This document shows positions 1 through 64,000 of a stretch of 64,000 nt of DNA, one piece after another (the first letter of the stretch is position 1; each line of letters opens with the position of its first letter). A model generated the notes under the pieces. It did not search any database. It was not told the DNA's origin and saw nothing but the letters and a program-made list of their open reading frames with translations. The translations under genes were made by a program, and so were the position numbers. This DNA is from Octopus vulgaris (Eukaryota). The stretch is from contig OX597819.1 of assembly GCA_951406725.2 (NCBI GenBank), forward strand, positions 9,672,001-9,736,000, written 5' to 3'.

Positions 1-47
1 CTAGTTACCTCTATTTCCAGGTCTTTGTATTTTGAGAGTTTCTCCTA
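1..47 (-). mobile_element. R4/Dong-clade LINE fragment running off the window edge
   Basis: Minus strand translates EKLSKYKDLEIEVT (restriction-like endonuclease motif), directly adjoining (TAA)n. Confidence 0.65.
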
Positions 48-100
48 TTATTATTATTATTATTATTATTATTATCATTATTATTATTATTATTATTATT

Positions 101-608
101 GAGTGAGAGAGCAGTGCATGCCATCAAAGTGACACTGGGGTAAAAATATACGAAGCCCAGTATACCCATCATGACTACCCGTCTGATAAAGGTACACCAG
201 GCACATGCATCACAACCATATGTGCGCGACATGGTGATCTCATATCAAGATAAACAGCACATGACCTTGCAGGTGGGGCCCAGTTAGAATTTTCTTCTGG
301 TCGAGTAGCCCATTCCGCTCAAAAGGTCCCTGAATAAGGATTGTTTAAGGATGTTGAACGAATCACCCATGTTTCCAAAGGTGAACTATCCAAGCCTCCA
401 AGAATTCCTCTCAACACACGGCTATGATGCTCCCCCGCTACTTCTGCTCGTGATCAGAGATGCACATATCGTCAGCCACTAAGGGACATGCTCAACTGGT
501 TAAGGTCAAACAACTGACAAGCAAATCTGTGGTATTAAGCAGAATATTTGCTGTAGCCCATCTTTTATACCAAGACAAAATAATGTACATGATAACACTT
601 CCAATCAG

Positions 609-610
<2 letters not shown>
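101..610 (-). mobile_element. (TAA)n-embedded repeat, probable 3' UTR of a Dong/R4-like element
   Basis: Flanked by (TAT)n on both sides; highly similar reverse-complement copy at 25753-26302. Confidence 0.7.
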
Positions 611-695
<85 letters not shown>

Positions 696-712
696 CGTTA
701 TCATTATTATTA

Positions 713-921
713 GGCGAGCTGGCAGAATCGATAGCGCGCCGGGCGAAATGCTTGGGGGTATTTCGTCAGTCGCTACGTTTTGAGTTCAAATTCTGCTCGA
801 GATTGACTTTGCTTTTCATCCTTTCGGAGTCGATAAATTAAGTACCAGTTAAACATTGGGGTCGATGTAATCGACCAGTCCCTTTCCGCAAAATTTCAGG
901 CCTTGTAATTTCAGTAGAAGG
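713..921 (+). mobile_element. SINE family C
   Basis: A box TGGCAGAATCG, B box GAGTTCAAATTC, central gactttgcctttcatcctttcggggtcgat...aagtacc domain. Confidence 0.8.
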
Positions 922-1276
922 GATTACTATTATTATTATTCATAACAAGAATATAATTACGTTCCATCATCTGGTAAATTGGTAGTGTCAGGTGTTGTAA
1001 ACTATAAATGCTGCCTGCGATGATTGCAGAGGACACAATCATTCATGCATGCATCCTACAGTTTTCTGAAAGTCTTGAAGAAGGGGGTTCTTGGGTTTAA
1101 CCGACGGGGAAAAAAGAAAAACTACATGTAAGTACGTACATGCGTGAGCATGTATTTGTGTAGGCACGTTTGTTTGTACGTGTATACGTGTGGGGGTTTG
1201 TGTGTGTGTGTGTGTGTGTGTGCGTGCGCGCGCGTACATGTGTCTGAGTATTTGTATATATACATGTATATGTATA

Positions 1277-1685
1277 TACTCTTTTACTCTTTTACTTGTT
1301 TCAGTCATTTGACTGCAGCCATGCTGGAGCACCGCCTTTAGTCGAGCAAATCGACCCCGGGACTTATTCTTTGTAAGCCCAGTACTTATTCTATCGGTCT
1401 CTCTTGCCGAATCGCTAAGTGACGGGGACGTAAACACACCAGCATCGGTTGTCAAGCAATGCTAGGGGGACAAACACAGACACACAAACACACACACACA
1501 TATATATACATATACATATATACAACAGGCTTCTTTCAGTTTCCGTCAACCAAATACACTCACAAGGCTTTGGTCAGCTCGAGGCTATAGCAGAAGACAC
1601 TTGCCCAAGATGCCACGCAGTGGGACCGAACCCGGAACCATGTGGTTGGTAAGCAAGCTATTTACCACACAGCCACTCCTGCGCC
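1277..1685 (-). mobile_element. SINE family B (CORE-like, internal microsatellite)
   Basis: tRNA-like head, CORE-like cttgggcaagtgtctt, tail ctgaaacaagt(aaaagagt)n. Confidence 0.85.
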
Positions 1686-1909
1686 TATATATATAATCTT
1701 ATCTTATAGCTTGTACATGTTTCAGTCATTTGATTGTGGTCATGCTGGAGCACTCCCTTGAAAGGCTTAGTCGAACGAGTCACCACCTCACCCCCCAATA
1801 CATATTTTTAAGCATTGTACCTATTCTGTCAGTTTCTTAAACCGAAATGCTAAGTCACAGGGGCGCCATGCACAAACACAAAGACACACATAGATGTATA
1901 CATAAATAT

Positions 1910-2213
1910 CACGTGATCACGTGACCGACCAGACCATCAGATGTTGTTACACATCGCTGGTCACAATGCGTTCGCATTGTTTTAGCCTTCGAATGACGCC
2001 ACTCCGTTGGCTAAGCGAGCAGGCCAACAGAAGAAAGAGTGAGAGAAAGAGTGGTGAAAGAGTACAGCAGGGATCACCACCCCCTGCCGGAGCCTCGTGA
2101 AGCTTTTAGGTGTTTTCGCTCAATAAACACTCACAACGCCCGGTCTGGGAATCGAAACCGCGATCCTGCGACCGCGAGTCCGCTGCCCTAACCACTGGGC
2201 CATTGCGCCTCCA
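1910..2213 (-). mobile_element. SINE with family A head and an alternative tail
   Basis: Head matches family A, 3' half unrelated; TSD tacataaatat. Confidence 0.85.
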
Positions 2214-2380
2214 CATACATAAATATAGCATGCTATAATTGCCGAGAAAACTATCATTCATACAGGCATCTGACAGTTTTAAAGAATGAGGTTCTTTAGT
2301 TTAACCGACACGGAAAAAATTTTACGTCCGTGCGTGAATGTATATTTGTGTAGATGCGTCTGTGATTCACGCGCGCGCGT

Positions 2381-3745
2381 GTGTGTGCTGTACTGCTTGG
2401 CATTCGGACCGGAAGCTCCTATACGAACATTTCAGAATGTTTGGGTGTCAATCTGAGGACAGTGCAGAGGATTCAGGAAGAGTTGGACGAGTCTAATGGT
2501 GATTACAAAGGTACGACAGATCGGAAAAACCACTCTGATTGTTCTGATAAGAAAAAAACTCTTGAATTTATTGGTGAGATCCAGGCCATGATTGACAACG
2601 ATCCCTCCAAGTCAATCAGTCCATTGCCAAGGACATTGCATCTAGTGCATGAAGACATTCGGTATTCTTCATACAAGATGAGAAAGGTCTAATTTTTATG
2701 GAGTGGCTGTGTGGTAAGTAGCTTGTTTACCAACCACATGGTTCCGGGTTCAGTCCCACTGCGTGGCACCTTGGGCAAGTGCCTTCTACTATAGCCTAGG
2801 GCCAACCAATGCCTTGTGAGTGGATTTGGTTGACGGAAACTGAAAGAAGCCCGTCGTATATATGTATATATATATATGCGTGTGTGTGTTTGTGTGTCTA
2901 TGTTTGTCCTCCTAGCATTGCTTGACAACAGATGCTGGTGTGTTTATGTCCCCGTTACTTAGCGGTTCGGCAAAAGAGACCGATAGAATAAGTACTGGGC
3001 TTACAAAAGAATAAGTCCCAGGGTCGAGTTGCTCGATTAAAGGCGGTGCTCCAGCATGGCCGCAGTCAAATGACTGAAACAAGTAAAAGAGTAAAAGAGA
3101 GAGAGTAAGCCATCGAAGACAAAAGGAAAAATCGCGCTACGAAGCTTTTGAACAAACTCAAGCGTCCCTTCCAACCAAACATGCTTTGGTTTTTCTCCAT
3201 TCATCTTCCCACAAGCCTGAGACTCAACAAGGAGGCCTACATCAAGTGCCCGGAGGAGGTAGTGCTGCCCCTGGGTCAAGATTGTTGTTGCTGGAAGACC
3301 CTCCTATATCTGGCAACAGGACTTTGCACCATGCTATTCAAGCAGGAGAACCCAGTCATGGTTGTCTGACAATTTCTACGACCACAACACCCCTAACATC
3401 TGGGCACCTAACTTCCCAGACTGCAACACCCTTGATTATTATTTGTTGGGCGCAGTTGAACGAGAGACCAACAAAACTCCTTATAGCACCAAAGATGAAC
3501 CGGAGGCAGGAATTATGGCAGCACTAACCAACTTAAACAAGGAGACAGTCCAGAAGAGTTGCAAAAGATTCCGAAGTCGCTTGGAGGCCGTGGTTGAAGC
3601 CAATGGCGATTTTATTGAACAAATTTACTCTTTAGTATTTCAAGATAACTTTATGTAATTTTGGTAAATACATCTGTTAAAATGAGATGTCAGTGTTATT
3701 TTCATTTTTGCGTAATTTAGACGACAATTTATTTATCGCACCCTG
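2381..3745 (+). mobile_element. Decayed Tc1/mariner DD37D (maT-like) transposon, split by a SINE
   Basis: HTH-like LGVNLRTVQRI; WQQD-37 aa-D(YYLLG) spacing counted; ends caccctg|TA; frameshifts and an internal deletion. Confidence 0.8.
2700..3107 (+). mobile_element. SINE family B inserted in the DD37D transposon
   Basis: Full family match; the transposase reading frame continues on both sides. Confidence 0.85.
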
Positions 3746-5307
3746 TACATTTATATATGACGGTCTTCTTTCACTTTCCGTCAACCAAATCCACTCACAA
3801 AGCTTGGTCGGTCTAGGACCATAGTAGAAGACATGCAGTGTCATTGAACCCAAAGCTATGTGGTTGAGAAGCCAAATTCTAAACACCCAGTTATGCCTAC
3901 GCGAACAGAAGGACAGACAGGCAGACAGACACAGACAGACAAACAGACAGACAGGCATGTGTTTGTCAATACAAAAAAAGTATATCTGTATTATGTATTC
4001 GTCATCTTCGAAGCTGTGCTGAAAGGTTTGTTTTGGTAGAATGTAAAAATAGTAAACAGAGATGCTCTAACTTCTATAGAAAAACTATTCCACCCACATA
4101 CTAGTGGAATAAATTATTCATATATTATTGTGTTTTAATCTGCATTCGTTTACATTTTTTATCAAACATCTATTTGAATAATTCGAAAAACGCATGAACT
4201 TTGTGTCATCTAAATGAATATAAATGATGAATGGGTACGGCTTTGTGCTTTGTTCTGTAACAATACTTCAATGTTGCTATGATAGCCGCTATAAGAATGC
4301 GTACGTGATTCTAAAATCCATTGACAATAATATTTGTGTGGATGGTGAGCGGTTAGTCCCAAATAGTAATGGTCGAGCTTTTAAAAAGGTTCATTAAAAT
4401 ATCGCTTTGAACTATTATACAAATTAGATGAGCAAGTTTTGAAGGAAAAAATGCTCGTTTAACTCTTCCATCCATCGATAATTTAAGGGATGGTGAAGGA
4501 AACTCTAAGGGGATGCACAAGCCGCCTGCTGAAATAGCAATCAAACGTCCCTCAAAACGCATTTTACCATGTTATAAAACGAAGAATAGATTGGACAATA
4601 TATAGTTCCCAGATATCTATAAATTGTAAGTGGGATGGCCACGTCTGTGTATTCAATAGCGTCTTCAGAGAACTCATTCAAAAAGCATGTAACGAAAGAG
4701 TTTGACAACTCACGTACACCAGTGTGTACGTGTTTGTTGGTCGAATGACACCCTCGCAAAATACATAGACGTAGAGGGTGCGCCCGTGTGTTTAAGCAGA
4801 TCCTGTTGCCTGTCACTCTGAGGTTTACACGATATGCAACTGGTTGTAGAGAAGCAACTGTACACTGTGAAAACTCCAGAGCAACGGGCCACTGGACCAC
4901 GTTAAATAAACTACTGCACTACGTTTGTATTCTCCAGATCCTTATCCAACAACAGATCAATGTGTGTGTATGTCTATCTGTCCGAAAGTTTTATTGTACT
5001 CTATTGCGTTTTTGTTCCATTTATATATAAATACATCGGGAGGTATGAGAGGTAAATATATTTATTTAACCACTTGTCATCATCAGGATTGCGGCCATTT
5101 CGCAGCCTTCTTCATGTAATAATAATTTCAGGGTATAATAAATTATGCTTACATGTCTGCACTAATATGCATGTTACGCATTAGACAATACAATCACCAG
5201 AAAACCACCAAAACATCATCGTCTGTTAGCCGAGTTGGCTAGAGGAGCCGTCTGTGGTACCCACACGATTCATGGAATCAAACAATTACACTGTATATAT
5301 ATATATA

Positions 5308-5427
5308 TTCTGTAGAAGAGCGGAGGCTCGAAACGTAAAAGACTTTTTCTATTCCTGAGCGTTATACTAATACATCTGTTTGTTTTGTACACCGCCTGTC
5401 TTCGTCTTTTGTTTTTTTCGTAAACTC

Positions 5428-5430
<3 letters not shown>
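5308..5430 (+). mobile_element. Short repeat (putative Penelope pLTR end) with a variant hammerhead core
   Basis: CTGTAGA-A-GAGC-GGAG-GCTC-GAAA-CG-TA-AAAGA between (TA)n tracts; homologous to 36469-36600 on the minus strand. Confidence 0.5.
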
Positions 5431-5481
<51 letters not shown>

Positions 5482-5718
5482 GTATGTGTGTATGTATGTA
5501 TATACAGAGAGAGGTAGAGAAATACTGTATATTTGGTGTGTGTGTAAATATATATGCATACATTTGGGATAAATTTACAACAGCCCAACAGCTGGGACAA
5601 AGGCACATACAGGAGTGGTGACTTGAAACACACCCAGACTGAGTAAATCAGAAAGACCTCGGTGGTGCTCCAGCATGACCGCAGCCTCATGGCTGAAACG
5701 AGTAAGAGAGTAAAAGAG

Positions 5719-5786
<68 letters not shown>

Positions 5787-6090
5787 TATATGATTTCATA
5801 CATACTGTTATATGTACTCACCACAGACATATATACACACACACACACGTATATATATCCAGAGAGAGAGAGAGAGAGAAGGAGAGTGAGAAAAAGAGAG
5901 AGGTAGGGAGGAAAGTTGAAAATGCGCAGAGAGGTTTTATAGATGGTTTACTTTTAAAGGTTTAACCGGTTTGACAGACTTTTCTGATTTTCAAAAGTGG
6001 ACATAGAAAGTCGTGGGTCTATACTGCTACTCTCTCCTTCTTTCTCTCTCCTTCTCTTTCCCCTTCTCTCTCTCCCTTTCTTGCTCTCTC

Positions 6091-6145
<55 letters not shown>

Positions 6146-7016
6146 ACCCACACACACATTCATATCTTGAATAGATATATACTATAGAAACTTGAACCAG
6201 AATTTATGACACTTTTAGAGAGAGTCTAAACTCAATTTCTGGGAAATATATTAGCAATTAATCAAAATGTACGTCTCCTGTTGCTTTCCTATTCTCTACA
6301 CTCTTTTTCCTCGCTCATTCTTTCCTTTACCTCCCACCTCTTGTTCACTTCCGTTCTGGAATTACATTTTCTACAATGTCATACAGGACGTTTCCCGTCT
6401 ACATTATCATAATTTTTTTAATATAAGAAATTTCATTTTCGGCTACAATGTCTGGTTAGAGGAAATTACCATTAAGTCTTGATCTTCAAATGTCGTAAGT
6501 TCAGTACGCAGATAGTTCCTATGGAAAAATCATGAATGTTAAAATATTTCTTCAAATTCCGCCAAGGTCAACTTTGCCTTTCATCCTTTCGGGGTAGATT
6601 AAGCACTGGAGTTAATGTAATTGACTTAGTCCTTTTGTCTGTCCCCTCTATGTTTAGCCCCTTGTGGGCAATAAAGAATTAAATATTTCTTAGTTTTTCT
6701 TCTATTTTTTTTTCCTCTATCATAATGTAGGAATTTTGTGCTTAGTAGGGAAGAAAAGAAGCGAAAATTATTCGGTTGTGTATCTTTACATTCTAAATTC
6801 AAACCTCATCGTCACCGACATTGTCTTTGCTCCTTCCATGGTCGCTGTAGCAAGTACGGATAATGTAAGGAGGTAGATTATGTTCTCTATACCTTACACT
6901 TCAAATTTGTGATCAGGAAGAAAAATCAATGTAATTTCAGAAAGTACCTCAAAGTTAAGAACAACATGCAATATACCTTTATGCGTACGTGTGTGTGTAC
7001 ATGTGTATGTGTGTGC

Positions 7017-7103
<87 letters not shown>

Positions 7104-7199
7104 ACGAGTTAAAGTTCACCCATGCCGTATCAAAATGGTAATTTAACCATATTAACCAATTTGCATATATAAATCGACATAATAAACACCAGAGCGTAA

Positions 7200-8277
7200 A
7201 ATGTAACGGGGCTGCTATCAAGGGGTCTCCAGCATAACTCCTGTTGCAAGGCCCCTTCTGAAAGCTGTTCATAACCAAAATAGAGTCAGAAGACTACAAT
7301 AGGGCAGAAGACTACATAAAGATAGATTTTTCAAAAGTCCTATTTACTGACGAATGCCGTACTATCCTAGACGGATCAGATGGGTGGAGTAAAGGGTGGG
7401 TTGCAATTAGCGGAAATCGTCCTCATCGTTTGAGACGCCGACAAAGGTGAGATGGAGTCACGATTTGGGCTGGCATCATTAGAGAAAAGTTGGTTGGTCC
7501 TTGGAAAGTTCCAGACGGAATTAAGATGACATCTAATGTTTATGCTGCCTTTTTGGAGGACAATTTTAAGACATGGTTGAAGAAGCAGAAAGTTTCATTA
7601 AAGAAAACGCTGGTATTCATGCAAGATAATGCGCCTTCCCTTGCAGCTAAGAAATCTCTAGAATACCTACAGCAATTAGGCTTCTCTGGACACCGTTTGA
7701 TGAAGTGGCCAACGTGTTCACCCGACTTAAACCCGATTGAAAGTCTATGGAGTATTCTGAAGAGGAAGATATATCCAGACAGACGACGGTTTTCAACGAA
7801 AGATGCGCTCTGGGAAGCTATTGTGGATGCTGCTGAAAATATTACACCAGATGAAATAGTTACCCTGACAAATTCAATGGATAAACGCATCAGGAACGTT
7901 CTCTGATGCAGTGGATCATACATCCATTATCAAAAACTTTATGACGTTATATTTCTTGTATCATTTCTGTTCATACATATTATGTTCATTATAAATTCCG
8001 TTATGACTATATTTGTTATTAAAAATTAATTGTCGCATGAAATGAATGTTTTTGCATAATTAACATTTTATTAGACATACCTAATAATTTAGGACGGTAA
8101 AAATGATGCCTAGAAACAAAAATGGCCGTTGTCTCTTTACGTATGAGTGGATCGGATTATTTTGGTACAGCACATGCAGATGGGTGTTATCATGAGTGGG
8201 AAAATATCTGGATTCGAACAAATAAATATTCTGTTATTGCGAAAAAACTGAGCTGCCTAATAATTTGACATACAGTG
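7200..8277 (+). mobile_element. Decayed Tc1-like DD37E (TRT-like) transposon, 3' part
   Basis: DFSKVLFTDE...LDGSDGW...FMQD-37 aa-E (SPDLNPIE); in-frame TGA at 7448; TIR-like gcctaataatt...cagtg near 8255-8277. Confidence 0.85.
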
Positions 8278-8289
8278 TGTGTATGTATG

Positions 8290-8321
<32 letters not shown>

Positions 8322-8486
8322 TGTATGTATGTATGTATGTATGTATGTATGTTTGTATGTATGTACACAGGTGTGGCTCTTTGCTTCCCAACCACATGGT
8401 TCTGGATTTAGTTCCACTGCGTGGCACCTTGACGACCAAAGCCTCATGAGTGGATTTTAGTAGACGGAAACTGAAAAAAGCCCGTC

Positions 8487-8527
<41 letters not shown>

Positions 8528-9628
8528 ATAGTATATAGATATAAGATCCAGGGATCGAGGTGTAATAAGAAAGTTAGTTTCGATTAATCCGAAGTAAATA
8601 TAATAACAACTTGCAGGGACAATAATGGTTTAACGAGACGGAAGGTTGAGGATTTTTTGTATTGAAATATGATAAACTGAAAAGAGTTCTTTCTATATTT
8701 TACGGAAGCCGTCCAGGGCTGCCGGGTATGCAAAGAATACAAGAGTTAAGGAATGGAGCAGATAAGATCCGGGCTACGTATGTTTCATAGCGAGCGGGAC
8801 CTCGGAAGTGGTAAATATCCAAGCGAGATGCATTCCGCAGTCTATAGAAAACCATAAGACGAATGATCACAATTAACAGTCAGCTACAGTACCCTAGTCG
8901 TTACCACTCCCAATGTAGAATTCTTCACCATACAGGTGACAGGCACAGCCGTAAGATGCATTACGAATCTATAGCAATTGGAAGGGCGTGACCCAACTGA
9001 AAAAAATATTAACTGCGTGACATGAGGGCTTTGGAGAAATGAAAGTTGGAGTTTGCAAATGACCACTATACTGATACGTAACTGGACAGAATAAATATAC
9101 AATCTATAAATGTCTTTGAATAACCAGTCGCTCATCTGGGAAGGCCTTGAAATCAATGTTACCATGTGGGGATTATGTGTGACCCAGTGATAATAAAAAG
9201 ACTGAAAGGAGATCTGCAATCAAATAACTTTACTCAACACTTCGCAACTGAATCAGTGGAGGTAAAGATGCCTCTCATTTACTTGACAATTTATGCAGCA
9301 CATTGCAGAAATCACAATCTAAGTGCATGTCAAAGCAAACTCTTACACTTAATGCTCATCTTCTATGCTCGGATGACCCCACAGCTTCAAAGAGTACAAC
9401 TATTCGTCTTTGCTTAGATAAAATGACAAAATTGTGGGTGTTAAGTCCCCATGAAGGTGTCTTTCTAACTTGTAAGAAGATGAAATTTTATAAATATTAC
9501 TTCATTTGTATCTAATATCTATGGTTAAAATTTCATCAACAGCAAAAATAAATGAATTGTCATGAGGGTTGTGGCCTTTATGCATAGAATATAATTTCCA
9601 AATTTCGTAAAGATCCATTTTTAAAAAA

Positions 9629-9985
9629 TTTTATTTTATCTAGTTTCAGCTCACGAGCTGTGGCCATGCTGGGGCACCGCCATTCGGTGTTGCTACATGA
9701 TTTTACTTCACGAATACTTTTTAGCAATTGACATTTGGTGCATGAGAGAGTTTGATGCAGCTGCCCTCATCTGCACCTCCTGCCGTGAAGTTGGTTCATC
9801 TGGGACACCTGACAAGAAGAGATCCAGTTTTATTTTAAAGACATCTACATCCACCCCATGCAGGTCTCTCAGGTCCTTCGGGAGGATATTGAAGAGCTGT
9901 GGACTTCTGAAACCCAGGCTATCACAGTATCTTGTCCATCTTGAGAGCAAATTTAGAGTCCTTGGCACTATGCAGTACTTTTGAC
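9629..9985 (-). mobile_element. CR1-group LINE 3' end
   Basis: PQLFNILPKDLRD...FKIKLDLFLSGVPDEP C-terminal motif; 3' tail ggcggtgccccagcatggcc...ctgaaactagataaaataaaa. Confidence 0.75.
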
Positions 9986-10545
9986 CTAGTTTTGGATCAT
10001 AAAAGCAATGACTAAAATTTGGGAGGTAAGGCCCCCATTAGGGTGTCTTAGAATCCTCATGTGAAGTGGAAACTTTGAGAATACTTCTTGATGTATGTCA
10101 ATTACCCATGGTTGAAATTTCATCAACATCGAAAATGTCTTTCAGTTCTGTCTACAAAATCCACTGACAAGGCTTTGGTTAGTCTGTGGCTATAGCAGAA
10201 GGCACATTCCAAGTCACCACACAGTGGTACTGAACCCAGGACCATGTGTTTTGTGACTGTGTAGTAACAAACTTCGTTCCAAAACACATGGTCCTGGGTT
10301 TAAATTTAAATTTAAAATAATAAGGGTGAGAAATTGAATATTAATTTCATTAATATGAATTGAAGACCAATGGTGTAGCATATAAGACCATAGCGAGTCT
10401 TCTTCTAGCAAAATGGATGTCCACTGTTAATGGTTCATCCTTCTTATATAATAGTTTGACCATAATAGTTTCAGTATTAAAGTGAAAGTATCTGTCATTA
10501 CAATAGAGAAATGTTTTTGGTTCACTTTTAACACGTAATACTGAA

Positions 10546-10810
10546 ATAGTGGAGAAGATATGATATTGCTGTGGGCTCGCCCTAGGCAAGAAGTTAGAAA
10601 TTTTTTGCCCGTGACACTACATGGACCCTAAGAAAGGCATGTATAAAATTTGAATGAAATTGGTTGTGTAGTACTCAAGTTTTAGGGATTCATAGTAGAG
10701 AAGATATGATATTGCTGTGGGCTCGCCCTAGGCAGAAAGTTAAACAAGTTTTGGCCCATGACACTCCCTGGACCCTAAGTAAGGCAAGTGTAAAATTTGA
10801 ATGAAATTGT
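10546..10810. repeat. Tandem dimer of a unit of about 146 bp (satellite-like)
   Basis: gagaagatatgatattgctgtgggctcgccctaggca at 10552 and 10698. Confidence 0.85.
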
Positions 10811-10954
10811 CCGTATTTGACATCTACTTTTAGCGTATAAGTCAAATTTACTACAATAAAGAAAATATCTAATGACCATTATTTATGCCCTGTCTGGTAC
10901 ATACATATACATATAGATAGATAGATAGATTAGTAGACAGACAGACAGACAGAC

Positions 10955-11054
<100 letters not shown>

Positions 11055-11494
11055 GATGGATGGATGGATGGATGGATGGATAGATAGATAGATATCTGTA
11101 CAGTTATGCGATTGTGTGTGTGCGCGGGCGTCCGCGTCTGATTTAGTATCTTTCAGTGTATGTGCTCGCTCATGATATCTTTCCAAGATCCGATTTATCA
11201 AATTCACAACAGTAAAGAAAATAAGTTTCACGTCCCAAACTTGACCTTCTTACGCTCACTTTATTAAGGTAATCTATTTGCATAACAGCTCCATTATTTC
11301 ATATATCAAGAAGTTTCTTTTTAATCACCCAGAACACAGACTGGAGGTCGCCTTCTAGTGAACTAAGACGATGGGAAGGCTTAAGAGCATGCATAGAAGA
11401 AATTCACCATCTAGCTGTCTTCGTTTAACATGGCGAGTCATCTATCACATGTGAGTGTATGCGTGTGTGTGTGCGTGTGTGTGTCTGTGTGTGT

Positions 11495-11527
<33 letters not shown>

Positions 11528-11573
11528 TGTATGTGTAAATACAGACATGCACAAAATACAAGAATTCTATATA

Positions 11574-11964
11574 TCTTTATATATAAAAGTGAAGTTGTGT
11601 GTCTGTCTCCTACGATTTAGATTCCTAACTACTCCCACATTTTTCGGTGCAGTTTAACCAAAACCGGGTATCTTATTGCCGTGATTCATATCGAGCCCTT
11701 CTGGGTATTAGCGCGCGTCTACGATGAGTCTACGATTTTAAAAAAATTTACCATCATTTTTTTCCATTTTAATGCATTTTTTCGCTATTATATAAGGGAA
11801 GTAACTCTCTAAAAATGTCTACGAGTCAACGATTTAAAAAAATTTACCATCTTTTTTTTCCATTTTTAATGCACTTTTTTGCTATTTTTTGGCTATAACT
11901 CTCTAAAAATGCTTATATAGTTATTTCCCTTACAAACCCGAGCAACGCCGGGCGATACTGCTAG
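11574..11964 (+). mobile_element. Non-autonomous Helitron
   Basis: A|TC start, CTAG|T end, subterminal hairpin cccgagcaacgccggg, no TSD; seven copies in the window. Confidence 0.85.
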
Positions 11965-12331
11965 TATATATGTATATATAAAGACACAGGCGCAGACAAA
12001 AACATAAATACATGCAAATACTTGTGTATATACGGGAACATATATACGTACACGTGTTCATATGTGTGTGACGAAAGTTTGTAACCATGTACAAACGTTC
12101 ATCAAGCACATGTATATATATGCATATATATATATGTGTGTATGTGTATGTGTGAGTGTGTGTGTGTAGATATGTTTTATATGATAAATGGTGATCATCT
12201 TGATTACAAAGATTTCCTTTTTTGTTTATTTTTATTTGTATGTATGTATGTATGTATATGTGCGTGCGTGTGTATATACAGGAACATCTATGTATATGTG
12301 TGTATATGTGTATTATATATATATGTACATA

Positions 12332-12754
12332 GGCGCAGGAGTGGCTGTGTGGTAAGTAGCTTGCTTACCAACCACATGGTTCCGGGTTCAGTCCCACTGC
12401 GTGGCACCTTGGGCAAGTGTCTTCTACTATAGCCTCGGGCTGACCAAAGCCTTGTGAGTGGATTTGTTAGACGGAAACTGAAAGAAGCCCGTCGTATATA
12501 TGTATATTTATGTGTGTGTGTGTGTGTGCGTGTATGTTTGTGTGTCTGTGTTTGTCCCCCTAGCATTGCTTGACAACCGATGCTGGTGTGTTTATGTCCC
12601 CGTCACTTAGCGGTTTGGCAAAAGAGACCCATAGAATAAGTACTGGGCTTACAAAGAATAAGTCCCAGGCTCGAGTTGCTCGACTAAAGGCGGTGCTCCA
12701 GCATGGCCGCAGTCAACTGACTGAAACAAGTAAAAGAGTAAAAGAGTAAAGAGT
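12332..12754 (+). mobile_element. SINE family B
   Basis: Full-length family match. Confidence 0.85.
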
Positions 12755-13770
12755 ATATGTCTATGTGTATGCATATGTATGTACGTTTGTATGTATGCAT
12801 GCGTGCATGCATGTATGTTTATATGTACGTGGCTATGCACGACGAATCGTTATTTGTTGCTGATGACACATAACCACGCAGAAATACATGTCACCTACCT
12901 TCCGATGTTTCCATTCATAGCCCATTGGTGGGGGGTTTTTTCGCATATATTTTCTGTTACGACGTTTTTTAGTGTTTTTTCTTCCTTCAAAATAACTCAA
13001 GCAGTGTAATTCTTTCCATGTCTGAATGAAGACAAACATGTTTAATATGATTGTGACATCTATATTTCAATTCAACTTTGGTTAGTGTGCCTCTAAGTAA
13101 TTAATTAATTGATTTTATAATTCTTTCATTTCCCCAATTAACTCGAAATACTGCGAGTAATTACATCTTATACTCCGACGTTGAGTTACACGTGACAAAC
13201 CTCCTATCGCTACATGTGTTAATGTGACGACAAGTCTACAAAACAAAGGAAATGATACGTAGTTGTTAGACAAGCTCAAAATAACAGCCTAATCTCTCTC
13301 AAATTCCGGTCTACCGTCTCGGAAAAACGGTTACATCGGACAATGTAATCCTCGATAGTCGTGTTAGCTATGACTGAAACGCCTTTAATTAAAGATCTAC
13401 CTATTGCATCGCAGCTGACCTGGATTTAAATCGCAACAATAAAAACGAAAACTAATGACATATTGTCTTTGCAAAAACACTTTCGGATAAGTGGATGGAA
13501 TATTATATTCCACATTTTATTAGTGCTACTTATGACATAATGGTTGAATAGGGACGTTGGATAAAATGCCTGGCAGTATTTTTTCTGGCTTCTCCAGCCA
13601 AAATTATTCCCAGCAAAATTTCTGGCCTTCTGCCCAAAATTTCTGGCCTTCTGCCCCCGTCTCTCACACCAAGAAGACATGAATTGATATTAACAGGTAT
13701 GTTATTGCCAGGTATATGTGTTACAAATGGATCCAAATACCCTGTCTTCAGGGACGTTATATCATACTAG

Positions 13771-14155
13771 TGGAGGCGCAATGGCCCAGTGGTTAGGGCA
13801 GCGGACACGCGGTCGTTGGATCGCGGTTTCGATTCCCAGACCGGGCGTTGTGAGTGTTTATTGAGCGAAAACACCTAAAAAGCTCCACGAGTCTCCGGCA
13901 TGGGGATGGTGGTGATCCCTGCTGTACTCTTTCACCACAACTTTCTCTCACTCTTACTTCCTGTTTCTGTTGTACCTGTATTCCAAGGGGCCGGCCTTGT
14001 CACTCTCTGTGTCACGCTGAATATCCCCGAGAACTACGTTAAGGGTGCACGTGTCTGTGAAGTGCTCAGCCACTTACACGTTAATTTCACGAGCAGGCTG
14101 TTCCGTTGATTCGGATCAACCGGAACCCTCGTCGTCGTAACCGACGGAGTGCTTC
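13771..14155 (+). mobile_element. SINE family A (tRNA-Arg-like head)
   Basis: A box TGGCCCAGTGG, B box GTTTCGATTCC; TSD tatatcatacta. Confidence 0.9.
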
Positions 14156-14239
14156 TATATATCATACTAATAATCCTTTCTAATTGTAATACAAGGCCAG
14201 CACTAATCAAACTAATAATTTTATCTACTCTAGGCACAG

Positions 14240-14647
14240 GGCCTTAAATTTGGAAGAGGGACCTGGTCGATTACATCCGTTCCACGGCTCAACTAATACT
14301 TATTTTATCAACTACTAAAAGGTTAAAAGGAAGAGTCGACTTCAGTAAAATTGGAAATAGTAACATAAAATGAATCAGAAGAAATGTCGCTAAACATTTT
14401 GTCTGGCATGCTGACGATTCCACCAGCTTACCGCCTTACTAATCATGCTAATAATTAGGAAATGATATGAGGCGGCGAGGGAAATGCTTAGCAGTAATTC
14501 GTCCGTCTGAGTTCAAATTCCGCCGAAGTCGACTTTGCCGTTCATCCTTTCAAGATCGATAAAATAAGTAGCAGTTGATTACAGAGGTCGATGTAATCGA
14601 CTTATCTCCTTCGCCGAAATTGTTGGCCTTGTGCCAAACTTTGGAAA
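14240..14647. mobile_element. Two SINE C copies head-to-head
   Basis: About 14240-14437 on minus and 14471-14647 on plus. Confidence 0.7.
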
Positions 14648-15181
14648 TGACTTAATAATTTGCAGCACTGACTCTTAAATCCTTCTACGTTTGTATTTTG
14701 AAAATTTGGCTTCGCCCAGGTGAACTTCATGAAGAAGTTTTTAACAATTCTCTAACGATGTAATACGCCATTGGACTCACTTAGTCGGTACTTCAGTGTT
14801 ACACACAAGCGGAAAGATTCGTCAAAACAAAATACAAACTTTCAAGAGCTACTTACACTGCACAAATTACATTTATCTTTAACTACTACCAGTTAACCTT
14901 GAACCAATTAGAGGCAGTCGGGCAACATATCTCTGTTTTGGCAGACGTATAATGAATCAGTTGTAAACATGTTGAACCTCAAAGTTGTAGGTGTGGAAAA
15001 TATACAACGCCAACAACTTTAATTGTAATGATAAAGTATGTTCACTGTTGATGTGTCAGGAGAGATTAGCTTTCTTAAAACAAGCGATTTCAAAAAAACT
15101 TTAATCAAGCAATCAGCTTCATAGTTCACATGGCTGTAAGCCTTATAAGCCACCGTTTTGGTTAATATTTCCATGTCATTG

Positions 15182-15570
15182 TGGAGGCGCAATGGCCCAG
15201 TGGTTAGGGCAGCGGACTGCTGTCATAGATCGCGGTTTCGATTCCCAGACCGGGCATTGTGAGTGTTTATTGAGCGAAAACACCTAAAGCTCCACGAGGC
15301 TCCGGCAGGGGGTGGTGGTGAACCCTGCTGTACTCTTTCACCACAACTTTCTCTCTCACTCTTACTTCTTGTTTCTGTTGTACCTGTATTTCAAAGGGCC
15401 GGCCTTGTCACTCTCTGTGTCACGCTGAATATCCCCGAGAACTACGTTAAGGGTGCACGTGTCTGTGGAGTGTTCAGCCACTTACACGTTAATTTCACGA
15501 GCAGGCTGTTCCGTTGATTCGGATCAACCGGAACCCTCGTCGTCGTAACCGACGGAGTGCTTCCATTCCA
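15182..15570 (+). mobile_element. SINE family A
   Basis: Full length; TSD tttccatgtcatt. Confidence 0.9.
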
Positions 15571-16621
15571 TTTCCATGTCATTAATACGAGTTGTTTTTG
15601 TTGTTGTTTTTGTTTACTATCAAATGAGGTCTGATCAACCAGAATTGACTACTCGTACTAAAAGAGCATTAGTAGCATCACTTGCTAGTTTACGGAGATG
15701 CTACTCTGAAAGTGGGAATTTCGAAACGGATTCGATCGCCGCAATATTGACTATGAAAAAGCTAAGATAGTTTTTGCCATATTACTGGTCGTGCTAGAAA
15801 CAGTAGCCAAAAGAAATCGCTCTTCCCACTTAGGGGAATTTGAAGTAACCCAAGAAATACATTGATGTGTTGTTCCAGTTTCGTGGAAACTTCTATTTTT
15901 GCGAGGCAGACTTCAATCTTCCCTGAGTGATTTGGAGAATCTGATGAGTGATATGTAGTACGTATGATAAATTCCAATTGTCTTATGTGTACAATTTGAG
16001 TGCCACTTACAAATTTGAATATGACAGCAGAACCTGGGGCGTTAAGTCCTCACGGATACATACTATAATTCCACCGTGGTTGCTTTATTTTCTGTTCGTT
16101 CGTAATGGAACATACTTCGGTATGTGTACGTCAGCATACCCTATAGTAGGTTTAAGATTCATTTCCATAACTGCTATGTATGCAGCTTGGTTGCATGTAG
16201 TGGGGCCTCATAGGAAAGAGATTTTTGTTTTGTTGCTGAGGTGCAATAGAAATATTAGTGTACTGGAGTTAGTGGTGGCCATCCTGTAGAGACCTCGTAA
16301 TGTGGTGTGTGTGGTTCCAAGCCTGAGCCTGTGCTTGACGTAACCAGGTGAGCTGCTGCGCAATCTTTCGTGCCATGTACCAACAAGGTTTTTGTTCAGC
16401 TCCTATCTTTTTCATTCATATGTGACACTAGTTGTTTGAAATAGCGAATCCTATGTCTGTATATCGTCGTTTAAGAGCCGACAGTGTGCGATTTCCTCTT
16501 CTTTGGTACCTTTCTTTTGTGGAGCGATAGTCAATAAAATAAAAATGAAATTCGAACATGATGTCTTGCAAACAACTTGCACATGCAAGTGCTACCAGTT
16601 AAAAGCTCCGTATACCGGAAG

Positions 16622-16830
16622 CTAGCAAGTGTATGGGGTCATCAGGAGAGAATGCGCGCCGTTTCGGGGCCTACCTCTCGACGGCATCAATGCGCACCCC
16701 CTCACTGATATGAGGCCCCGCTTGCTAGATCAGCTGGTTATGAAGAACTCAATATACTTCTAGCCATCGCTCATCGTCTCTTTTTAACCAAATCCAGTGG
16801 CTAGCCTTCTCCACTGTAGATTTCTGTGCG
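16622..16830 (-). mobile_element. HERO-like (RLE) non-LTR element 3' end with hairpin UTR
   Basis: Minus strand STVEKASHWIWLKRDDERWLEVY* resembles the HERO C-terminal AERASxWLWLKR motif; followed by a long hairpin. Confidence 0.5.
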
Positions 16831-17260
16831 GCCCGTTATCAAATGATCCTAACCCCGGCACAGGTCCGCAACAAATGATTTGACGGCGTATGGAATACAT
16901 ACTGTAGAGCAAGCTTACTAAGATCTCAAAGTTATTTCTTTTTAATTGTTCTGGTTAGTTAACACATAAATCTATGGTTGAATGGCCATGGCAATGCTTC
17001 AGACTAAAATTGACGCAATAACAAAGATTATGCCTGCATGTTAGGAGGCTTAATTTCATTTCGATTATATATTATATGGTTACCCGCTTGCAGTTGATGG
17101 AGATTACCTTTAAATTCGTTTCTCCATCCCCCTCACTTTCTTCTTCCGCCTTTCTCTCTTTCTCTCTCTCTCTCTCTCTTTCTCTTCCTCTCTCTGTTCT
17201 ATATGTGTGTATATACAGACACATAAAAGTACATGTATATATAAAGTATATATTGTATAC

Positions 17261-17332
<72 letters not shown>

Positions 17333-17541
17333 GTATGTATGTATATATTCTTTCAATTGTTTCAGCTATTTGACTGTGGCCATGCTGGAGCACCGCATTT
17401 AGTCGAACCTATCGCCCCTAGGACTTATTCTTTGTAAGCCTAGTACTTATTCTATCCGCTTAGTTACGGAGACTTAAACACACCAACGTCGGTTGTTAAG
17501 CTACGGTGGAGGTACAAACACAGACATACAAGCATATACAT

Positions 17542-17587
<46 letters not shown>

Positions 17588-17670
17588 TTATTTATTTTAT
17601 AGAATTAATTTACTCTGCTATGTATTGAGTACCTTATTTACTGTGGTTAACCCCGACTCAACCCGGGACC

Positions 17671-17716
<46 letters not shown>

Positions 17717-18147
17717 ACATATGTTCTAATTATAAACAGGGCAAATTTTAGCCAATTCTCCGTAAACTTTAATCGATTTTCGAACCTCTGACACCCTCCA
17801 AAGAAAGAATCCTGTATGTGTGTGTATGTGTATGTCTGTGCGTGCGCGTTATTCACATTCTGACGGTAATACCCACATCAATGACTATGAAGTGACAGCA
17901 ATATACACCAACATCCCTCCATCTTCAGAAAACGTTATGAAGAAAGAAATCTTGATAAAAAAAGATAAAACGAGAACAAAGTCGTGTTTTCAATACATAT
18001 TCAAAAGAAGAGCTATTCCTAACATATTCATACATAACCCCGCCCTCCCCCCCCCCACACACACATACTACACACATACCACGGCTTCCAAATTTCACTC
18101 ACGATCTACAGACAATCCGAGGCTACGATAACAAGCCCTTGTCCTAG

Positions 18148-18600
18148 GTAATAATAATAATGATAATGTTCGTCCTTCGGGTTCGAAGATGACCATTGAC
18201 ATCATTTCGTGGAATTGCTGCTATGAGACCGGAGGTGACTGGTGAGGCCAATCCGGACAAGAAAGCCCCTCCCACAGGTGGAGCAGATGTGGGTAGGGGC
18301 TGTGCTATTGGTGCAGGTGGCTCTGACTTTCCGCATCTGGCGTTTCTGTTCTGCTGACTGAATCCGTCTCTCCTCGGCTGTCTTTGCTCCTGTGGTGATT
18401 GCGCTACGCCAGGATAAGCGGTCGGCAGCAAGTGTCTCCCAAGTCTCTGTGCCGATGGAGAAGTCCTTGAGAGAGACTTTGTCCTAGGTACTGTGCAGTG
18501 GGATCCCGAAGAACACTTTTTAACTTTACAAACATGATTAATGCTGTTTGGAAGGGCATTAATGTCACAAAAACCAATCTCCCATCCTGTAAATTCAACA
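18148..18600 (-). mobile_element. RTE-clade LINE 3' fragment
   Basis: Minus strand THICSTCGRGFLVRIGLTSHLR (C-terminal C2H2 finger); short UTR ggtcatcttcgaacccgaaggacg and (ATT)n tail. Confidence 0.8.
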
Positions 18601-19603
18601 CCTTGTACTACTCATTAATTAATACTTCGTAGGTTATAACAGGCCAAGTTAGTGTCATTTGTGCGTAGAAGTCAATTGTTTGAGCATGGTATTCCATAGG
18701 TTCTTGCGGTTTTGTTTTATAAACATAGAAACAATTTAACATTTACAACCATAGAAACAAAACACCATTCATAACATTCTAAACAAAACATTAATCTTTG
18801 TGCTAAACTGTTTATGTTTCGAATTACATTATTAGAAGGCTGTGAGCTGGCAGAACTGTTAGCACGCTGGCCAAAATGCATTTCGTCCGTCTTTACGTTC
18901 TGAGTTCAAATTCCGGTAAGGTCGACATTGCCTTTCAATTTTTCGAGGTCGGTGTTATTAGATGCACACACACACACACACCAACCATACACCTCAAAAG
19001 CTGCTGGCTCTCTACTAAAATTTGAAACCATCATCAGAATTCTTTATTGGCCCGCGAGGCTGGCAATATCTTTTGATTACCGGAAAGAACGGTATTTGTT
19101 CCAGATCTTTGCATTCTGGATTCAGATTGCACCGAGGTCAGCATTGTCTTTCATACCTTCGAGGTCGATAAAATTTCCAGTGAACTACTATCGATGGTAT
19201 CGACTAATCCTCTCCTCTCAGAATTGCTGTCCTCGTCCCTAAATTAAAAACAATTATTAGAATATTTTTTTAATCATCGGAGCATAGAACCGGGTACCAT
19301 GCAATAGTTGAGCCGGCTCCTTGAGTTCGAGTACTGCCGAGATCAGAATTTGCTTTTCATCTTTTCGTATTTATTCCATCCCTTGCATTCTAATTCAAAT
19401 CCTGTCATAACCTAATAGGATGTCGATTTAATCTGACGTCCGCTTTAACACCGGTTGCTTAGGTAACACTGTCGCCTACCCTCTGTTGCAAATATTTGGG
19501 TCAGGTCTTCTAGATGAAGATTCCTTCCTCCCACCAGACTTGGAGGTACAGAAAGAATGGTTTTGGTAGACGGAAACTGAAAGAAGTCCTCTGTATGTAT
19601 ATA

Positions 19604-20000
19604 ACTTTATATATAAAAGTGAGGTTGTGTGCTGTCTGTCTCCTACGATTTAGATTCCTAACTACTCCCACATTTTGTGGTGCAGTTTAACCAAAACCGG
19701 GTATCTTATAGTCGTGATTCATATCGAGCCCTTCTGGGTATTAGCGCGCGTCTCCGATGAGTCGACGATTAAAAAAAAATTTACCATCAATTTTTCCCAT
19801 TTTTAATGCATTTTTGGCATATATAAGGGAAGTAACTCTCTAAAAATTTATTATTAAATCTCAGAACGTAAAAAGCTACAGTAACACCCCCCCCCTTCGC
19901 GGTTAGCCATATTGAGATGGCTATTATATTTTACATCTCTAAAAATGCTTATATAGTTATTTCCCTTACAAACCCGAGCAACGCCTGGCGATACTGCTAG
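19604..20000 (+). mobile_element. Non-autonomous Helitron (subtype with alternative internal segment)
   Basis: Same family; CTAG|T end and hairpin. Confidence 0.85.
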
Positions 20001-20011
20001 TGATTAATAAA

Positions 20012-20093
20012 CTGCGATGGGTGAACCGCGATAGGTGAACCGCGATATGTGAAACGCGATAGGTGAAACGCGATATGGTGAGGAATTACTGTA
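20012..20093. repeat. 14-bp minisatellite running into a Tigger/pogo-like TIR
   Basis: About five cgcgataggtgaa(c/a) units, then gcgatatggtgaggaattactg|ta. Confidence 0.6.
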
Positions 20094-20577
20094 TTATGTT
20101 TTTCTAGTGTCTTCCGTTTACATTCAAAACTAAAACTTCGTAATCTACCATTAATTTATAATTTCATGTTATATTACAAAATGCTTTGTTGATAGTTGCA
20201 ATCCCAAATAAACAATTGTATTTACAAATTCAATGTCGTTCACGCAATCGAATAATTTGTGCAAATGAAATGCAGAAATGCCATTGCTGCAAATTAGTAT
20301 GACTATCTCGTTCGGTGAATCTCTTGTTTTGACCTAGTTTCATTCGGATATTTCTAATAAGTTTTCACACTCCATTCTCGCAATTTCAAATTTTAAGGGA
20401 TGGATTGTATTTCTTTAATTTTTCATCTTCCTTCTTTACAATCCTGGAATCAAACGGACATGATGGATCAATTAGTAAGCAACTTTGCTTCTCCTTGTTA
20501 TGCCTGGTTTATTATTTTCGCTTGATTAGGGAAATCCCACAAAATGTTGCATTTCTCCGACTCTTTCAACCCGATGG

Positions 20578-20611
<34 letters not shown>

Positions 20612-20689
20612 TACTATATGAAAACTCACATCTTATATTGCTGGGTATGATGGGAAGTGTCAGCTATCCACAGCCAGTAGACTAAGGTG

Positions 20690-22345
20690 ACACTTGTTTA
20701 CTGGTCACCTTTCAAGAATTCTGCGAAGAATTCTTGCAGTTCCCAGCAATGCTGATTTTTGTTGGTATTCTACCTTTCACCCTTGCACCAATCTTTTTCA
20801 CCCATAATGGTAGTTGAGTGCACCAATTACTTCTGAGTGCACCAATTACTATCTCCAATTGGTATCACGTCTACTGTCTTCATTGACCACAACCTTCGTA
20901 TTTCCCACTTCAAATCGTCATAGTCATTCATTTTTTTCTTCTTCTTTCACCTTGATCCTGGTGTCGTCGATTGTCATACATGTTCCTTCTTTTTTATTCA
21001 CCCACAACAATGTCCGGTTTCCGATGTTTGGTCAGGTGATCGCACTGAATCATTGCATCCCACGGGATTTTGCAATTCTCATTTTCAGTGACTCCTGGAA
21101 TTTTCTCATACCACGCTTTTGCTCTATGTAGGCCGAGGTTTCCATAGAGCTCTCAATGGATCATTCCTGCAACATTGTCCTAGCATCTTTTGTATTCATG
21201 TTGTGCCAATTTCAGGCATTCGCTAACGATGTGCCATACCGTTTCACCCCTCTCACCACACATTCTGCATTTGTTGCTATTGGTAGTGTTGTCTATTCTG
21301 CACTTCATATAGCTGGTCCTTAACTCTTGATCCTGAGCTGCGCATATGAGTTCTTCTGTCTCTATCTTCAGGTCAATCCTCCTCATCCATAGCCACCGGC
21401 GTTCACAACTCTTGCATTTCCTTCCATGCTTTTTCTTTTTTCTTTTTTCTTTTTTATCTTTTTATCTTTTATCTTTTACTTGTTTCAGTCATTTGACTGT
21501 GACCATGCTGGAGCACCGCCTTTAGTCAACCAAATCGACCCCGGGACTTATTCTTTGTAAGCCCAGTACTTATTCTATCATACTCTTTCGCCGAACCGCT
21601 AAGTGACGGGGACATAAACACACCAGCATCGGTTGTCAAGCGATGCTAGAGGGACAAACACAGACACACAAACACAGACTCACAAACACAGACACACAAA
21701 CAAGGCTTTGGTCGGCTCGAGGCTATAGTAGAAGACACCTGCCCAAGGTGCCACTCAGTGGGACTGAACCCGGAACCATGTGGTTGGTAAGCAAGCTACT
21801 TACTACACAGCCACTCCTTCGTTCATTTCTGGCCTAAATTTTTCTTTAGTTACACAATTTTCAGTGTTGATGACGCCGACCTTCTTCAACAGTGACTCCA
21901 TGGCATGTTTTATATACCACCCTAGGCTGTTTTTCTCTGCTGTAATACAGTCTTGGCAACTGATTAAATCTCTCACACACCCTTTCTTCTGGACAGGTAG
22001 AGCCTATTGGTGTCACTCTTAAGGTGAAAGGTTCCGTGTACTGTCAACATTTTTCTGGTCTTGGTATCCATTTTCTTCACTTCTCTCTTTTGCCATCTTA
22101 TAATCCCCGCTTCATACTGAAGTGATGCTATTACCCATGCATTAACTGCTTGGATTTTATTCCATCCAGTCAATTTTGAGAGCAACACTAACCACAGTCT
22201 TCGGAAATATTCCATTCTCAGTTGCTCTTCCATTTCTTTTTCCATTACCTCTAGTATACCAATGTATTTGCATCCTTCCGTTTCAATTTGTTTGATCAGG
22301 TCTCTGTTCGGTAATTCTATCCCTACAAGGAACTGTACCTTTTGT
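20690..22345 (-). mobile_element. Decayed R4/Dong-clade LINE (RT C-terminus, CCHC, RLE), split by a SINE
   Basis: CKYIGILE...EYFRRL...SKLTGWNKIQAVNAW; ETEELICAAQDQ...CRMCGERGETVWHIVSECLKLAQHEYKR. Confidence 0.85.
21463..21817 (-). mobile_element. SINE family B inserted in the R4 LINE
   Basis: Family match with an internal deletion. Confidence 0.85.
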
Positions 22346-22668
22346 GTAAAAATAAAGATTATTATAAAGAAAGAAATCACATAAACCAAGATATTCTTCA
22401 AAACTACATTCAACAATATTTTGAGCTACGCCCATACTTTTGGGAAAGAACCATCCAGGTAGAGCACCCCCACATCCTTGTATGTTTGTCACTGTCTATA
22501 CTGGGATTTTGTGCACCCAGAAGTCTCCGTTACGTTACTTTGCATAGAATGAAACAATAAACATCCCACGCCTTCTGGATACTCCTACTTTAGATATTGA
22601 TAATATTCTGGTGTTATTCTATCAAAATTCTGTCACAGACATTTCTCCTGCATTTATACCCTATTTCA

Positions 22669-23057
22669 TCTTTATATATAAAAGAAAGGTTGTGTGTCTG
22701 TCTCCTACGATTTAGATTCCTAACTACTCCCACATTTTGCGATGCAGTTTAACCAAAACCGGGTATCTTATAGTCGTGATTCATATCGAGCCCTTCTGGG
22801 TATTAGCGCGCGTCTACGATGAGTCTACGATTTTAAAAATAATTTACCATAATTTTTTTTCCATTTTAATGCATATTTTTTTAATAAAGGGAAGTAACTC
22901 TCTAAAAATGTCTACGATGAGTCAACGATTTAAAAAAATTACCATCATTTTTTTTCCATTTTTAATGCATTTTTTGCTATTTTTTGGCTATAACTCTCTA
23001 AAAATGCCTTATAGTTATTTCCCTTACAAACCTAGCAACGCCGGGCGATACTGCTAG
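22669..23057 (+). mobile_element. Non-autonomous Helitron
   Basis: A|TC...CTAG|T with hairpin. Confidence 0.85.
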
Positions 23058-23099
23058 TTTTTAATAAATTATTACAGCGATGCTCTAATTTTTGCACCG

Positions 23100-24700
23100 A
23101 GTATGCTTAAATTTATTCACGAAGCGCTGGTTCGTACTTCGAATGACCTTGAATTTCATGTTATCATCGTTCACACCGTCTCCCTGTGTGTTCCACATTT
23201 TTAAATTGAACTCACCCTTCCTTTTCCAATGAGTTCTCTTATTCCTTCTTCCCCGTAATTTTCCGACTTCCGTTCTATCCCCATAGTCACAAGATTATGG
23301 CGTAATACTTGTAATTGAGAAAGGACACCCACTCGTTAGTTTCTGGAACCGAGAACGAGAAGTGTTCTGTTGTTGCTATTCATCATTCGCTTCTCTGTTT
23401 CCATCTCACTGCTACTGTTGGTATGTGGAGGCGCAATGGCCCAGTGGTTAGGGCAGCGGACTCGCGGTCATAGGATCGCGGTTTCGATTCCCAGACCGGG
23501 CGTTGTGAGTGTTTATTGAGCGAAAACACCTAAAGCTCCACGAGGCTCCGGCAGGGGATGGTGGTGATCCCTGCTGTACTCTTTTACCACAACTTTCTCT
23601 CACTCTTACTTCCTGTTTCTGTTGTACCTGTATTTCAAAGGGCCGGCCTTGTCACTCTCTGTGTCACGCTGAATATCCCCGAGAACTACATTAAGGGTAC
23701 ACGTGTCTGTGGAGTGCTCAGCCACTTACACGTTAATTTCACGAGCAGGCTGTTCCGTTGATTCGGATCAACCGGAACCCTCATCGTCGTAACCGACGAA
23801 ATGCTTCCACTGTTGGCATGGACAGAGTAAATGGTTATTCGAGCTCCTGGCCGTGAGGAAAACATTGTTCTTTTCAGTCACCTTCAGAGTTTCGACTGAC
23901 GGTGCTTTCAGAACAGCAACATTTTCTTCGGCTTATTGTCGTTGTCCCAACTGCTACATCTCTTCTTTCGTTTTTGTTGTTTCTACGCTTAGGAAGCCTT
24001 CAAATGATTTTTGCTACCACACGTCTAGCAACTACGCTTCATGCCTCATTACCCATCCTTCCGCATCCAGGACTAGGAACGGTTCTGGAATAGACTTGTC
24101 TTCAGGGGGTTATGGGTTTCTATGTCAATTAAGATCCCACCCAATCACACGTCATTCTTGGTGACATTCACTTATCTACAATGTGCTACGATACTCCAAG
24201 GGTCAATCTCATGATCAATATCCTTGACACTAACCCTAATCTTTCTCCGCCCCAAATACTAGGCACAAGTGCGCATGTACGCATACCATTGATACATTTA
24301 TTAGCTTACTTCATCGTCATTCAAGAAAACTACACATGTAGACCTATACACTTTATCTCGACCAATCTAGGTAATTTAGGTAACACATCGGCCAGCGCTC
24401 CATGACAGGAATGATCCGATATGTTTCTGTGAACTTCAAGATGTGAAACCCCAACCGTGCCATTCGTGGCCACTTAGGCACTTTCTACCTGCCCAGGAGT
24501 GTGACAACGATATTTTTTAGTGTAACCTTTGTATTTTGTCGAGTTCATGTATCACACCGGTCCTGCAGTATCAACGGGATACTCGGCCGGCCTCTTCATT
24601 CCGTCATCAGTTTGAAAAATCAAGCACCTGGTTCAGAAACTTTTTCCTAGACTTTGGCCGAAATATGGCCACTTACACTGAACAGGGTTACCTTTAAGCT
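23100..24700 (-). mobile_element. Possible decayed retroelement ORF1-like region
   Basis: Higher-complexity, purine-biased minus strand with broken frames; no clean motif. Confidence 0.25.
23426..23808 (+). mobile_element. SINE family A
   Basis: Full length; TSD actgttggYatg. Confidence 0.9.
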
Positions 24701-24992
24701 TTGCACTAAGTGGTGGGTAGAGTAGCGCAGTAGTTGAGGAAACATATTCCACTTTTAGTAAAACATCATAAAAAAATTAACTTGATTAAAAAAAGTCCTA
24801 CAAAGATATACTTTTCTTCATAGTTACAAAATTTTGCCAAGTAGATGTAGTTTCAGTCAATCTATTCGTTTTCAAAATTTGTTAGCTATGAAGGTAAATG
24901 TAGAAATTTTATTCTGGTTCTGTTTTTTTTTTTTTTTTTCATTCGCAAGTGTTTGTGTGTATATGTGTATTGTTGCTATTATTGCTGCATGA

Positions 24993-25223
24993 GGCGGCGA
25001 GCTGGCAGAATCGTTAGCACGCCGGGCGAAATGCGTAGCTGTATTTCGTCTGCCGTTACGTTGTGAGTTCAAATTCCGCCGAGGTCGACTTTGCCTTTTA
25101 TCCTTTCGGGGTCGATTAAATAAGTACCAGTTACCTCACTTGGGTTGATATAATCGACTTAATCTGTTTCTCTGTCCTTGTTTGTCCCCTCTATGTTTAG
25201 CCCCTTGTGGGTAGTAAAGAAAT
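24993..25223 (+). mobile_element. SINE family C
   Basis: Full-length family match. Confidence 0.85.
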
Positions 25224-25700
25224 ATATTATTGCTGTTCTTGTATACCAGATTTTTATGAATGTTTAGTACAATGTTAGCGTTTTTTCTTTCTATCAAACA
25301 AAATAATAAACTTTTTCTACTTCAAAAATGCTTACATTTTGCTATGTGATAAAATCAGCTTTATATTTTCATCTCTCTATACTGTTGTATTCAGCCGGGA
25401 TTTTTAGTAGGCGTTATTTCTTTTGTTAATGGCAGCCATTTTTACGTTGGATATAAACACACGTTCGCAAACAAACAAAGAAACAAACAAACAAGCAAAC
25501 AATAATGTTTGATATGTCTGACAATGACCGGACTTCATTCTTTCGCCGTATGAAGAAATATCCACATTTTCCCAATGTGTTCTCTGAAGGAGTTATTTAA
25601 TGAGAAATGTTTTTCCTTTCAGTAACGCTTGTTGAGAAACGAAAACCTACGGAGCGATTAGTCGCACATTATTATATCAATAATAATAATAATAATAATA

Positions 25701-25751
<51 letters not shown>

Positions 25752-25752
25752 C

Positions 25753-26302
25753 TGATACAATACCAGGCAGTGGCTCTCATGGCTTCTGATCTTAACTGAT
25801 TGGAAGTGTTATCATGTTCATTGTTTTGTCTTGGTATAAAAGATGGGCTACAGCAAATATTCTGCTCAATACCACAGATTTGTTTGTCAGCTGTTTGACC
25901 TTAACCAGTTGAGCATGTCCCTTAGTGGCTGACGATATGTGCATCTCGGATCACGAGCAGAAGTAGTGGGGGAGCATCATAGCCATGTGTTGAGAGGGAT
26001 TCTTTGGGGTTTGAATAATTCACCTCTGGAAAAATGGGTGGTTCTTTCAACATCCTTAAACAACCCTTATTCAGGGACCTTTTGAGCAGGATGGGCTACT
26101 CAACCTGAAGAAAATTCTAATTGGGCCCCACCTGCAAGGTCATGTGCTGTTTATCTTGATATGAGATCACCATGTCGCGCACATATGGTTGTGATGCATG
26201 TGCCTGGTGTACCCTTATCAGACGGGTAGTCATGATGGGTATATTGGGCTTCGTATATTTTAACCCAGTGTCACTTTGATGGCATGAACTGTTCTCTCAC
26301 TC
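25753..26302 (+). mobile_element. (TAA)n-embedded repeat, second copy
   Basis: Homologous to 101-610, with the same terminus ctctcactc followed by (AAT)n. Confidence 0.7.
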
Positions 26303-26320
26303 AATAATAATAATAATAAT

Positions 26321-26362
<42 letters not shown>

Positions 26363-26419
26363 AATAATAATAATAACAATAATAATAATAATAAATAAAT
26401 AAATAAATAAATAGATAAG

Positions 26420-26450
<31 letters not shown>

Positions 26451-27039
26451 ATACATTTCGTGTTTAATTTCCCATGCTATCAGCAGCTCTTAAATTACTT
26501 CTTCACAGTCCTAATGACAGCTTCTGAGATATGAATGCTTACTTACAAATATTCATGTAAGCGAGCCGAGGAGCATGCATACATTTTGTGAGTAATGACG
26601 GCATATGTTGTATGTAATAAAGAGTGTAGAGTGTAACAAGTGATTTGTACAACAGAGCCGAGAAAAGCTGGCGATGTAGAAAATGACACCGTAATGCTAA
26701 TATTAGTATGGATAGGAGCCAAGGTGGAGCCTCTACGTAGTCGCTCTACTCGCTAAAAATGGCAGCTGGAAGGGAAGAACTGATCTCTTGAGACAGGATT
26801 GCAAAAGAACTGGGCTCCCTGTGAGAAAGTGGTGTGTAAGAAGACGGACTTTATGAATGAGCTAAAACAGTGTTTCCCAATGTGGGGCATATGCCCTGAT
26901 GATGGAACCTGGGAAAATTGTGGTGGGGCGTTGGGATCCAAATTTCTCTTTTTCTTTTTTTTCTTTTTTGTTTTATTTGGTTGAAGATTTGCTTCGAGTC
27001 AAGAGAAGCAGAATTGAAATGACAAATCATGGTGATTTA

Positions 27040-27416
27040 TTCTTTTACTCTTTTACTCTTTTACTTGTTTCAGTCATTTGACTGCGGCCATGCTGGAGCA
27101 CCGCCTTTAATCGAGCAACTCGACCCTGGGACTTATTCTTTGTAAGCCCAGGACTTATTCTATCGGTCTCTTTTTGCCGAACCGCTAAGCCACGGGGACA
27201 TAAACACACCAGCATCGGTTGTCAAGCAATGCTAGGGGGACAAACACAGACACACAAACACACACGCATACATATATATATACATATATTCGACGGGATT
27301 CTTTCAGTTTCCGTCTACCAAATCCACTCACAAGGCTTTGGTCGGCCCGAGGCTATAGTAGAAGACACTTGCCCAAGGTGCCACGCAGTGGGACTGAACC
27401 CGAAACCGTGTGATTG
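27040..27416 (-). mobile_element. SINE family B
   Basis: 5'-truncated family match. Confidence 0.85.
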
Positions 27417-28661
27417 GTACGGCTGAAACAAACAAACTTGTCTCTTCGAATCAAGGAAATCTGCCGTATTCACTAGGTTAAGGTTCTCATTAAAACAATT
27501 CACATTTTTTCTTAGTCAATAATGTACTTTTTCTTTGTACTCAGTACTAATTAAAAGAGTTACCGGTAGATTTCTTTGTATTAAATAATTATAAAATATT
27601 GATTTCAAATTTTGGCAAAAGGCCAGCAATTTGGGGGAAGGGAATAAGTTGATTACGTTGACCCCAGTGCTCAGCTGGTACTTATTTTATCGATCCCGAA
27701 AGAATGAAAGTTGACCTCTGCGAAATTTAAACTCAGAACGTAAAGGCGAACGAAATTCCCCAGTACTTTGGGATTCCCATGCAGTGACAATAATACTAAT
27801 GCAATCTGCTCTGACTCTTCATTGTAGTATGTGAAACTGTAGGTGTCAAAATATATACCCTTAAAATGACCAATATCTTAGAAGTAATTTATTATTTATC
27901 TCATTTGTTAAAACACCTCATAAAATCCATTATTACACTGTTGCCATGGCATCTAAATTTAAATTTAGATAATTTAATCATATTACATCCCTTTAAAACT
28001 AAAAGAAATGTTCTGAGCACCTCACTTGCTAAATTCACCTGGGATCTCAAAGACCGGCATAACTGATTACTCAGTTTCACAGTCAAATAAACGTATAGCA
28101 CTTTCATACAGAGGGGTTTGGGTAACTGTAATTTATGTTTTATCGAAGCCCTTGTAATTCTCAGGTATAGTTTACGTTTAATTAATAAGCTTACGGAATC
28201 ATTGTCTCATTGTTACCAGCAGTTCAATAAAACTTTCATGAAAATTGCATTTCATTAAGTCACCTAATTTTGATAGAGCTAAAGATTACGTTCTTCTTCT
28301 TTATGTTACTCTGGCTTTAACACAGATGATTCTCCATCAAATACTCCTTTCGTCTTAATACTTCCCACTTAAATTACTTTCCTGTATAACAAATCGTTTA
28401 TTTTTTAACTATTGGTCTTATTTAATTGTAATTCTAATGGATTTGATAATATTGAGCCATAACTCTAGTGGCTGTCTTATAGCTTTATTCTCTACATTTA
28501 TTTTAACTACTTGTCATACTCTCAAATCTATATCTCCATTTTCTCTTTGCATTTTTCCTTTCTCCTGTTAACGGCACCTCCAAAAAACGATATAACAGTG
28601 AACGGTTACTTTTTTCAACATCTCCATTTTATCTCTTAGTCTGCTTGTCTTTCCACTGATA

Positions 28662-29058
28662 TCTTTATATATAAAAGTGAGGTTGTGTGCTGTCTGTCTC
28701 CTACGATTTAGATTCCTAACTACTCCCACATTTTGCGGTGCAGTTTAATCAAAACCGGGTATCTTATAGTCGTGATTCATATCGAGCCCTTCTGGGTATT
28801 AGCGCGCGTCTACGATGAGTCTACGATTTAAAAAAAATTTACCAACAATTTTTCCCATTTTTAATGCATTTTGGGCATATATAAGGGAAGTAACTCTCTA
28901 AAAATTTATTATTAAATCTCAGAACGTAAAAAGCTACAGTAACACCCCCCTCCTTTGTGGTTAACCATATTGAGATGGCTATTATACTTTACATCTCTAA
29001 AAATGCTTATATAGTTATTTCCCTTACAAACCCGGGCAAAGCCGGGCGATACTGCTAG
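28662..29058 (+). mobile_element. Non-autonomous Helitron (alternative-segment subtype)
   Basis: A|TC...CTAG|T with hairpin. Confidence 0.85.
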
Positions 29059-29314
29059 TATATGTATACATTAAATCTTTCGTTCCCTAAATATATCAGT
29101 TAATCGCACTAGCGATTTGCAATAGATCCAACGAATCGGAACTAAGACGGCACTTCGTTTTCATTGTCCCTCCGGCTGGGTGTTTCTTTGAAAATGTGAC
29201 AACTTGGTATGTAATTTATAACCATGATAATCTAAGACCTTCTCTTTCTCATTATATTTATTTAACCAAATTCGGCCGCGTAATTTAGTACTACATTAAG
29301 TTTGATGAGATGGT

Positions 29315-29727
29315 TACTCTTTTACTCTTTTACTTGTTTCAGTCATTTGACTGCGGCCATGCTGGAGCACCGCCTTTAGTCGAGCAACTCGACCCCGGGA
29401 CTTATTCTTTTTGTAAGCCCAGTACTTATTCTATCGGTCTCTTTTGCCGAACCGCTAAGTAACAGGGACATAAACACACCAGCATCGGTTGTCAAGCAAT
29501 GCTAGGGGGACAAACACAGACACACAAATATACACACACATATAAATATATATACATTTATATACGACGGGCTTCTTTCAGTTTCTGTCTACCAAATCCA
29601 CTCACAAGGCTTTGGTCGGCTCGAGGCTATAGTAGAAGACACTTGCCCAAGGTGCCACGCAGTGGGACTGAACCCGGAACCATGTGGTTGGTAAGCAAGC
29701 TACTTACCACACAGCCACTCCTGCGCC
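29315..29727 (-). mobile_element. SINE family B
   Basis: Full-length family match. Confidence 0.85.
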
Positions 29728-30145
29728 TTGGTGGAAAATGTCATTCAATATTATATTGTATTACATAAAACGATTTTTATAGGGATAACCGAGCATGTTG
29801 ATTGGTGTAATTATAGAAACTAATTATAGAAACGACCGCAACTGATTGAAAGATGTAATAGCTATACCTACATTCCTTTGTTCATAGATAGAGAGACAGA
29901 CAGACAGACAGATAAATAGATAGATGCATACATGCATCTTACATACATGCATACACCACACACTCATACACACATATACATACATATGCATAAACATGTA
30001 CGTGTATGCGTGTGTTTGTGTGTGTTTGTGTGTGTGTACGCACAACAGAGAGAGAAACAAAGAAAGTATGGGAGACATAAATGAAAGAGGGACGTCTCGA
30101 AGATAATTACGAATACCAGATGACATTGTGATTATGATGATGCTG

Positions 30146-30790
30146 AGAGGAGGAGGAGGGGGAGGACGAGGAGGACGAGGAGGAGGACGATGACGACAAG
30201 GAGGAGGACGAGGAGGAGGATGATGAAAAGGAGGAGGACGAGGAGGAGGAGGAAGATGAGGACGAGAACGAGGAGGAGGACGAGGACGAAAAGGAGGAGG
30301 ACGAGGAGGAGGACGAGGAGGACGAGAACGAAGATGAGGACGAAAAGGAGGAGGACGAAAAAGAGGAGGACGAGGAGGAGGCGGAAGATGAGGACGAGGA
30401 GGAGGACGACGACGAGAACGAGGAGGAGGACGAAAAGGAGGAGTACGAGGAGGAGGAGGAAGATGAGGACGAGGAGGAGGACGGGGACGAAAAGGAGGAG
30501 GAAGATAAGGAGGAGGAAGAGGACGAGGACGAGGAGGAGGACGAAAAGGAGGAGTACGAGGAGGAGGAGGAAGATGAGGACGAGGAGGAGGACGGGGACG
30601 AAAAGGAGGAGGAAGGTAAGGAAGAGGAAGAGGACGAGGACGAGGAGGACGACGAAAAGGAAGAGTACGAGGACGAAGATGAGGACAAGGAGGAGGACGA
30701 AAAGGAGGAGTACGAGGACGAAGATGAGGACGAGGAGGACGGGGACGAAAAGAAGGAGGAGCAGCAGCAGCGGGAGGAGGCGGCGGGGGA
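30146..30790. repeat. Purine-rich (GAG/GAC)n tract with a higher-order unit
   Basis: Triplet repeat with recurring blocks of about 110 bp. Confidence 0.9.
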
Positions 30791-30897
30791 GGGCATTGAT
30801 TAAGATGGTGGCGAAGATATCTTCGTGGTGCTGATGATCATAATGAAGACTATAATCATCGTCGTCGTCGTCGTCGTCATGATTTCTTGATAACCAT

Positions 30898-31270
30898 GGA
30901 AACACTCCGTCGGTTACGACGACGACGATTGTTCCGGTTGATCCGAATCAACGGAACAGCCTGCTCGTGAAATTAACGTGTAAGTGGCTGAGCACTCCAC
31001 AGACACGTCTACCCTTAACGCAGTTCTCAGGGATATTCAGCGTGACACAGAGAGTGACAAGGCCGGCCCCTTGAAATACAGGTATAACAGAAACAGGAAA
31101 TAAGAGTGAGAGAAAGTTGTGGTGAAAGAGTACAGCAGGGATCACCACCATCCCCTGCCGGAGCCTCGTGGAGCTTTTAGGTGTTTTCGCTCAATAAACA
31201 CTCACAACGCCCGGTCTGGGAATCGAAACCGCGAGTCCGCTGCCCTAACCACTGGGCCATTGCGCCTCCA
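30898..31270 (-). mobile_element. SINE family A
   Basis: Full length; TSD tgataaccat. Confidence 0.9.
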
Positions 31271-31425
31271 CATGATAACCATAACGATCAGCAGAGTGAC
31301 GAGAAACTATTCAACACAGTGCACAACTTAGCAACAACAATGTTGCTTTGGTGCTGCTTCATTCAGAAATAAACAATGTCCCATGTTTTTACGATTGGGT
31401 TTACATGTACAGAGAGAGAGAGAGA

Positions 31426-31501
<76 letters not shown>

Positions 31502-31588
31502 GAAGAGTGTGCGTGCATGTGAAGGTATATATGAATATTTGGATATCTGAGACACCGAGGAGGTGTACGACCGTTAGTATGTATATTG

Positions 31589-31636
<48 letters not shown>

Positions 31637-32177
31637 TTGCCTGAGTGTATTTGTAAATGTGTGTGAGAGAGTGATAGTGTGTGTGTGTGTGTGTGATTGC
31701 CTGAGTTTATAAATGTGTGTGAGAGAGTGGTAGTGTGTGTGAATGAGAGAAATGGAAGAAAAGTAGAAAGAGTATAGGAGAAAATTGTGTATGAATGGAC
31801 TGAATAATGTGACAGGCTGAGAGATAGAATGCATGCGGGAAAGGGAGAGGGATGGTGTGTGTGTGTGTGCGTATTTGAGAGAGAGAGAGAGAGACATTTC
31901 ATGAACGTCCAAGTGTGTATGAATGCGAGTGCTTGTCTGTAAATGTGCGCGCGTGAGTGACTGAGTGCGTTTAAGAAAGTGCGGAGGAAATATTCCATGG
32001 TTCGAGAGACTTTTCCAAACGTTCCACGAGAGTGTAAGACATCTATGGGATAAACAAGCAAACAAGTCACTCTTTAAACAGTGAATAGTTGATTGTATAA
32101 CTAAAATAAATGATCCAGAGCTATAAACAAAAAGAAGTGTCCAATATTCTAAGTACAGTGAATCGGCCAAAGTTTTT

Positions 32178-32560
32178 GGAAGCACTCCGTCGGTTACGAC
32201 GACGAGGGTTCCGGTTGATCCGAATCAACGGAACAGCCTGCTCGTGAAATTAACGTGTAAGTGGCTGAGCACTCCACAGACACGTGTACCCTTAACGTAG
32301 TTCTCGGGGATATTCAGCGTGACACAGAGAGTGACAAGGCCGGCCCTTTGAAATACAGGTACAACAGAAACAGGAAGTAAGAGTGAGAGAAAGTTGTGGT
32401 GAAAGAGTACAGCAGGGTTCACCACCACCCCCTGCAGGAGCCTTGTGGAGCTTTAGGTGTTTTCGTTCAATAAACACTCACAACGCCCGGTCTGGGAATC
32501 GAAACCGCGATCCTACGACCGCGAGTCCGCTGCCCTAACCACTGGGCCATTGCGCCTCCA
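32178..32560 (-). mobile_element. SINE family A
   Basis: Full length; TSD ccaaagtt. Confidence 0.9.
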
Positions 32561-32698
32561 CCGCCCAAAGTTATAACCATGGTGAACAACCCAAATCTGC
32601 TGAGAAATATAACTACAGTAGATAGTCCGATGTTATATCGAAAGAGAATGGTCCAATGCTTTTGCTTCACTTTACATCAGTCTTTCTTTACATATTGT

Positions 32699-32908
32699 TT
32701 TCAAATTTTGGCACAAGGTCTTGGGGAGAGGACTAATCGATTACATCGGCTCCCAGTACTCAACTGGTTCTTATTTTATCGATCCGGAAAAGATCAACAA
32801 CAAAGTCGACCTCGGCGGAATTTGAACTCAGAACGTTAACTCGGAAGAAACGCCGCTAAGCACTTTTTTTCTTTCCGGCACGGTAACGGTTCTGCTAGCT
32901 CGCCGCCT
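32699..32908 (-). mobile_element. SINE family C (alternative tail)
   Basis: Family match; similar copies near 27601-27757 (-), 36692-36909 (+) and 46476-46690 (+). Confidence 0.75.
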
Positions 32909-33056
32909 TATAGTGTCTCCTTATATATATATTAATATATATTTATTCGTTCAGTTAGTGAAGTGGAAGTTTGCATATGTGTCGTTCCAGCACAAATCTG
33001 GAACGAGAGATAAGAATACGAAGATGTTGATCTGTTTCTTTCCCAATCATAGCGCC

Positions 33057-33096
<40 letters not shown>

Positions 33097-33098
<2 letters not shown>

Positions 33099-33265
33099 GT
33101 GGTAAGTAGCTTGCTTACCAACCACATGGTTCCGGGTTCAGTCCCACTGCGTGGCACCTTGATCAAGTGTCTTCTACTATAGCGTCGGGCCGACCAAAGC
33201 CTTGTGAGTGGATTTGGTAGATGGAAACTGAAAGAAGCCCGTCGTATATATGTGTATATATATAC

Positions 33266-33300
<35 letters not shown>

Positions 33301-33517
33301 CGTGTATGTTTGTGTGTCTGTGTTTGTCCCCCTAGCATTGCTTGACAACCGATGCTGGTGTGTTCATGTCCCCCGTCACTCAGCGGTTCGGCAAAAGAGA
33401 CCAATAGAATAAGTACTTGGCTTACAAAGAACAAGTCCCGGGGTCGACTTGCTCGACTAAAGGCGGTGCTCCAGCATGGCCGCAGTCAACTGACTGAAGC
33501 AAGTAAAAGATAATAAA

Positions 33518-33519
<2 letters not shown>
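33097..33519 (+). mobile_element. SINE family B
   Basis: Family match. Confidence 0.85.
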
Positions 33520-33566
<47 letters not shown>

Positions 33567-34436
33567 CAGGGTCTGTAGCTGAAACACTTATCCAATACCG
33601 AATAGTGGAACTGAACCCCGAAACTTCGTGGTTGTTAAACGAACTTCTAAACCACACAGCCATGCCTGCCCCTAATTTTAGAATAATCTTTATTTCATCT
33701 TCAGTGTGCTATGAAGATAACTGATAACATATAATGTCGTGGCACTGAATAAATGAAGAAATAGTTTTGGGATTTAATTACCAAAGTTCTCAAGATGATC
33801 GTTTGTATGTAGTTTAGGCTCGTGGAGTAAAAGACAATATTTTGTTTGTTTATTTGTTTTGTGGTGGTGGTGGTGCGTGGAATATAAATATATAATTATG
33901 CGAAGATATATGAATACGATACGCTTTGTGAGGATGTACGGTACGAGTAAAAATTGTTGACATCTTAAACCAACCGACTGAGTATGTATATATATGTACA
34001 TGGTATAATGTAACATGTATATAATAATATACATCGAGAAGTCATACACAAAATACACTCTGTGTATGATGTGTGTGTGTCTGTGTGTAATGTATACGGG
34101 AGTAAAAGTGTAAGTGTCTCTGCATATGGTATCTGTGTATGTGTGCGCATGAGTGTACCAGATCGGTGTAATGAGTAGGCGTGGTCCTGGGACTATGACA
34201 GAGTATTTGGTTGGAAGCGGGGGAGTGTCGAAAGAAAATAACAAGCTATTTTCAGTGGTGTGATGTCTCAGATAACTGAATCGGAAACTGCGTGATGTAT
34301 ATATATACGCGCGCGCGCGCGTGTGTGTGTGCGTGCGTGCGTGCATACATACATACATACATATATACATACATACATACATACATACATACATACATAC
34401 ATACATACATACATACATACATACATACATACATAA

Positions 34437-34668
34437 GGCGGCGAGCTGGCAGAAACGTTAGCACGCCGGACGAAATGCGTAGCCGTATTTCGTCTGCCGT
34501 TACGTCCTGAGTTCAAATTCCGCCGAGGTCGACTTTGCCTTTCATCCTTTCGGGGTCGATTAAATAAGTACCAGTTACCCACTGGGGTCGATGTAATCGA
34601 CTTAATCCGTTTGTCTGTCCTTGTTTGTCCCCTCTGTGTTTAGCCCCTTGTGGGTAGTAAAGAAATAA
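34437..34668 (+). mobile_element. SINE family C within (CATA)n
   Basis: Full-length family match. Confidence 0.85.
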
Positions 34669-34737
34669 TACATACATACATACATACATACATACATACA
34701 TACATACATACATACATACATACATACATGCGTACAT

Positions 34738-34885
34738 AGCTGTGTGGTAAGAAGCTTGTTTCCCAAACACATAGTTCCGGGTTCAGTCCCACGGCGTGGT
34801 ACTTGAGCAAATATCTTCAAATATGGCCTCTGGCCGACCGAAGCCTTGTGAGTGGATTCGGTTGATGGAATCTGAAAGAAACTCG

Positions 34886-34976
<91 letters not shown>

Positions 34977-35180
34977 TACCGCTTGACAACCGGTGTTGGT
35001 TTCTTTAAGTCCTCGTAACTTAGCGGTTCAGCAATAAGAGTCCCATAGAATAAGTACCAGGCTTTAAAAAATTAGGTATTGGGGTCAATTCTTTCGACTA
35101 AATGTTCTTCAAGTCAGTGCCCAAGCATGGCCGCAGTCTAATGACTAACACAGATAACATTAAAACATTAAAAGATTAAA
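34738..35180 (+). mobile_element. SINE family B (diverged, long internal (TG)n)
   Basis: Family match. Confidence 0.8.
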
Positions 35181-35224
35181 AGATTAACAGAGATGTATGC
35201 GTGGAGTTGTGTGAGAGCGTGCGC

Positions 35225-35732
35225 ATGTATGTATGTATGTATGTAAGTATGTATGTAAGTATGTATGTATGTAAGTATGTATGTATGTATGTATGTATGT
35301 ATGTATGTATGTATGTATGTATGTATGTATGTATGTATGTATGTATGTGTATGTATGTATACATGTATGTATGTATGTATGTATGTATATATGTATGTAT
35401 GTATGTATGTGTATGTATGTATGTATGTATGTATGTATGTATGTATGTATGTATGTATGTGTGTGTGTGTGTGTATCTATGTATGATTGTATGTATGTAT
35501 GTGTGTATGTATGTATGTGTGTGTATGTATGTATGTATGTATGCATGTATGTATGTATGTATGTATGTATGTATGTATGTATGTATGTATGTATGTATGT
35601 ATGTGTTTGTGTATGTATGTGTGTGTGTATGTATGTGTGTATGTGTTTGTGTATGTATGTATGTGTGTATGTATGTGTGTGTGTATGTATGTATGTGTTT
35701 GTGTATGTATGTGTGTGTGTGTGTGTGTGTGT
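35225..35732. repeat. Compound (TATG)n/(TG)n microsatellite
   Basis: Seen directly. Confidence 0.95.
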
Positions 35733-36018
35733 AACAAGTGTTACTGAGTTCCGCATTCATCTGTCCGGGACAGATTTGACTGAGGAAACGCACAATAAGC
35801 TTCAAAAAGGCCGCCTCGTTTCCAAGTTCCCTTGGAATCACGTGAATTATGAATGGACATCGTCGAAAAGGAGGAGATGTCTACCAATACCGATAAACAA
35901 CATCAATCAGATACACAACGTTCGATTATACCAGAATGTATTGGAAATTAATAAATACGTTATTGGTTACATTCTCGCTGTTCTGCGCGCCCCTTATGAA
36001 TATATATATATATATATA

Positions 36019-36404
36019 TCTTTTACTTTCAGTCATTTGACTGCGGCCATGCTGGAGCACCGCCTTTAGTCGAGGAAATCGACCCCGGGACTTATTCTTT
36101 GTAAGCCCAGTACTTATTCTATCGGTCTCTTTTGCCGAACCGCTAAATGACGGGGACGTAAACACACCACCATCGGTTGTCAAGCAATGCTAGGGGGACA
36201 AACACAGCAGACACACAAACACACATACATATATACATATATACGACAGGCTTCTTTCAGTTTCCGTCTACCAAATCCACTCACAAGGCTTTGGTCGGCC
36301 CGAGGCTATAGCAGAAGACACTTGCCCAAGATGCCACGCAGTGGGACTGAACCCGGTACCATGTGGCTGGTTAGCAAGCCGCTTACCACACAGCCACTCC
36401 TACG

Positions 36405-36406
<2 letters not shown>
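36019..36406 (-). mobile_element. SINE family B
   Basis: Family match. Confidence 0.85.
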
Positions 36407-36468
<62 letters not shown>

Positions 36469-36471
<3 letters not shown>

Positions 36472-36600
36472 GAAATTTACAGAAAAACAAAAGACGAAAA
36501 CAGGTGTATGAACAACAAACGGATGTATTAGTTTGACGCTCAGGAAAGTGAGAAAGTCTTTTACGTTTCGAGCCTGCGCTCGTCAACTGAAAGAAATAAG
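36469..36600 (-). mobile_element. Second copy of the variant-hammerhead repeat
   Basis: Minus strand: tcttt-CAGTTGA-C-GAGC-GCAG-GCTC-GAAA-CG-TA-aaaga, abutting (TA)n. Confidence 0.5.
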
Positions 36601-37089
36601 AAAAAATGAACAGTGGTTTTGGCGGTCTATGTATATGTGTGAATATAAGTGATCTGTTTGTTTCTCTTGTCATTATTTCTTTAGGTACTAAGGTGGCGAA
36701 CAGGCAGAATCGTTAGCGCACTGGATAAAATACTTAGCGGTATTTCATCTGCCACTGCGTTCTGAGTTCTCAAATTCCGCCGCGAGTCGACTTTGCCTTT
36801 CATCCTTTCTGGGTCGATAAAATAAGTACCAGTTGAACACTGGGGGCCGACGTAATCGACTCATCCCCTCCTCCAAAATTGCTTCCATTGTGACAAAATT
36901 TGAAACCATTATTTCTTCAGGTACATACATGTGTGTGTGTGTGTGTGTGTTCCTCGATGGCAAAGAGTACAATATGAGTAGGGGACTTTGAAATGTATGT
37001 GTTAGAGAGAGGGGGTGTTATATATATATATATAAAGTGCGTATGCTTAATATGTTTGATGTATGGTATTTCAATGATACCATCACTTT

Positions 37090-37130
<41 letters not shown>

Positions 37131-37143
37131 GTCTTTGTATAAG

Positions 37144-37239
<96 letters not shown>

Positions 37240-37605
37240 CGTACGAATAAGTATATATGGGGAGCGGGTATGTGTGCGTAAGTATATATGTGAGTATGTC
37301 TTCCGCTTTCTCCGCCTCCTCCACTTAAACCATATGATACGAGTCAGTGTGAATAAGCTCCTGTGTGTAAGATCTGTGCTAAAATGCGTGGTAGCCTTTC
37401 ACACTGTAGAGCTGCTTAAATCAAGTTCCCTAGCACTTCTTTATTTCTTTTTATTTCTTTTCTAACAGACTTCTCTTTTTCTTTTGTTTCGTCACAAAGC
37501 TGCATCTTTCTTTTCTTTTCTTTCTCTCCCTCTCACACATTCACTCTCTCTCTCCCGTTTTTTATTTTCTTTTTTGCGGTAATCCACCACCATTGCTATT
37601 TGTTT

Positions 37606-37668
37606 TGACGTCACCCACCACCAAGTTAACATAAGATATGTTTTCTTGTTATAAAGCTCGATTCAGTC
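37606..37668 (+). promoter_or_regulatory. Candidate promoter motifs upstream of the gene
   Basis: Perfect CRE palindrome TGACGTCA (37606-37613), TATAAAG (37650-37656) and Inr-like TCAGTC (37663-37668) in a repeat-free stretch about 600 bp before exon 1; TATA-Inr spacing is non-canonical. Confidence 0.3.
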
Positions 37669-38246
37669 GGAGCAAAAACATCTACTCGCAAAAAGCACTT
37701 GAGATAGAATGAGTAAAATAATCCAGTAAGAGAAAGAGACAGCCAGTGAATAAGATACCCTGTTTCTGTCGACTGAGGCAGGAAAACAAATATTATTTAA
37801 AATATATAAACGGAAAAAAAAGGTACATATACGAGCATCACTCGCGATTTCATCGAACCAAGCTATGGAAGTTACGGTTATTTCAATTCTTCAGAGAAAT
37901 AACGTACCATTCACCACCGTCGTAAAAAGAAAAAAATACTTCTCACGGCCAAGTTGTTTCCACTATTATTTGACATAACAAAGGAAAAAGAAAAGACGAT
38001 GTCTAATTTGCTACAGTATGATTAAACATCATCTAACTTTGAAATATTTTGAGCGAACCCAAGTTCGATTGTGTTCAAACCAGCAACCATCGAGATATCT
38101 TTTAATCGATCTTCTAACGATTGGGAGGACTTCTGTTTACCACATGTGTCTGTCCGTCTTTGCAACTCTCTTTGAAACCGTACGTTTACCAACGAATGTA
38201 GCTGGATGTAAAAATGTTCTTTTTTCCTATCAGATTGGCTGTCAAA

Positions 38247-38322
38247 ATGAATCACCGGATTACCAGGCAGTTGGTCTATTCCAGCCTCTATTTGCTCAGT
38301 GTTTATACGGTGGCGACAATAG
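38247..38322 (+). CDS. Coding exon 1 (signal peptide) of a cadherin-FN3-EGF protein
   Basis: Acceptor tttttcctatcag ends at 38233; ATG in aaaATGa context; MNHRITRQLVYSSLYLLSVYTVATI is signal-peptide-like; donor AG|gtaagt in phase 1, matching the next exon. Confidence 0.7.
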
Positions 38323-38477
38323 GTAAGTTAGGTTTTCAGTTTTTTGTTTTTTTTCATAACGTTTGTGCCTGTGTGTCTGTGTGTGTGATTAATCATTCAA
38401 TTTATAAATGTATGTTAAAGCAAAAAAAAAACTATATATATATACCAATGAATCGGAACAGATATTCATTTATATAT

Positions 38478-39056
38478 GCTGGCAGAAACACGGGGCGAAA
38501 TGCTTAGAGGTATTTGCCGCTACGTTCTGAGTTCAAATTCCGCCGAGGTCGACTTTGTCTTTCATCCTTTCGGGGTCGATAAATTAAGTACCAGTTATGC
38601 ACTGGGGTCGATGTAATCGACTTAATCCCTTTGTCTGTCCTTGTTTGTCCTCTCTGTGTTTAGCCCCTTGTGGGTAGTAAAGAAATAGGTATTTCGTCAG
38701 CAGCTACGTTGTGAGTTCAAATTCCGCCGAGGTCGACTTTGTCTTTCATCCGTTCGGGGTCGATTAAATAAGTACCAGTTACGCGCTGGAGTCGATATAA
38801 TCGACTTAATCCGTTTGTCTGTCCTTGTTTGTCCCTTCTGTGTTTAGCCCCTTGTGGGTAGAAAAGAAATAGAAATAGGTATTTCGTCTGCCGTTACGTT
38901 CTGAGTTCAAATTCCGCCGAGGTCGACTTTGCCTTTCATCCTTCCGGGGTCGATAAATTAAGTACCAGTTATGCACTGGGATCGATGTAATCGACTTAAT
39001 CCCTTTGTCTGTCCTTGTTTGTCCCCTCTATGTTTAGCTCCTTGTGGGCAATAAAG
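38478..39056 (+). mobile_element. SINE family C head-to-tail trimer
   Basis: Three units of about 190 bp joined at agaaata|ggtatttcgtc. Confidence 0.85.
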
Positions 39057-39141
39057 AAAAAAGAAGAAAAAAAAGAAATATATATATGTATGTAAGTATA
39101 TATATATATGTATGTATGTATATATATATATATATATATAT

Positions 39142-39180
<39 letters not shown>

Positions 39181-39692
39181 CATACATATATATAGACGTA
39201 TACTCATGCATGTTTACATACATACGTACGTGTGTGTGTGCGCGCACACATGTATTTGTGTTTGTATGTATGATTTTATGTACTATGTATGTGATACTTG
39301 CACACCAAGTAACATGGCATCTTGTCAATGCTGGTTGACTTATCTGCACCTACCTGTTGCAATTCTCGCTGCTGCTGCTGCATACATTCATAATTGACAG
39401 GAACGCGGATAGATGTAAACAGCATAATTACTGGTATCATGATTGCATTTTGTTTTATTTGAGTGTGGGTGGGGGAAGTCTAAGGATAATTTAATTTAAA
39501 AAAGGTAGGGCATTACCCATGCACTTTGCAGGCCCTCCCAGGCTAGTGAAACTAATCTAGTTGATGTTCAGTTCAAAGATCTCTGAGTCAGTCTTTGAGG
39601 AAAAGGGGGAAATGTGGTTGGTCCGGAGAAAAAAGAGATCTTATCCGAATAATTGCAACAAAGTGAATTCGGTCAAAGGTACTCAAGGACAA

Positions 39693-39918
39693 GGTGGCGG
39701 TAGAACCGTTAGCACGCCGGGCGGAATGCCTAGCGGTATTTCGTCTGCCATTACGTTCTGTGTTCAAATTCCGCCGAGGTCGACTTTGCCTTTCATCCTT
39801 TCGGGGTCGATTAAATAAGTACCAGTTACGCACTGGAGTCGATGTAATCAACTTAATCCGTTTGTCTGTCCTTGTTTGTCCCCTCTGTGTTTAGCCCCTT
39901 GTGGGTAGTAAAGAAATA
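39693..39918 (+). mobile_element. SINE family C
   Basis: Full-length family match. Confidence 0.85.
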
Positions 39919-40451
39919 GGTATATTAACACTAGCAATCAAAATGAGGTCTACGCGACCATATTATGTAACTTATCGTTAGCCGTTGTATATAAAGGAAG
40001 CTCACTAAAGATTTGTACATTATTTTCTACCCATTATCTGAAGGAACAACCTACATCAAAAGATGACTTCGAATATTTCAGAGTGGTGAAATGAAAAGGA
40101 AAGCCTACGTTTTTCCGATCGAGGTTGATTATTATAACAATGATAGTGTGAACGTGTCTGTATGTGTAAGTACGAATATGTGTACGGGTGTATCTATGAA
40201 AGATTGATAAATTGTTAAACATGCTAATGGAAATTTAGTTGAAATGTGTAGATATTAAGAGAGTTACTTGAGCACGATAATTTAGGTCTATATTTTATTT
40301 GAGACGATTCTCCTTCATATCCTTAAATTACTGTTTCACATTATCCTTCTGAGATGAGAGAAAAAGGGAGAAAGCAGAAGAGAGAGAAATAATTCATGTG
40401 GAATCTAAATAAACAAAATTAACGTTGTCTTCAAATGGAAACAATAAATGA

Positions 40452-40503
<52 letters not shown>

Positions 40504-40933
40504 ATGGTGTGTTTTTACGTGCGAGTATGTTTGTATGTGTGTATCTCAGGCTCGGTTTTATCTGCCACAGGTACCATGTAGTCCCATACTACCTGCTTCA
40601 TGGTTGAGTGATCGGTGACTAAACCGGTCAGCCCCAAATAGTTCGCTGATAAGGAGAGTGTGGAGGCAGCCAACAAAACGTAAAACTTAAATCTATTTGG
40701 GTGGAGAAGAGTTTCTCATAGAAAAGTCAATGGTTAGATAGAACTTCAGATGAAAGAGTCACTGCCAATCAATTTACTGAAGCACACGTCACATAGTATT
40801 GTGCACCTGCAGCCTCTTTAAATTGCGAATTCTGGATGGATGGATGGATGGATGGATGGATGGATGGATGGATGGATGGATGGATGGATGGATGGATGGA
40901 TAGACGGATGGACGCATGTGTGTTTGTGCTTGT

Positions 40934-41155
40934 GCTGGCAGAATCGTTAGCGCGCCGGGCGAAATGCGTAGCCGTATTTCGTCTGCCGTTACATTCTGAG
41001 TTCAAATTCCGCCGAGGTCGACTTTGCCTTTCATCCTTTCGGTGTCGATAAATTAAGTACCAGTTACGCACTGGGATCGATGTAATCGACTTAATCCGTT
41101 TGTCTGTCCTTGTTTGTCCACTCTGTGGGTAGCCCCTTGTGGGTAGTAAAGAAAT
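40934..41155 (+). mobile_element. SINE family C
   Basis: Family match. Confidence 0.85.
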
Positions 41156-41287
41156 ATATATATACGTGTATGTAAACATTTCATGTGTATTCGTAGCTGT
41201 GTAAGCTTTTTCGTTTGACAAATCATTATTTTTAATTTATGTATATCTCAAAACTAACGTTTATTTTCTTGTTTCAATTTTTTCCAG

Positions 41288-41902
41288 CCGTCCAAGACAT
41301 ATATGGAGTTACACCAAACGCAAGGATTTACAGACGTGCGATGGCTGGTGTGTTTGTGAGAAAGGTAGTAGGGTATAACAATGATACCAAAGAGAAAGCT
41401 GTGTCTTACCAGCTGTTTACTCAGGGGGAACTGATATATTTCATGATTAATAAACACTCTGGTGAAATCAGCACAATGACAGCTATAGACAAACCTGTTG
41501 GTCATCAGTTCGCATTAAACATACGAGCTGCTTTCAAGGGAAACACTTTTCGGGATCGTCAACTTTTAGTTGATGTTGTTGAAAACAACAAAGAAGCACC
41601 ACAATTTTCAAAATCTTTATATTATTTCTTAGTCTTTCAGTTTGAAAAACCTGGCAAGACTATCGGCTATTTAAACGCCACCGATGAATCCAAAGAAGAC
41701 TATAACAGACAGATTACTTACGAGATACAAGAGCAAAAATATCCGATTCTATCTTTAGATAAACACAGCGGTCGCCTTCGACTCAATGATACGTTACGAC
41801 TTGATCTCAAGGATATCAACATCACGGTGAAAGTATCAGATAACGGCTTACCGTCAAAGACGGCATATGCATTGGTTAAAATCAAAATTGTCGGTCTACC
41901 AG
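41288..41902 (+). CDS. Coding exon 2: two cadherin-like repeats
   Basis: Acceptor ttttttccag, donor AG|gtgagc, 615 nt, phase 1-1; motifs FMINKHSGEIST, VENNKEAPQF, IGYLNATD, SLDKHSGRLRL, VKVSDNGLPS. Confidence 0.9.
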
Positions 41903-42280
41903 GTGAGCAAACGAAACTATTCACAAAACTGTTTTCGGGAAAGTAGTGGCCACGACTCAGTTATAGCTCATTGGCTGTGCTATAACCGTCGCACTCATAT
42001 TACATACATGCACACGCACAAACATACACACACGCACACACATACACATACATACACATACACACAGATGACCTCGGGTTGGTCAGTTGAGCCATACTTT
42101 CAAATGAAACCTTTCTAATTTTAGCCCTTATCCTGAAAGATTAAGGCCCAGTTGCGGGATAGAATGAACAATTGATTTACAGATATTAATAGGAAAACGT
42201 CCCCGTCCTCTGAACCCCGTTTCTTCCTATCCTCAGTGTGTGTGTGAAATTTGTCTACATCATCAACAAAAACAAGAGAT

Positions 42281-42689
42281 TCTCTTTTACTCTTTTACTT
42301 GTTTCAGTCATTTGACTGCGGCCATGCTGGAGCACCGCCTTTAATCGAGCAACTCGACCCCGGGACTTATTCTTTTGTAAGCCCAGTACTTATTCTATCG
42401 GTCTCTTTTGCCGAACCGCTAAGTAACGGGGACATAAACACACCAGCATCGGTTGTCAAGCAATGCTAGGGGGACAAACACACTCACACAAACACACACA
42501 CGCATATATATATATATACATATATACGACGGGCTTCTTTCAGTTTCCGTCTACCAAATCCACTCACAAGGCTTTGGTCGGGCCGAGGCTATAGTAGAAG
42601 ACACTTGCCCAAGGTGCCACGCAGTGGGACTGAACCCGGAACCATATGGCTGGTCAACAAGCTACTTACCACACAGCCACTCCTGCGCC
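42281..42689 (-). mobile_element. SINE family B (intronic)
   Basis: Full-length family match. Confidence 0.85.
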
Positions 42690-43127
42690 TATTGGTCACA
42701 ATAGATGGTCACAAATAGAATGCTTTCGACTTTAATCATGGGGGCTTCTATTTTGTTTTTCGATTGTGGCTAACTTGGGGTCAAACAACAATATAAACTT
42801 CACTGCAAGCCACAACAGTACTAAGATCAGCAGCACACCACCGCCACCATTATAGCACCGTATCACCACCACCATCGCTACCAACACCACCACTCCTAAC
42901 CATACTTCTGGTACTACTAATATAATTATTAACGTTGATAAAAGTGAAGAGTGGCTTCATTTAACCACTTATCTATTAACTGAAGTGTCACTTCTCAATG
43001 TTCTCTTTATTCATCAGACATTCTACATTCTACAACTAGGAAAAAGTTGGGATGGGGTGGCATTGGGGGGTGCAGCTGTTCCGTACAAGTTCTATGGGAT
43101 ATTTCTTCGAACTCTTTCTCTCTTTAT

Positions 43128-43560
<433 letters not shown>

Positions 43561-43666
43561 CATTTTCTCTTTCTCTTCTCCTCTCTCTCTCTCTCTCGCT
43601 ATCTATCCAGCTAGCTAGATACGTACACGTATGTGTGCGTACAAAATATATACCTACACAAGATAT

Positions 43667-44472
<806 letters not shown>

Positions 44473-44857
44473 GCATACTGACGCTGTTGGTTACAACGAC
44501 GAGCGTTCCAGTCGATCCGATCAATGGAAGGCCCTGCTCGTGAAATTAACGTGCGAGTGGCTAAGCACTCCACAGGCACGTGTACCTCAAACGTAGTCCT
44601 CACAGTGATTCAGCCTGATACAGAATGTTACATCACTGGCATTTCAATTACAGATACAACTCATTTTTGCCATCTGAGTGGATAGGAACAGCGTGAAAAA
44701 TAGTGTCATACCCAAAGACACAGCGCGCCGCCTGAAATCGAACTCACAACCTTACGGCCATGAGCCGAATACTCTAACCATTAAGTGATGTATATATATA
44801 TATCGTATGTAAATATATTACATACGTATAATGTGTGTGTGTGTGTGTGTTTGTGTG

Positions 44858-45172
44858 TGAAGGCGTATGGCTTACAATCATGAGGTAGACAGTTCGATTC
44901 CCGGACCGGGCTGCATGTTGTGTTCTTGAGCAAGACACTTTATTTCACGCTGCTCCAGTTCACTCTGCTGTAGAAATAAGTTGCGACGTGACTGGTGCCA
45001 AGCTGTATCGGCTTTACCCTTAGACAACATCAGTGACGTGGAGAGGGGAGGGTGGTACACATGGGTGAGTGGTGGTCTTCCACGAACAACCTTGCCCGGA
45101 CTTGCACCTCGAAGGGGAACTCTCCAGGTGGCAATCCCATGGTCATTCATGACCGGAAGGGGTCTTTACCCT
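44858..45172 (+). mobile_element. SINE with the 48011-type head and another tail
   Basis: B box gttcgattccc and gttcttgagcaagacactttatttcacg, then an unrelated tail. Confidence 0.7.
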
Positions 45173-45788
45173 ATATACTCGTATATATATAAATATATAC
45201 ACATGTATATATGTATGTGTGTGTGTGTATAATTTATATATGTATATATATATATATATATGCGTAATAGTATGTCTTAGTCTACTATATTAATCAGTGA
45301 GTCATATCCCGACGTTTGTTAAGTATTCGTCTCTTTCGAGAAATAGCGCCAATTAGCAAGAAGCAATTTTATTAAGTAGTTTACAAGCATTGTCTTTGCA
45401 TCGTGAGTCACCTCCTTTCACCATTTGACGAGCCTAGCTATGTCCTTCCAAAGGACCATCACTAAAGATGAAGCAACAGAAAAAAAGACAAATAATAAAA
45501 GTAAACTTAAACTAAAACCACAATACGGTTTACAAACAACTATTGCTGTTTCTTTTGGCCCCAAGGCAAGCCCCAGTGAGAAGAACTGTGACCTAAGGAG
45601 CTCCAGCCATACAGATTCCATAGTCCAGTATAATGTTGTGTTTGAGACGGTATAGCTGGCGGTGAGCTGGCAGAAACGCTAGCACGCTGGACATATGTAT
45701 GTATGTATCTATGTATATATATGCGCGTTAAGTTAAGAAACGGTGACGATTGAAAATTCTGTAAATATAAGCTTCAGCTTCAGTATAA

Positions 45789-46022
45789 GTTCCACACCTG
45801 GATGGGATGCCGATCCGTCGCAGGTGAGCTACTAGATGCAGGAGGAAGGAGTGAGAGAAAGTTGTGGCGAAAGAGTCAGCGGAAGTTCGCCATTTCCTTC
45901 TGCCCGAGCCGCGTGGAGCGTAGGTGTTTCGCTCATAAACACACGTAAGGCCCGGTCTGAGATTCGAACCCGCGATCTCTCGACTACGAGTCCGCTGCTC
46001 TAGCCACTAGACCATGTGCCTC

Positions 46023-46025
<3 letters not shown>
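45789..46025 (-). mobile_element. SINE with diverged family A head and a third tail
   Basis: tRNA-like head with similar body; different 3' part (plus strand cctggatgggatgcc...cgcagg). Confidence 0.7.
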
Positions 46026-46075
<50 letters not shown>

Positions 46076-46107
46076 CTACTTATGACATTCATACGCAATT
46101 TATAATA

Positions 46108-46151
<44 letters not shown>

Positions 46152-46385
46152 TAATAATAATATTAGGGAATAAATCCAAACTTACAGGGAAAAATTAGAT
46201 TTAGGATTAAATCCAATTTTATAGCATAAATATATTATATTTTAAATTAGAGATAAAACCACTATTAGGCAAATCAAACAGTGAAAAACATAAGCCAATA
46301 TATAAAATTAATTTAAAAATATAAAAGTTGATATATATATATATATAATTAATTAATAAGGGTGAGAGAAGTGACCATTCTCTTA

Positions 46386-46429
<44 letters not shown>

Positions 46430-46908
46430 ATTATGTACGAATGTCATAGGTAGTTATAATTAGTAATAGCATGAAGGTGACGAGCTGGTAGAATTGGTAG
46501 TACGCCGGACAATTGCTTAGCAGTATTTCTTCCAACCTTACGTTCTTTGTTCAAATGGCATTTTGGTCGACTTTAACCGTCATCCTTTCGGCGTCGATAA
46601 AATAAGTATCAGTCGATCACTGGAGTCGATGTAACTGACTTCCCCCCCCCCCACCCTTAAGATTTCTGGCCTTGAGCCAAAAATTAGAAAGAATAATTAA
46701 TATTAACATCAAAGCAGTAGGTTGTTAGAATGTCGAGTAAAATGCCTTATTATATTCATTTACGATCCTTTAAGTTCCGAGTTCAGATCCCGCTCTGGTT
46801 GACATTTTCTTTCATCCTTCCATGATATATAAAATGAAGTACCGAGGGCAATAAAATCGGTAAAACACTCTCCTATATATATGTTTGTATGGTTATATTT
46901 GTAAATGC

Positions 46909-46975
<67 letters not shown>

Positions 46976-47218
46976 AGAAAAAAGCAACAAAAATGGATCA
47001 GTATTTCGGTACAATTGTTTCATACGAAGACCAGCTTTATTAAGGCTGCAAATATTGCAGCAAATACAAGTGACTCGTACTCATCAGCCAAAAACACATC
47101 TGAGTTCTCCAAAAATCTAAGGGGGTGAGGCTACACTCATGAAACATCAGGGATAGTTCTATAAAAATCAGATTTAGATAATAAATGGACTTCCAAAGTT
47201 CTCTAATGTTGCACAGTC

Positions 47219-47263
<45 letters not shown>

Positions 47264-47489
47264 CATATATATATATTTGTGTGTATGTGTGTGGAAAAAT
47301 ATGAACTTGAATACAAGTCACTGTGTGTGTGTGTGTGTCTGTGTGTAAGTATGGTGGGGAGTCCACTTATAATCTTCTGTGTCGTAAAAATACTACTATT
47401 AAAACAAACATTAAGCGGTAATAACCGACATAGAAATATTATCTTGTGCATACATATTTCAACAACACTTCTTTTAACGTCTGTTGCAG

Positions 47490-47744
47490 AATTAGAAACC
47501 TTTTGTACAATTACGAAAGGGAAAACATCGCAGATATGCTGGCAGAACCCGGTACACAAGCTTAATTACACGTACAACATTGAAATTCGAAACGAAAAAT
47601 ACCACCATCGTAACACCGTTTCCGGTGGCACCGAACACTGCTACAATACGCCGTTGCGTGACAGTGCCAATGATTCCTATTTCTACAGAGTGCAATCTAA
47701 ATTCTTCAGTGAAATTAGTCCATACAGTCAATGGCGACGAGCAG
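47490..47744 (+). CDS. Coding exon 3: fibronectin type III-like domain
   Basis: Acceptor ctgttgcag, donor AG|gtaagt, 255 nt, phase 1-1; pattern ICWQNP...YTYNIEI...YFYRVQS...SPYS resembles FN3. Confidence 0.8.
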
Positions 47745-48010
47745 GTAAGTTGCTTTTACTTCGAACATTACACACCATTTATCAGATCTCCATTTTCTGT
47801 ATAGCTCCAGTGAATGGAAGACAAATATACGTTGTAAGAAGCTGATCTGTTTACTTAAGAAGGGAATTTGCACAATGCATTGCAAGTCAATGAAAAACTC
47901 GACAATTTCACAATACCTCTGCTTCTTACAGCGATGAAATTTATTATTTTCTTGTGCCTACTTAGAACGAACTGAGGTGAGTTGATGCGAGAGAAATATT
48001 TTGATCACCA

Positions 48011-48337
48011 AAGGAGCACTCCGTCGGTTACGACGACGAGGGTCCCAGCTGATACGATCAACGGAACAGCTTGCTCGTGATATTAACGTGCAAGTGACTG
48101 AGCAATCCATAGACACGAGTACCCTTAACGTAGTTCTCAGGGAGATTCAGCGTGACACAGAGTGTGACAAGGCCGGCCCTTTGAAATACAGGTACAACTC
48201 AATTTTGCCAGCTGAGTGGACTGGAGCAACGTGAAATAAAGTGTCTTGCTCAAGGACACAACGCATCACCGGGAATCGAACTCACGACCTTACAATCGTC
48301 AGCCGAATGCCCTAACCACTAAGCCATGCGCCTTCAC
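48011..48337 (-). mobile_element. SINE with family A tail and a different head
   Basis: Tail shared with family A; head contains gtgtccttgagcaagacactt; TSD attttgatcacca; older copy at about 44485-44790. Confidence 0.85.
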
Positions 48338-49410
48338 ATTTTGATCACCAACACAATGCAGGAGAAGAGACGAACTGCTAATCTTTCAGCTGGTTGTCCT
48401 TTTTACTAATTTGGACATCTACAAACCGAGAAAGAAACCTCGACGTGATCACTCCACTTACTAGAAATAACAGTTAAGTGTGTGTCAAATCACAACATAT
48501 TGTCTTAAAAGGTGACATTGGATAATGAAGGCAAGGATACAATATCTATGGAAAAAGAGGGAAAGGTCACGTCTAGAACGCCTTTCGATTTGAGTTGACC
48601 AACAGCAACAAGAGGCATTCAAAATCTTATTTTGTTTACTGTTTGCTTCTTTGGATCATAATTGATTTACTGTGACTTCCATAATGAAATCTTGTCATTG
48701 CTCGACTTCTCGCACATAGTGGAGTTAAAGAGTAGCAAAACGATAGTCTCTGGTGTTCCGTTCACAATCAAAATGGAAAACTAGCTGGACTTCATTTTAC
48801 CCACAGTAAGATTGTTCTTTCCATGCAGCAAACCTGACAAAATACTCAACTACACAATGATAAACCGAATGAATAATATTAACTTTTGTTGTTGTAGGCT
48901 GTTTAGTTCTCTTAAAATAGCCCGGTACTTTAAAGAATTTTAGTGATGGCAATCCAGTATTTTCAAATAGTTTTCTGAGACTGCATTATCTAATATGAAC
49001 TCTTTCACAGGTGTGATGTGAGAAGGAATTGTCTCTTATATCAAAACAGGTTGAGCAACAACTTACTAACAACCTATTTTACAGTTACGTAGACAAGGAC
49101 ATTAAAGATTAAATGTGTTTGTCAGAGAAATTTCATAAGATCTGCAGTGAAAAAAAAAACCCCATCACGAGCCAGAAATCATGCAGCTCAGTGGTTACCT
49201 TGAAGCTCTCATTAACTCCCCGTAAATGACTATTAAATAAATTATCGTAAATTAAATATTCGTTCGTCAAACAGTGCAAAAGAAACATTCTATTCTGTAT
49301 ATTATCTTTATCCATATTTAATAACCAGGGAGGCTTTCTTTTTTTAATAGTAAAATATCAATATATTATATTAATACATTATATATAACATACTATATTA
49401 ATATAATATA

Positions 49411-49805
49411 CTAGCAGTATCACCCGGCGTTGCTCGGGTTTGTAAGGGAAATAACAATATAAGCATTTTTAGAGATGTAAAGTATAATAGCCATCTCAAT
49501 ATGGCTAACCACAAAGGGGGGTGTTACTGTAGCTTTTTACGTTCTGAGATTTAATAATAAATTTTTAGAGAGTTACTTCCCTTATATATGCCAAAAATGC
49601 ATTAAAAATGGGAAAAATTTATGGTAATTTCTTTTTTAAATCGTAGACTCATCGTAGACGCGCGCTAATACCCAGAAGGGCTCGATATGAATCACGACTA
49701 TAAGATACCCGGTTTTGGTTAAACTGCACCGCAAAATGTGGGAGTAGTTAGGAATCTAAATCGTAGGAGACAGACAGCACACAACCTCTCTTTTATATAT
49801 AAAGA
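49411..49805 (-). mobile_element. Non-autonomous Helitron just upstream of the EGF exon
   Basis: Reverse complement of the family; ends about 84 nt before the exon start. Confidence 0.85.
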
Positions 49806-49888
49806 CTATATTAATACATTATATTTAAAACACTTTTATTATAATATCCATGATGCTTATATTGTTCTCTTTTCATCTTTCCTTTTAG

Positions 49889-51382
49889 TTCATATGCGCC
49901 CGGACTGTGACAAATTCGACCAATGTTTAATTCGCTCTCCATGTGCCCATGGGGGAACGTGTGTTTCGAAAGCTAATAATTTCACCTGTCACTGCACTCG
50001 AGGCTGGCGAGGCGAAACATGTGAGAATGAAGATACATGTGCTCACAAAGTCTGCTTGAACAACGGCACTTGTAAGATGACGTCCCACAACGAATTCAAG
50101 TGTAAATGTCCGGATGGATATGTTGGTGAGTTTTGCGAGTTCTCAAATCCATGCACATCTATTCCGTGCCAAAATGGCGCCGCGTGTAGAATACGTTCTA
50201 ATGCCACTTTTCAGTGCGATTGCTCTCCAGGATACTCCGGTGAAGTGTGTGACTCATTGGACCCATGTGGTTTGAAACCTTGCAAAAATGGAAAGTGTAT
50301 AGCAGTTACCGAAAAGGATTTTAAATGTCAATGTAAATCTGGTTACACTGGACCACTGTGTGATGTGTTTAATTTTTGTAGCTTACATAACCCTTGTCAT
50401 AATAATGGAACTTGTATTCCTACACAGAAAAACTCCTATAAATGCAAATGTCCAACGAAATATAGGGGTAGGAATTGTTCTTACCTCGATCCCTGTATTG
50501 CTATTAATTGTCAAAATGGAGGAACATGTCATATCAGCAATATTACAGGAAAGCATTGTTTGTGTAAACCTGGTTTTATTGGAGGAGAATGTCAAAGGAG
50601 GGATTTATGTTATCTCTTGAAACCCTGCAAAAACGGTGGAACCTGTATCATGAACGATAACGACACGTACAAGTGCCTGTGCGTGAATGGTTCTATAGGG
50701 GGCCAATGCCAGTTATGGGACCCGTGCATTTCGGCAACATGCCCGTCCAATAAATCGACAGGGTGTGTCAGGTTATCGGACATTGCATACCGATGTAAAT
50801 GTAAAGCCGGTTACACGGGGGACCTCTGTGATTTGGACGCATCTGGTTGCCAATTTTCCCCTTGCAAGAATAATGGCTCGTGTCATTTGGCATTTGACAC
50901 ACCTGCAGGTTACAAGTGCCGATGCGCAGGGGTGTATTCAGGAATCCACTGTGATGAGTGGGATCCATGTATGATAAATAGTTGTTATAATGGAGGTACC
51001 TGTTTAAAATTGAATGGTGGAAGCTATACCTGTTCATGTCCAAAGGGTTATGTAGGGAAAATGTGTGAAATAGAACTAGCCTGTCATAAAGATATTTGCT
51101 TGAACGGTGGTCAGTGTTTGGTAATTTACAAGCAACACGTATGTGTTTGTTTGGAAAACTTTACTGGTCTTTATTGTCAGGAAGAAATAACATGCCAAAA
51201 TGCAACATGTTATAATGGCGGGTTTTGTAAAAACAACGGCGTTTGTCAGTGTTTGCCAGATTTTACAGGTGAACATTGCGAAACTGTAAATCCTTGTCAT
51301 TCAAACCCGTGTCTTAACGGTGGAACTTGTCGAGGAACTACCGATGGTGGATTTAACTGTACATGCATGCTTTCCTTTGAAG
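49889..51382 (+). CDS. Coding exon 4: about 13 tandem Notch-type EGF repeats
   Basis: Acceptor ctttccttttag, donor AG|gtaaga, 1494 nt, phase 1-1; repeated C-x(4-5)-CxNGGTC...CxCxxGY/FxGxxC; the last repeat lacks its sixth Cys, implying a further exon. Confidence 0.95.
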
Positions 51383-52773
51383 GTAAGAAATTTGTTAGTA
51401 CGCTTTCCCCTTACACGCTGCTGCTTTAATCATCTCCTATCCTATTGGCTGTCAGGGGAAATTATATAACGCTTTGAGGTTCTGATTTCTTTTTTCTTCA
51501 TTTACTGGATTTCACAATAACATCGAAATGCTTTTTTTGCAAAACTAAACAGTTTTCTTCTCAATTTCTCACAAATTTACTTTTTGCGGTGCAATAATAA
51601 TTGAAATTTAATACAAATTCTAGTTATCACAAGTCATTCTACAATTTGACCCATTGCTTCGTAATCTCCTATGGTTTAGCACCTGGTATTTAGTGGTGGT
51701 ATGGAAATTTCTTTTGGAAATGTCTTTTGCTGTCAGTATTTTCCCCGTAGAAAATAGATAGCACACTATTGAGCTTATGAATTCAGCAATCATACATAAG
51801 AATATATATTTCTAGCTTTGCACTAAAATAATTTTGAATGTCATAACCCGTAGAAAGAACATTTATTCCCGATAATGAACGACCATGATTTCAGCTCACT
51901 CAGGAACTATTCAGTATCGATACAATTAAAACGATGCAGTTTCCAAAAGTTAAACCAATTATATATTAATGAAAGCTCAGAATAAATCATTTGACTGAGT
52001 AGATTTGAAAAGAGAGCACGAATGAAATTAAATTAGACGTCTTTTGTACTTCTGTTCTGTACTGCTCATCAGGCCGTCCGGGAATGCTTTCAGTAATGTT
52101 TCAGAAGTTTTCTAGCCCCTATACATAGTTAGGTGATATTTTATCCATCTGTTTGTAGATTTAGGTAAACTATTTGTGTCATCGTCTTTACATTAGTTTC
52201 CGCTTCTTTGATGTAAATAGTGCAAAAGTTAACGTTTATCTTTCTGTTTAACTACTTTTAAACCTGAAATTAATCAAACATTTATTGGTGGAGTTTAACT
52301 CCAGAATGGGCGAGTTGGGTGACTACACTAGGGAGTGTTGAGAGTGTAGAATCTAACGATTCAATCCTTGACCTTGATCTGTGAAAAATTAGGAGTAGCC
52401 CAAATACTGTAGACTAGTATTAGTTACATCCTCATTCCTCGTTATAATCCTGACTCAAAGTCACGGCATGTTTAGTCAGAACCGAAATGGGTGGTCTGTT
52501 CTAATTCCTTGAACTAAATTCAAATATTATTAACGATTATCAGGGGTATAGGATTAAATAACACTAACAGACTCGCTTCCACTGTAACTTGGTGACACAA
52601 CGTTTTGATACAGGGTCGAATAGGAGAGCAACAGAGAGTGTATGGAAGCCGTGGATGCGAGCTCAAGCGAAGCCGATTATGGCTGAAATCTCCCTGGTAT
52701 TAACAAATATTCAAATGAGACGATGGAGACTTGCTGTGGATAGTAGACACAGATCGTGATATATATATATATA

Positions 52774-53187
52774 GGCGCAGGAGTGGCTGTGTGGTAAGTA
52801 GCTTGTTTACCAACCACATGGTTCCGGGTTCAGTCCCACTGCGTGGCACCTTGGGCAAGTGTCTTCTACTATAGCCTCGGGCCGACCAAAGCCTTGTGAG
52901 TGGATTTGGTAGACGGAAACTGAAAGTAGCCTGTCGTATATATGTATGTATATATATGTGTGTGTGTGTGTGTTTGTGTGTCTGTGTTTGTCCCCCTAGC
53001 ATTGCTTGATAACAGATGCTGGTGTGTTTACGTCCCCGTCACTTAGCGGTTCGGCAAAAGAGACCGATAGAATAAGTACTGGGCTTACAAAGAATAAGTC
53101 CCGGGGTCGATTTGCTCGACTAAAAAAAGGCGGTGCTCCAGCATGGCCGCAGTCAAATGACTGAAACAAGTAAAAGAGTAAAAGAGT
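52774..53187 (+). mobile_element. SINE family B
   Basis: Full-length family match. Confidence 0.85.
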
Positions 53188-53345
53188 ATATATGACAATT
53201 AATAAGAGGAATGACCACTAAAGTGGATTCCTATACGCTAGAGATAGACGTCAAATCGCCTTACCACAAAGTGTGTGTTCTCAAAATGAATAAAAACAGC
53301 AAACGCCAAAATGTGAAAAATAAGCAAGGCAAATAAAAATTTACA

Positions 53346-53409
53346 GACTAAAACGATTTCATCATTAATACTAGCAAAATGCAAGTATGTGTAAATCCTC
53401 AGCGTAGCC
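53346..53409 (-). ncRNA. Degenerate hammerhead-like motif
   Basis: Minus strand: ggctacg-CTGAGGA...atact...agtat...GAAA-TCGT-TT-tagtc; core present, stems poorly paired. Confidence 0.3.
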
Positions 53410-53476
53410 TATCGTATCTCAAAACATATTTCACAGAACTATACACAGAAACGTTTTCCCGAAAGAAAACTCATGT

Positions 53477-53867
53477 GGAATGGAAGCACTTCGTCGGTTA
53501 CGACGACGAGGGTTCCGGTTGATCCGATCAACGGAACAGCCTGCTCGTGAAATTAACGTGTAAGTGGCTGAGCACTCCACAGACACGTGCACTCTTAACG
53601 TAGTTCTCGGGGATATTCAGCGTGACACAGAGAGTGACAAGGCCGGCCCCTTGAAATACAGGTACAACAGAAACAGGAAGTAAGAGTGAGAGAAAGTTGT
53701 GGTGAAAGAATACTGCAGGGATCACCACCATCCCTCCCGGAGCCTTGTGGAGCTTTTTAGGTGTTTTCGCTCAATAAACACTCACAACGCCCGGTCTGGG
53801 AATCGAAACCACGATCCTATGACCGCGAGTCCGCTACCCTAACCATTGGGCCATTGCGCCTCCACAG
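53477..53867 (-). mobile_element. SINE family A inserted in fold-back element 1
   Basis: Full length; TSD gaaaactcatgt. Confidence 0.9.
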
Positions 53868-54275
53868 GAAAACTCATGTACAGTTCTACAAATTATATTT
53901 GTGGTATTTTCCAAATGTCTTCATTTTGGCACGCTTGTGCCGGAAAACAACCCTGCAGATAATAAATTAGCGCAGTTACTTTACTGGTTTCAGAACATTG
54001 CTATTCTAAATTAAAACAATGAGAGTAGAGAACGCACTCTCTGTGGCAAAGCGATTTGACGTCTATTTCTAAGAGTATAGGAATCCCCGTTAGTGGTCAT
54101 TCCTCTTATGAATTGTAATATAATTTTTAAGTCTTCGGATTATTTTTGAATATGCTAGACCACTAGTTTAAATTGATGTTAATTGATTGATATCAATTTC
54201 TACCCTCATTATTTTAATATATATATGCACATATATATATATATATATACATATATATGTAAATATATATGTATA

Positions 54276-54344
<69 letters not shown>

Positions 54345-54464
54345 AAATTAGAGATAAAACCACTATTAGGCAAATCAAACAATGAAAAACATAAGCCAAT
54401 ACATAAAATTAATTTAATTTATATTATTTTAAATATATATCAAAAGTATTAAAAGTTTAATAAA

Positions 54465-54545
<81 letters not shown>

Positions 54546-54833
54546 CATACATACATACATACATACATACATACATACATACATACATGTATATATACAT
54601 ATATAATATATATGTATATATATATATATATCTATTTACATATGTATTTATATATATGTATATATGCACATGTATATGCATATATATACTGTTGTGTCTG
54701 GGGAGAGTCATTTTCTTTTTGTGCCTTATAATGTAACACACTCACCGGTAAAAATTCCACTTTTTTCTTATTTTTATAGTCCTAAAATTTTCGTTGCGTC
54801 TTGCAACCTTTTCAATAGTTTTGAGTCAAAAAG

Positions 54834-55071
54834 AAAAAATAACGAATCCACACGACTCAGATTAGCTACATACGCGTTTCGAGATTAAAGTAAAGTTATA
54901 TTTACTTACTTATTTCTCATCTTCAGCGCAGCATTTCGAAATATAAATTTGAGAGTGTTAGGATTAAATATGTACGCGATCAAAGGCCATGAGAAATAAG
55001 TAAATATAACTTTACTTTAATCTCGAAACGCCTATGTAGCTAATCTGAGTCGTGTGGATCCGTTATTTTTT
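54834..55071. mobile_element. Fold-back element 2 (about 85 bp inverted arms, carries a hammerhead)
   Basis: Arms 54834-54920 and 54989-55071 are near-perfect reverse complements; the right arm is truncated within the ribozyme core. Confidence 0.85.
54865..54932 (-). ncRNA. Type I hammerhead ribozyme (minimal, Penelope-type)
   Basis: Minus strand: gctgcg-CTGAAGA-t-gaga...tctc-GAAA-CGCG-TA-tgtagc; stems I and II pair; palindromic CGCG in stem III. Confidence 0.8.
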
Positions 55072-55225
55072 ATTTTTTCCCTACGTAAAAAAGTGCGTTG
55101 CTTTCTGGGAGATCTTACGTGCTAGTAGAAAAGGCATTTTAGCTTCTATTTCTAAATTCGGTGCGTGGTGAAGCAATTAGCTGAACCCTGATTATAATTA
55201 TGTTTATAAATATAGAATATTTGTC

Positions 55226-55293
<68 letters not shown>

Positions 55294-55411
55294 CTAGAGA
55301 GAGAGAGAGAGAGACAGAGACAGACAGATAGACAGACAGAGAGTGTGTGTGAAGGCACATGGTTCAGTATTTAGTGCGTCGAGCTTACGAACGTAAGGTT
55401 GTGAATAGAAT

Positions 55412-55489
<78 letters not shown>

Positions 55490-55495
<6 letters not shown>

Positions 55496-55929
55496 GTTTA
55501 AGAGATAGATCCACCTTCAAGCAACTCAAACAACATTGAACGACATTATCTATGATAGAGATATATAAGATTAAATTTTATCAAATTAATCTCTACATAT
55601 GTTCTTTATTTAGTAATGAATAATTATTTCGACGATTTCTAGTTGTATATTTTTGATTGTCATGTCTTTATATAGGATGTAAATAGTAAAAGAGTTTTAT
55701 ATAATCCAGACCTGAAGATTGGCAGTATAGTCGGATTGATCTATTTCAGCAATACTGATAGATATATTGTCAAGAAACGCGCGTTGTCTATATAATTTAA
55801 TATATGACTCAGAATAGTAATTGTAGTGATTAATTTTATAAAATTTAATTTTATATATCTCTATCATAGATAATGTCGTTCAATATTGTTTGAGTTGCTT
55901 GAAGGTGGTTCTGTCTCATAAACCTATCT
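55490..55929. mobile_element. Fold-back element 3 (about 108 bp arms, hammerhead in the spacer)
   Basis: Arms 55490-55597 and 55822-55929; abuts (GATA)n. Confidence 0.85.
55697..55795 (+). ncRNA. Type I hammerhead ribozyme with possible pseudoknot
   Basis: ttatat(aatcc)agac-CTGAAGA-ttggcagtat...atattgtcaa-GAAA-CGCGCG-TT-gtctatataa; 10-bp stem II; the stem I bulge aatcc is complementary to ggatt in the stem II internal loop. Confidence 0.85.
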
Positions 55930-56157
55930 GTATATATATGTATATGATACAGCGAGAAATTCGTTTTAGTACCACTAAATTGAATTTCTCTCCCCTGTGA
56001 ACTCGAAAATAACTTCTTTAATATCAATAATTATATAAATATACATATATATATACATACATATATATATATATATATACACATACACATATACATACAT
56101 ATATACATACATGTATATATACATATATATATATACATATATATGCATATATATATA

Positions 56158-56209
<52 letters not shown>

Positions 56210-56222
56210 CATATATATACAT

Positions 56223-56995
56223 ATTTAATTGAACAATGCAATCATTACATCAAATTAAAATGCAGAGCAATCTTCAGCTGCGCAAAGACATAAAATTTAA
56301 TTAAATTAGAACAGATGGATACATTAGTATAATTATACCTAACATCTCCAAGAAGTTAAGGAGATAGACAAAGAACATGCTGTTCTTACTCCAGCATAGA
56401 AGTTACTAAGCTTTTCAAGAAGATATACATTGTTACAGACTCTACTTGTCATTGAGGTTTTTTTTTTGTTTTTATAGGGTCAGTTTTAATTTATAGACTA
56501 GTTTATCAAAACCCTTCTATATCTAAGGCTGAGAGAACAGAGTGCAGTATCTGTTAGGGGTAGGGCTGAGCGAGCAGGCAGACATCATAGTTGGTATAGT
56601 TATAAAAATCAAGATTTATTAGAAGTAATATCATGAGGTTTGGTAAAGGAAAAATTAAAACAAGATGCTAGCTGACAATTAAGGGGGTCGCCCACTAGCA
56701 GACAATTGATAATGAAACAGGGGAAGTCTTATCATGTAGTACTATAGTTAAATATTTTAAACAATGTTGCTATATTGTATACAGTTAAAGTTTAGGATTA
56801 TTCAGAGGATTATGTTCTTTGTCTATCTCCTTAGCTTCTTGGAGATTTTAGGTATAATTAAACTAATGTGTCCATCTATTCTAATTTAATTAGATTCTAT
56901 GTGTTTGTGCAAGCTGAAGATTGCTCTGCATTTTAAATTCATGTAATGATTGCATTGTTCAATTAAATGGAGTTACTTGAAACGATCGTACTGCA
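56223..56995. mobile_element. Fold-back element 4 (about 156 bp arms, hammerhead at the right end)
   Basis: Arms 56223-56378 and 56812-56968; flanked by (TA)n on both sides. Confidence 0.85.
56908..56995 (+). ncRNA. Type I hammerhead ribozyme
   Basis: tgcaag-CTGAAGA-ttgctctgcattt...aaatggagttactt-GAAA-CGATCG-TA-ctgca; palindromic stem III; stem II imperfect at its base. Confidence 0.7.
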
Positions 56996-57003
56996 TTACC
57001 TCT

Positions 57004-57071
<68 letters not shown>

Positions 57072-57074
57072 GTC

Positions 57075-57466
57075 ACTCTTTACTCTTTTACTGGATTCAG
57101 TCGTTTTACTGCGGCATGCTGGAGTACCGCCTTCAGTCGAGCAAGTTGCCCCCAGGACTTATTCTTTGTAAGTCTGGTACTTATTCGATCGATCTCTTTT
57201 GTAGAACCGCTAATTTACGGGGTCGTAAACACACCAACATCGGTTGTCAAGCGATGTCGGGGGGACAAACACAGACACACAAACATATACACTCACACAT
57301 GCACATACATATATAAACATATATACGACGGGTTTCTTTCTGTTTCCCTCTACCAAATCCACTCACAAGGCATTGGTCGGTACGAGGCTATAGTAGAAGA
57401 CACTTGCCCAAAGTAGCACGCAGTGGGACCGAACCCGTGTTTGGTAAGCAAGCTACTTACCACACA
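57075..57466 (-). mobile_element. SINE family B
   Basis: Family match. Confidence 0.8.
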
Positions 57467-57511
<45 letters not shown>

Positions 57512-57951
57512 TATACATATATACATATATAAATAATACATATATATACATATATTTATGTACACATATATATACATATATATATATATATACATACATA
57601 TATATATACATATATATATACATATATATACATACATATATATATACATATATATATATACATATATATATATACATATAAATGTATATATATACATATA
57701 AATATATATATATACATATAAATATATATATATATACACACATAAATATATATACACACATCTAAATATATGTATATAAATATATATATACATATATATA
57801 TACATATATATATATATATACATATAAATATATATATGTATATACACATAAATATATATATATATACATATAAATATATATATACACATAAATATATATA
57901 CACACATCTAAATATATGTATATAAATATATATATACATATATGAATATAT

Positions 57952-57988
<37 letters not shown>

Positions 57989-58190
57989 AATATATATATA
58001 TATATATACATATAAATATATATATATATATATATATACATATAGATACACATATATACATATATATATGCTTATATATACATATATATATACGCTTATA
58101 TATATATATACACACATATATATGCTTACATATATATATACATATATATATGCTTATATATACGCATATATATATATGTATGTATGTATG

Positions 58191-58224
<34 letters not shown>

Positions 58225-58245
58225 TGTATGTATGTATGTATGTAT
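57467..58245. repeat. Long degenerate (TA)n array with an internal duplication
   Basis: cacacatctaaatatatgtatataaata recurs near 57755 and 57901. Confidence 0.9.
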
Positions 58246-58726
58246 AGGAAAATGATCTTAGCACATCTCTATTAGTTCATTGGTCTTTCAATTCTAAATT
58301 GCACTTCGTAAGACCCACACATCGGTTTTATCGGGGACGACAGAAAATATAAACAGCAATTTTTGTGCAATCATATCTTCTCTATAGTTTATTTATTAGG
58401 AATGCAGCCCTTTCTTACTGTTTTACCTCAAATCAGCTTTGTCCCATCAATCTTAAAATTAAAGGCTGTCCTGTTATGCCCATCCCATCTTTTTTCTCTA
58501 TCTAGTACTACATTCTCCAACGTATACGTTATTTTTTTAAGATGACATGAAATGATTTTAGTAGATCAAATGGCCGCGTAGAGGACCCCTTAGTTGACTC
58601 TCTGCAATATTCTGACGTCCGGGGCTTCAACACAGACATTTAAGATGCAGGTGATGACAAAGAGGTGGAACCTTGATGTTGTCATGCGACCTGTTAGAAA
58701 TAGCAGCCAATTCGTTTACAGATCAC

Positions 58727-59035
58727 GGGCAAGTGTCTTCCACTATAGCGTCGGGCCGACCAAAGCCTTGTGAGTGGATTTGGTCGGAGCCCGTCCTAAG
58801 TGAGTGTGCGTGTGGGGGGGGGGGGTATTTGTGTCTGTGTGTCCCAACCTCTCTACCGTCGCTTGACAACCGATGTTGGTGTATTCATGTCCCTGTAACT
58901 TAGCGGTTCGTCAAAAAAGACCGATAGAATAAGTACTAGACTTACAAAGAATAAGTCCTGGGGTCGATTTCTTCGACTAAAGGCCATGCTCCAGCATAGC
59001 CGCAGTCGAATGTCTGAAGCGTGTAAAAGAGTAAG
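58727..59035 (+). mobile_element. SINE family B (5'-truncated)
   Basis: Family match; other partial copies near 3755-3898, 8369-8490, 10138-10245 and 17348-17540. Confidence 0.8.
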
Positions 59036-59263
59036 AAGAAATGTACATTAGATGTAAGATGTGTCTGGTATGGCCGGAATGTCTTTGATTATGAGTTTGC
59101 TGGACAAAATAATAACTACAAAAGCGGTGCAAAAGGAAATGTTTCTAAAACGAAATAAAATTTAGCATACGTCCTCATCTCCTACCCTTTTTTTTCTTTC
59201 CGTGTTATATGACATTCCGTGTCGACGACACATCTATTCATCTTTGGATGATTATGTGGTGGT

Positions 59264-59624
59264 GGAAGCACTCCGTCGGTTACGACGATGAGGGTTCCGG
59301 ATTATCCGATCAACGGAACAGCCTGCTCGTGAAATTAACGTGTAAGTGGCTGAGCACTCCACAGACACGTGTACCCTTAACGTAGTTCTCGGGGATATTC
59401 AGCGTGACACAGAGAGTGACAAGGCCGGCCCTTTGAAATACAGGTACAACAGAAACAGGAAGTAAGAGTGAGAGAAAGTTGTGGTGAAAGAGTACAGCAG
59501 GGATCACCACCATCCCTGCCGGAGCCTCGCTCAGTAAACACTCACAACACCCGGTCTGGGAATCGAAACCGCGATCCTACGACCGCGAGTCCGCTGCCCT
59601 AACCACTGGGCCATTGCGCCTCCA
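59264..59624 (-). mobile_element. SINE family A
   Basis: Small internal deletion; TSD ttggatgattat. Confidence 0.9.
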
Positions 59625-59898
59625 TTGGATGATTATAGTAGCAAGCATTGCTAGCTACTCGCCAAACCCAACTTTATTCCGGAGAAAGGGACACCAGGTA
59701 TGGTTCCCCGTACCACTCCCACCACGGCCCGTCTCTTACGGCGCATTGTTGGCAATTCTGATAAATGATTCCAGAACGTGGTTCGTATCATATTTGTCGA
59801 TTCGATAAAGACGAAAGACAAAGGTTGGCGTTGATGGGATTTAAACACAGAGATCCAGAACAACTGCCGCGAAGCATTCTGTCCGGTGCTCAGTGAAC

Positions 59899-60236
59899 TT
59901 ACGTTGTGAGTTCAAATTCATCCTTTCATCCTTTCGTCGATAAATTAAGTACCAGTTACGCACTGGGGTCGATGTAATCGACTTAATACCTATGTCTGTC
60001 CTTGTTTGTCCCCTCTGTGTTTAGCTCCTTGTGGGTAATAAAGAAATAGAAATAGGTATTTCGTCTGTCGTTACCTTCTGAGTTCAATTTCCGCCGAGGT
60101 CGATTTGGCCTTTCATCCTCTCGGGGTCGATAAATAAAGTACCAGTTTCGCACTGGGTCGATGTAATCGACTTAATACCTTTGTCTGTCCTTGTTTGTCC
60201 CCTCTATGTTTAGCCCCTTGTGGGTAGTAAAGAAAT
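59899..60236 (+). mobile_element. SINE family C head-to-tail dimer
   Basis: Same junction agaaatagaaataggtatttcgtc as in the trimer. Confidence 0.85.
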
Positions 60237-60249
60237 ATATATATGTATG

Positions 60250-60441
60250 TTACGCGACCTACTGGTCCGTAGCTCCTTCCCTCACTTCAGCCCATTCTGG
60301 ATCCTTCCCTTGCTTCATACCCCCGTGTCACACCTGTCCATTCACCAGCAACCCCACCTCCCTCATTGGAACCAACACAATAGTAACATTCGTGACCCCT
60401 CTTGCATCTCTTCTAACATCATCTATTGCCTCAAATGTACA
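60250..60441 (+). mobile_element. Penelope-like retroelement fragment (Cys linker and start of GIY-YIG endonuclease)
   Basis: Frameshifted LRDLLVRSS / GSFPCFIPPCHTCPF / SCISSNIIYCLKC, the pattern seen before the GIY-YIG domain of PLEs. Confidence 0.75.
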
Positions 60442-60789
60442 TTTTACGACAAGGGAAAGAAATCGGTTGCTATGGTATCCGTTCCATTCTCATAGGCTTT
60501 AGCAACATAAATGCATCTGTAGTTCCTGATCTTAATTTGATCATGAATTTGGTAATAATTGTCAGCTATCGTAAATTGGTATTTACTATTCAGGTATAGC
60601 ACAGCTTGGGGGTAATTTTTAACATTTTGTCTTTTGTGACAACATAACGAGTGTAAATTATATACGAGTACATGATCATTTCAGATTAGCCCCCCCCCCC
60701 CCCCAGTTAAAAGATTACAGGAAACAGGCGTTACAGGAAATCCACTCAGCCCCATCTCCCTGAATACGACGCTAGTCTATACCTAATCA

Positions 60790-61187
60790 TCTATATATAA
60801 AAGTGAGGTTGTGTGCTGTCTGTCTCCTACGATTTAGATTCCTAACTACTCCCACATTTTGCGGTGCAGTTTAACCAAAACCGGGTATCTTATAGTCGTG
60901 ATTCATATCGAGCCCTTCTGGGTATTAGGGCGCGTCTACGATGAGTCTACGATTTACTATCATTTACTATCATTTTTTTCCATTTTAATGCATTTTTTCC
61001 GCTATTATATAAGGGAAGTAACTCTCTAAAACTGTCTACGATGAGTCAACGATTTTTTAAAAAATTTACCATCATTTTTTTCCATTTTTAATGCATTTTT
61101 TTTGCTATTTTTTTGCTATAACTCTCTAAAAATACTTATATAGTTATTTCCCTTACAAACCCGAGCAACGCCGGGCGATACTGCTAG
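60790..61187 (+). mobile_element. Non-autonomous Helitron
   Basis: A|TC...CTAG|T with hairpin. Confidence 0.85.
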
Positions 61188-61528
61188 TAGCATATACAGT
61201 AACTATGATACCTATTTCTTACATTAGGTGAGAGAAACAGCAACAATAGACACGATTGTTCCATAACTAGTTGTCTAAAATACATTAGATATTACACCAG
61301 CAATTATGAATGTTTTTCCATTTTGCTGAACATAAAATTCTGAACATAGAATTTTGAAAGATAAGCACTGTGGTTGTTTTAACCGACACCACTGTATTGT
61401 TGGCATTGAGTCTATCAGTCTGATAGGGAAGAAAATGTCAGTTCAGCTGGAATTAAAGTTGGAACAATAGGACGCTGAATTTAAAATGGCGATTCAAAGA
61501 ATCCACTTATGTGCAATATATTACGAGT

Positions 61529-61911
61529 GTGGAGGCGCAATGGCCCAGTGGTTAGGGCAGCGGACTCGCGGTCGTAGGATCGCGGTTTCGATTCCCAGAT
61601 CGGGCGTTGTGAGTGTTTATTGAGCGAAAACACCTAAAGCTCCACGAGGCTCCGGCAGGGGATGGTGGTGATCCCTGCTGTACTCTTTCACCACAACTTT
61701 CTCTCACTCTTACTTCCTGTTTCTGTTGTACCTGTATTTCAAAGGGCCGGCCTTGTCACTCTCTGTGTCACGCTGAATATCCCCGAGAACTACGTTAAGG
61801 GTACACGTGTCTGTGGAGTGCTCAGCCACTTACACGTTAATTTCACGAGCAGGCTGTTCCGTTGATCGGATCAACCGGAACCCTCGTCGTCGTAACCGAC
61901 GGAGTGCTTCC
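61529..61911 (+). mobile_element. SINE family A
   Basis: Full length; TSD tattacgagt. Confidence 0.9.
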
Positions 61912-62113
61912 TTATTACGAGTAATTATTTTGCCGTCCTCGATACGACTTGAATGCAGAAACATGAGATATATAAACAACGTAATTTTCTCCACCGAATG
62001 TCCACACTAGTCATATTTGGTTCAAATACTATACACAATGTATACAATATTGCATTCCATATATAAAAGGTCCCAGAGCGCGTACATCAACTATCATATC
62101 CTGAATGTCAATT

Positions 62114-62336
62114 ATTTACTCTTACTCTTTTACTCTTTTACTTGTTTCAGTCATTTTGACTGCGGCCATGCTGGAGCACCGCCTTTAGTCGAGCAAATCG
62201 ACCCCGGGGCTTATTCTTTTGTAAGCCCAGTACTTATTCTATCGGTCTCTTTTTGCCGAACCGCTAAGTGACGGGGACGTAAACACACCAGCATCGGTTG
62301 TTAAGCAATGCTAGGGGGACAAACACAGACACACAA

Positions 62337-62427
<91 letters not shown>

Positions 62428-62589
62428 GACAGGCTTCTTTCAGTTTCCGTCTACCAAATCCACTCACAAGGCATTGGTCGGCCCGAAACTATAGCAGAAG
62501 ACACTTGCCCAAGATGCCACGCAGTGGGACTGAACCCGCAACCGTGTGGTTGGTTAGCAAGCTACTTACCACACAGCCACTCCTGCGCC
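62114..62589 (-). mobile_element. SINE family B
   Basis: Full-length family match. Confidence 0.85.
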
Positions 62590-62666
62590 TTTGTTTATTT
62601 TAGTCGCAAAAGTCCTTTATTTTAAGGAGAAGTAAACAGTTGTTGCTTAAGACTCATTATTAATAT

Positions 62667-63071
62667 TGGTTTCAAATTTTGCCACAAGGCCAGTATTTTC
62701 GAGGGAGGAACAAGTCGATTACATCGACCTCAGTGTTCTTATTTTACAGACACCTAAAGGATGAAAGGCAAAGTCGACCTCGGTGAAATTTAAACTGTGA
62801 ACGTGAAGACGGACGAAATGCCGCTAAGCAGTTTGCCCAGCGTTGTAACGATTCTACCAGCTCGCCGCCTTAGACTGTTAATTAATATTATAGGTCCATA
62901 TAAGGCGGTGAGCTTGCAGAATCGTTAACGCAACGGGTGAGATGCTTTGTGGCATTTTGTCCCGTCTTTACAGTCTGAGTCCAAAATAAGTACCAGCTAA
63001 GTACTGGAGTCGATATATTCGACATACACCCCGCACCCGCCAAATTTTTGACCTTGTGCTAAAATCTGAAA
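62667..63071. mobile_element. Two SINE C copies head-to-head
   Basis: About 62667-62869 on minus and 62903-63071 on plus. Confidence 0.7.
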
Positions 63072-63171
63072 CGAATATTACAGGTCCATGTAGATAAAAT
63101 AGTAATTTATTGATCAGATTTCAATTTCAAACTTATCTGGGGTCAGGAATCTGTGCAATTAGAGATTATCA

Positions 63172-63471
63172 TCTTTATATATAAAAGTGAGGTTGTGTGA
63201 GTGTCTGTCTCCTACGATTTAGATTCCTAACTACTCCCACATTTTGCGGTGCAGTTTAACCAAAAGCGGGTATCTTATAGTCGTGATTCATATCGAGCCC
63301 TTCTGGGTATTAGCGCGTGTCTACGACGAGTCTACGATTTAAAAAAATTTACCATCATTTTTTCCCTTTTTTAATGCATTTTTTGCTATTATATAAGGGA
63401 AGTAACTCTCTAAAAATGCTTATATAGTTATTTCCCTTACAAACCCGAGCAACGCCGGGCGATACTGCTAG
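63172..63471 (+). mobile_element. Non-autonomous Helitron (short form)
   Basis: A|TC...CTAG|T; lacks the internal duplication. Confidence 0.85.
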
Positions 63472-64000
63472 TTATAATATAAAACACTAGGTCAATAGTT
63501 CTTATTGTTGTTAATAATGATTAGTCTCGATCGAGCACATCTTGGATCAAAAGCATTCCAGTCGTGACAATTCCTTTATTCTGTATATCTGCAACTATAT
63601 TGTCCAGTGCCCTCTCTTCTTTTTTTTAAGATATCAGGGTGTTATTCTATGAAAATTTGGCTGCTATTTCTAACGGGTGAATCGATTGCGTAGGGGATCC
63701 TCCTTTTGGCTATGGTGAGTTGTGAGAATATTGCTAAACTCCCAAGAATCCGAGAACCCTTCTCATATTCCAGTTCTATAACTAACGATTCAATACTGTT
63801 CAATGGGGTCAGCATTTCAGTACTACCGAATACAGACGAGCCCCTAGCGAGACAAGAACACGTGATTGTAGCGATTCCTCGGTTAAAGCAACTTCGCTTT
63901 ATTTATATCATTTATACTCCTAGTTAAGGGAATAATCGTCTCATAATTTCTTCTTGCCCAACTCTTATAAACTTGAGACCGTGTACGTGTCTGACTGAAT

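Follow-up and report, generated by a model that had tools for sequence, protein, structure and literature searches.

The 3.8-kb cluster described here, which lies in a 64-kb stretch of Octopus vulgaris contig OX597819.1 (hereafter the window), consists of five separate short Penelope-type insertions, four of which have an inverted second arm (Table 1). They are very probably five unrelated short repeats with predicted self-cleaving hammerhead motifs, two being the 3' ends of decayed RT + GIY-YIG Penelope-like elements (PLEs) and three non-coding, all likely inserted successively into microsatellite-rich DNA by Hydra-type Penelope enzymes. The kind of element is known; what is clear in the genomic copies is a rule for how the two arms end. 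A first-pass annotation had described four unrelated fold-backs whose ribozymes read from spacer to outer end, and had attributed them to several Penelope-like families with an inverted, truncated second arm. All of this held: the four inverted repeats (E1–E4) are present, each belongs to a different multi-copy family, the sequence common to different families is limited to (TA)n and short chance matches, all cores point outward from the arm junction, and genomic copies support the Penelope-like origin. The count of four ribozyme elements was right for the fold-backs but missed a fifth element, E5, between E1 and E2.

Table 1 Features of the cluster (positions are those of the window).
Feature	Position	Strand	Remarks
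E1 fold-back arms	53189-53281 / 54029-54122		87% identity
E1 long arm	53189..54028	-	most of one 531-nt non-coding monomer; ends at the family's first fixed 3' end, +176 from predicted cut
E1 hammerhead core	53396..53402	-	CTGAGGA; predicted inactive
SINE-like repeat, 391 bp	53477..53867	.	later insertion inside E1 long arm
E1 short inverted arm	54029..54218	+	5'-truncated; roughly 100-nt tail (second fixed 3' end); abuts (TA)n
E5 tail-less arm	54688..54836	-	member of a roughly 200-nt family
E5 minimal type I hammerhead	54782..54818	-	U3-A8 core TTGAAAA, 54815-54809; predicted cut 54785/54784
E2 fold-back	about 54828-55077		head-to-head, about 125 nt per arm
E2 left arm	54832..54990	-	intact hammerhead; core 54926-54920; predicted cut 54871/54870
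E2 right arm	54994..55224	+	begins inside stem II; ends at first fixed 3' end (+191)
E3 fold-back arms	55511-55597 / 55822-55908		95% identity
E3 short inverted arm	55498..55597	-	ends at first fixed 3' end (+162) against (GATA)n
E3 long arm	55600..56032	+	pLTR and 85-nt tail of RT + GIY-YIG element; ends +247 against (TA)n
E3 hammerhead	55708..55789	+	intact by descriptor; core 55712-55718; predicted cut 55785/55786
E4 fold-back arms	56225-56378 / 56812-56966		92% identity
E4 long arm	56225..56811	-	3' UTR end and pLTR of RT + GIY-YIG element; cut off within ribozyme stem II
E4 partial core	56277	-	
E4 short arm	56812..57009	+	core 56914-56920, palindrome; predicted cut 56990/56991

A typical member of each fold-back family has a complete type I hammerhead with palindromic stem III, a motif that, as had been proposed, is conserved among the genomic copies; all five families combine a palindromic helix III with a conserved core, either C3-G8 or U3-A8. 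Each fold-back in the window has one CTGA(A/G)GA core. A strict descriptor running from stem I (≥4 bp) through the core, stem II (≥3 bp), GAAA, and palindrome to UH matched three sites in the window (E2, E3, and one at 47087) vs one in 100 dinucleotide-shuffled windows. Among the four fold-back copies, the descriptor accepts E2 and E3 only, which corrects the earlier reading of three full cores and one degenerate core. The E1 copy is predicted to be inactive because a 17-nt deletion has removed stem III and the cut site, and the E4 copy fails the descriptor: although its core letters are kept, stem I has gained a base and the foot of stem II differs at two positions. Since a palindromic stem III predicts cleavage in dimers only, the isolated and partly decayed copies in the window are likely inert.

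These hammerheads share a conserved core, short helix I, and palindromic helix III with the minimal metazoan PLE hammerheads (Cervera and de la Pena 2014, PMC4209133), in which motifs also lie 100–700 bp apart on opposite strands. Unlike those, E1–E4 have stem II regions of 33–73 nt, and the label "minimal" in the first-pass annotation fits E5 only. The combination of a short helix II with a G10.1-C11.1 pair and an extra base after A9 is found in E5, whose U3-A8 core with this extra base also occurs as a variant in PMC4209133; E2 has the pair and the extra base, with a long helix II. In E1 (main subfamily), E3, and E4, the helices are long and a U.U replaces the G10.1-C11.1 pair, as in the axolotl HHR_Amex2 (PMC7229834). 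The covariance-model check suggested for these motifs was negative: an Rfam scan returned no hammerhead family at E up to 10, for either 45000–64000 or 54830–54960, and only miRNA matches driven by microsatellites. The locus shows that such ribozymes escape Rfam.

E3 and E4 are 3' ends left by 5' truncation of decayed RT + GIY-YIG elements, which carry motifs of the Hydra clade. For the E3 family, the link to RT comes from one locus, L081, which runs in the order inverted pLTR, RT, GIY-YIG, 3' UTR, pLTR, and tail; the E4 family is linked to RT + GIY-YIG likewise at L086 and L088. The association with RT/GIY-YIG ORFs anticipated by the first-pass annotation was therefore found for both, and its description of the cluster as non-coding derivatives stands for E1, E2, and probably E5, but not for E3 and E4, which have collinear decayed frames upstream. 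In L081 and L086, RT is followed by the GIY-YIG EN in frames broken by stops and frameshifts, and the RT stretches of the E3 and E4 partner loci match a full-length 759-aa protein, P0001, at 50% and 39%. An intact ORF was found for none of the families. Hydra-clade assignment rests on motif likeness judged by eye: the marks of this clade are DKT in place of DKG, CxCX5C, CxxC-E, and an absent CCHH (PMC8557442 section 11), and the translations of L081, L086, and L088 show the CxCX5C linker and the CxxC before the conserved E, with CCHH absent from the EN. The DKT motif reads ADKT in L086 and SDKT in P0001, and L081 is truncated before it; P0001 has RWR as its N-terminal motif, and both L081 and L086 are 5'-truncated before the RWK position. 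Neither the L081 RT piece nor P0001 matched a Pfam family, and L082 gave only a GIY-YIG match below threshold; a PDB sequence search gave no match, and a search with the L082 EN yielded no homologue. The EN of L004/L082 was considered as the E3 partner and rejected, as it belongs to the family of the hammerhead at 47087.

These features resemble the C-terminal EN+ PLEs of the Hydra clade, including the octopus Hydra-1_Obim (Craig et al. 2021, PMC8557442), in which RT also precedes GIY-YIG, DKT, CxCX5C, and CxxC are present, and CCHH is absent. Also shared are the pLTR hammerhead, insertion at (TA)n, 5' truncation accompanied by an inverted copy, and a one-ended tail. Unlike these elements, the E3 and E4 families are decayed and have 3' UTRs that are long (about 1 kb in one; about 3 kb, including internal repeats, in the other), a long stem II, and tails of 85–100+ nt. 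The Hydra-1_Obim hammerhead (File S2, PMC8557442) differs from E3/E4 in sequence, and Hydra elements are generally <3 kb, a typical rather than strict size that is exceeded by the truncated copies at L081 (3.4 kb) and L086 (about 5.8 kb after subtraction of a later insert).

The E1 and E2 monomers are non-coding and arranged head to tail, the period being 531 nt for E1 and about 555–564 nt for E2. Among loci found with the upstream-most part of the monomer, none (0/25 for E1, 0/25 for E2) continues into an ORF or other common sequence, and longer copies run into their own tail. RT/EN fragments near some E1/E2 copies (L097, L098, L099, L102, L106) were rejected as partners, being separated by other repeats, wrongly oriented, or not common to the loci. 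In the window, the E1 long arm is interrupted by an insert that we take to be SINE-like, with 95% matches in loci L084 and L092 and a 12-bp target duplication on either side (53465–53476, 53868–53879). The left arm of E2 breaks off at +47, where it meets E5 at a TTTTG overlap, and the right arm is without the 5' half of the hammerhead core. Members of the E5 family, probably non-coding, start at a near-fixed 5' position; the family has two fixed 3' ends and, at other loci, two-armed insertions. Its hammerhead has a 5-bp stem II, an AAUU stem III, and a 3-bp stem I; the minimum-energy fold of E5 yields the hammerhead shape, which was matched by 0/5000 shuffles. The enzyme moving E1, E2, and E5 is likely a Hydra-type Penelope.

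E1 and E2 may be true retrozymes, in which dimer-assisted self-cleavage would give circularised monomers and a Penelope-type RT would run round the circle, a model proposed in PMC4209133 and PMC7229834. This idea, which we regard as possible though rather doubtful, would refine the best explanation, not replace it, and would explain copies longer than one unit. It is consistent with the head-to-tail permutation at these periods, with arms exceeding one monomer in 9/83 E2 and 2/55 E1 cases (the longest 990 nt), and with two consecutive units at locus L096. However, both L096 cores are mutated, the E1/E2 loci examined include no array in which two ribozymes are intact, and partial tandems are normal in PLEs. 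RNA reads also showed no even monomer coverage: in three raw runs from a relative, about 6% of each being sampled and the libraries being of a kind that can miss circles, E2 depth was 0–5 in the upstream half vs 50–80 downstream of the cut, in both directions, with no end pile-up at the cut and 70% of reads continuing into unlike sequence; E1 showed the same pattern in two runs. No RNA record was listed as containing the stretch in the window itself. An RNA joint at the E2 cut was rejected as evidence of RNA cleavage, since it matches a genomic inversion junction (L169). Like the non-LTR retrozymes of metazoans (PMC7229834; bioRxiv 10.64898/2026.07.22.740005), E1 and E2 are non-coding, low-GC, and head-to-tail, with one type I hammerhead each, and occur in a genome with PLEs. 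They differ in that their monomers exceed the 170–400 nt of retrozyme circles and that their copies, known from the genome, are mostly <1.5 units and two-armed, without multi-unit arrays of intact ribozymes among the loci examined.

Each family has two fixed 3' ends beside microsatellites, and arms terminate at one of the two in 52/83 (E2), 41/55 (E1), and 44/54 (E3) cases; for E4, 9/24 ends lie at +38, and the window copy ends at neither site. The proposed microsatellite association is borne out by the flanks of 64/83 E2, 48/55 E1, and 43/54 E3 arms. Among 50 two-armed insertions, 24 have at least one arm off the fixed ends, and 26 have both arms at a fixed end; 23 of these 26 pair one short with one tailed arm (P = 4e-5 against 0.5). 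The tails (60–120 nt) are longer than the 30–40 bp published; seven tails were folded, giving z from -4.3 (E3 window copy) to +0.5 (E5), and no common hairpin motif was recognised among them. No target-site duplications of the Penelope-type insertions were discernible.

A probable route to such footprints is that the GIY-YIG domain cuts both strands in or near (TA)n and the RT primes from each cut strand, initiating synthesis internally on the RNA at either of two positions downstream of the ribozyme. Joining of the two partial cDNAs at their truncated 5' ends would then produce a fold-back with both arms reading outward. Since read-through of the cut site is seen in nearly all copies, the template would mostly be uncut at the ribozyme or else re-ligated. 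The fixed ends and their pairing fit the two RT start sites known in vitro for a Penelope-like protein, which cuts and extends both strands, has two internal start sites, and does not need ribozyme cleavage (PMC11167929). That protein, of the Poseidon element PAc of Anolis (Frangieh et al. 2024), is described there with two fixed RT starts downstream of the hammerhead, AT-rich targets, extension of both strands, and an uncut RNA template; it belongs to a different clade, and the evidence there is biochemical whereas ours consists of genomic footprints. The one-short-one-tailed pairing counted here was not found in the parts of that paper examined. A small excess of copies starting at the cut is suggestive only as a sign of cleavage in vivo: 5' ends fall within 3 nt of the cut in 10/171 copies vs 4.5 expected (P = 0.016), and bins 28–39 nt upstream are as high as the cut bin. 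We do not claim this excess, as 7/168 remain (about P = 0.16, by hand) once three rows are removed: a copy that begins at +4, a local duplicate, and a copy with an internal deletion.

The first-pass annotation also called the cluster a hotspot, and the local excess is real, with four fold-backs in 3.8 kb vs 0.28 expected. However, fold-backs occur about once every 14 kb in random DNA of this genome (about 44 elements, from 49 rows, in 600 kb), the five in the window match this rate, and a similar pile occurs in 1/60 random 10-kb stretches. Exons of a cadherin/EGF gene lie upstream on the + strand, and a GT donor near 51385 closes an EGF-repeat exon, so that the cluster is probably intronic. 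A selected, functional hotspot of ribozymes or double-stranded RNA that regulates this gene is nevertheless very improbable: two of the five ribozymes are broken, the sense strand has a single intact one (E3), and each would need a partner to form a dimer; a hand Poisson estimate puts the number of such clusters expected by chance in 2.8 Gb at about 150; one random stretch, L389, has four fold-back elements within 5.6 kb, of which two have hammerhead cores; and for (TA)n content the cluster ranks in the top tenth. As a locus, it is unremarkable transposon debris, and piles of this sort are ordinary for the genome. Least credible of all are MITE-like or foldback DNA transposons with incidental hammerhead motifs, as long inverted arms and TA-rich targets might suggest, given that arm lengths vary between copies, 5' ends are ragged, a second arm is present in about half of loci (15/30, 17/30, 11/30), each family keeps the full ribozyme fold despite different stem sequences, and collinearity with RT + GIY-YIG at L081 and L086 refutes this reading for E3 and E4.

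Returning to Penelope-type insertion, it is conceivable, though on balance unlikely, that these families record one complex priming two cut strands at two fixed RNA sites, with the same Hydra-type enzyme carrying coding elements, ribozyme circles of 530–560 nt, and a 200-nt mini-element, and able to switch between them (as at the E5–E2 join), and with a few per cent of copies starting exactly at the cut. If true, the latter copies would be evidence of in vivo cleavage by dimer-type hammerheads. The cluster bears on whether PLE hammerheads cut in vivo, with most templates uncut, and cleavage assays could readily use the long-stem, U.U-closed, and U3-A8 variants as substrates. Finally, the 23/26 pairing is a number that any mechanism for the inverted ends and one-sided tails of PLEs must reproduce.

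The four fold-back elements of the first-pass annotation (E1–E4) were all found where described and, as claimed, showed no mutual relation in sequence comparison. A strict type I hammerhead descriptor, run on the window and on 100 shuffled windows, matched E2 (54926, − strand), E3 (55712, +), and position 47087 (−) in the former, versus one match per 100 windows in the latter, and the predicted minimum-energy structures of E2 and E3 contain stems I and II. A first look yielded 1414, 1658, 478, and 2409 candidate copies for E1, E2 (with E5), E3, and E4, respectively, of which 40 per element were scored. In alignments of 20–26 arms per family, the majority of each family carries a complete ribozyme, with stem sequences and stem III palindromes that differ between families. 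The window copy of E1 has a 17-nt loss spanning stem III and the cut site, while that of E4 is damaged in stem I and the foot of stem II. An Rfam covariance check, proposed as confirmation, returned zero hammerhead family matches, probably because the stem II regions are long (33–73 nt) and a U·U mostly replaces the canonical G10.1–C11.1 pair in E1, E3, and E4. A sixth hammerhead of the window, descriptor-intact with a long stem II, belongs to the family of the pseudo-LTRs (pLTRs) flanking a Hydra-type endonuclease at locus L082. About a dozen more hammerhead families occur in the flanks of L003–L156 and in random stretches; their stem III is palindromic and in many cases stem II is long. A G3–C8 core variant may be present in overlapping loci.

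Features of the window (G000:C6:9672001–9736000), in window positions
Feature	Position	Strand	Description
Inverted pair	1279–3099		Common short repeats in opposite orientations
GAG-rich repeat	30147–30800	+	Degenerate; Glu/Asp frame open for 218 codons
Tandem repeat	38515–39048		190-bp unit, 2.9 copies; apparently a short interspersed repeat
Cadherin-domain exon	41236–41943	+	Upstream of cluster
Inverted pair	42279–44063		Common short repeats in opposite orientations
Sixth hammerhead	46990–47100	−	Long stem II
EGF-repeat exon	49723–51426	+	Long open frame upstream of cluster; GT donor near 51385
E1	53189–54218		Two-armed insertion
Repeat inserted in E1	53477–53867		391 bp; presumably a SINE
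E5	54688–54836	−	Member of ~200-nt family
E2	54832–55224		Two-armed insertion
E3	55498–56032		Two-armed insertion
E4	56225–57009		Two-armed insertion
Inverted pair	59264–61911		Common short repeats in opposite orientations

For E3 and E4, coding partners were identified elsewhere in the genome. Locus L081 comprises, in order, (GATA)n, an inverted E3 pLTR, a truncated RT, a GIY-YIG endonuclease (EN), a ~1 kb 3′ UTR, an E3 pLTR, the tail, and (TA)n, and further E3 copies reach variable distances into this 3′ UTR. The E4 counterpart is L086, arranged in the same order with a 3′ UTR of ~3 kb, and L088 corroborates the EN link. The RT and GIY-YIG frames of L081 and L086 are interrupted by stops and frameshifts, and their RT stretches match a 759-aa full-length homologous protein (P0001) with E-values of 5e-48 and 4e-80, respectively. 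The partners display the motifs DKT (L086), CxCX5C, and CxxC-E, with CCHH absent, the marks stated for the Hydra clade in section 11 and File S1 of PMC8557442, which also describe insertion at (TA)n and an octopus member, Hydra-1_Obim. E3 and E4 are the ends of RT and GIY-YIG coding elements, of Hydra type as judged by motifs. The proposal that the cluster consists of non-coding Penelope-like derivatives is thus contradicted for E3 and E4 by these RT/EN links, but fits E1 and E2. The E4 3′ UTR (L085–L088) consists of diverged internal repeats at ~430/870-nt spacing and 70–75% identity.

When the genome was searched with the upstream-most parts of E1 and E2, none of the 25 loci covered for each, of 40-odd matches, continued into an ORF or shared foreign sequence. 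Longer copies continue into their own tail, with a head-to-tail period of 531 nt for E1 (L104) and 554–564 nt for E2, and the longest stop-free frames span 84 and 48 codons, respectively. This layout, as read from genomic copies, is as expected of an ORF-less Penelope-like element or of a retrozyme. In ~6% of each RNA run from a relative, organism E (library chemistry unstated), there was no sign of abundant E1/E2 monomer RNA: reads of both orientations gave patchy coverage and continued into host sequence, with ends not piled up at the cut. One E2 copy (L169, G000:C14:22852645–22855756) has its 5′ end at the predicted cut site; both organism E RNA reads and a deep run X1 contig contain this junction, which likely sits in an expressed transcript common to both species. 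A random stretch (L343:2097–4768, G000:C1) holds a young two-armed array of 353–360-nt monomers (97–99% identity) with seven intact compact hammerheads and a GUC cut site, and makes a far stronger candidate for a retrozyme than do the window elements.

A fifth element, E5, adjoins E2. Within its family, 16 of 33 arms begin in the first 9 bases and none reaches further upstream, 3′ ends cluster at 140–147 and 202–205, and two-armed copies are numerous. A minimal hammerhead with a U3–A8 core, a variant on record (PMC4209133), lies ~10 nt from the E5 start; its fold is the predicted minimum-energy structure, and its descriptor matched 0 of 5000 shuffles. E5 meets the left arm of E2 at a TTTTG overlap, explicable either by a template switch during a single insertion event or by a subsequent insertion accompanied by a deletion.

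We then counted distinct arms found with sequence just downstream of the predicted cut, using best-scoring copies rather than a random sample. The 3′ ends (nt downstream of the cut) fell at +176 in 22 and +272–279 in 19 of 55 E1 arms, at ~+191 in 35 and +305–314 in 17 of 83 E2 arms, and at +162 in 24 and +247 in 20 of 54 E3 arms; for E4, 9 of 24 ended at +38, besides a longer tailed form. A microsatellite adjoined 48/55 E1, 64/83 E2, and 43/54 E3 arms, including TA runs in 34, 30, and 17, respectively. Among 50 two-armed insertions from these best-scoring copies, both arms ended at fixed points in 26; in the other 24, one or both did not. Of the 26, 23 paired a short arm (first fixed end) with a tailed arm (second fixed end), two were short–short, and one was tailed–tailed (P = 4e-5). 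In the window, E1 and E3 comply with this pairing, E2 is broken by E5, and E4 stops early on both sides. The Anolis enzyme, as described in PMC11167929, cuts and extends both strands and uses two internal RNA start sites bounding the tail, with ribozyme cleavage dispensable. Here, the two cut strands may be primed from separate start sites, with the resulting pair of partial cDNAs then joined 5′ to 5′; this would explain why the ribozyme always reads outward. The cut site is read through in ~96% of copies, hence the template would be uncut or re-ligated. Slightly more copies than expected start at the cut (10/171 raw; 7/168 minus three rows), but relative to the mean truncation rate this surplus is not significant. 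Dimer cleavage is reportedly covered by Lunse et al. 2017. Folding also predicts hairpins between the two fixed 3′ ends in the tails of E1–E4, with z of −3.0 and −4.3 for E3 and a UUCG loop directly after +176 for E1.

The cluster had further been interpreted as a hotspot. Across 60 evenly spaced 10-kb stretches of this 2.8-Gb, microsatellite-rich genome, we detected 49 fold-back rows (~44 elements, or one every 14 kb) together with eight separate strict-hammerhead loci. A local excess is real, with four fold-backs in 3.8 kb versus 0.28 expected; however, the window total (five in 64 kb) equals the background, and a similar pile occurs in a random stretch, L389. By hand estimate, the probability is ~2e-4 per stretch, i.e., ~150 such piles per genome. 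The (TA)n content of the cluster is in the top tenth, and successive insertions at microsatellites suffice to account for the pile. In L389 (2258–7833, G000:C3), four fold-back elements occupy 5.6 kb, and two of them carry hammerhead cores. One member of this pile belongs to a subfamily related to E1 (72%); another is a perfect 76-bp fold-back, both of whose arms contain a hammerhead core. With cadherin and EGF-repeat exons preceding it on the + strand, the cluster probably sits within an intron; the two exons probably belong to one cadherin–EGF gene.

In the open literature, i.e., outside subscription journals and Repbase/Dfam, we found no publication on these families or counting arm pairing; an octopus repeat annotation lists Penelope-like families, in a main text without the word "ribozyme" (PMC13282606). 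Overall, the initial account was largely right, but the families belong to an already known kind, and the cluster is an unremarkable pile of Hydra-type Penelope-like ends and non-autonomous ribozyme-bearing passengers.

Follow-up and report, generated by a model that had tools for sequence, protein, structure and literature searches.

A short palindromic helix III in the hammerhead ribozymes of Penelope-like elements (PLEs) was linked to cleavage as a dimer and to low activity (PMC4209133; PMC6765202). Hammerheads of invertebrate retrozymes with a stem III of 2 bp and tertiary contacts are described as cleaving efficiently in the monomeric form, and in the same report the monomer of an axolotl hammerhead with 2 bp and a U.U mismatch is given as 22% cleaved after one hour (PMC7229834). 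In a tested pseudoknot hammerhead the addition of 1-2 bp to the stems substantially lowered the activity (PMC3088659). Among PLEs, the Hydra clade is characterized by the marks DKT (replacing DKG), RWK, CxCX5C, YIG, CxxC and CxH (PMC8557442).

Here we describe a hammerhead located in the window, the whole stretch of 64,000 nucleotides of Octopus vulgaris DNA that was analysed. A preliminary description had proposed a hammerhead of a PLE that is braced by a pseudoknot between AAUCC, bulged out of stem I, and GGAUU, looped out of stem II, and that may be active as a monomer. The locus is probably best read as the type I hammerhead in the 3' repeat of a decayed PLE which is likely to need a second copy to cut well, with AAUCC and GGAUU probably not forming a working pseudoknot. 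On balance, both the pseudoknot and the monomer activity are probably incorrect.

The element and its hammerhead

The copy in the window consists of the direct 3' end (pseudo-LTR) of the element and an inverted, 5'-truncated copy of the same end (Table 1). The inverted arm is identical at 107 of 117 positions to the reverse complement of 55822-55938; the fold-back arms are 94% complementary over 108 nt, about 6-9% diverged, and adjoin a (GATA)n run. Microsatellite flanks and fold-back arms also occur at L035 and L041, which fits insertion into (TA)n with an inverted 5' arm. The direct end shares 81-89% sequence identity with other genomic copies and with the 3' end of L035, where the same end is joined to a broken frame for reverse transcriptase (RT) and GIY-YIG and is accompanied by an inverted 5' arm. 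In the genome of 2.8 Gb, 40 relatives of the 3' end were scored out of 468 candidates. Of 9264 RT candidates 150 were scored, and none of these has an intact frame of the subfamilies A and B (see below); the next best match is 76% identical. It is mainly the one broken copy L035, together with the sister copy L037, which suggests that the 3' end belongs with this RT.

The order of RT followed by a C-terminal GIY-YIG endonuclease is seen in the broken copy L035 and in intact relatives at about 68% RT identity; Pfam delivered only a weak GIY-YIG match for a neighbouring fragment and none for the intact frame. The motif CxCX5C is readable in L035 and in four of five related frames, CxxC and CxH in all five, where they flank the conserved E and N as Hydra-clade marks. 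The related intact frames at about 68% RT identity contain DKT, CxCX5C, YIG, CxxC and CxH. The relative L045 possesses DKT, but KWK instead of RWK; the copy from the element's own family is 5'-truncated. On these sequence features the element is probably a Hydra-clade PLE. The family at about 68% RT identity (L045:1109-3619, L046, L048 and others) looks young, because many of its copies retain open frames of 820-860 codons. In L045 and L046 the frame is preceded at a distance of 270 nt by the hammerhead and is followed by a long stretch that looks unrelated.

From the loci analysed 105 hammerhead-bearing stretches were extracted. Five were dropped (two from other families or non-matches, one indel-shifted copy and two truncated copies) and three were reclassed, leaving 100 copies for analysis: 32 of subfamily A, 10 of B, 4 of A2, 25 of C1, 10 of C2 and 19 of C3. 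In a tree of 97 ends A/B is split from C with full support. The window copy groups with subfamily B, in a clade with a support of 98/88 (bootstrap not fully settled).

Table 1. Features of the hammerhead copy and of the host exon region in the window
Feature	Position	Strand	Remarks
Host exon region, EGF repeats	49723-51382	+	Ends at GT donor; Pfam EGF E 6e-60
Fold-back arm, an inverted copy of the 3' end of the element, 5'-truncated	55481-55597	-	Without hammerhead
Direct 3' end (pseudo-LTR) of the Penelope-like element	55600-56078	+	Right edge approximate, merges into (TA)n
Distal stem I, 5' strand, UUAUAU	55697-55702	+	Pairs with AUAUAA 55790-55795, 6 A-U pairs
AAUCC	55703-55707	+	Bulged in window copy
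Proximal stem I, AGAC	55708-55711	+	Pairs with GUCU 55786-55789
Catalytic core C3-A9, CUGAAGA	55712-55718	+	From sequence
Stem II	55719-55773	+	55 nt in window copy
Stem II proximal helix	55719-55728/55764-55773	+	Reaches 11 bp with 55729/55763
GGAUU, proposed pseudoknot strand	55733-55737	+	Predicted paired inside stem II
Core G12-A15.1, GAAA	55774-55777	+	From sequence
Stem III octamer ACGCGCGU	55777-55784	+	Perfect palindrome
NUH triplet	55783-55785	+	GUU, in order after CUGANGA and GAAA
U17, predicted cleavage 3' of the base	55785	+	From position relative to core; GUU triplet
UGACU, putative eroded remnant of downstream GGAUU	55805-55809	+	From subfamily comparison
3'-terminal motif common to related families	55905-55917	+	119 nt past the cut

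Three helices surround the core and are open at stem I, the arrangement of a type I hammerhead. In this respect the preliminary description holds: its sequence words and coordinates are all present, a pair-by-pair check found no bad pair in the helices that it named, and the intact core, the three helices, the predicted cut 3' of 55785 and the assignment to a PLE are supported. Its account of the stems is valid for the named helices and incomplete in that the palindromic stem III was missed. The proximal stem I is paired in 95% of the cells of an alignment of 34 copies and is swapped for CCAC/GUGG and UCGG/CCGA in other families. The distal stem I occurs in A/B only and contributes about 0 kcal/mol after the cost of the 5-nt bulge (-9.2 vs -9.3 kcal/mol). 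The cleavage triplet GUU of the window copy is GUA in most A and C1/C2 copies.

A descriptor scan of 104 kb (the window and 40 kb downstream) detected the focal hammerhead and two other loci, with no match in 10 shuffles, and a pattern of the family gave 105 matches in the genome vs none for the reversed pattern. The hammerhead exceeds chance expectation; core conservation among the copies is excluded as evidence, the copies having been chosen by core match. Rfam does not report the hammerhead at the gathering score or at E values up to 5, probably because of the long stem II, and the region folds no better than shuffled sequence (z = -0.49).

The element appears to sit, in sense orientation, within an intron of a cadherin-EGF gene; further exons may lie between the two flanking EGF exons. 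Exons of this gene on the + strand are located at 41236-41946 in the window, in the EGF region of Table 1, at L196:3058-3198 and at L198:8437-8724; a phase-matched acceptor with the next EGF exon is found at L196:3058. The exons encode cadherin, many EGF repeats and a weak match to a hormone-receptor domain, a composition that resembles the ectodomain of an adhesion GPCR. A complete hammerhead, with its core at 54926 on the - strand, a stem II of 39 nt, stem III ACGCGU and a GUA triplet, is contained in a second fold-back element at 54855-55120, 770 bp upstream. The inverted arm of this element contains only the 3' half of the hammerhead, and the element is antisense to the host gene. A third hammerhead, from another family, is located on the - strand at 46990-47095, with a stem II of 59 nt and the palindromic ACAAUUGU; a relative is found at L036:4127.

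Stem II and the possible partners of AAUCC

The long stem II is a family trait, with 55 nt in the window copy, 69 nt in subfamily B, 78 nt in A and 73 nt in C. In the family layout a proximal helix of 9-13 bp is followed by a 10-nt bulge in the 5' strand and by GUAUUG/CAAUAC as the distal helix. In 34 aligned copies the proximal helix covaries between A/B and C at three pairs (C-G in 24 vs G.U in 7, G.U in 24 vs G-C in 8 and U-A in 25 vs U.G in 7). The window copy differs from all other A and B copies (42 in total with the window copy) by a deletion of 14 nt in stem II near 55739-55740 and by a U-to-A change at 55773, which replaces the U.U mismatch of the family. In closely related Penelope-like families of the genome, stem II ranges from 16-19 nt to 90 nt, being short in L041, L044 and L045 and long in L047, L050, L038 and L059; short- and long-stem-II families alike retain the core together with a stem III that is self-complementary.

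In the lowest-energy stem II of the window copy GGAUU is held paired by GUCGG/CUGAU and AUUG/CAAU. Its probability of being unpaired is 0.04-0.11 in the nearest-neighbour model, i.e. it is predicted to be 89-96% paired rather than looped out as had been proposed. The fold of stem II given in the preliminary description is 3.4 kcal/mol less stable than this predicted alternative; its outer helices (AUCUAU/AUAGAU and CAG/CUG) consist of valid pairs, but depend on the deletion seen in one of the 42 copies. Opening of GGAUU costs 2.0 kcal/mol in the window copy and 0.2-7.6 kcal/mol in copies with an intact GGAUU, and the AAUCC/GGAUU duplex yields -3.1 kcal/mol including initiation. Nearest-neighbour folding cannot score pseudoknots, and the result on the availability of GGAUU is a lean and no proof. 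The presence of GGAUU(G) in stem II would be accounted for by its predicted pairing with CAAUACCGAU across the stem. A hairpin with GUC-GGAUUG invading stem I (-5.6 kcal/mol) reaches a probability of at most 0.01 and was rejected as a switch.

Family C carries a second GGAUU, 15-17 nt beyond the proximal stem I, in 39 of its 54 copies; subfamily A does so in 8 of 32 and B in none of 10. This downstream word can form five pairs with AAUCC in 35 of 53 C copies and four or more in 48 of 53, and the predicted occupancy of the pairing is 0.97-1.0 in two C copies and 0.77-0.94 in one A copy. AAUCC may originally have extended stem I by this pairing, for which the basis is conservation and modelled energy, not covariation: no two-sided change was seen. 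In the mixed alignment the downstream pairing, with 75.1%, is no better than the pseudoknot, because A/B has lost the downstream word. In the clade of the window copy the word is UGAUU, then UGACU; on this branch the downstream partner would have eroded and the A-U-rich distal stem I would have replaced the extension. The GGAUU of stem II co-occurs with an intact downstream GGAUU in five of the eight A copies that retain the latter, and therefore predates the freeing of AAUCC.

Between AAUCC and GGAUU five Watson-Crick pairs and possibly a U.G pair can form, against a threshold of at least four pairs. The five pairs are possible in 26 of 42 A and B copies, in none of the four A2 copies and in none of the 54 C copies, although AAUCC is retained in 43 of the 54 C copies; GGAUU is missing at the corresponding place of stem II in family C. 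A 4-nt complement of AAUCC is present in C2 (GAUU, further along the bulge) and in A2 (GGAU) and is absent from C1 and C3. In the 34-copy alignment the pseudoknot helix is 74.7% paired, vs 90-96% for the other five helices. Since one half of the proposed brace is kept in related elements and the other is not, the match is probably coincidental. Together with the predicted pairing of GGAUU, this distribution argues against the functional pseudoknot that had been proposed, and the covariation among genomic copies, suggested earlier as a check, is negative across the subfamilies.

Within A and B, double changes at the pseudoknot pairs occur four times vs 1.3 expected, and two of them are compensating (C-to-U with G-to-A, in the single copies L141 and L027). 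These two compensations are at about chance level; there is a 1.44-fold background of co-change, and of the 22 one-sided changes 15 disrupt a pair. This comparison has little power, because the copies decay neutrally after insertion. When the 34-nt interior of stem II is shuffled, GGATT arises in 5% of cases, and a perfect partner for some 5-mer among the 15 bases preceding the proximal stem I arises in 45%; the complementarity of AAUCC and GGAUU is only modestly above chance. With the level of the 6-bp/4-bp contact of canonical hammerheads (PMC4209133) as reference, a rough estimate gives a distance of 17-24 A to be covered, with two backbone links on the return path spanning about 14 A. By this estimate the full fold of the preliminary description would require fraying of stem II. 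An alternative pseudoknot between the C1 bulge ACCCGA and UCGGGU, about 75 nt past the cut, was rejected; C3 alters the bulge and keeps the downstream word.

Cleavage by one molecule or by two

Taken alone, ACGCGCGU forms 2 bp and a tetraloop; in a dimer it forms 8 bp. The calculated energies of stem III are +2.4 kcal/mol for the hairpin and -13.3 kcal/mol for the dimer duplex. The octamer is self-complementary in 12 of 12 representatives, nine of which are perfect palindromes, and the centres CG, AU and UG can pair only between two molecules. This is the signature of dimer cleavage and speaks against the monomer activity that had been suggested for the copy. A short stem III is nevertheless compatible with monomer activity, because the monomers of PMC7229834 do cut. 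No second hammerhead on the + strand and no homologue was found in the window and 40 kb downstream (104 kb); the absence of a second hammerhead in the same transcript applies to the window copy only and not to the parent element.

In partial-tandem transcripts of the parent element, two hammerheads may swap strands via the palindromic octamer. The stem III built by the swap would have 8 bp, and the cut would follow the GUH triplet at a distance of about 120 nt from the element's end. In the host pre-mRNA the lone, mutated window copy is predicted to be slow or inactive. Three solo insertions of family C (L199, L200 and L201), which are about 150-160 bp long and located inside TA-rich runs, cover the element from the predicted cut to its 3' end; a control position 19 nt upstream of the cut gave one match, an internal deletion. 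Among family A/B insertions none has its 5' end at the cut, the nearest arms starting 4 and 7 nt downstream with junctions that are not clean. The three family C insertions are only a hint that long-armed hammerheads of this group cut, as the numbers are small, the TA preceding the cut may serve as microhomology and A/B contributed no case.

An unlikely alternative, which corresponds to the preliminary proposal taken as an innovation of one lineage, is that AAUCC changed its partner in A/B, left the downstream word and now forms a 5-6-bp pseudoknot with GGAUU(G), which braces stems I and II and allows monomer cleavage. Several changes specific to A/B agree with this: stem II contains GGAUU, with an extra G the CC can be taken up by the distal strand and GGAUU freed in full-length copies, and the new distal stem I bulges exactly AAUCC. 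The downstream word is lost stepwise (GGAUU to UGAUU to UGACU) in the 98/88 clade with the window copy, L141 and L027 carry compensating changes, and pseudoknots between stems I and II are reported for about 40% of non-repetitive hammerheads (PMC3088659). In the lineage of the window copy a pseudoknot could still form, because the downstream partner has eroded and the opening of GGAUU costs about 2 kcal/mol. However, in five of eight A copies GGAUU was already present in stem II beside the intact downstream word, and the compensations are single-copy transitions set against the 1.44-fold background and the 15 of 22 one-sided changes that break a pair. GGAUUG is also explained as the complement of the opposite strand of stem II; the window copy has lost the distal strand, so that GGAUUG is the only partner left for CAAUACUG, which counts against a change of partner. 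The rough geometry, moreover, needs fraying, while changes of 1-2 bp in the stems already harm the tested pseudoknot hammerhead (PMC3088659).

Less probable still is that the motif is functional in the parent element and that the window copy misfolds and does not cut even with a partner, its details being neutral decay. The predicted ground state differs from the hammerhead fold, the proximal stem I having a probability of 0.04-0.05 within the fragment of 99 nt and of about 0 once flanks are added, a prediction that ignores the contacts of the core and of the dimer. The private deletion and substitution, the divergence of the arms (about 6-9%), the broken state of the only RT-bearing copy found in the family and the persistence on the sense strand of the putative host intron would agree with such decay, but the palindrome and every base of the core are still intact, and stem II has gained a pair through the U-to-A change. 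That the resemblance to a hammerhead arose by chance in AT-rich repeat DNA, as the missing Rfam match and the z-score of -0.49 might suggest, is very improbable in view of the 0 matches in 10 shuffles, of related families sharing the core at the same place with swapped stem sequences, of the cross-family covariation that already contradicts it, and of Hydra-clade PLE hammerheads reported with the same core flanks (PMC8557442).

The window copy is an ordinary decayed retroelement end, in which hammerheads are established, and its hammerhead is a modest structural variant in a decayed copy. The interest of the family lies in a structured stem II that is several times the listed length and is missed by Rfam, and in a dated series of subfamilies in which the stem I extension appears to have been gained, eroded and replaced with the stem III palindrome retained. 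This series is a ready panel for how PLE hammerheads attain useful rates in vivo. It is doubtful that AAUCC moved within one retroelement family from a stem I extension to a pseudoknot far out on stem II and turned a dimer-dependent hammerhead into a monomer able to cut the host pre-mRNA; if true, this would mean that a tertiary brace evolved through an exchange of partners and that a ribozyme active as a monomer sits in sense orientation inside a host intron.

Comparison with known hammerheads

The hammerheads of Hydra-clade PLEs (Craig et al. 2021, PMC8557442) are, like the window copy, described as type I and near the 3' end, with a proximal stem I that is short, U on both sides at the stem II base, a short self-complementary stem III, (TA)n targets and an inverted 5'-truncated arm. 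In File S2 of that report the stem II of the Hydra entries measures 3-7 bp and its loops 3-10 nt, whereas stem II is structured and 55-78 nt long in the window family, and no pseudoknot is given in these entries. Our literature search found no paper that describes Hydra-clade hammerheads with a long structured stem II or a pseudoknot between stems I and II; figures in the supplements of PMC4209133 and PMC7229834 could bear on this point.

With the dimer-type PLE hammerheads of Cervera and De la Pena (2014, PMC4209133) the window copy shares the palindromic helix III, the short helix I, a larger-than-usual helix II, the occurrence in mostly solitary truncated copies and the low activity to be expected. 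Helix II of these PLEs is given as 6-8 bp with a conserved G10.1-C11.1, whereas the corresponding position is U.U in the window family and U-A in the window copy. In the relatives of the window copy stem I can extend across a 3' bulge of 15-17 nt, unlike the PLEs of that report.

The pseudoknot-stabilised hammerheads of Perreault et al. (2011, PMC3088659) have in common with the window copy that a Watson-Crick match of 5-6 bp between the periphery of stems I and II can be drawn. In the described cases both strands are free and the stem lengths are tuned to the contact, whereas in the window copy one strand is predicted to be paired, is located 14 nt out on stem II and is not kept in the sister subfamilies.

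From the animal non-LTR retrozymes (Cervera and De la Pena 2020, PMC7229834; bioRxiv 10.64898/2026.07.22.740005) the window copy differs as the truncated end of a protein-coding element instead of a short tandem unit, and in having no canonical 6-bp/4-bp loop-loop geometry. Common to both are the type I arrangement, the 2-bp stem III with a tetraloop, and a monomer or dimer behaviour that is set by helix III and tertiary contacts.
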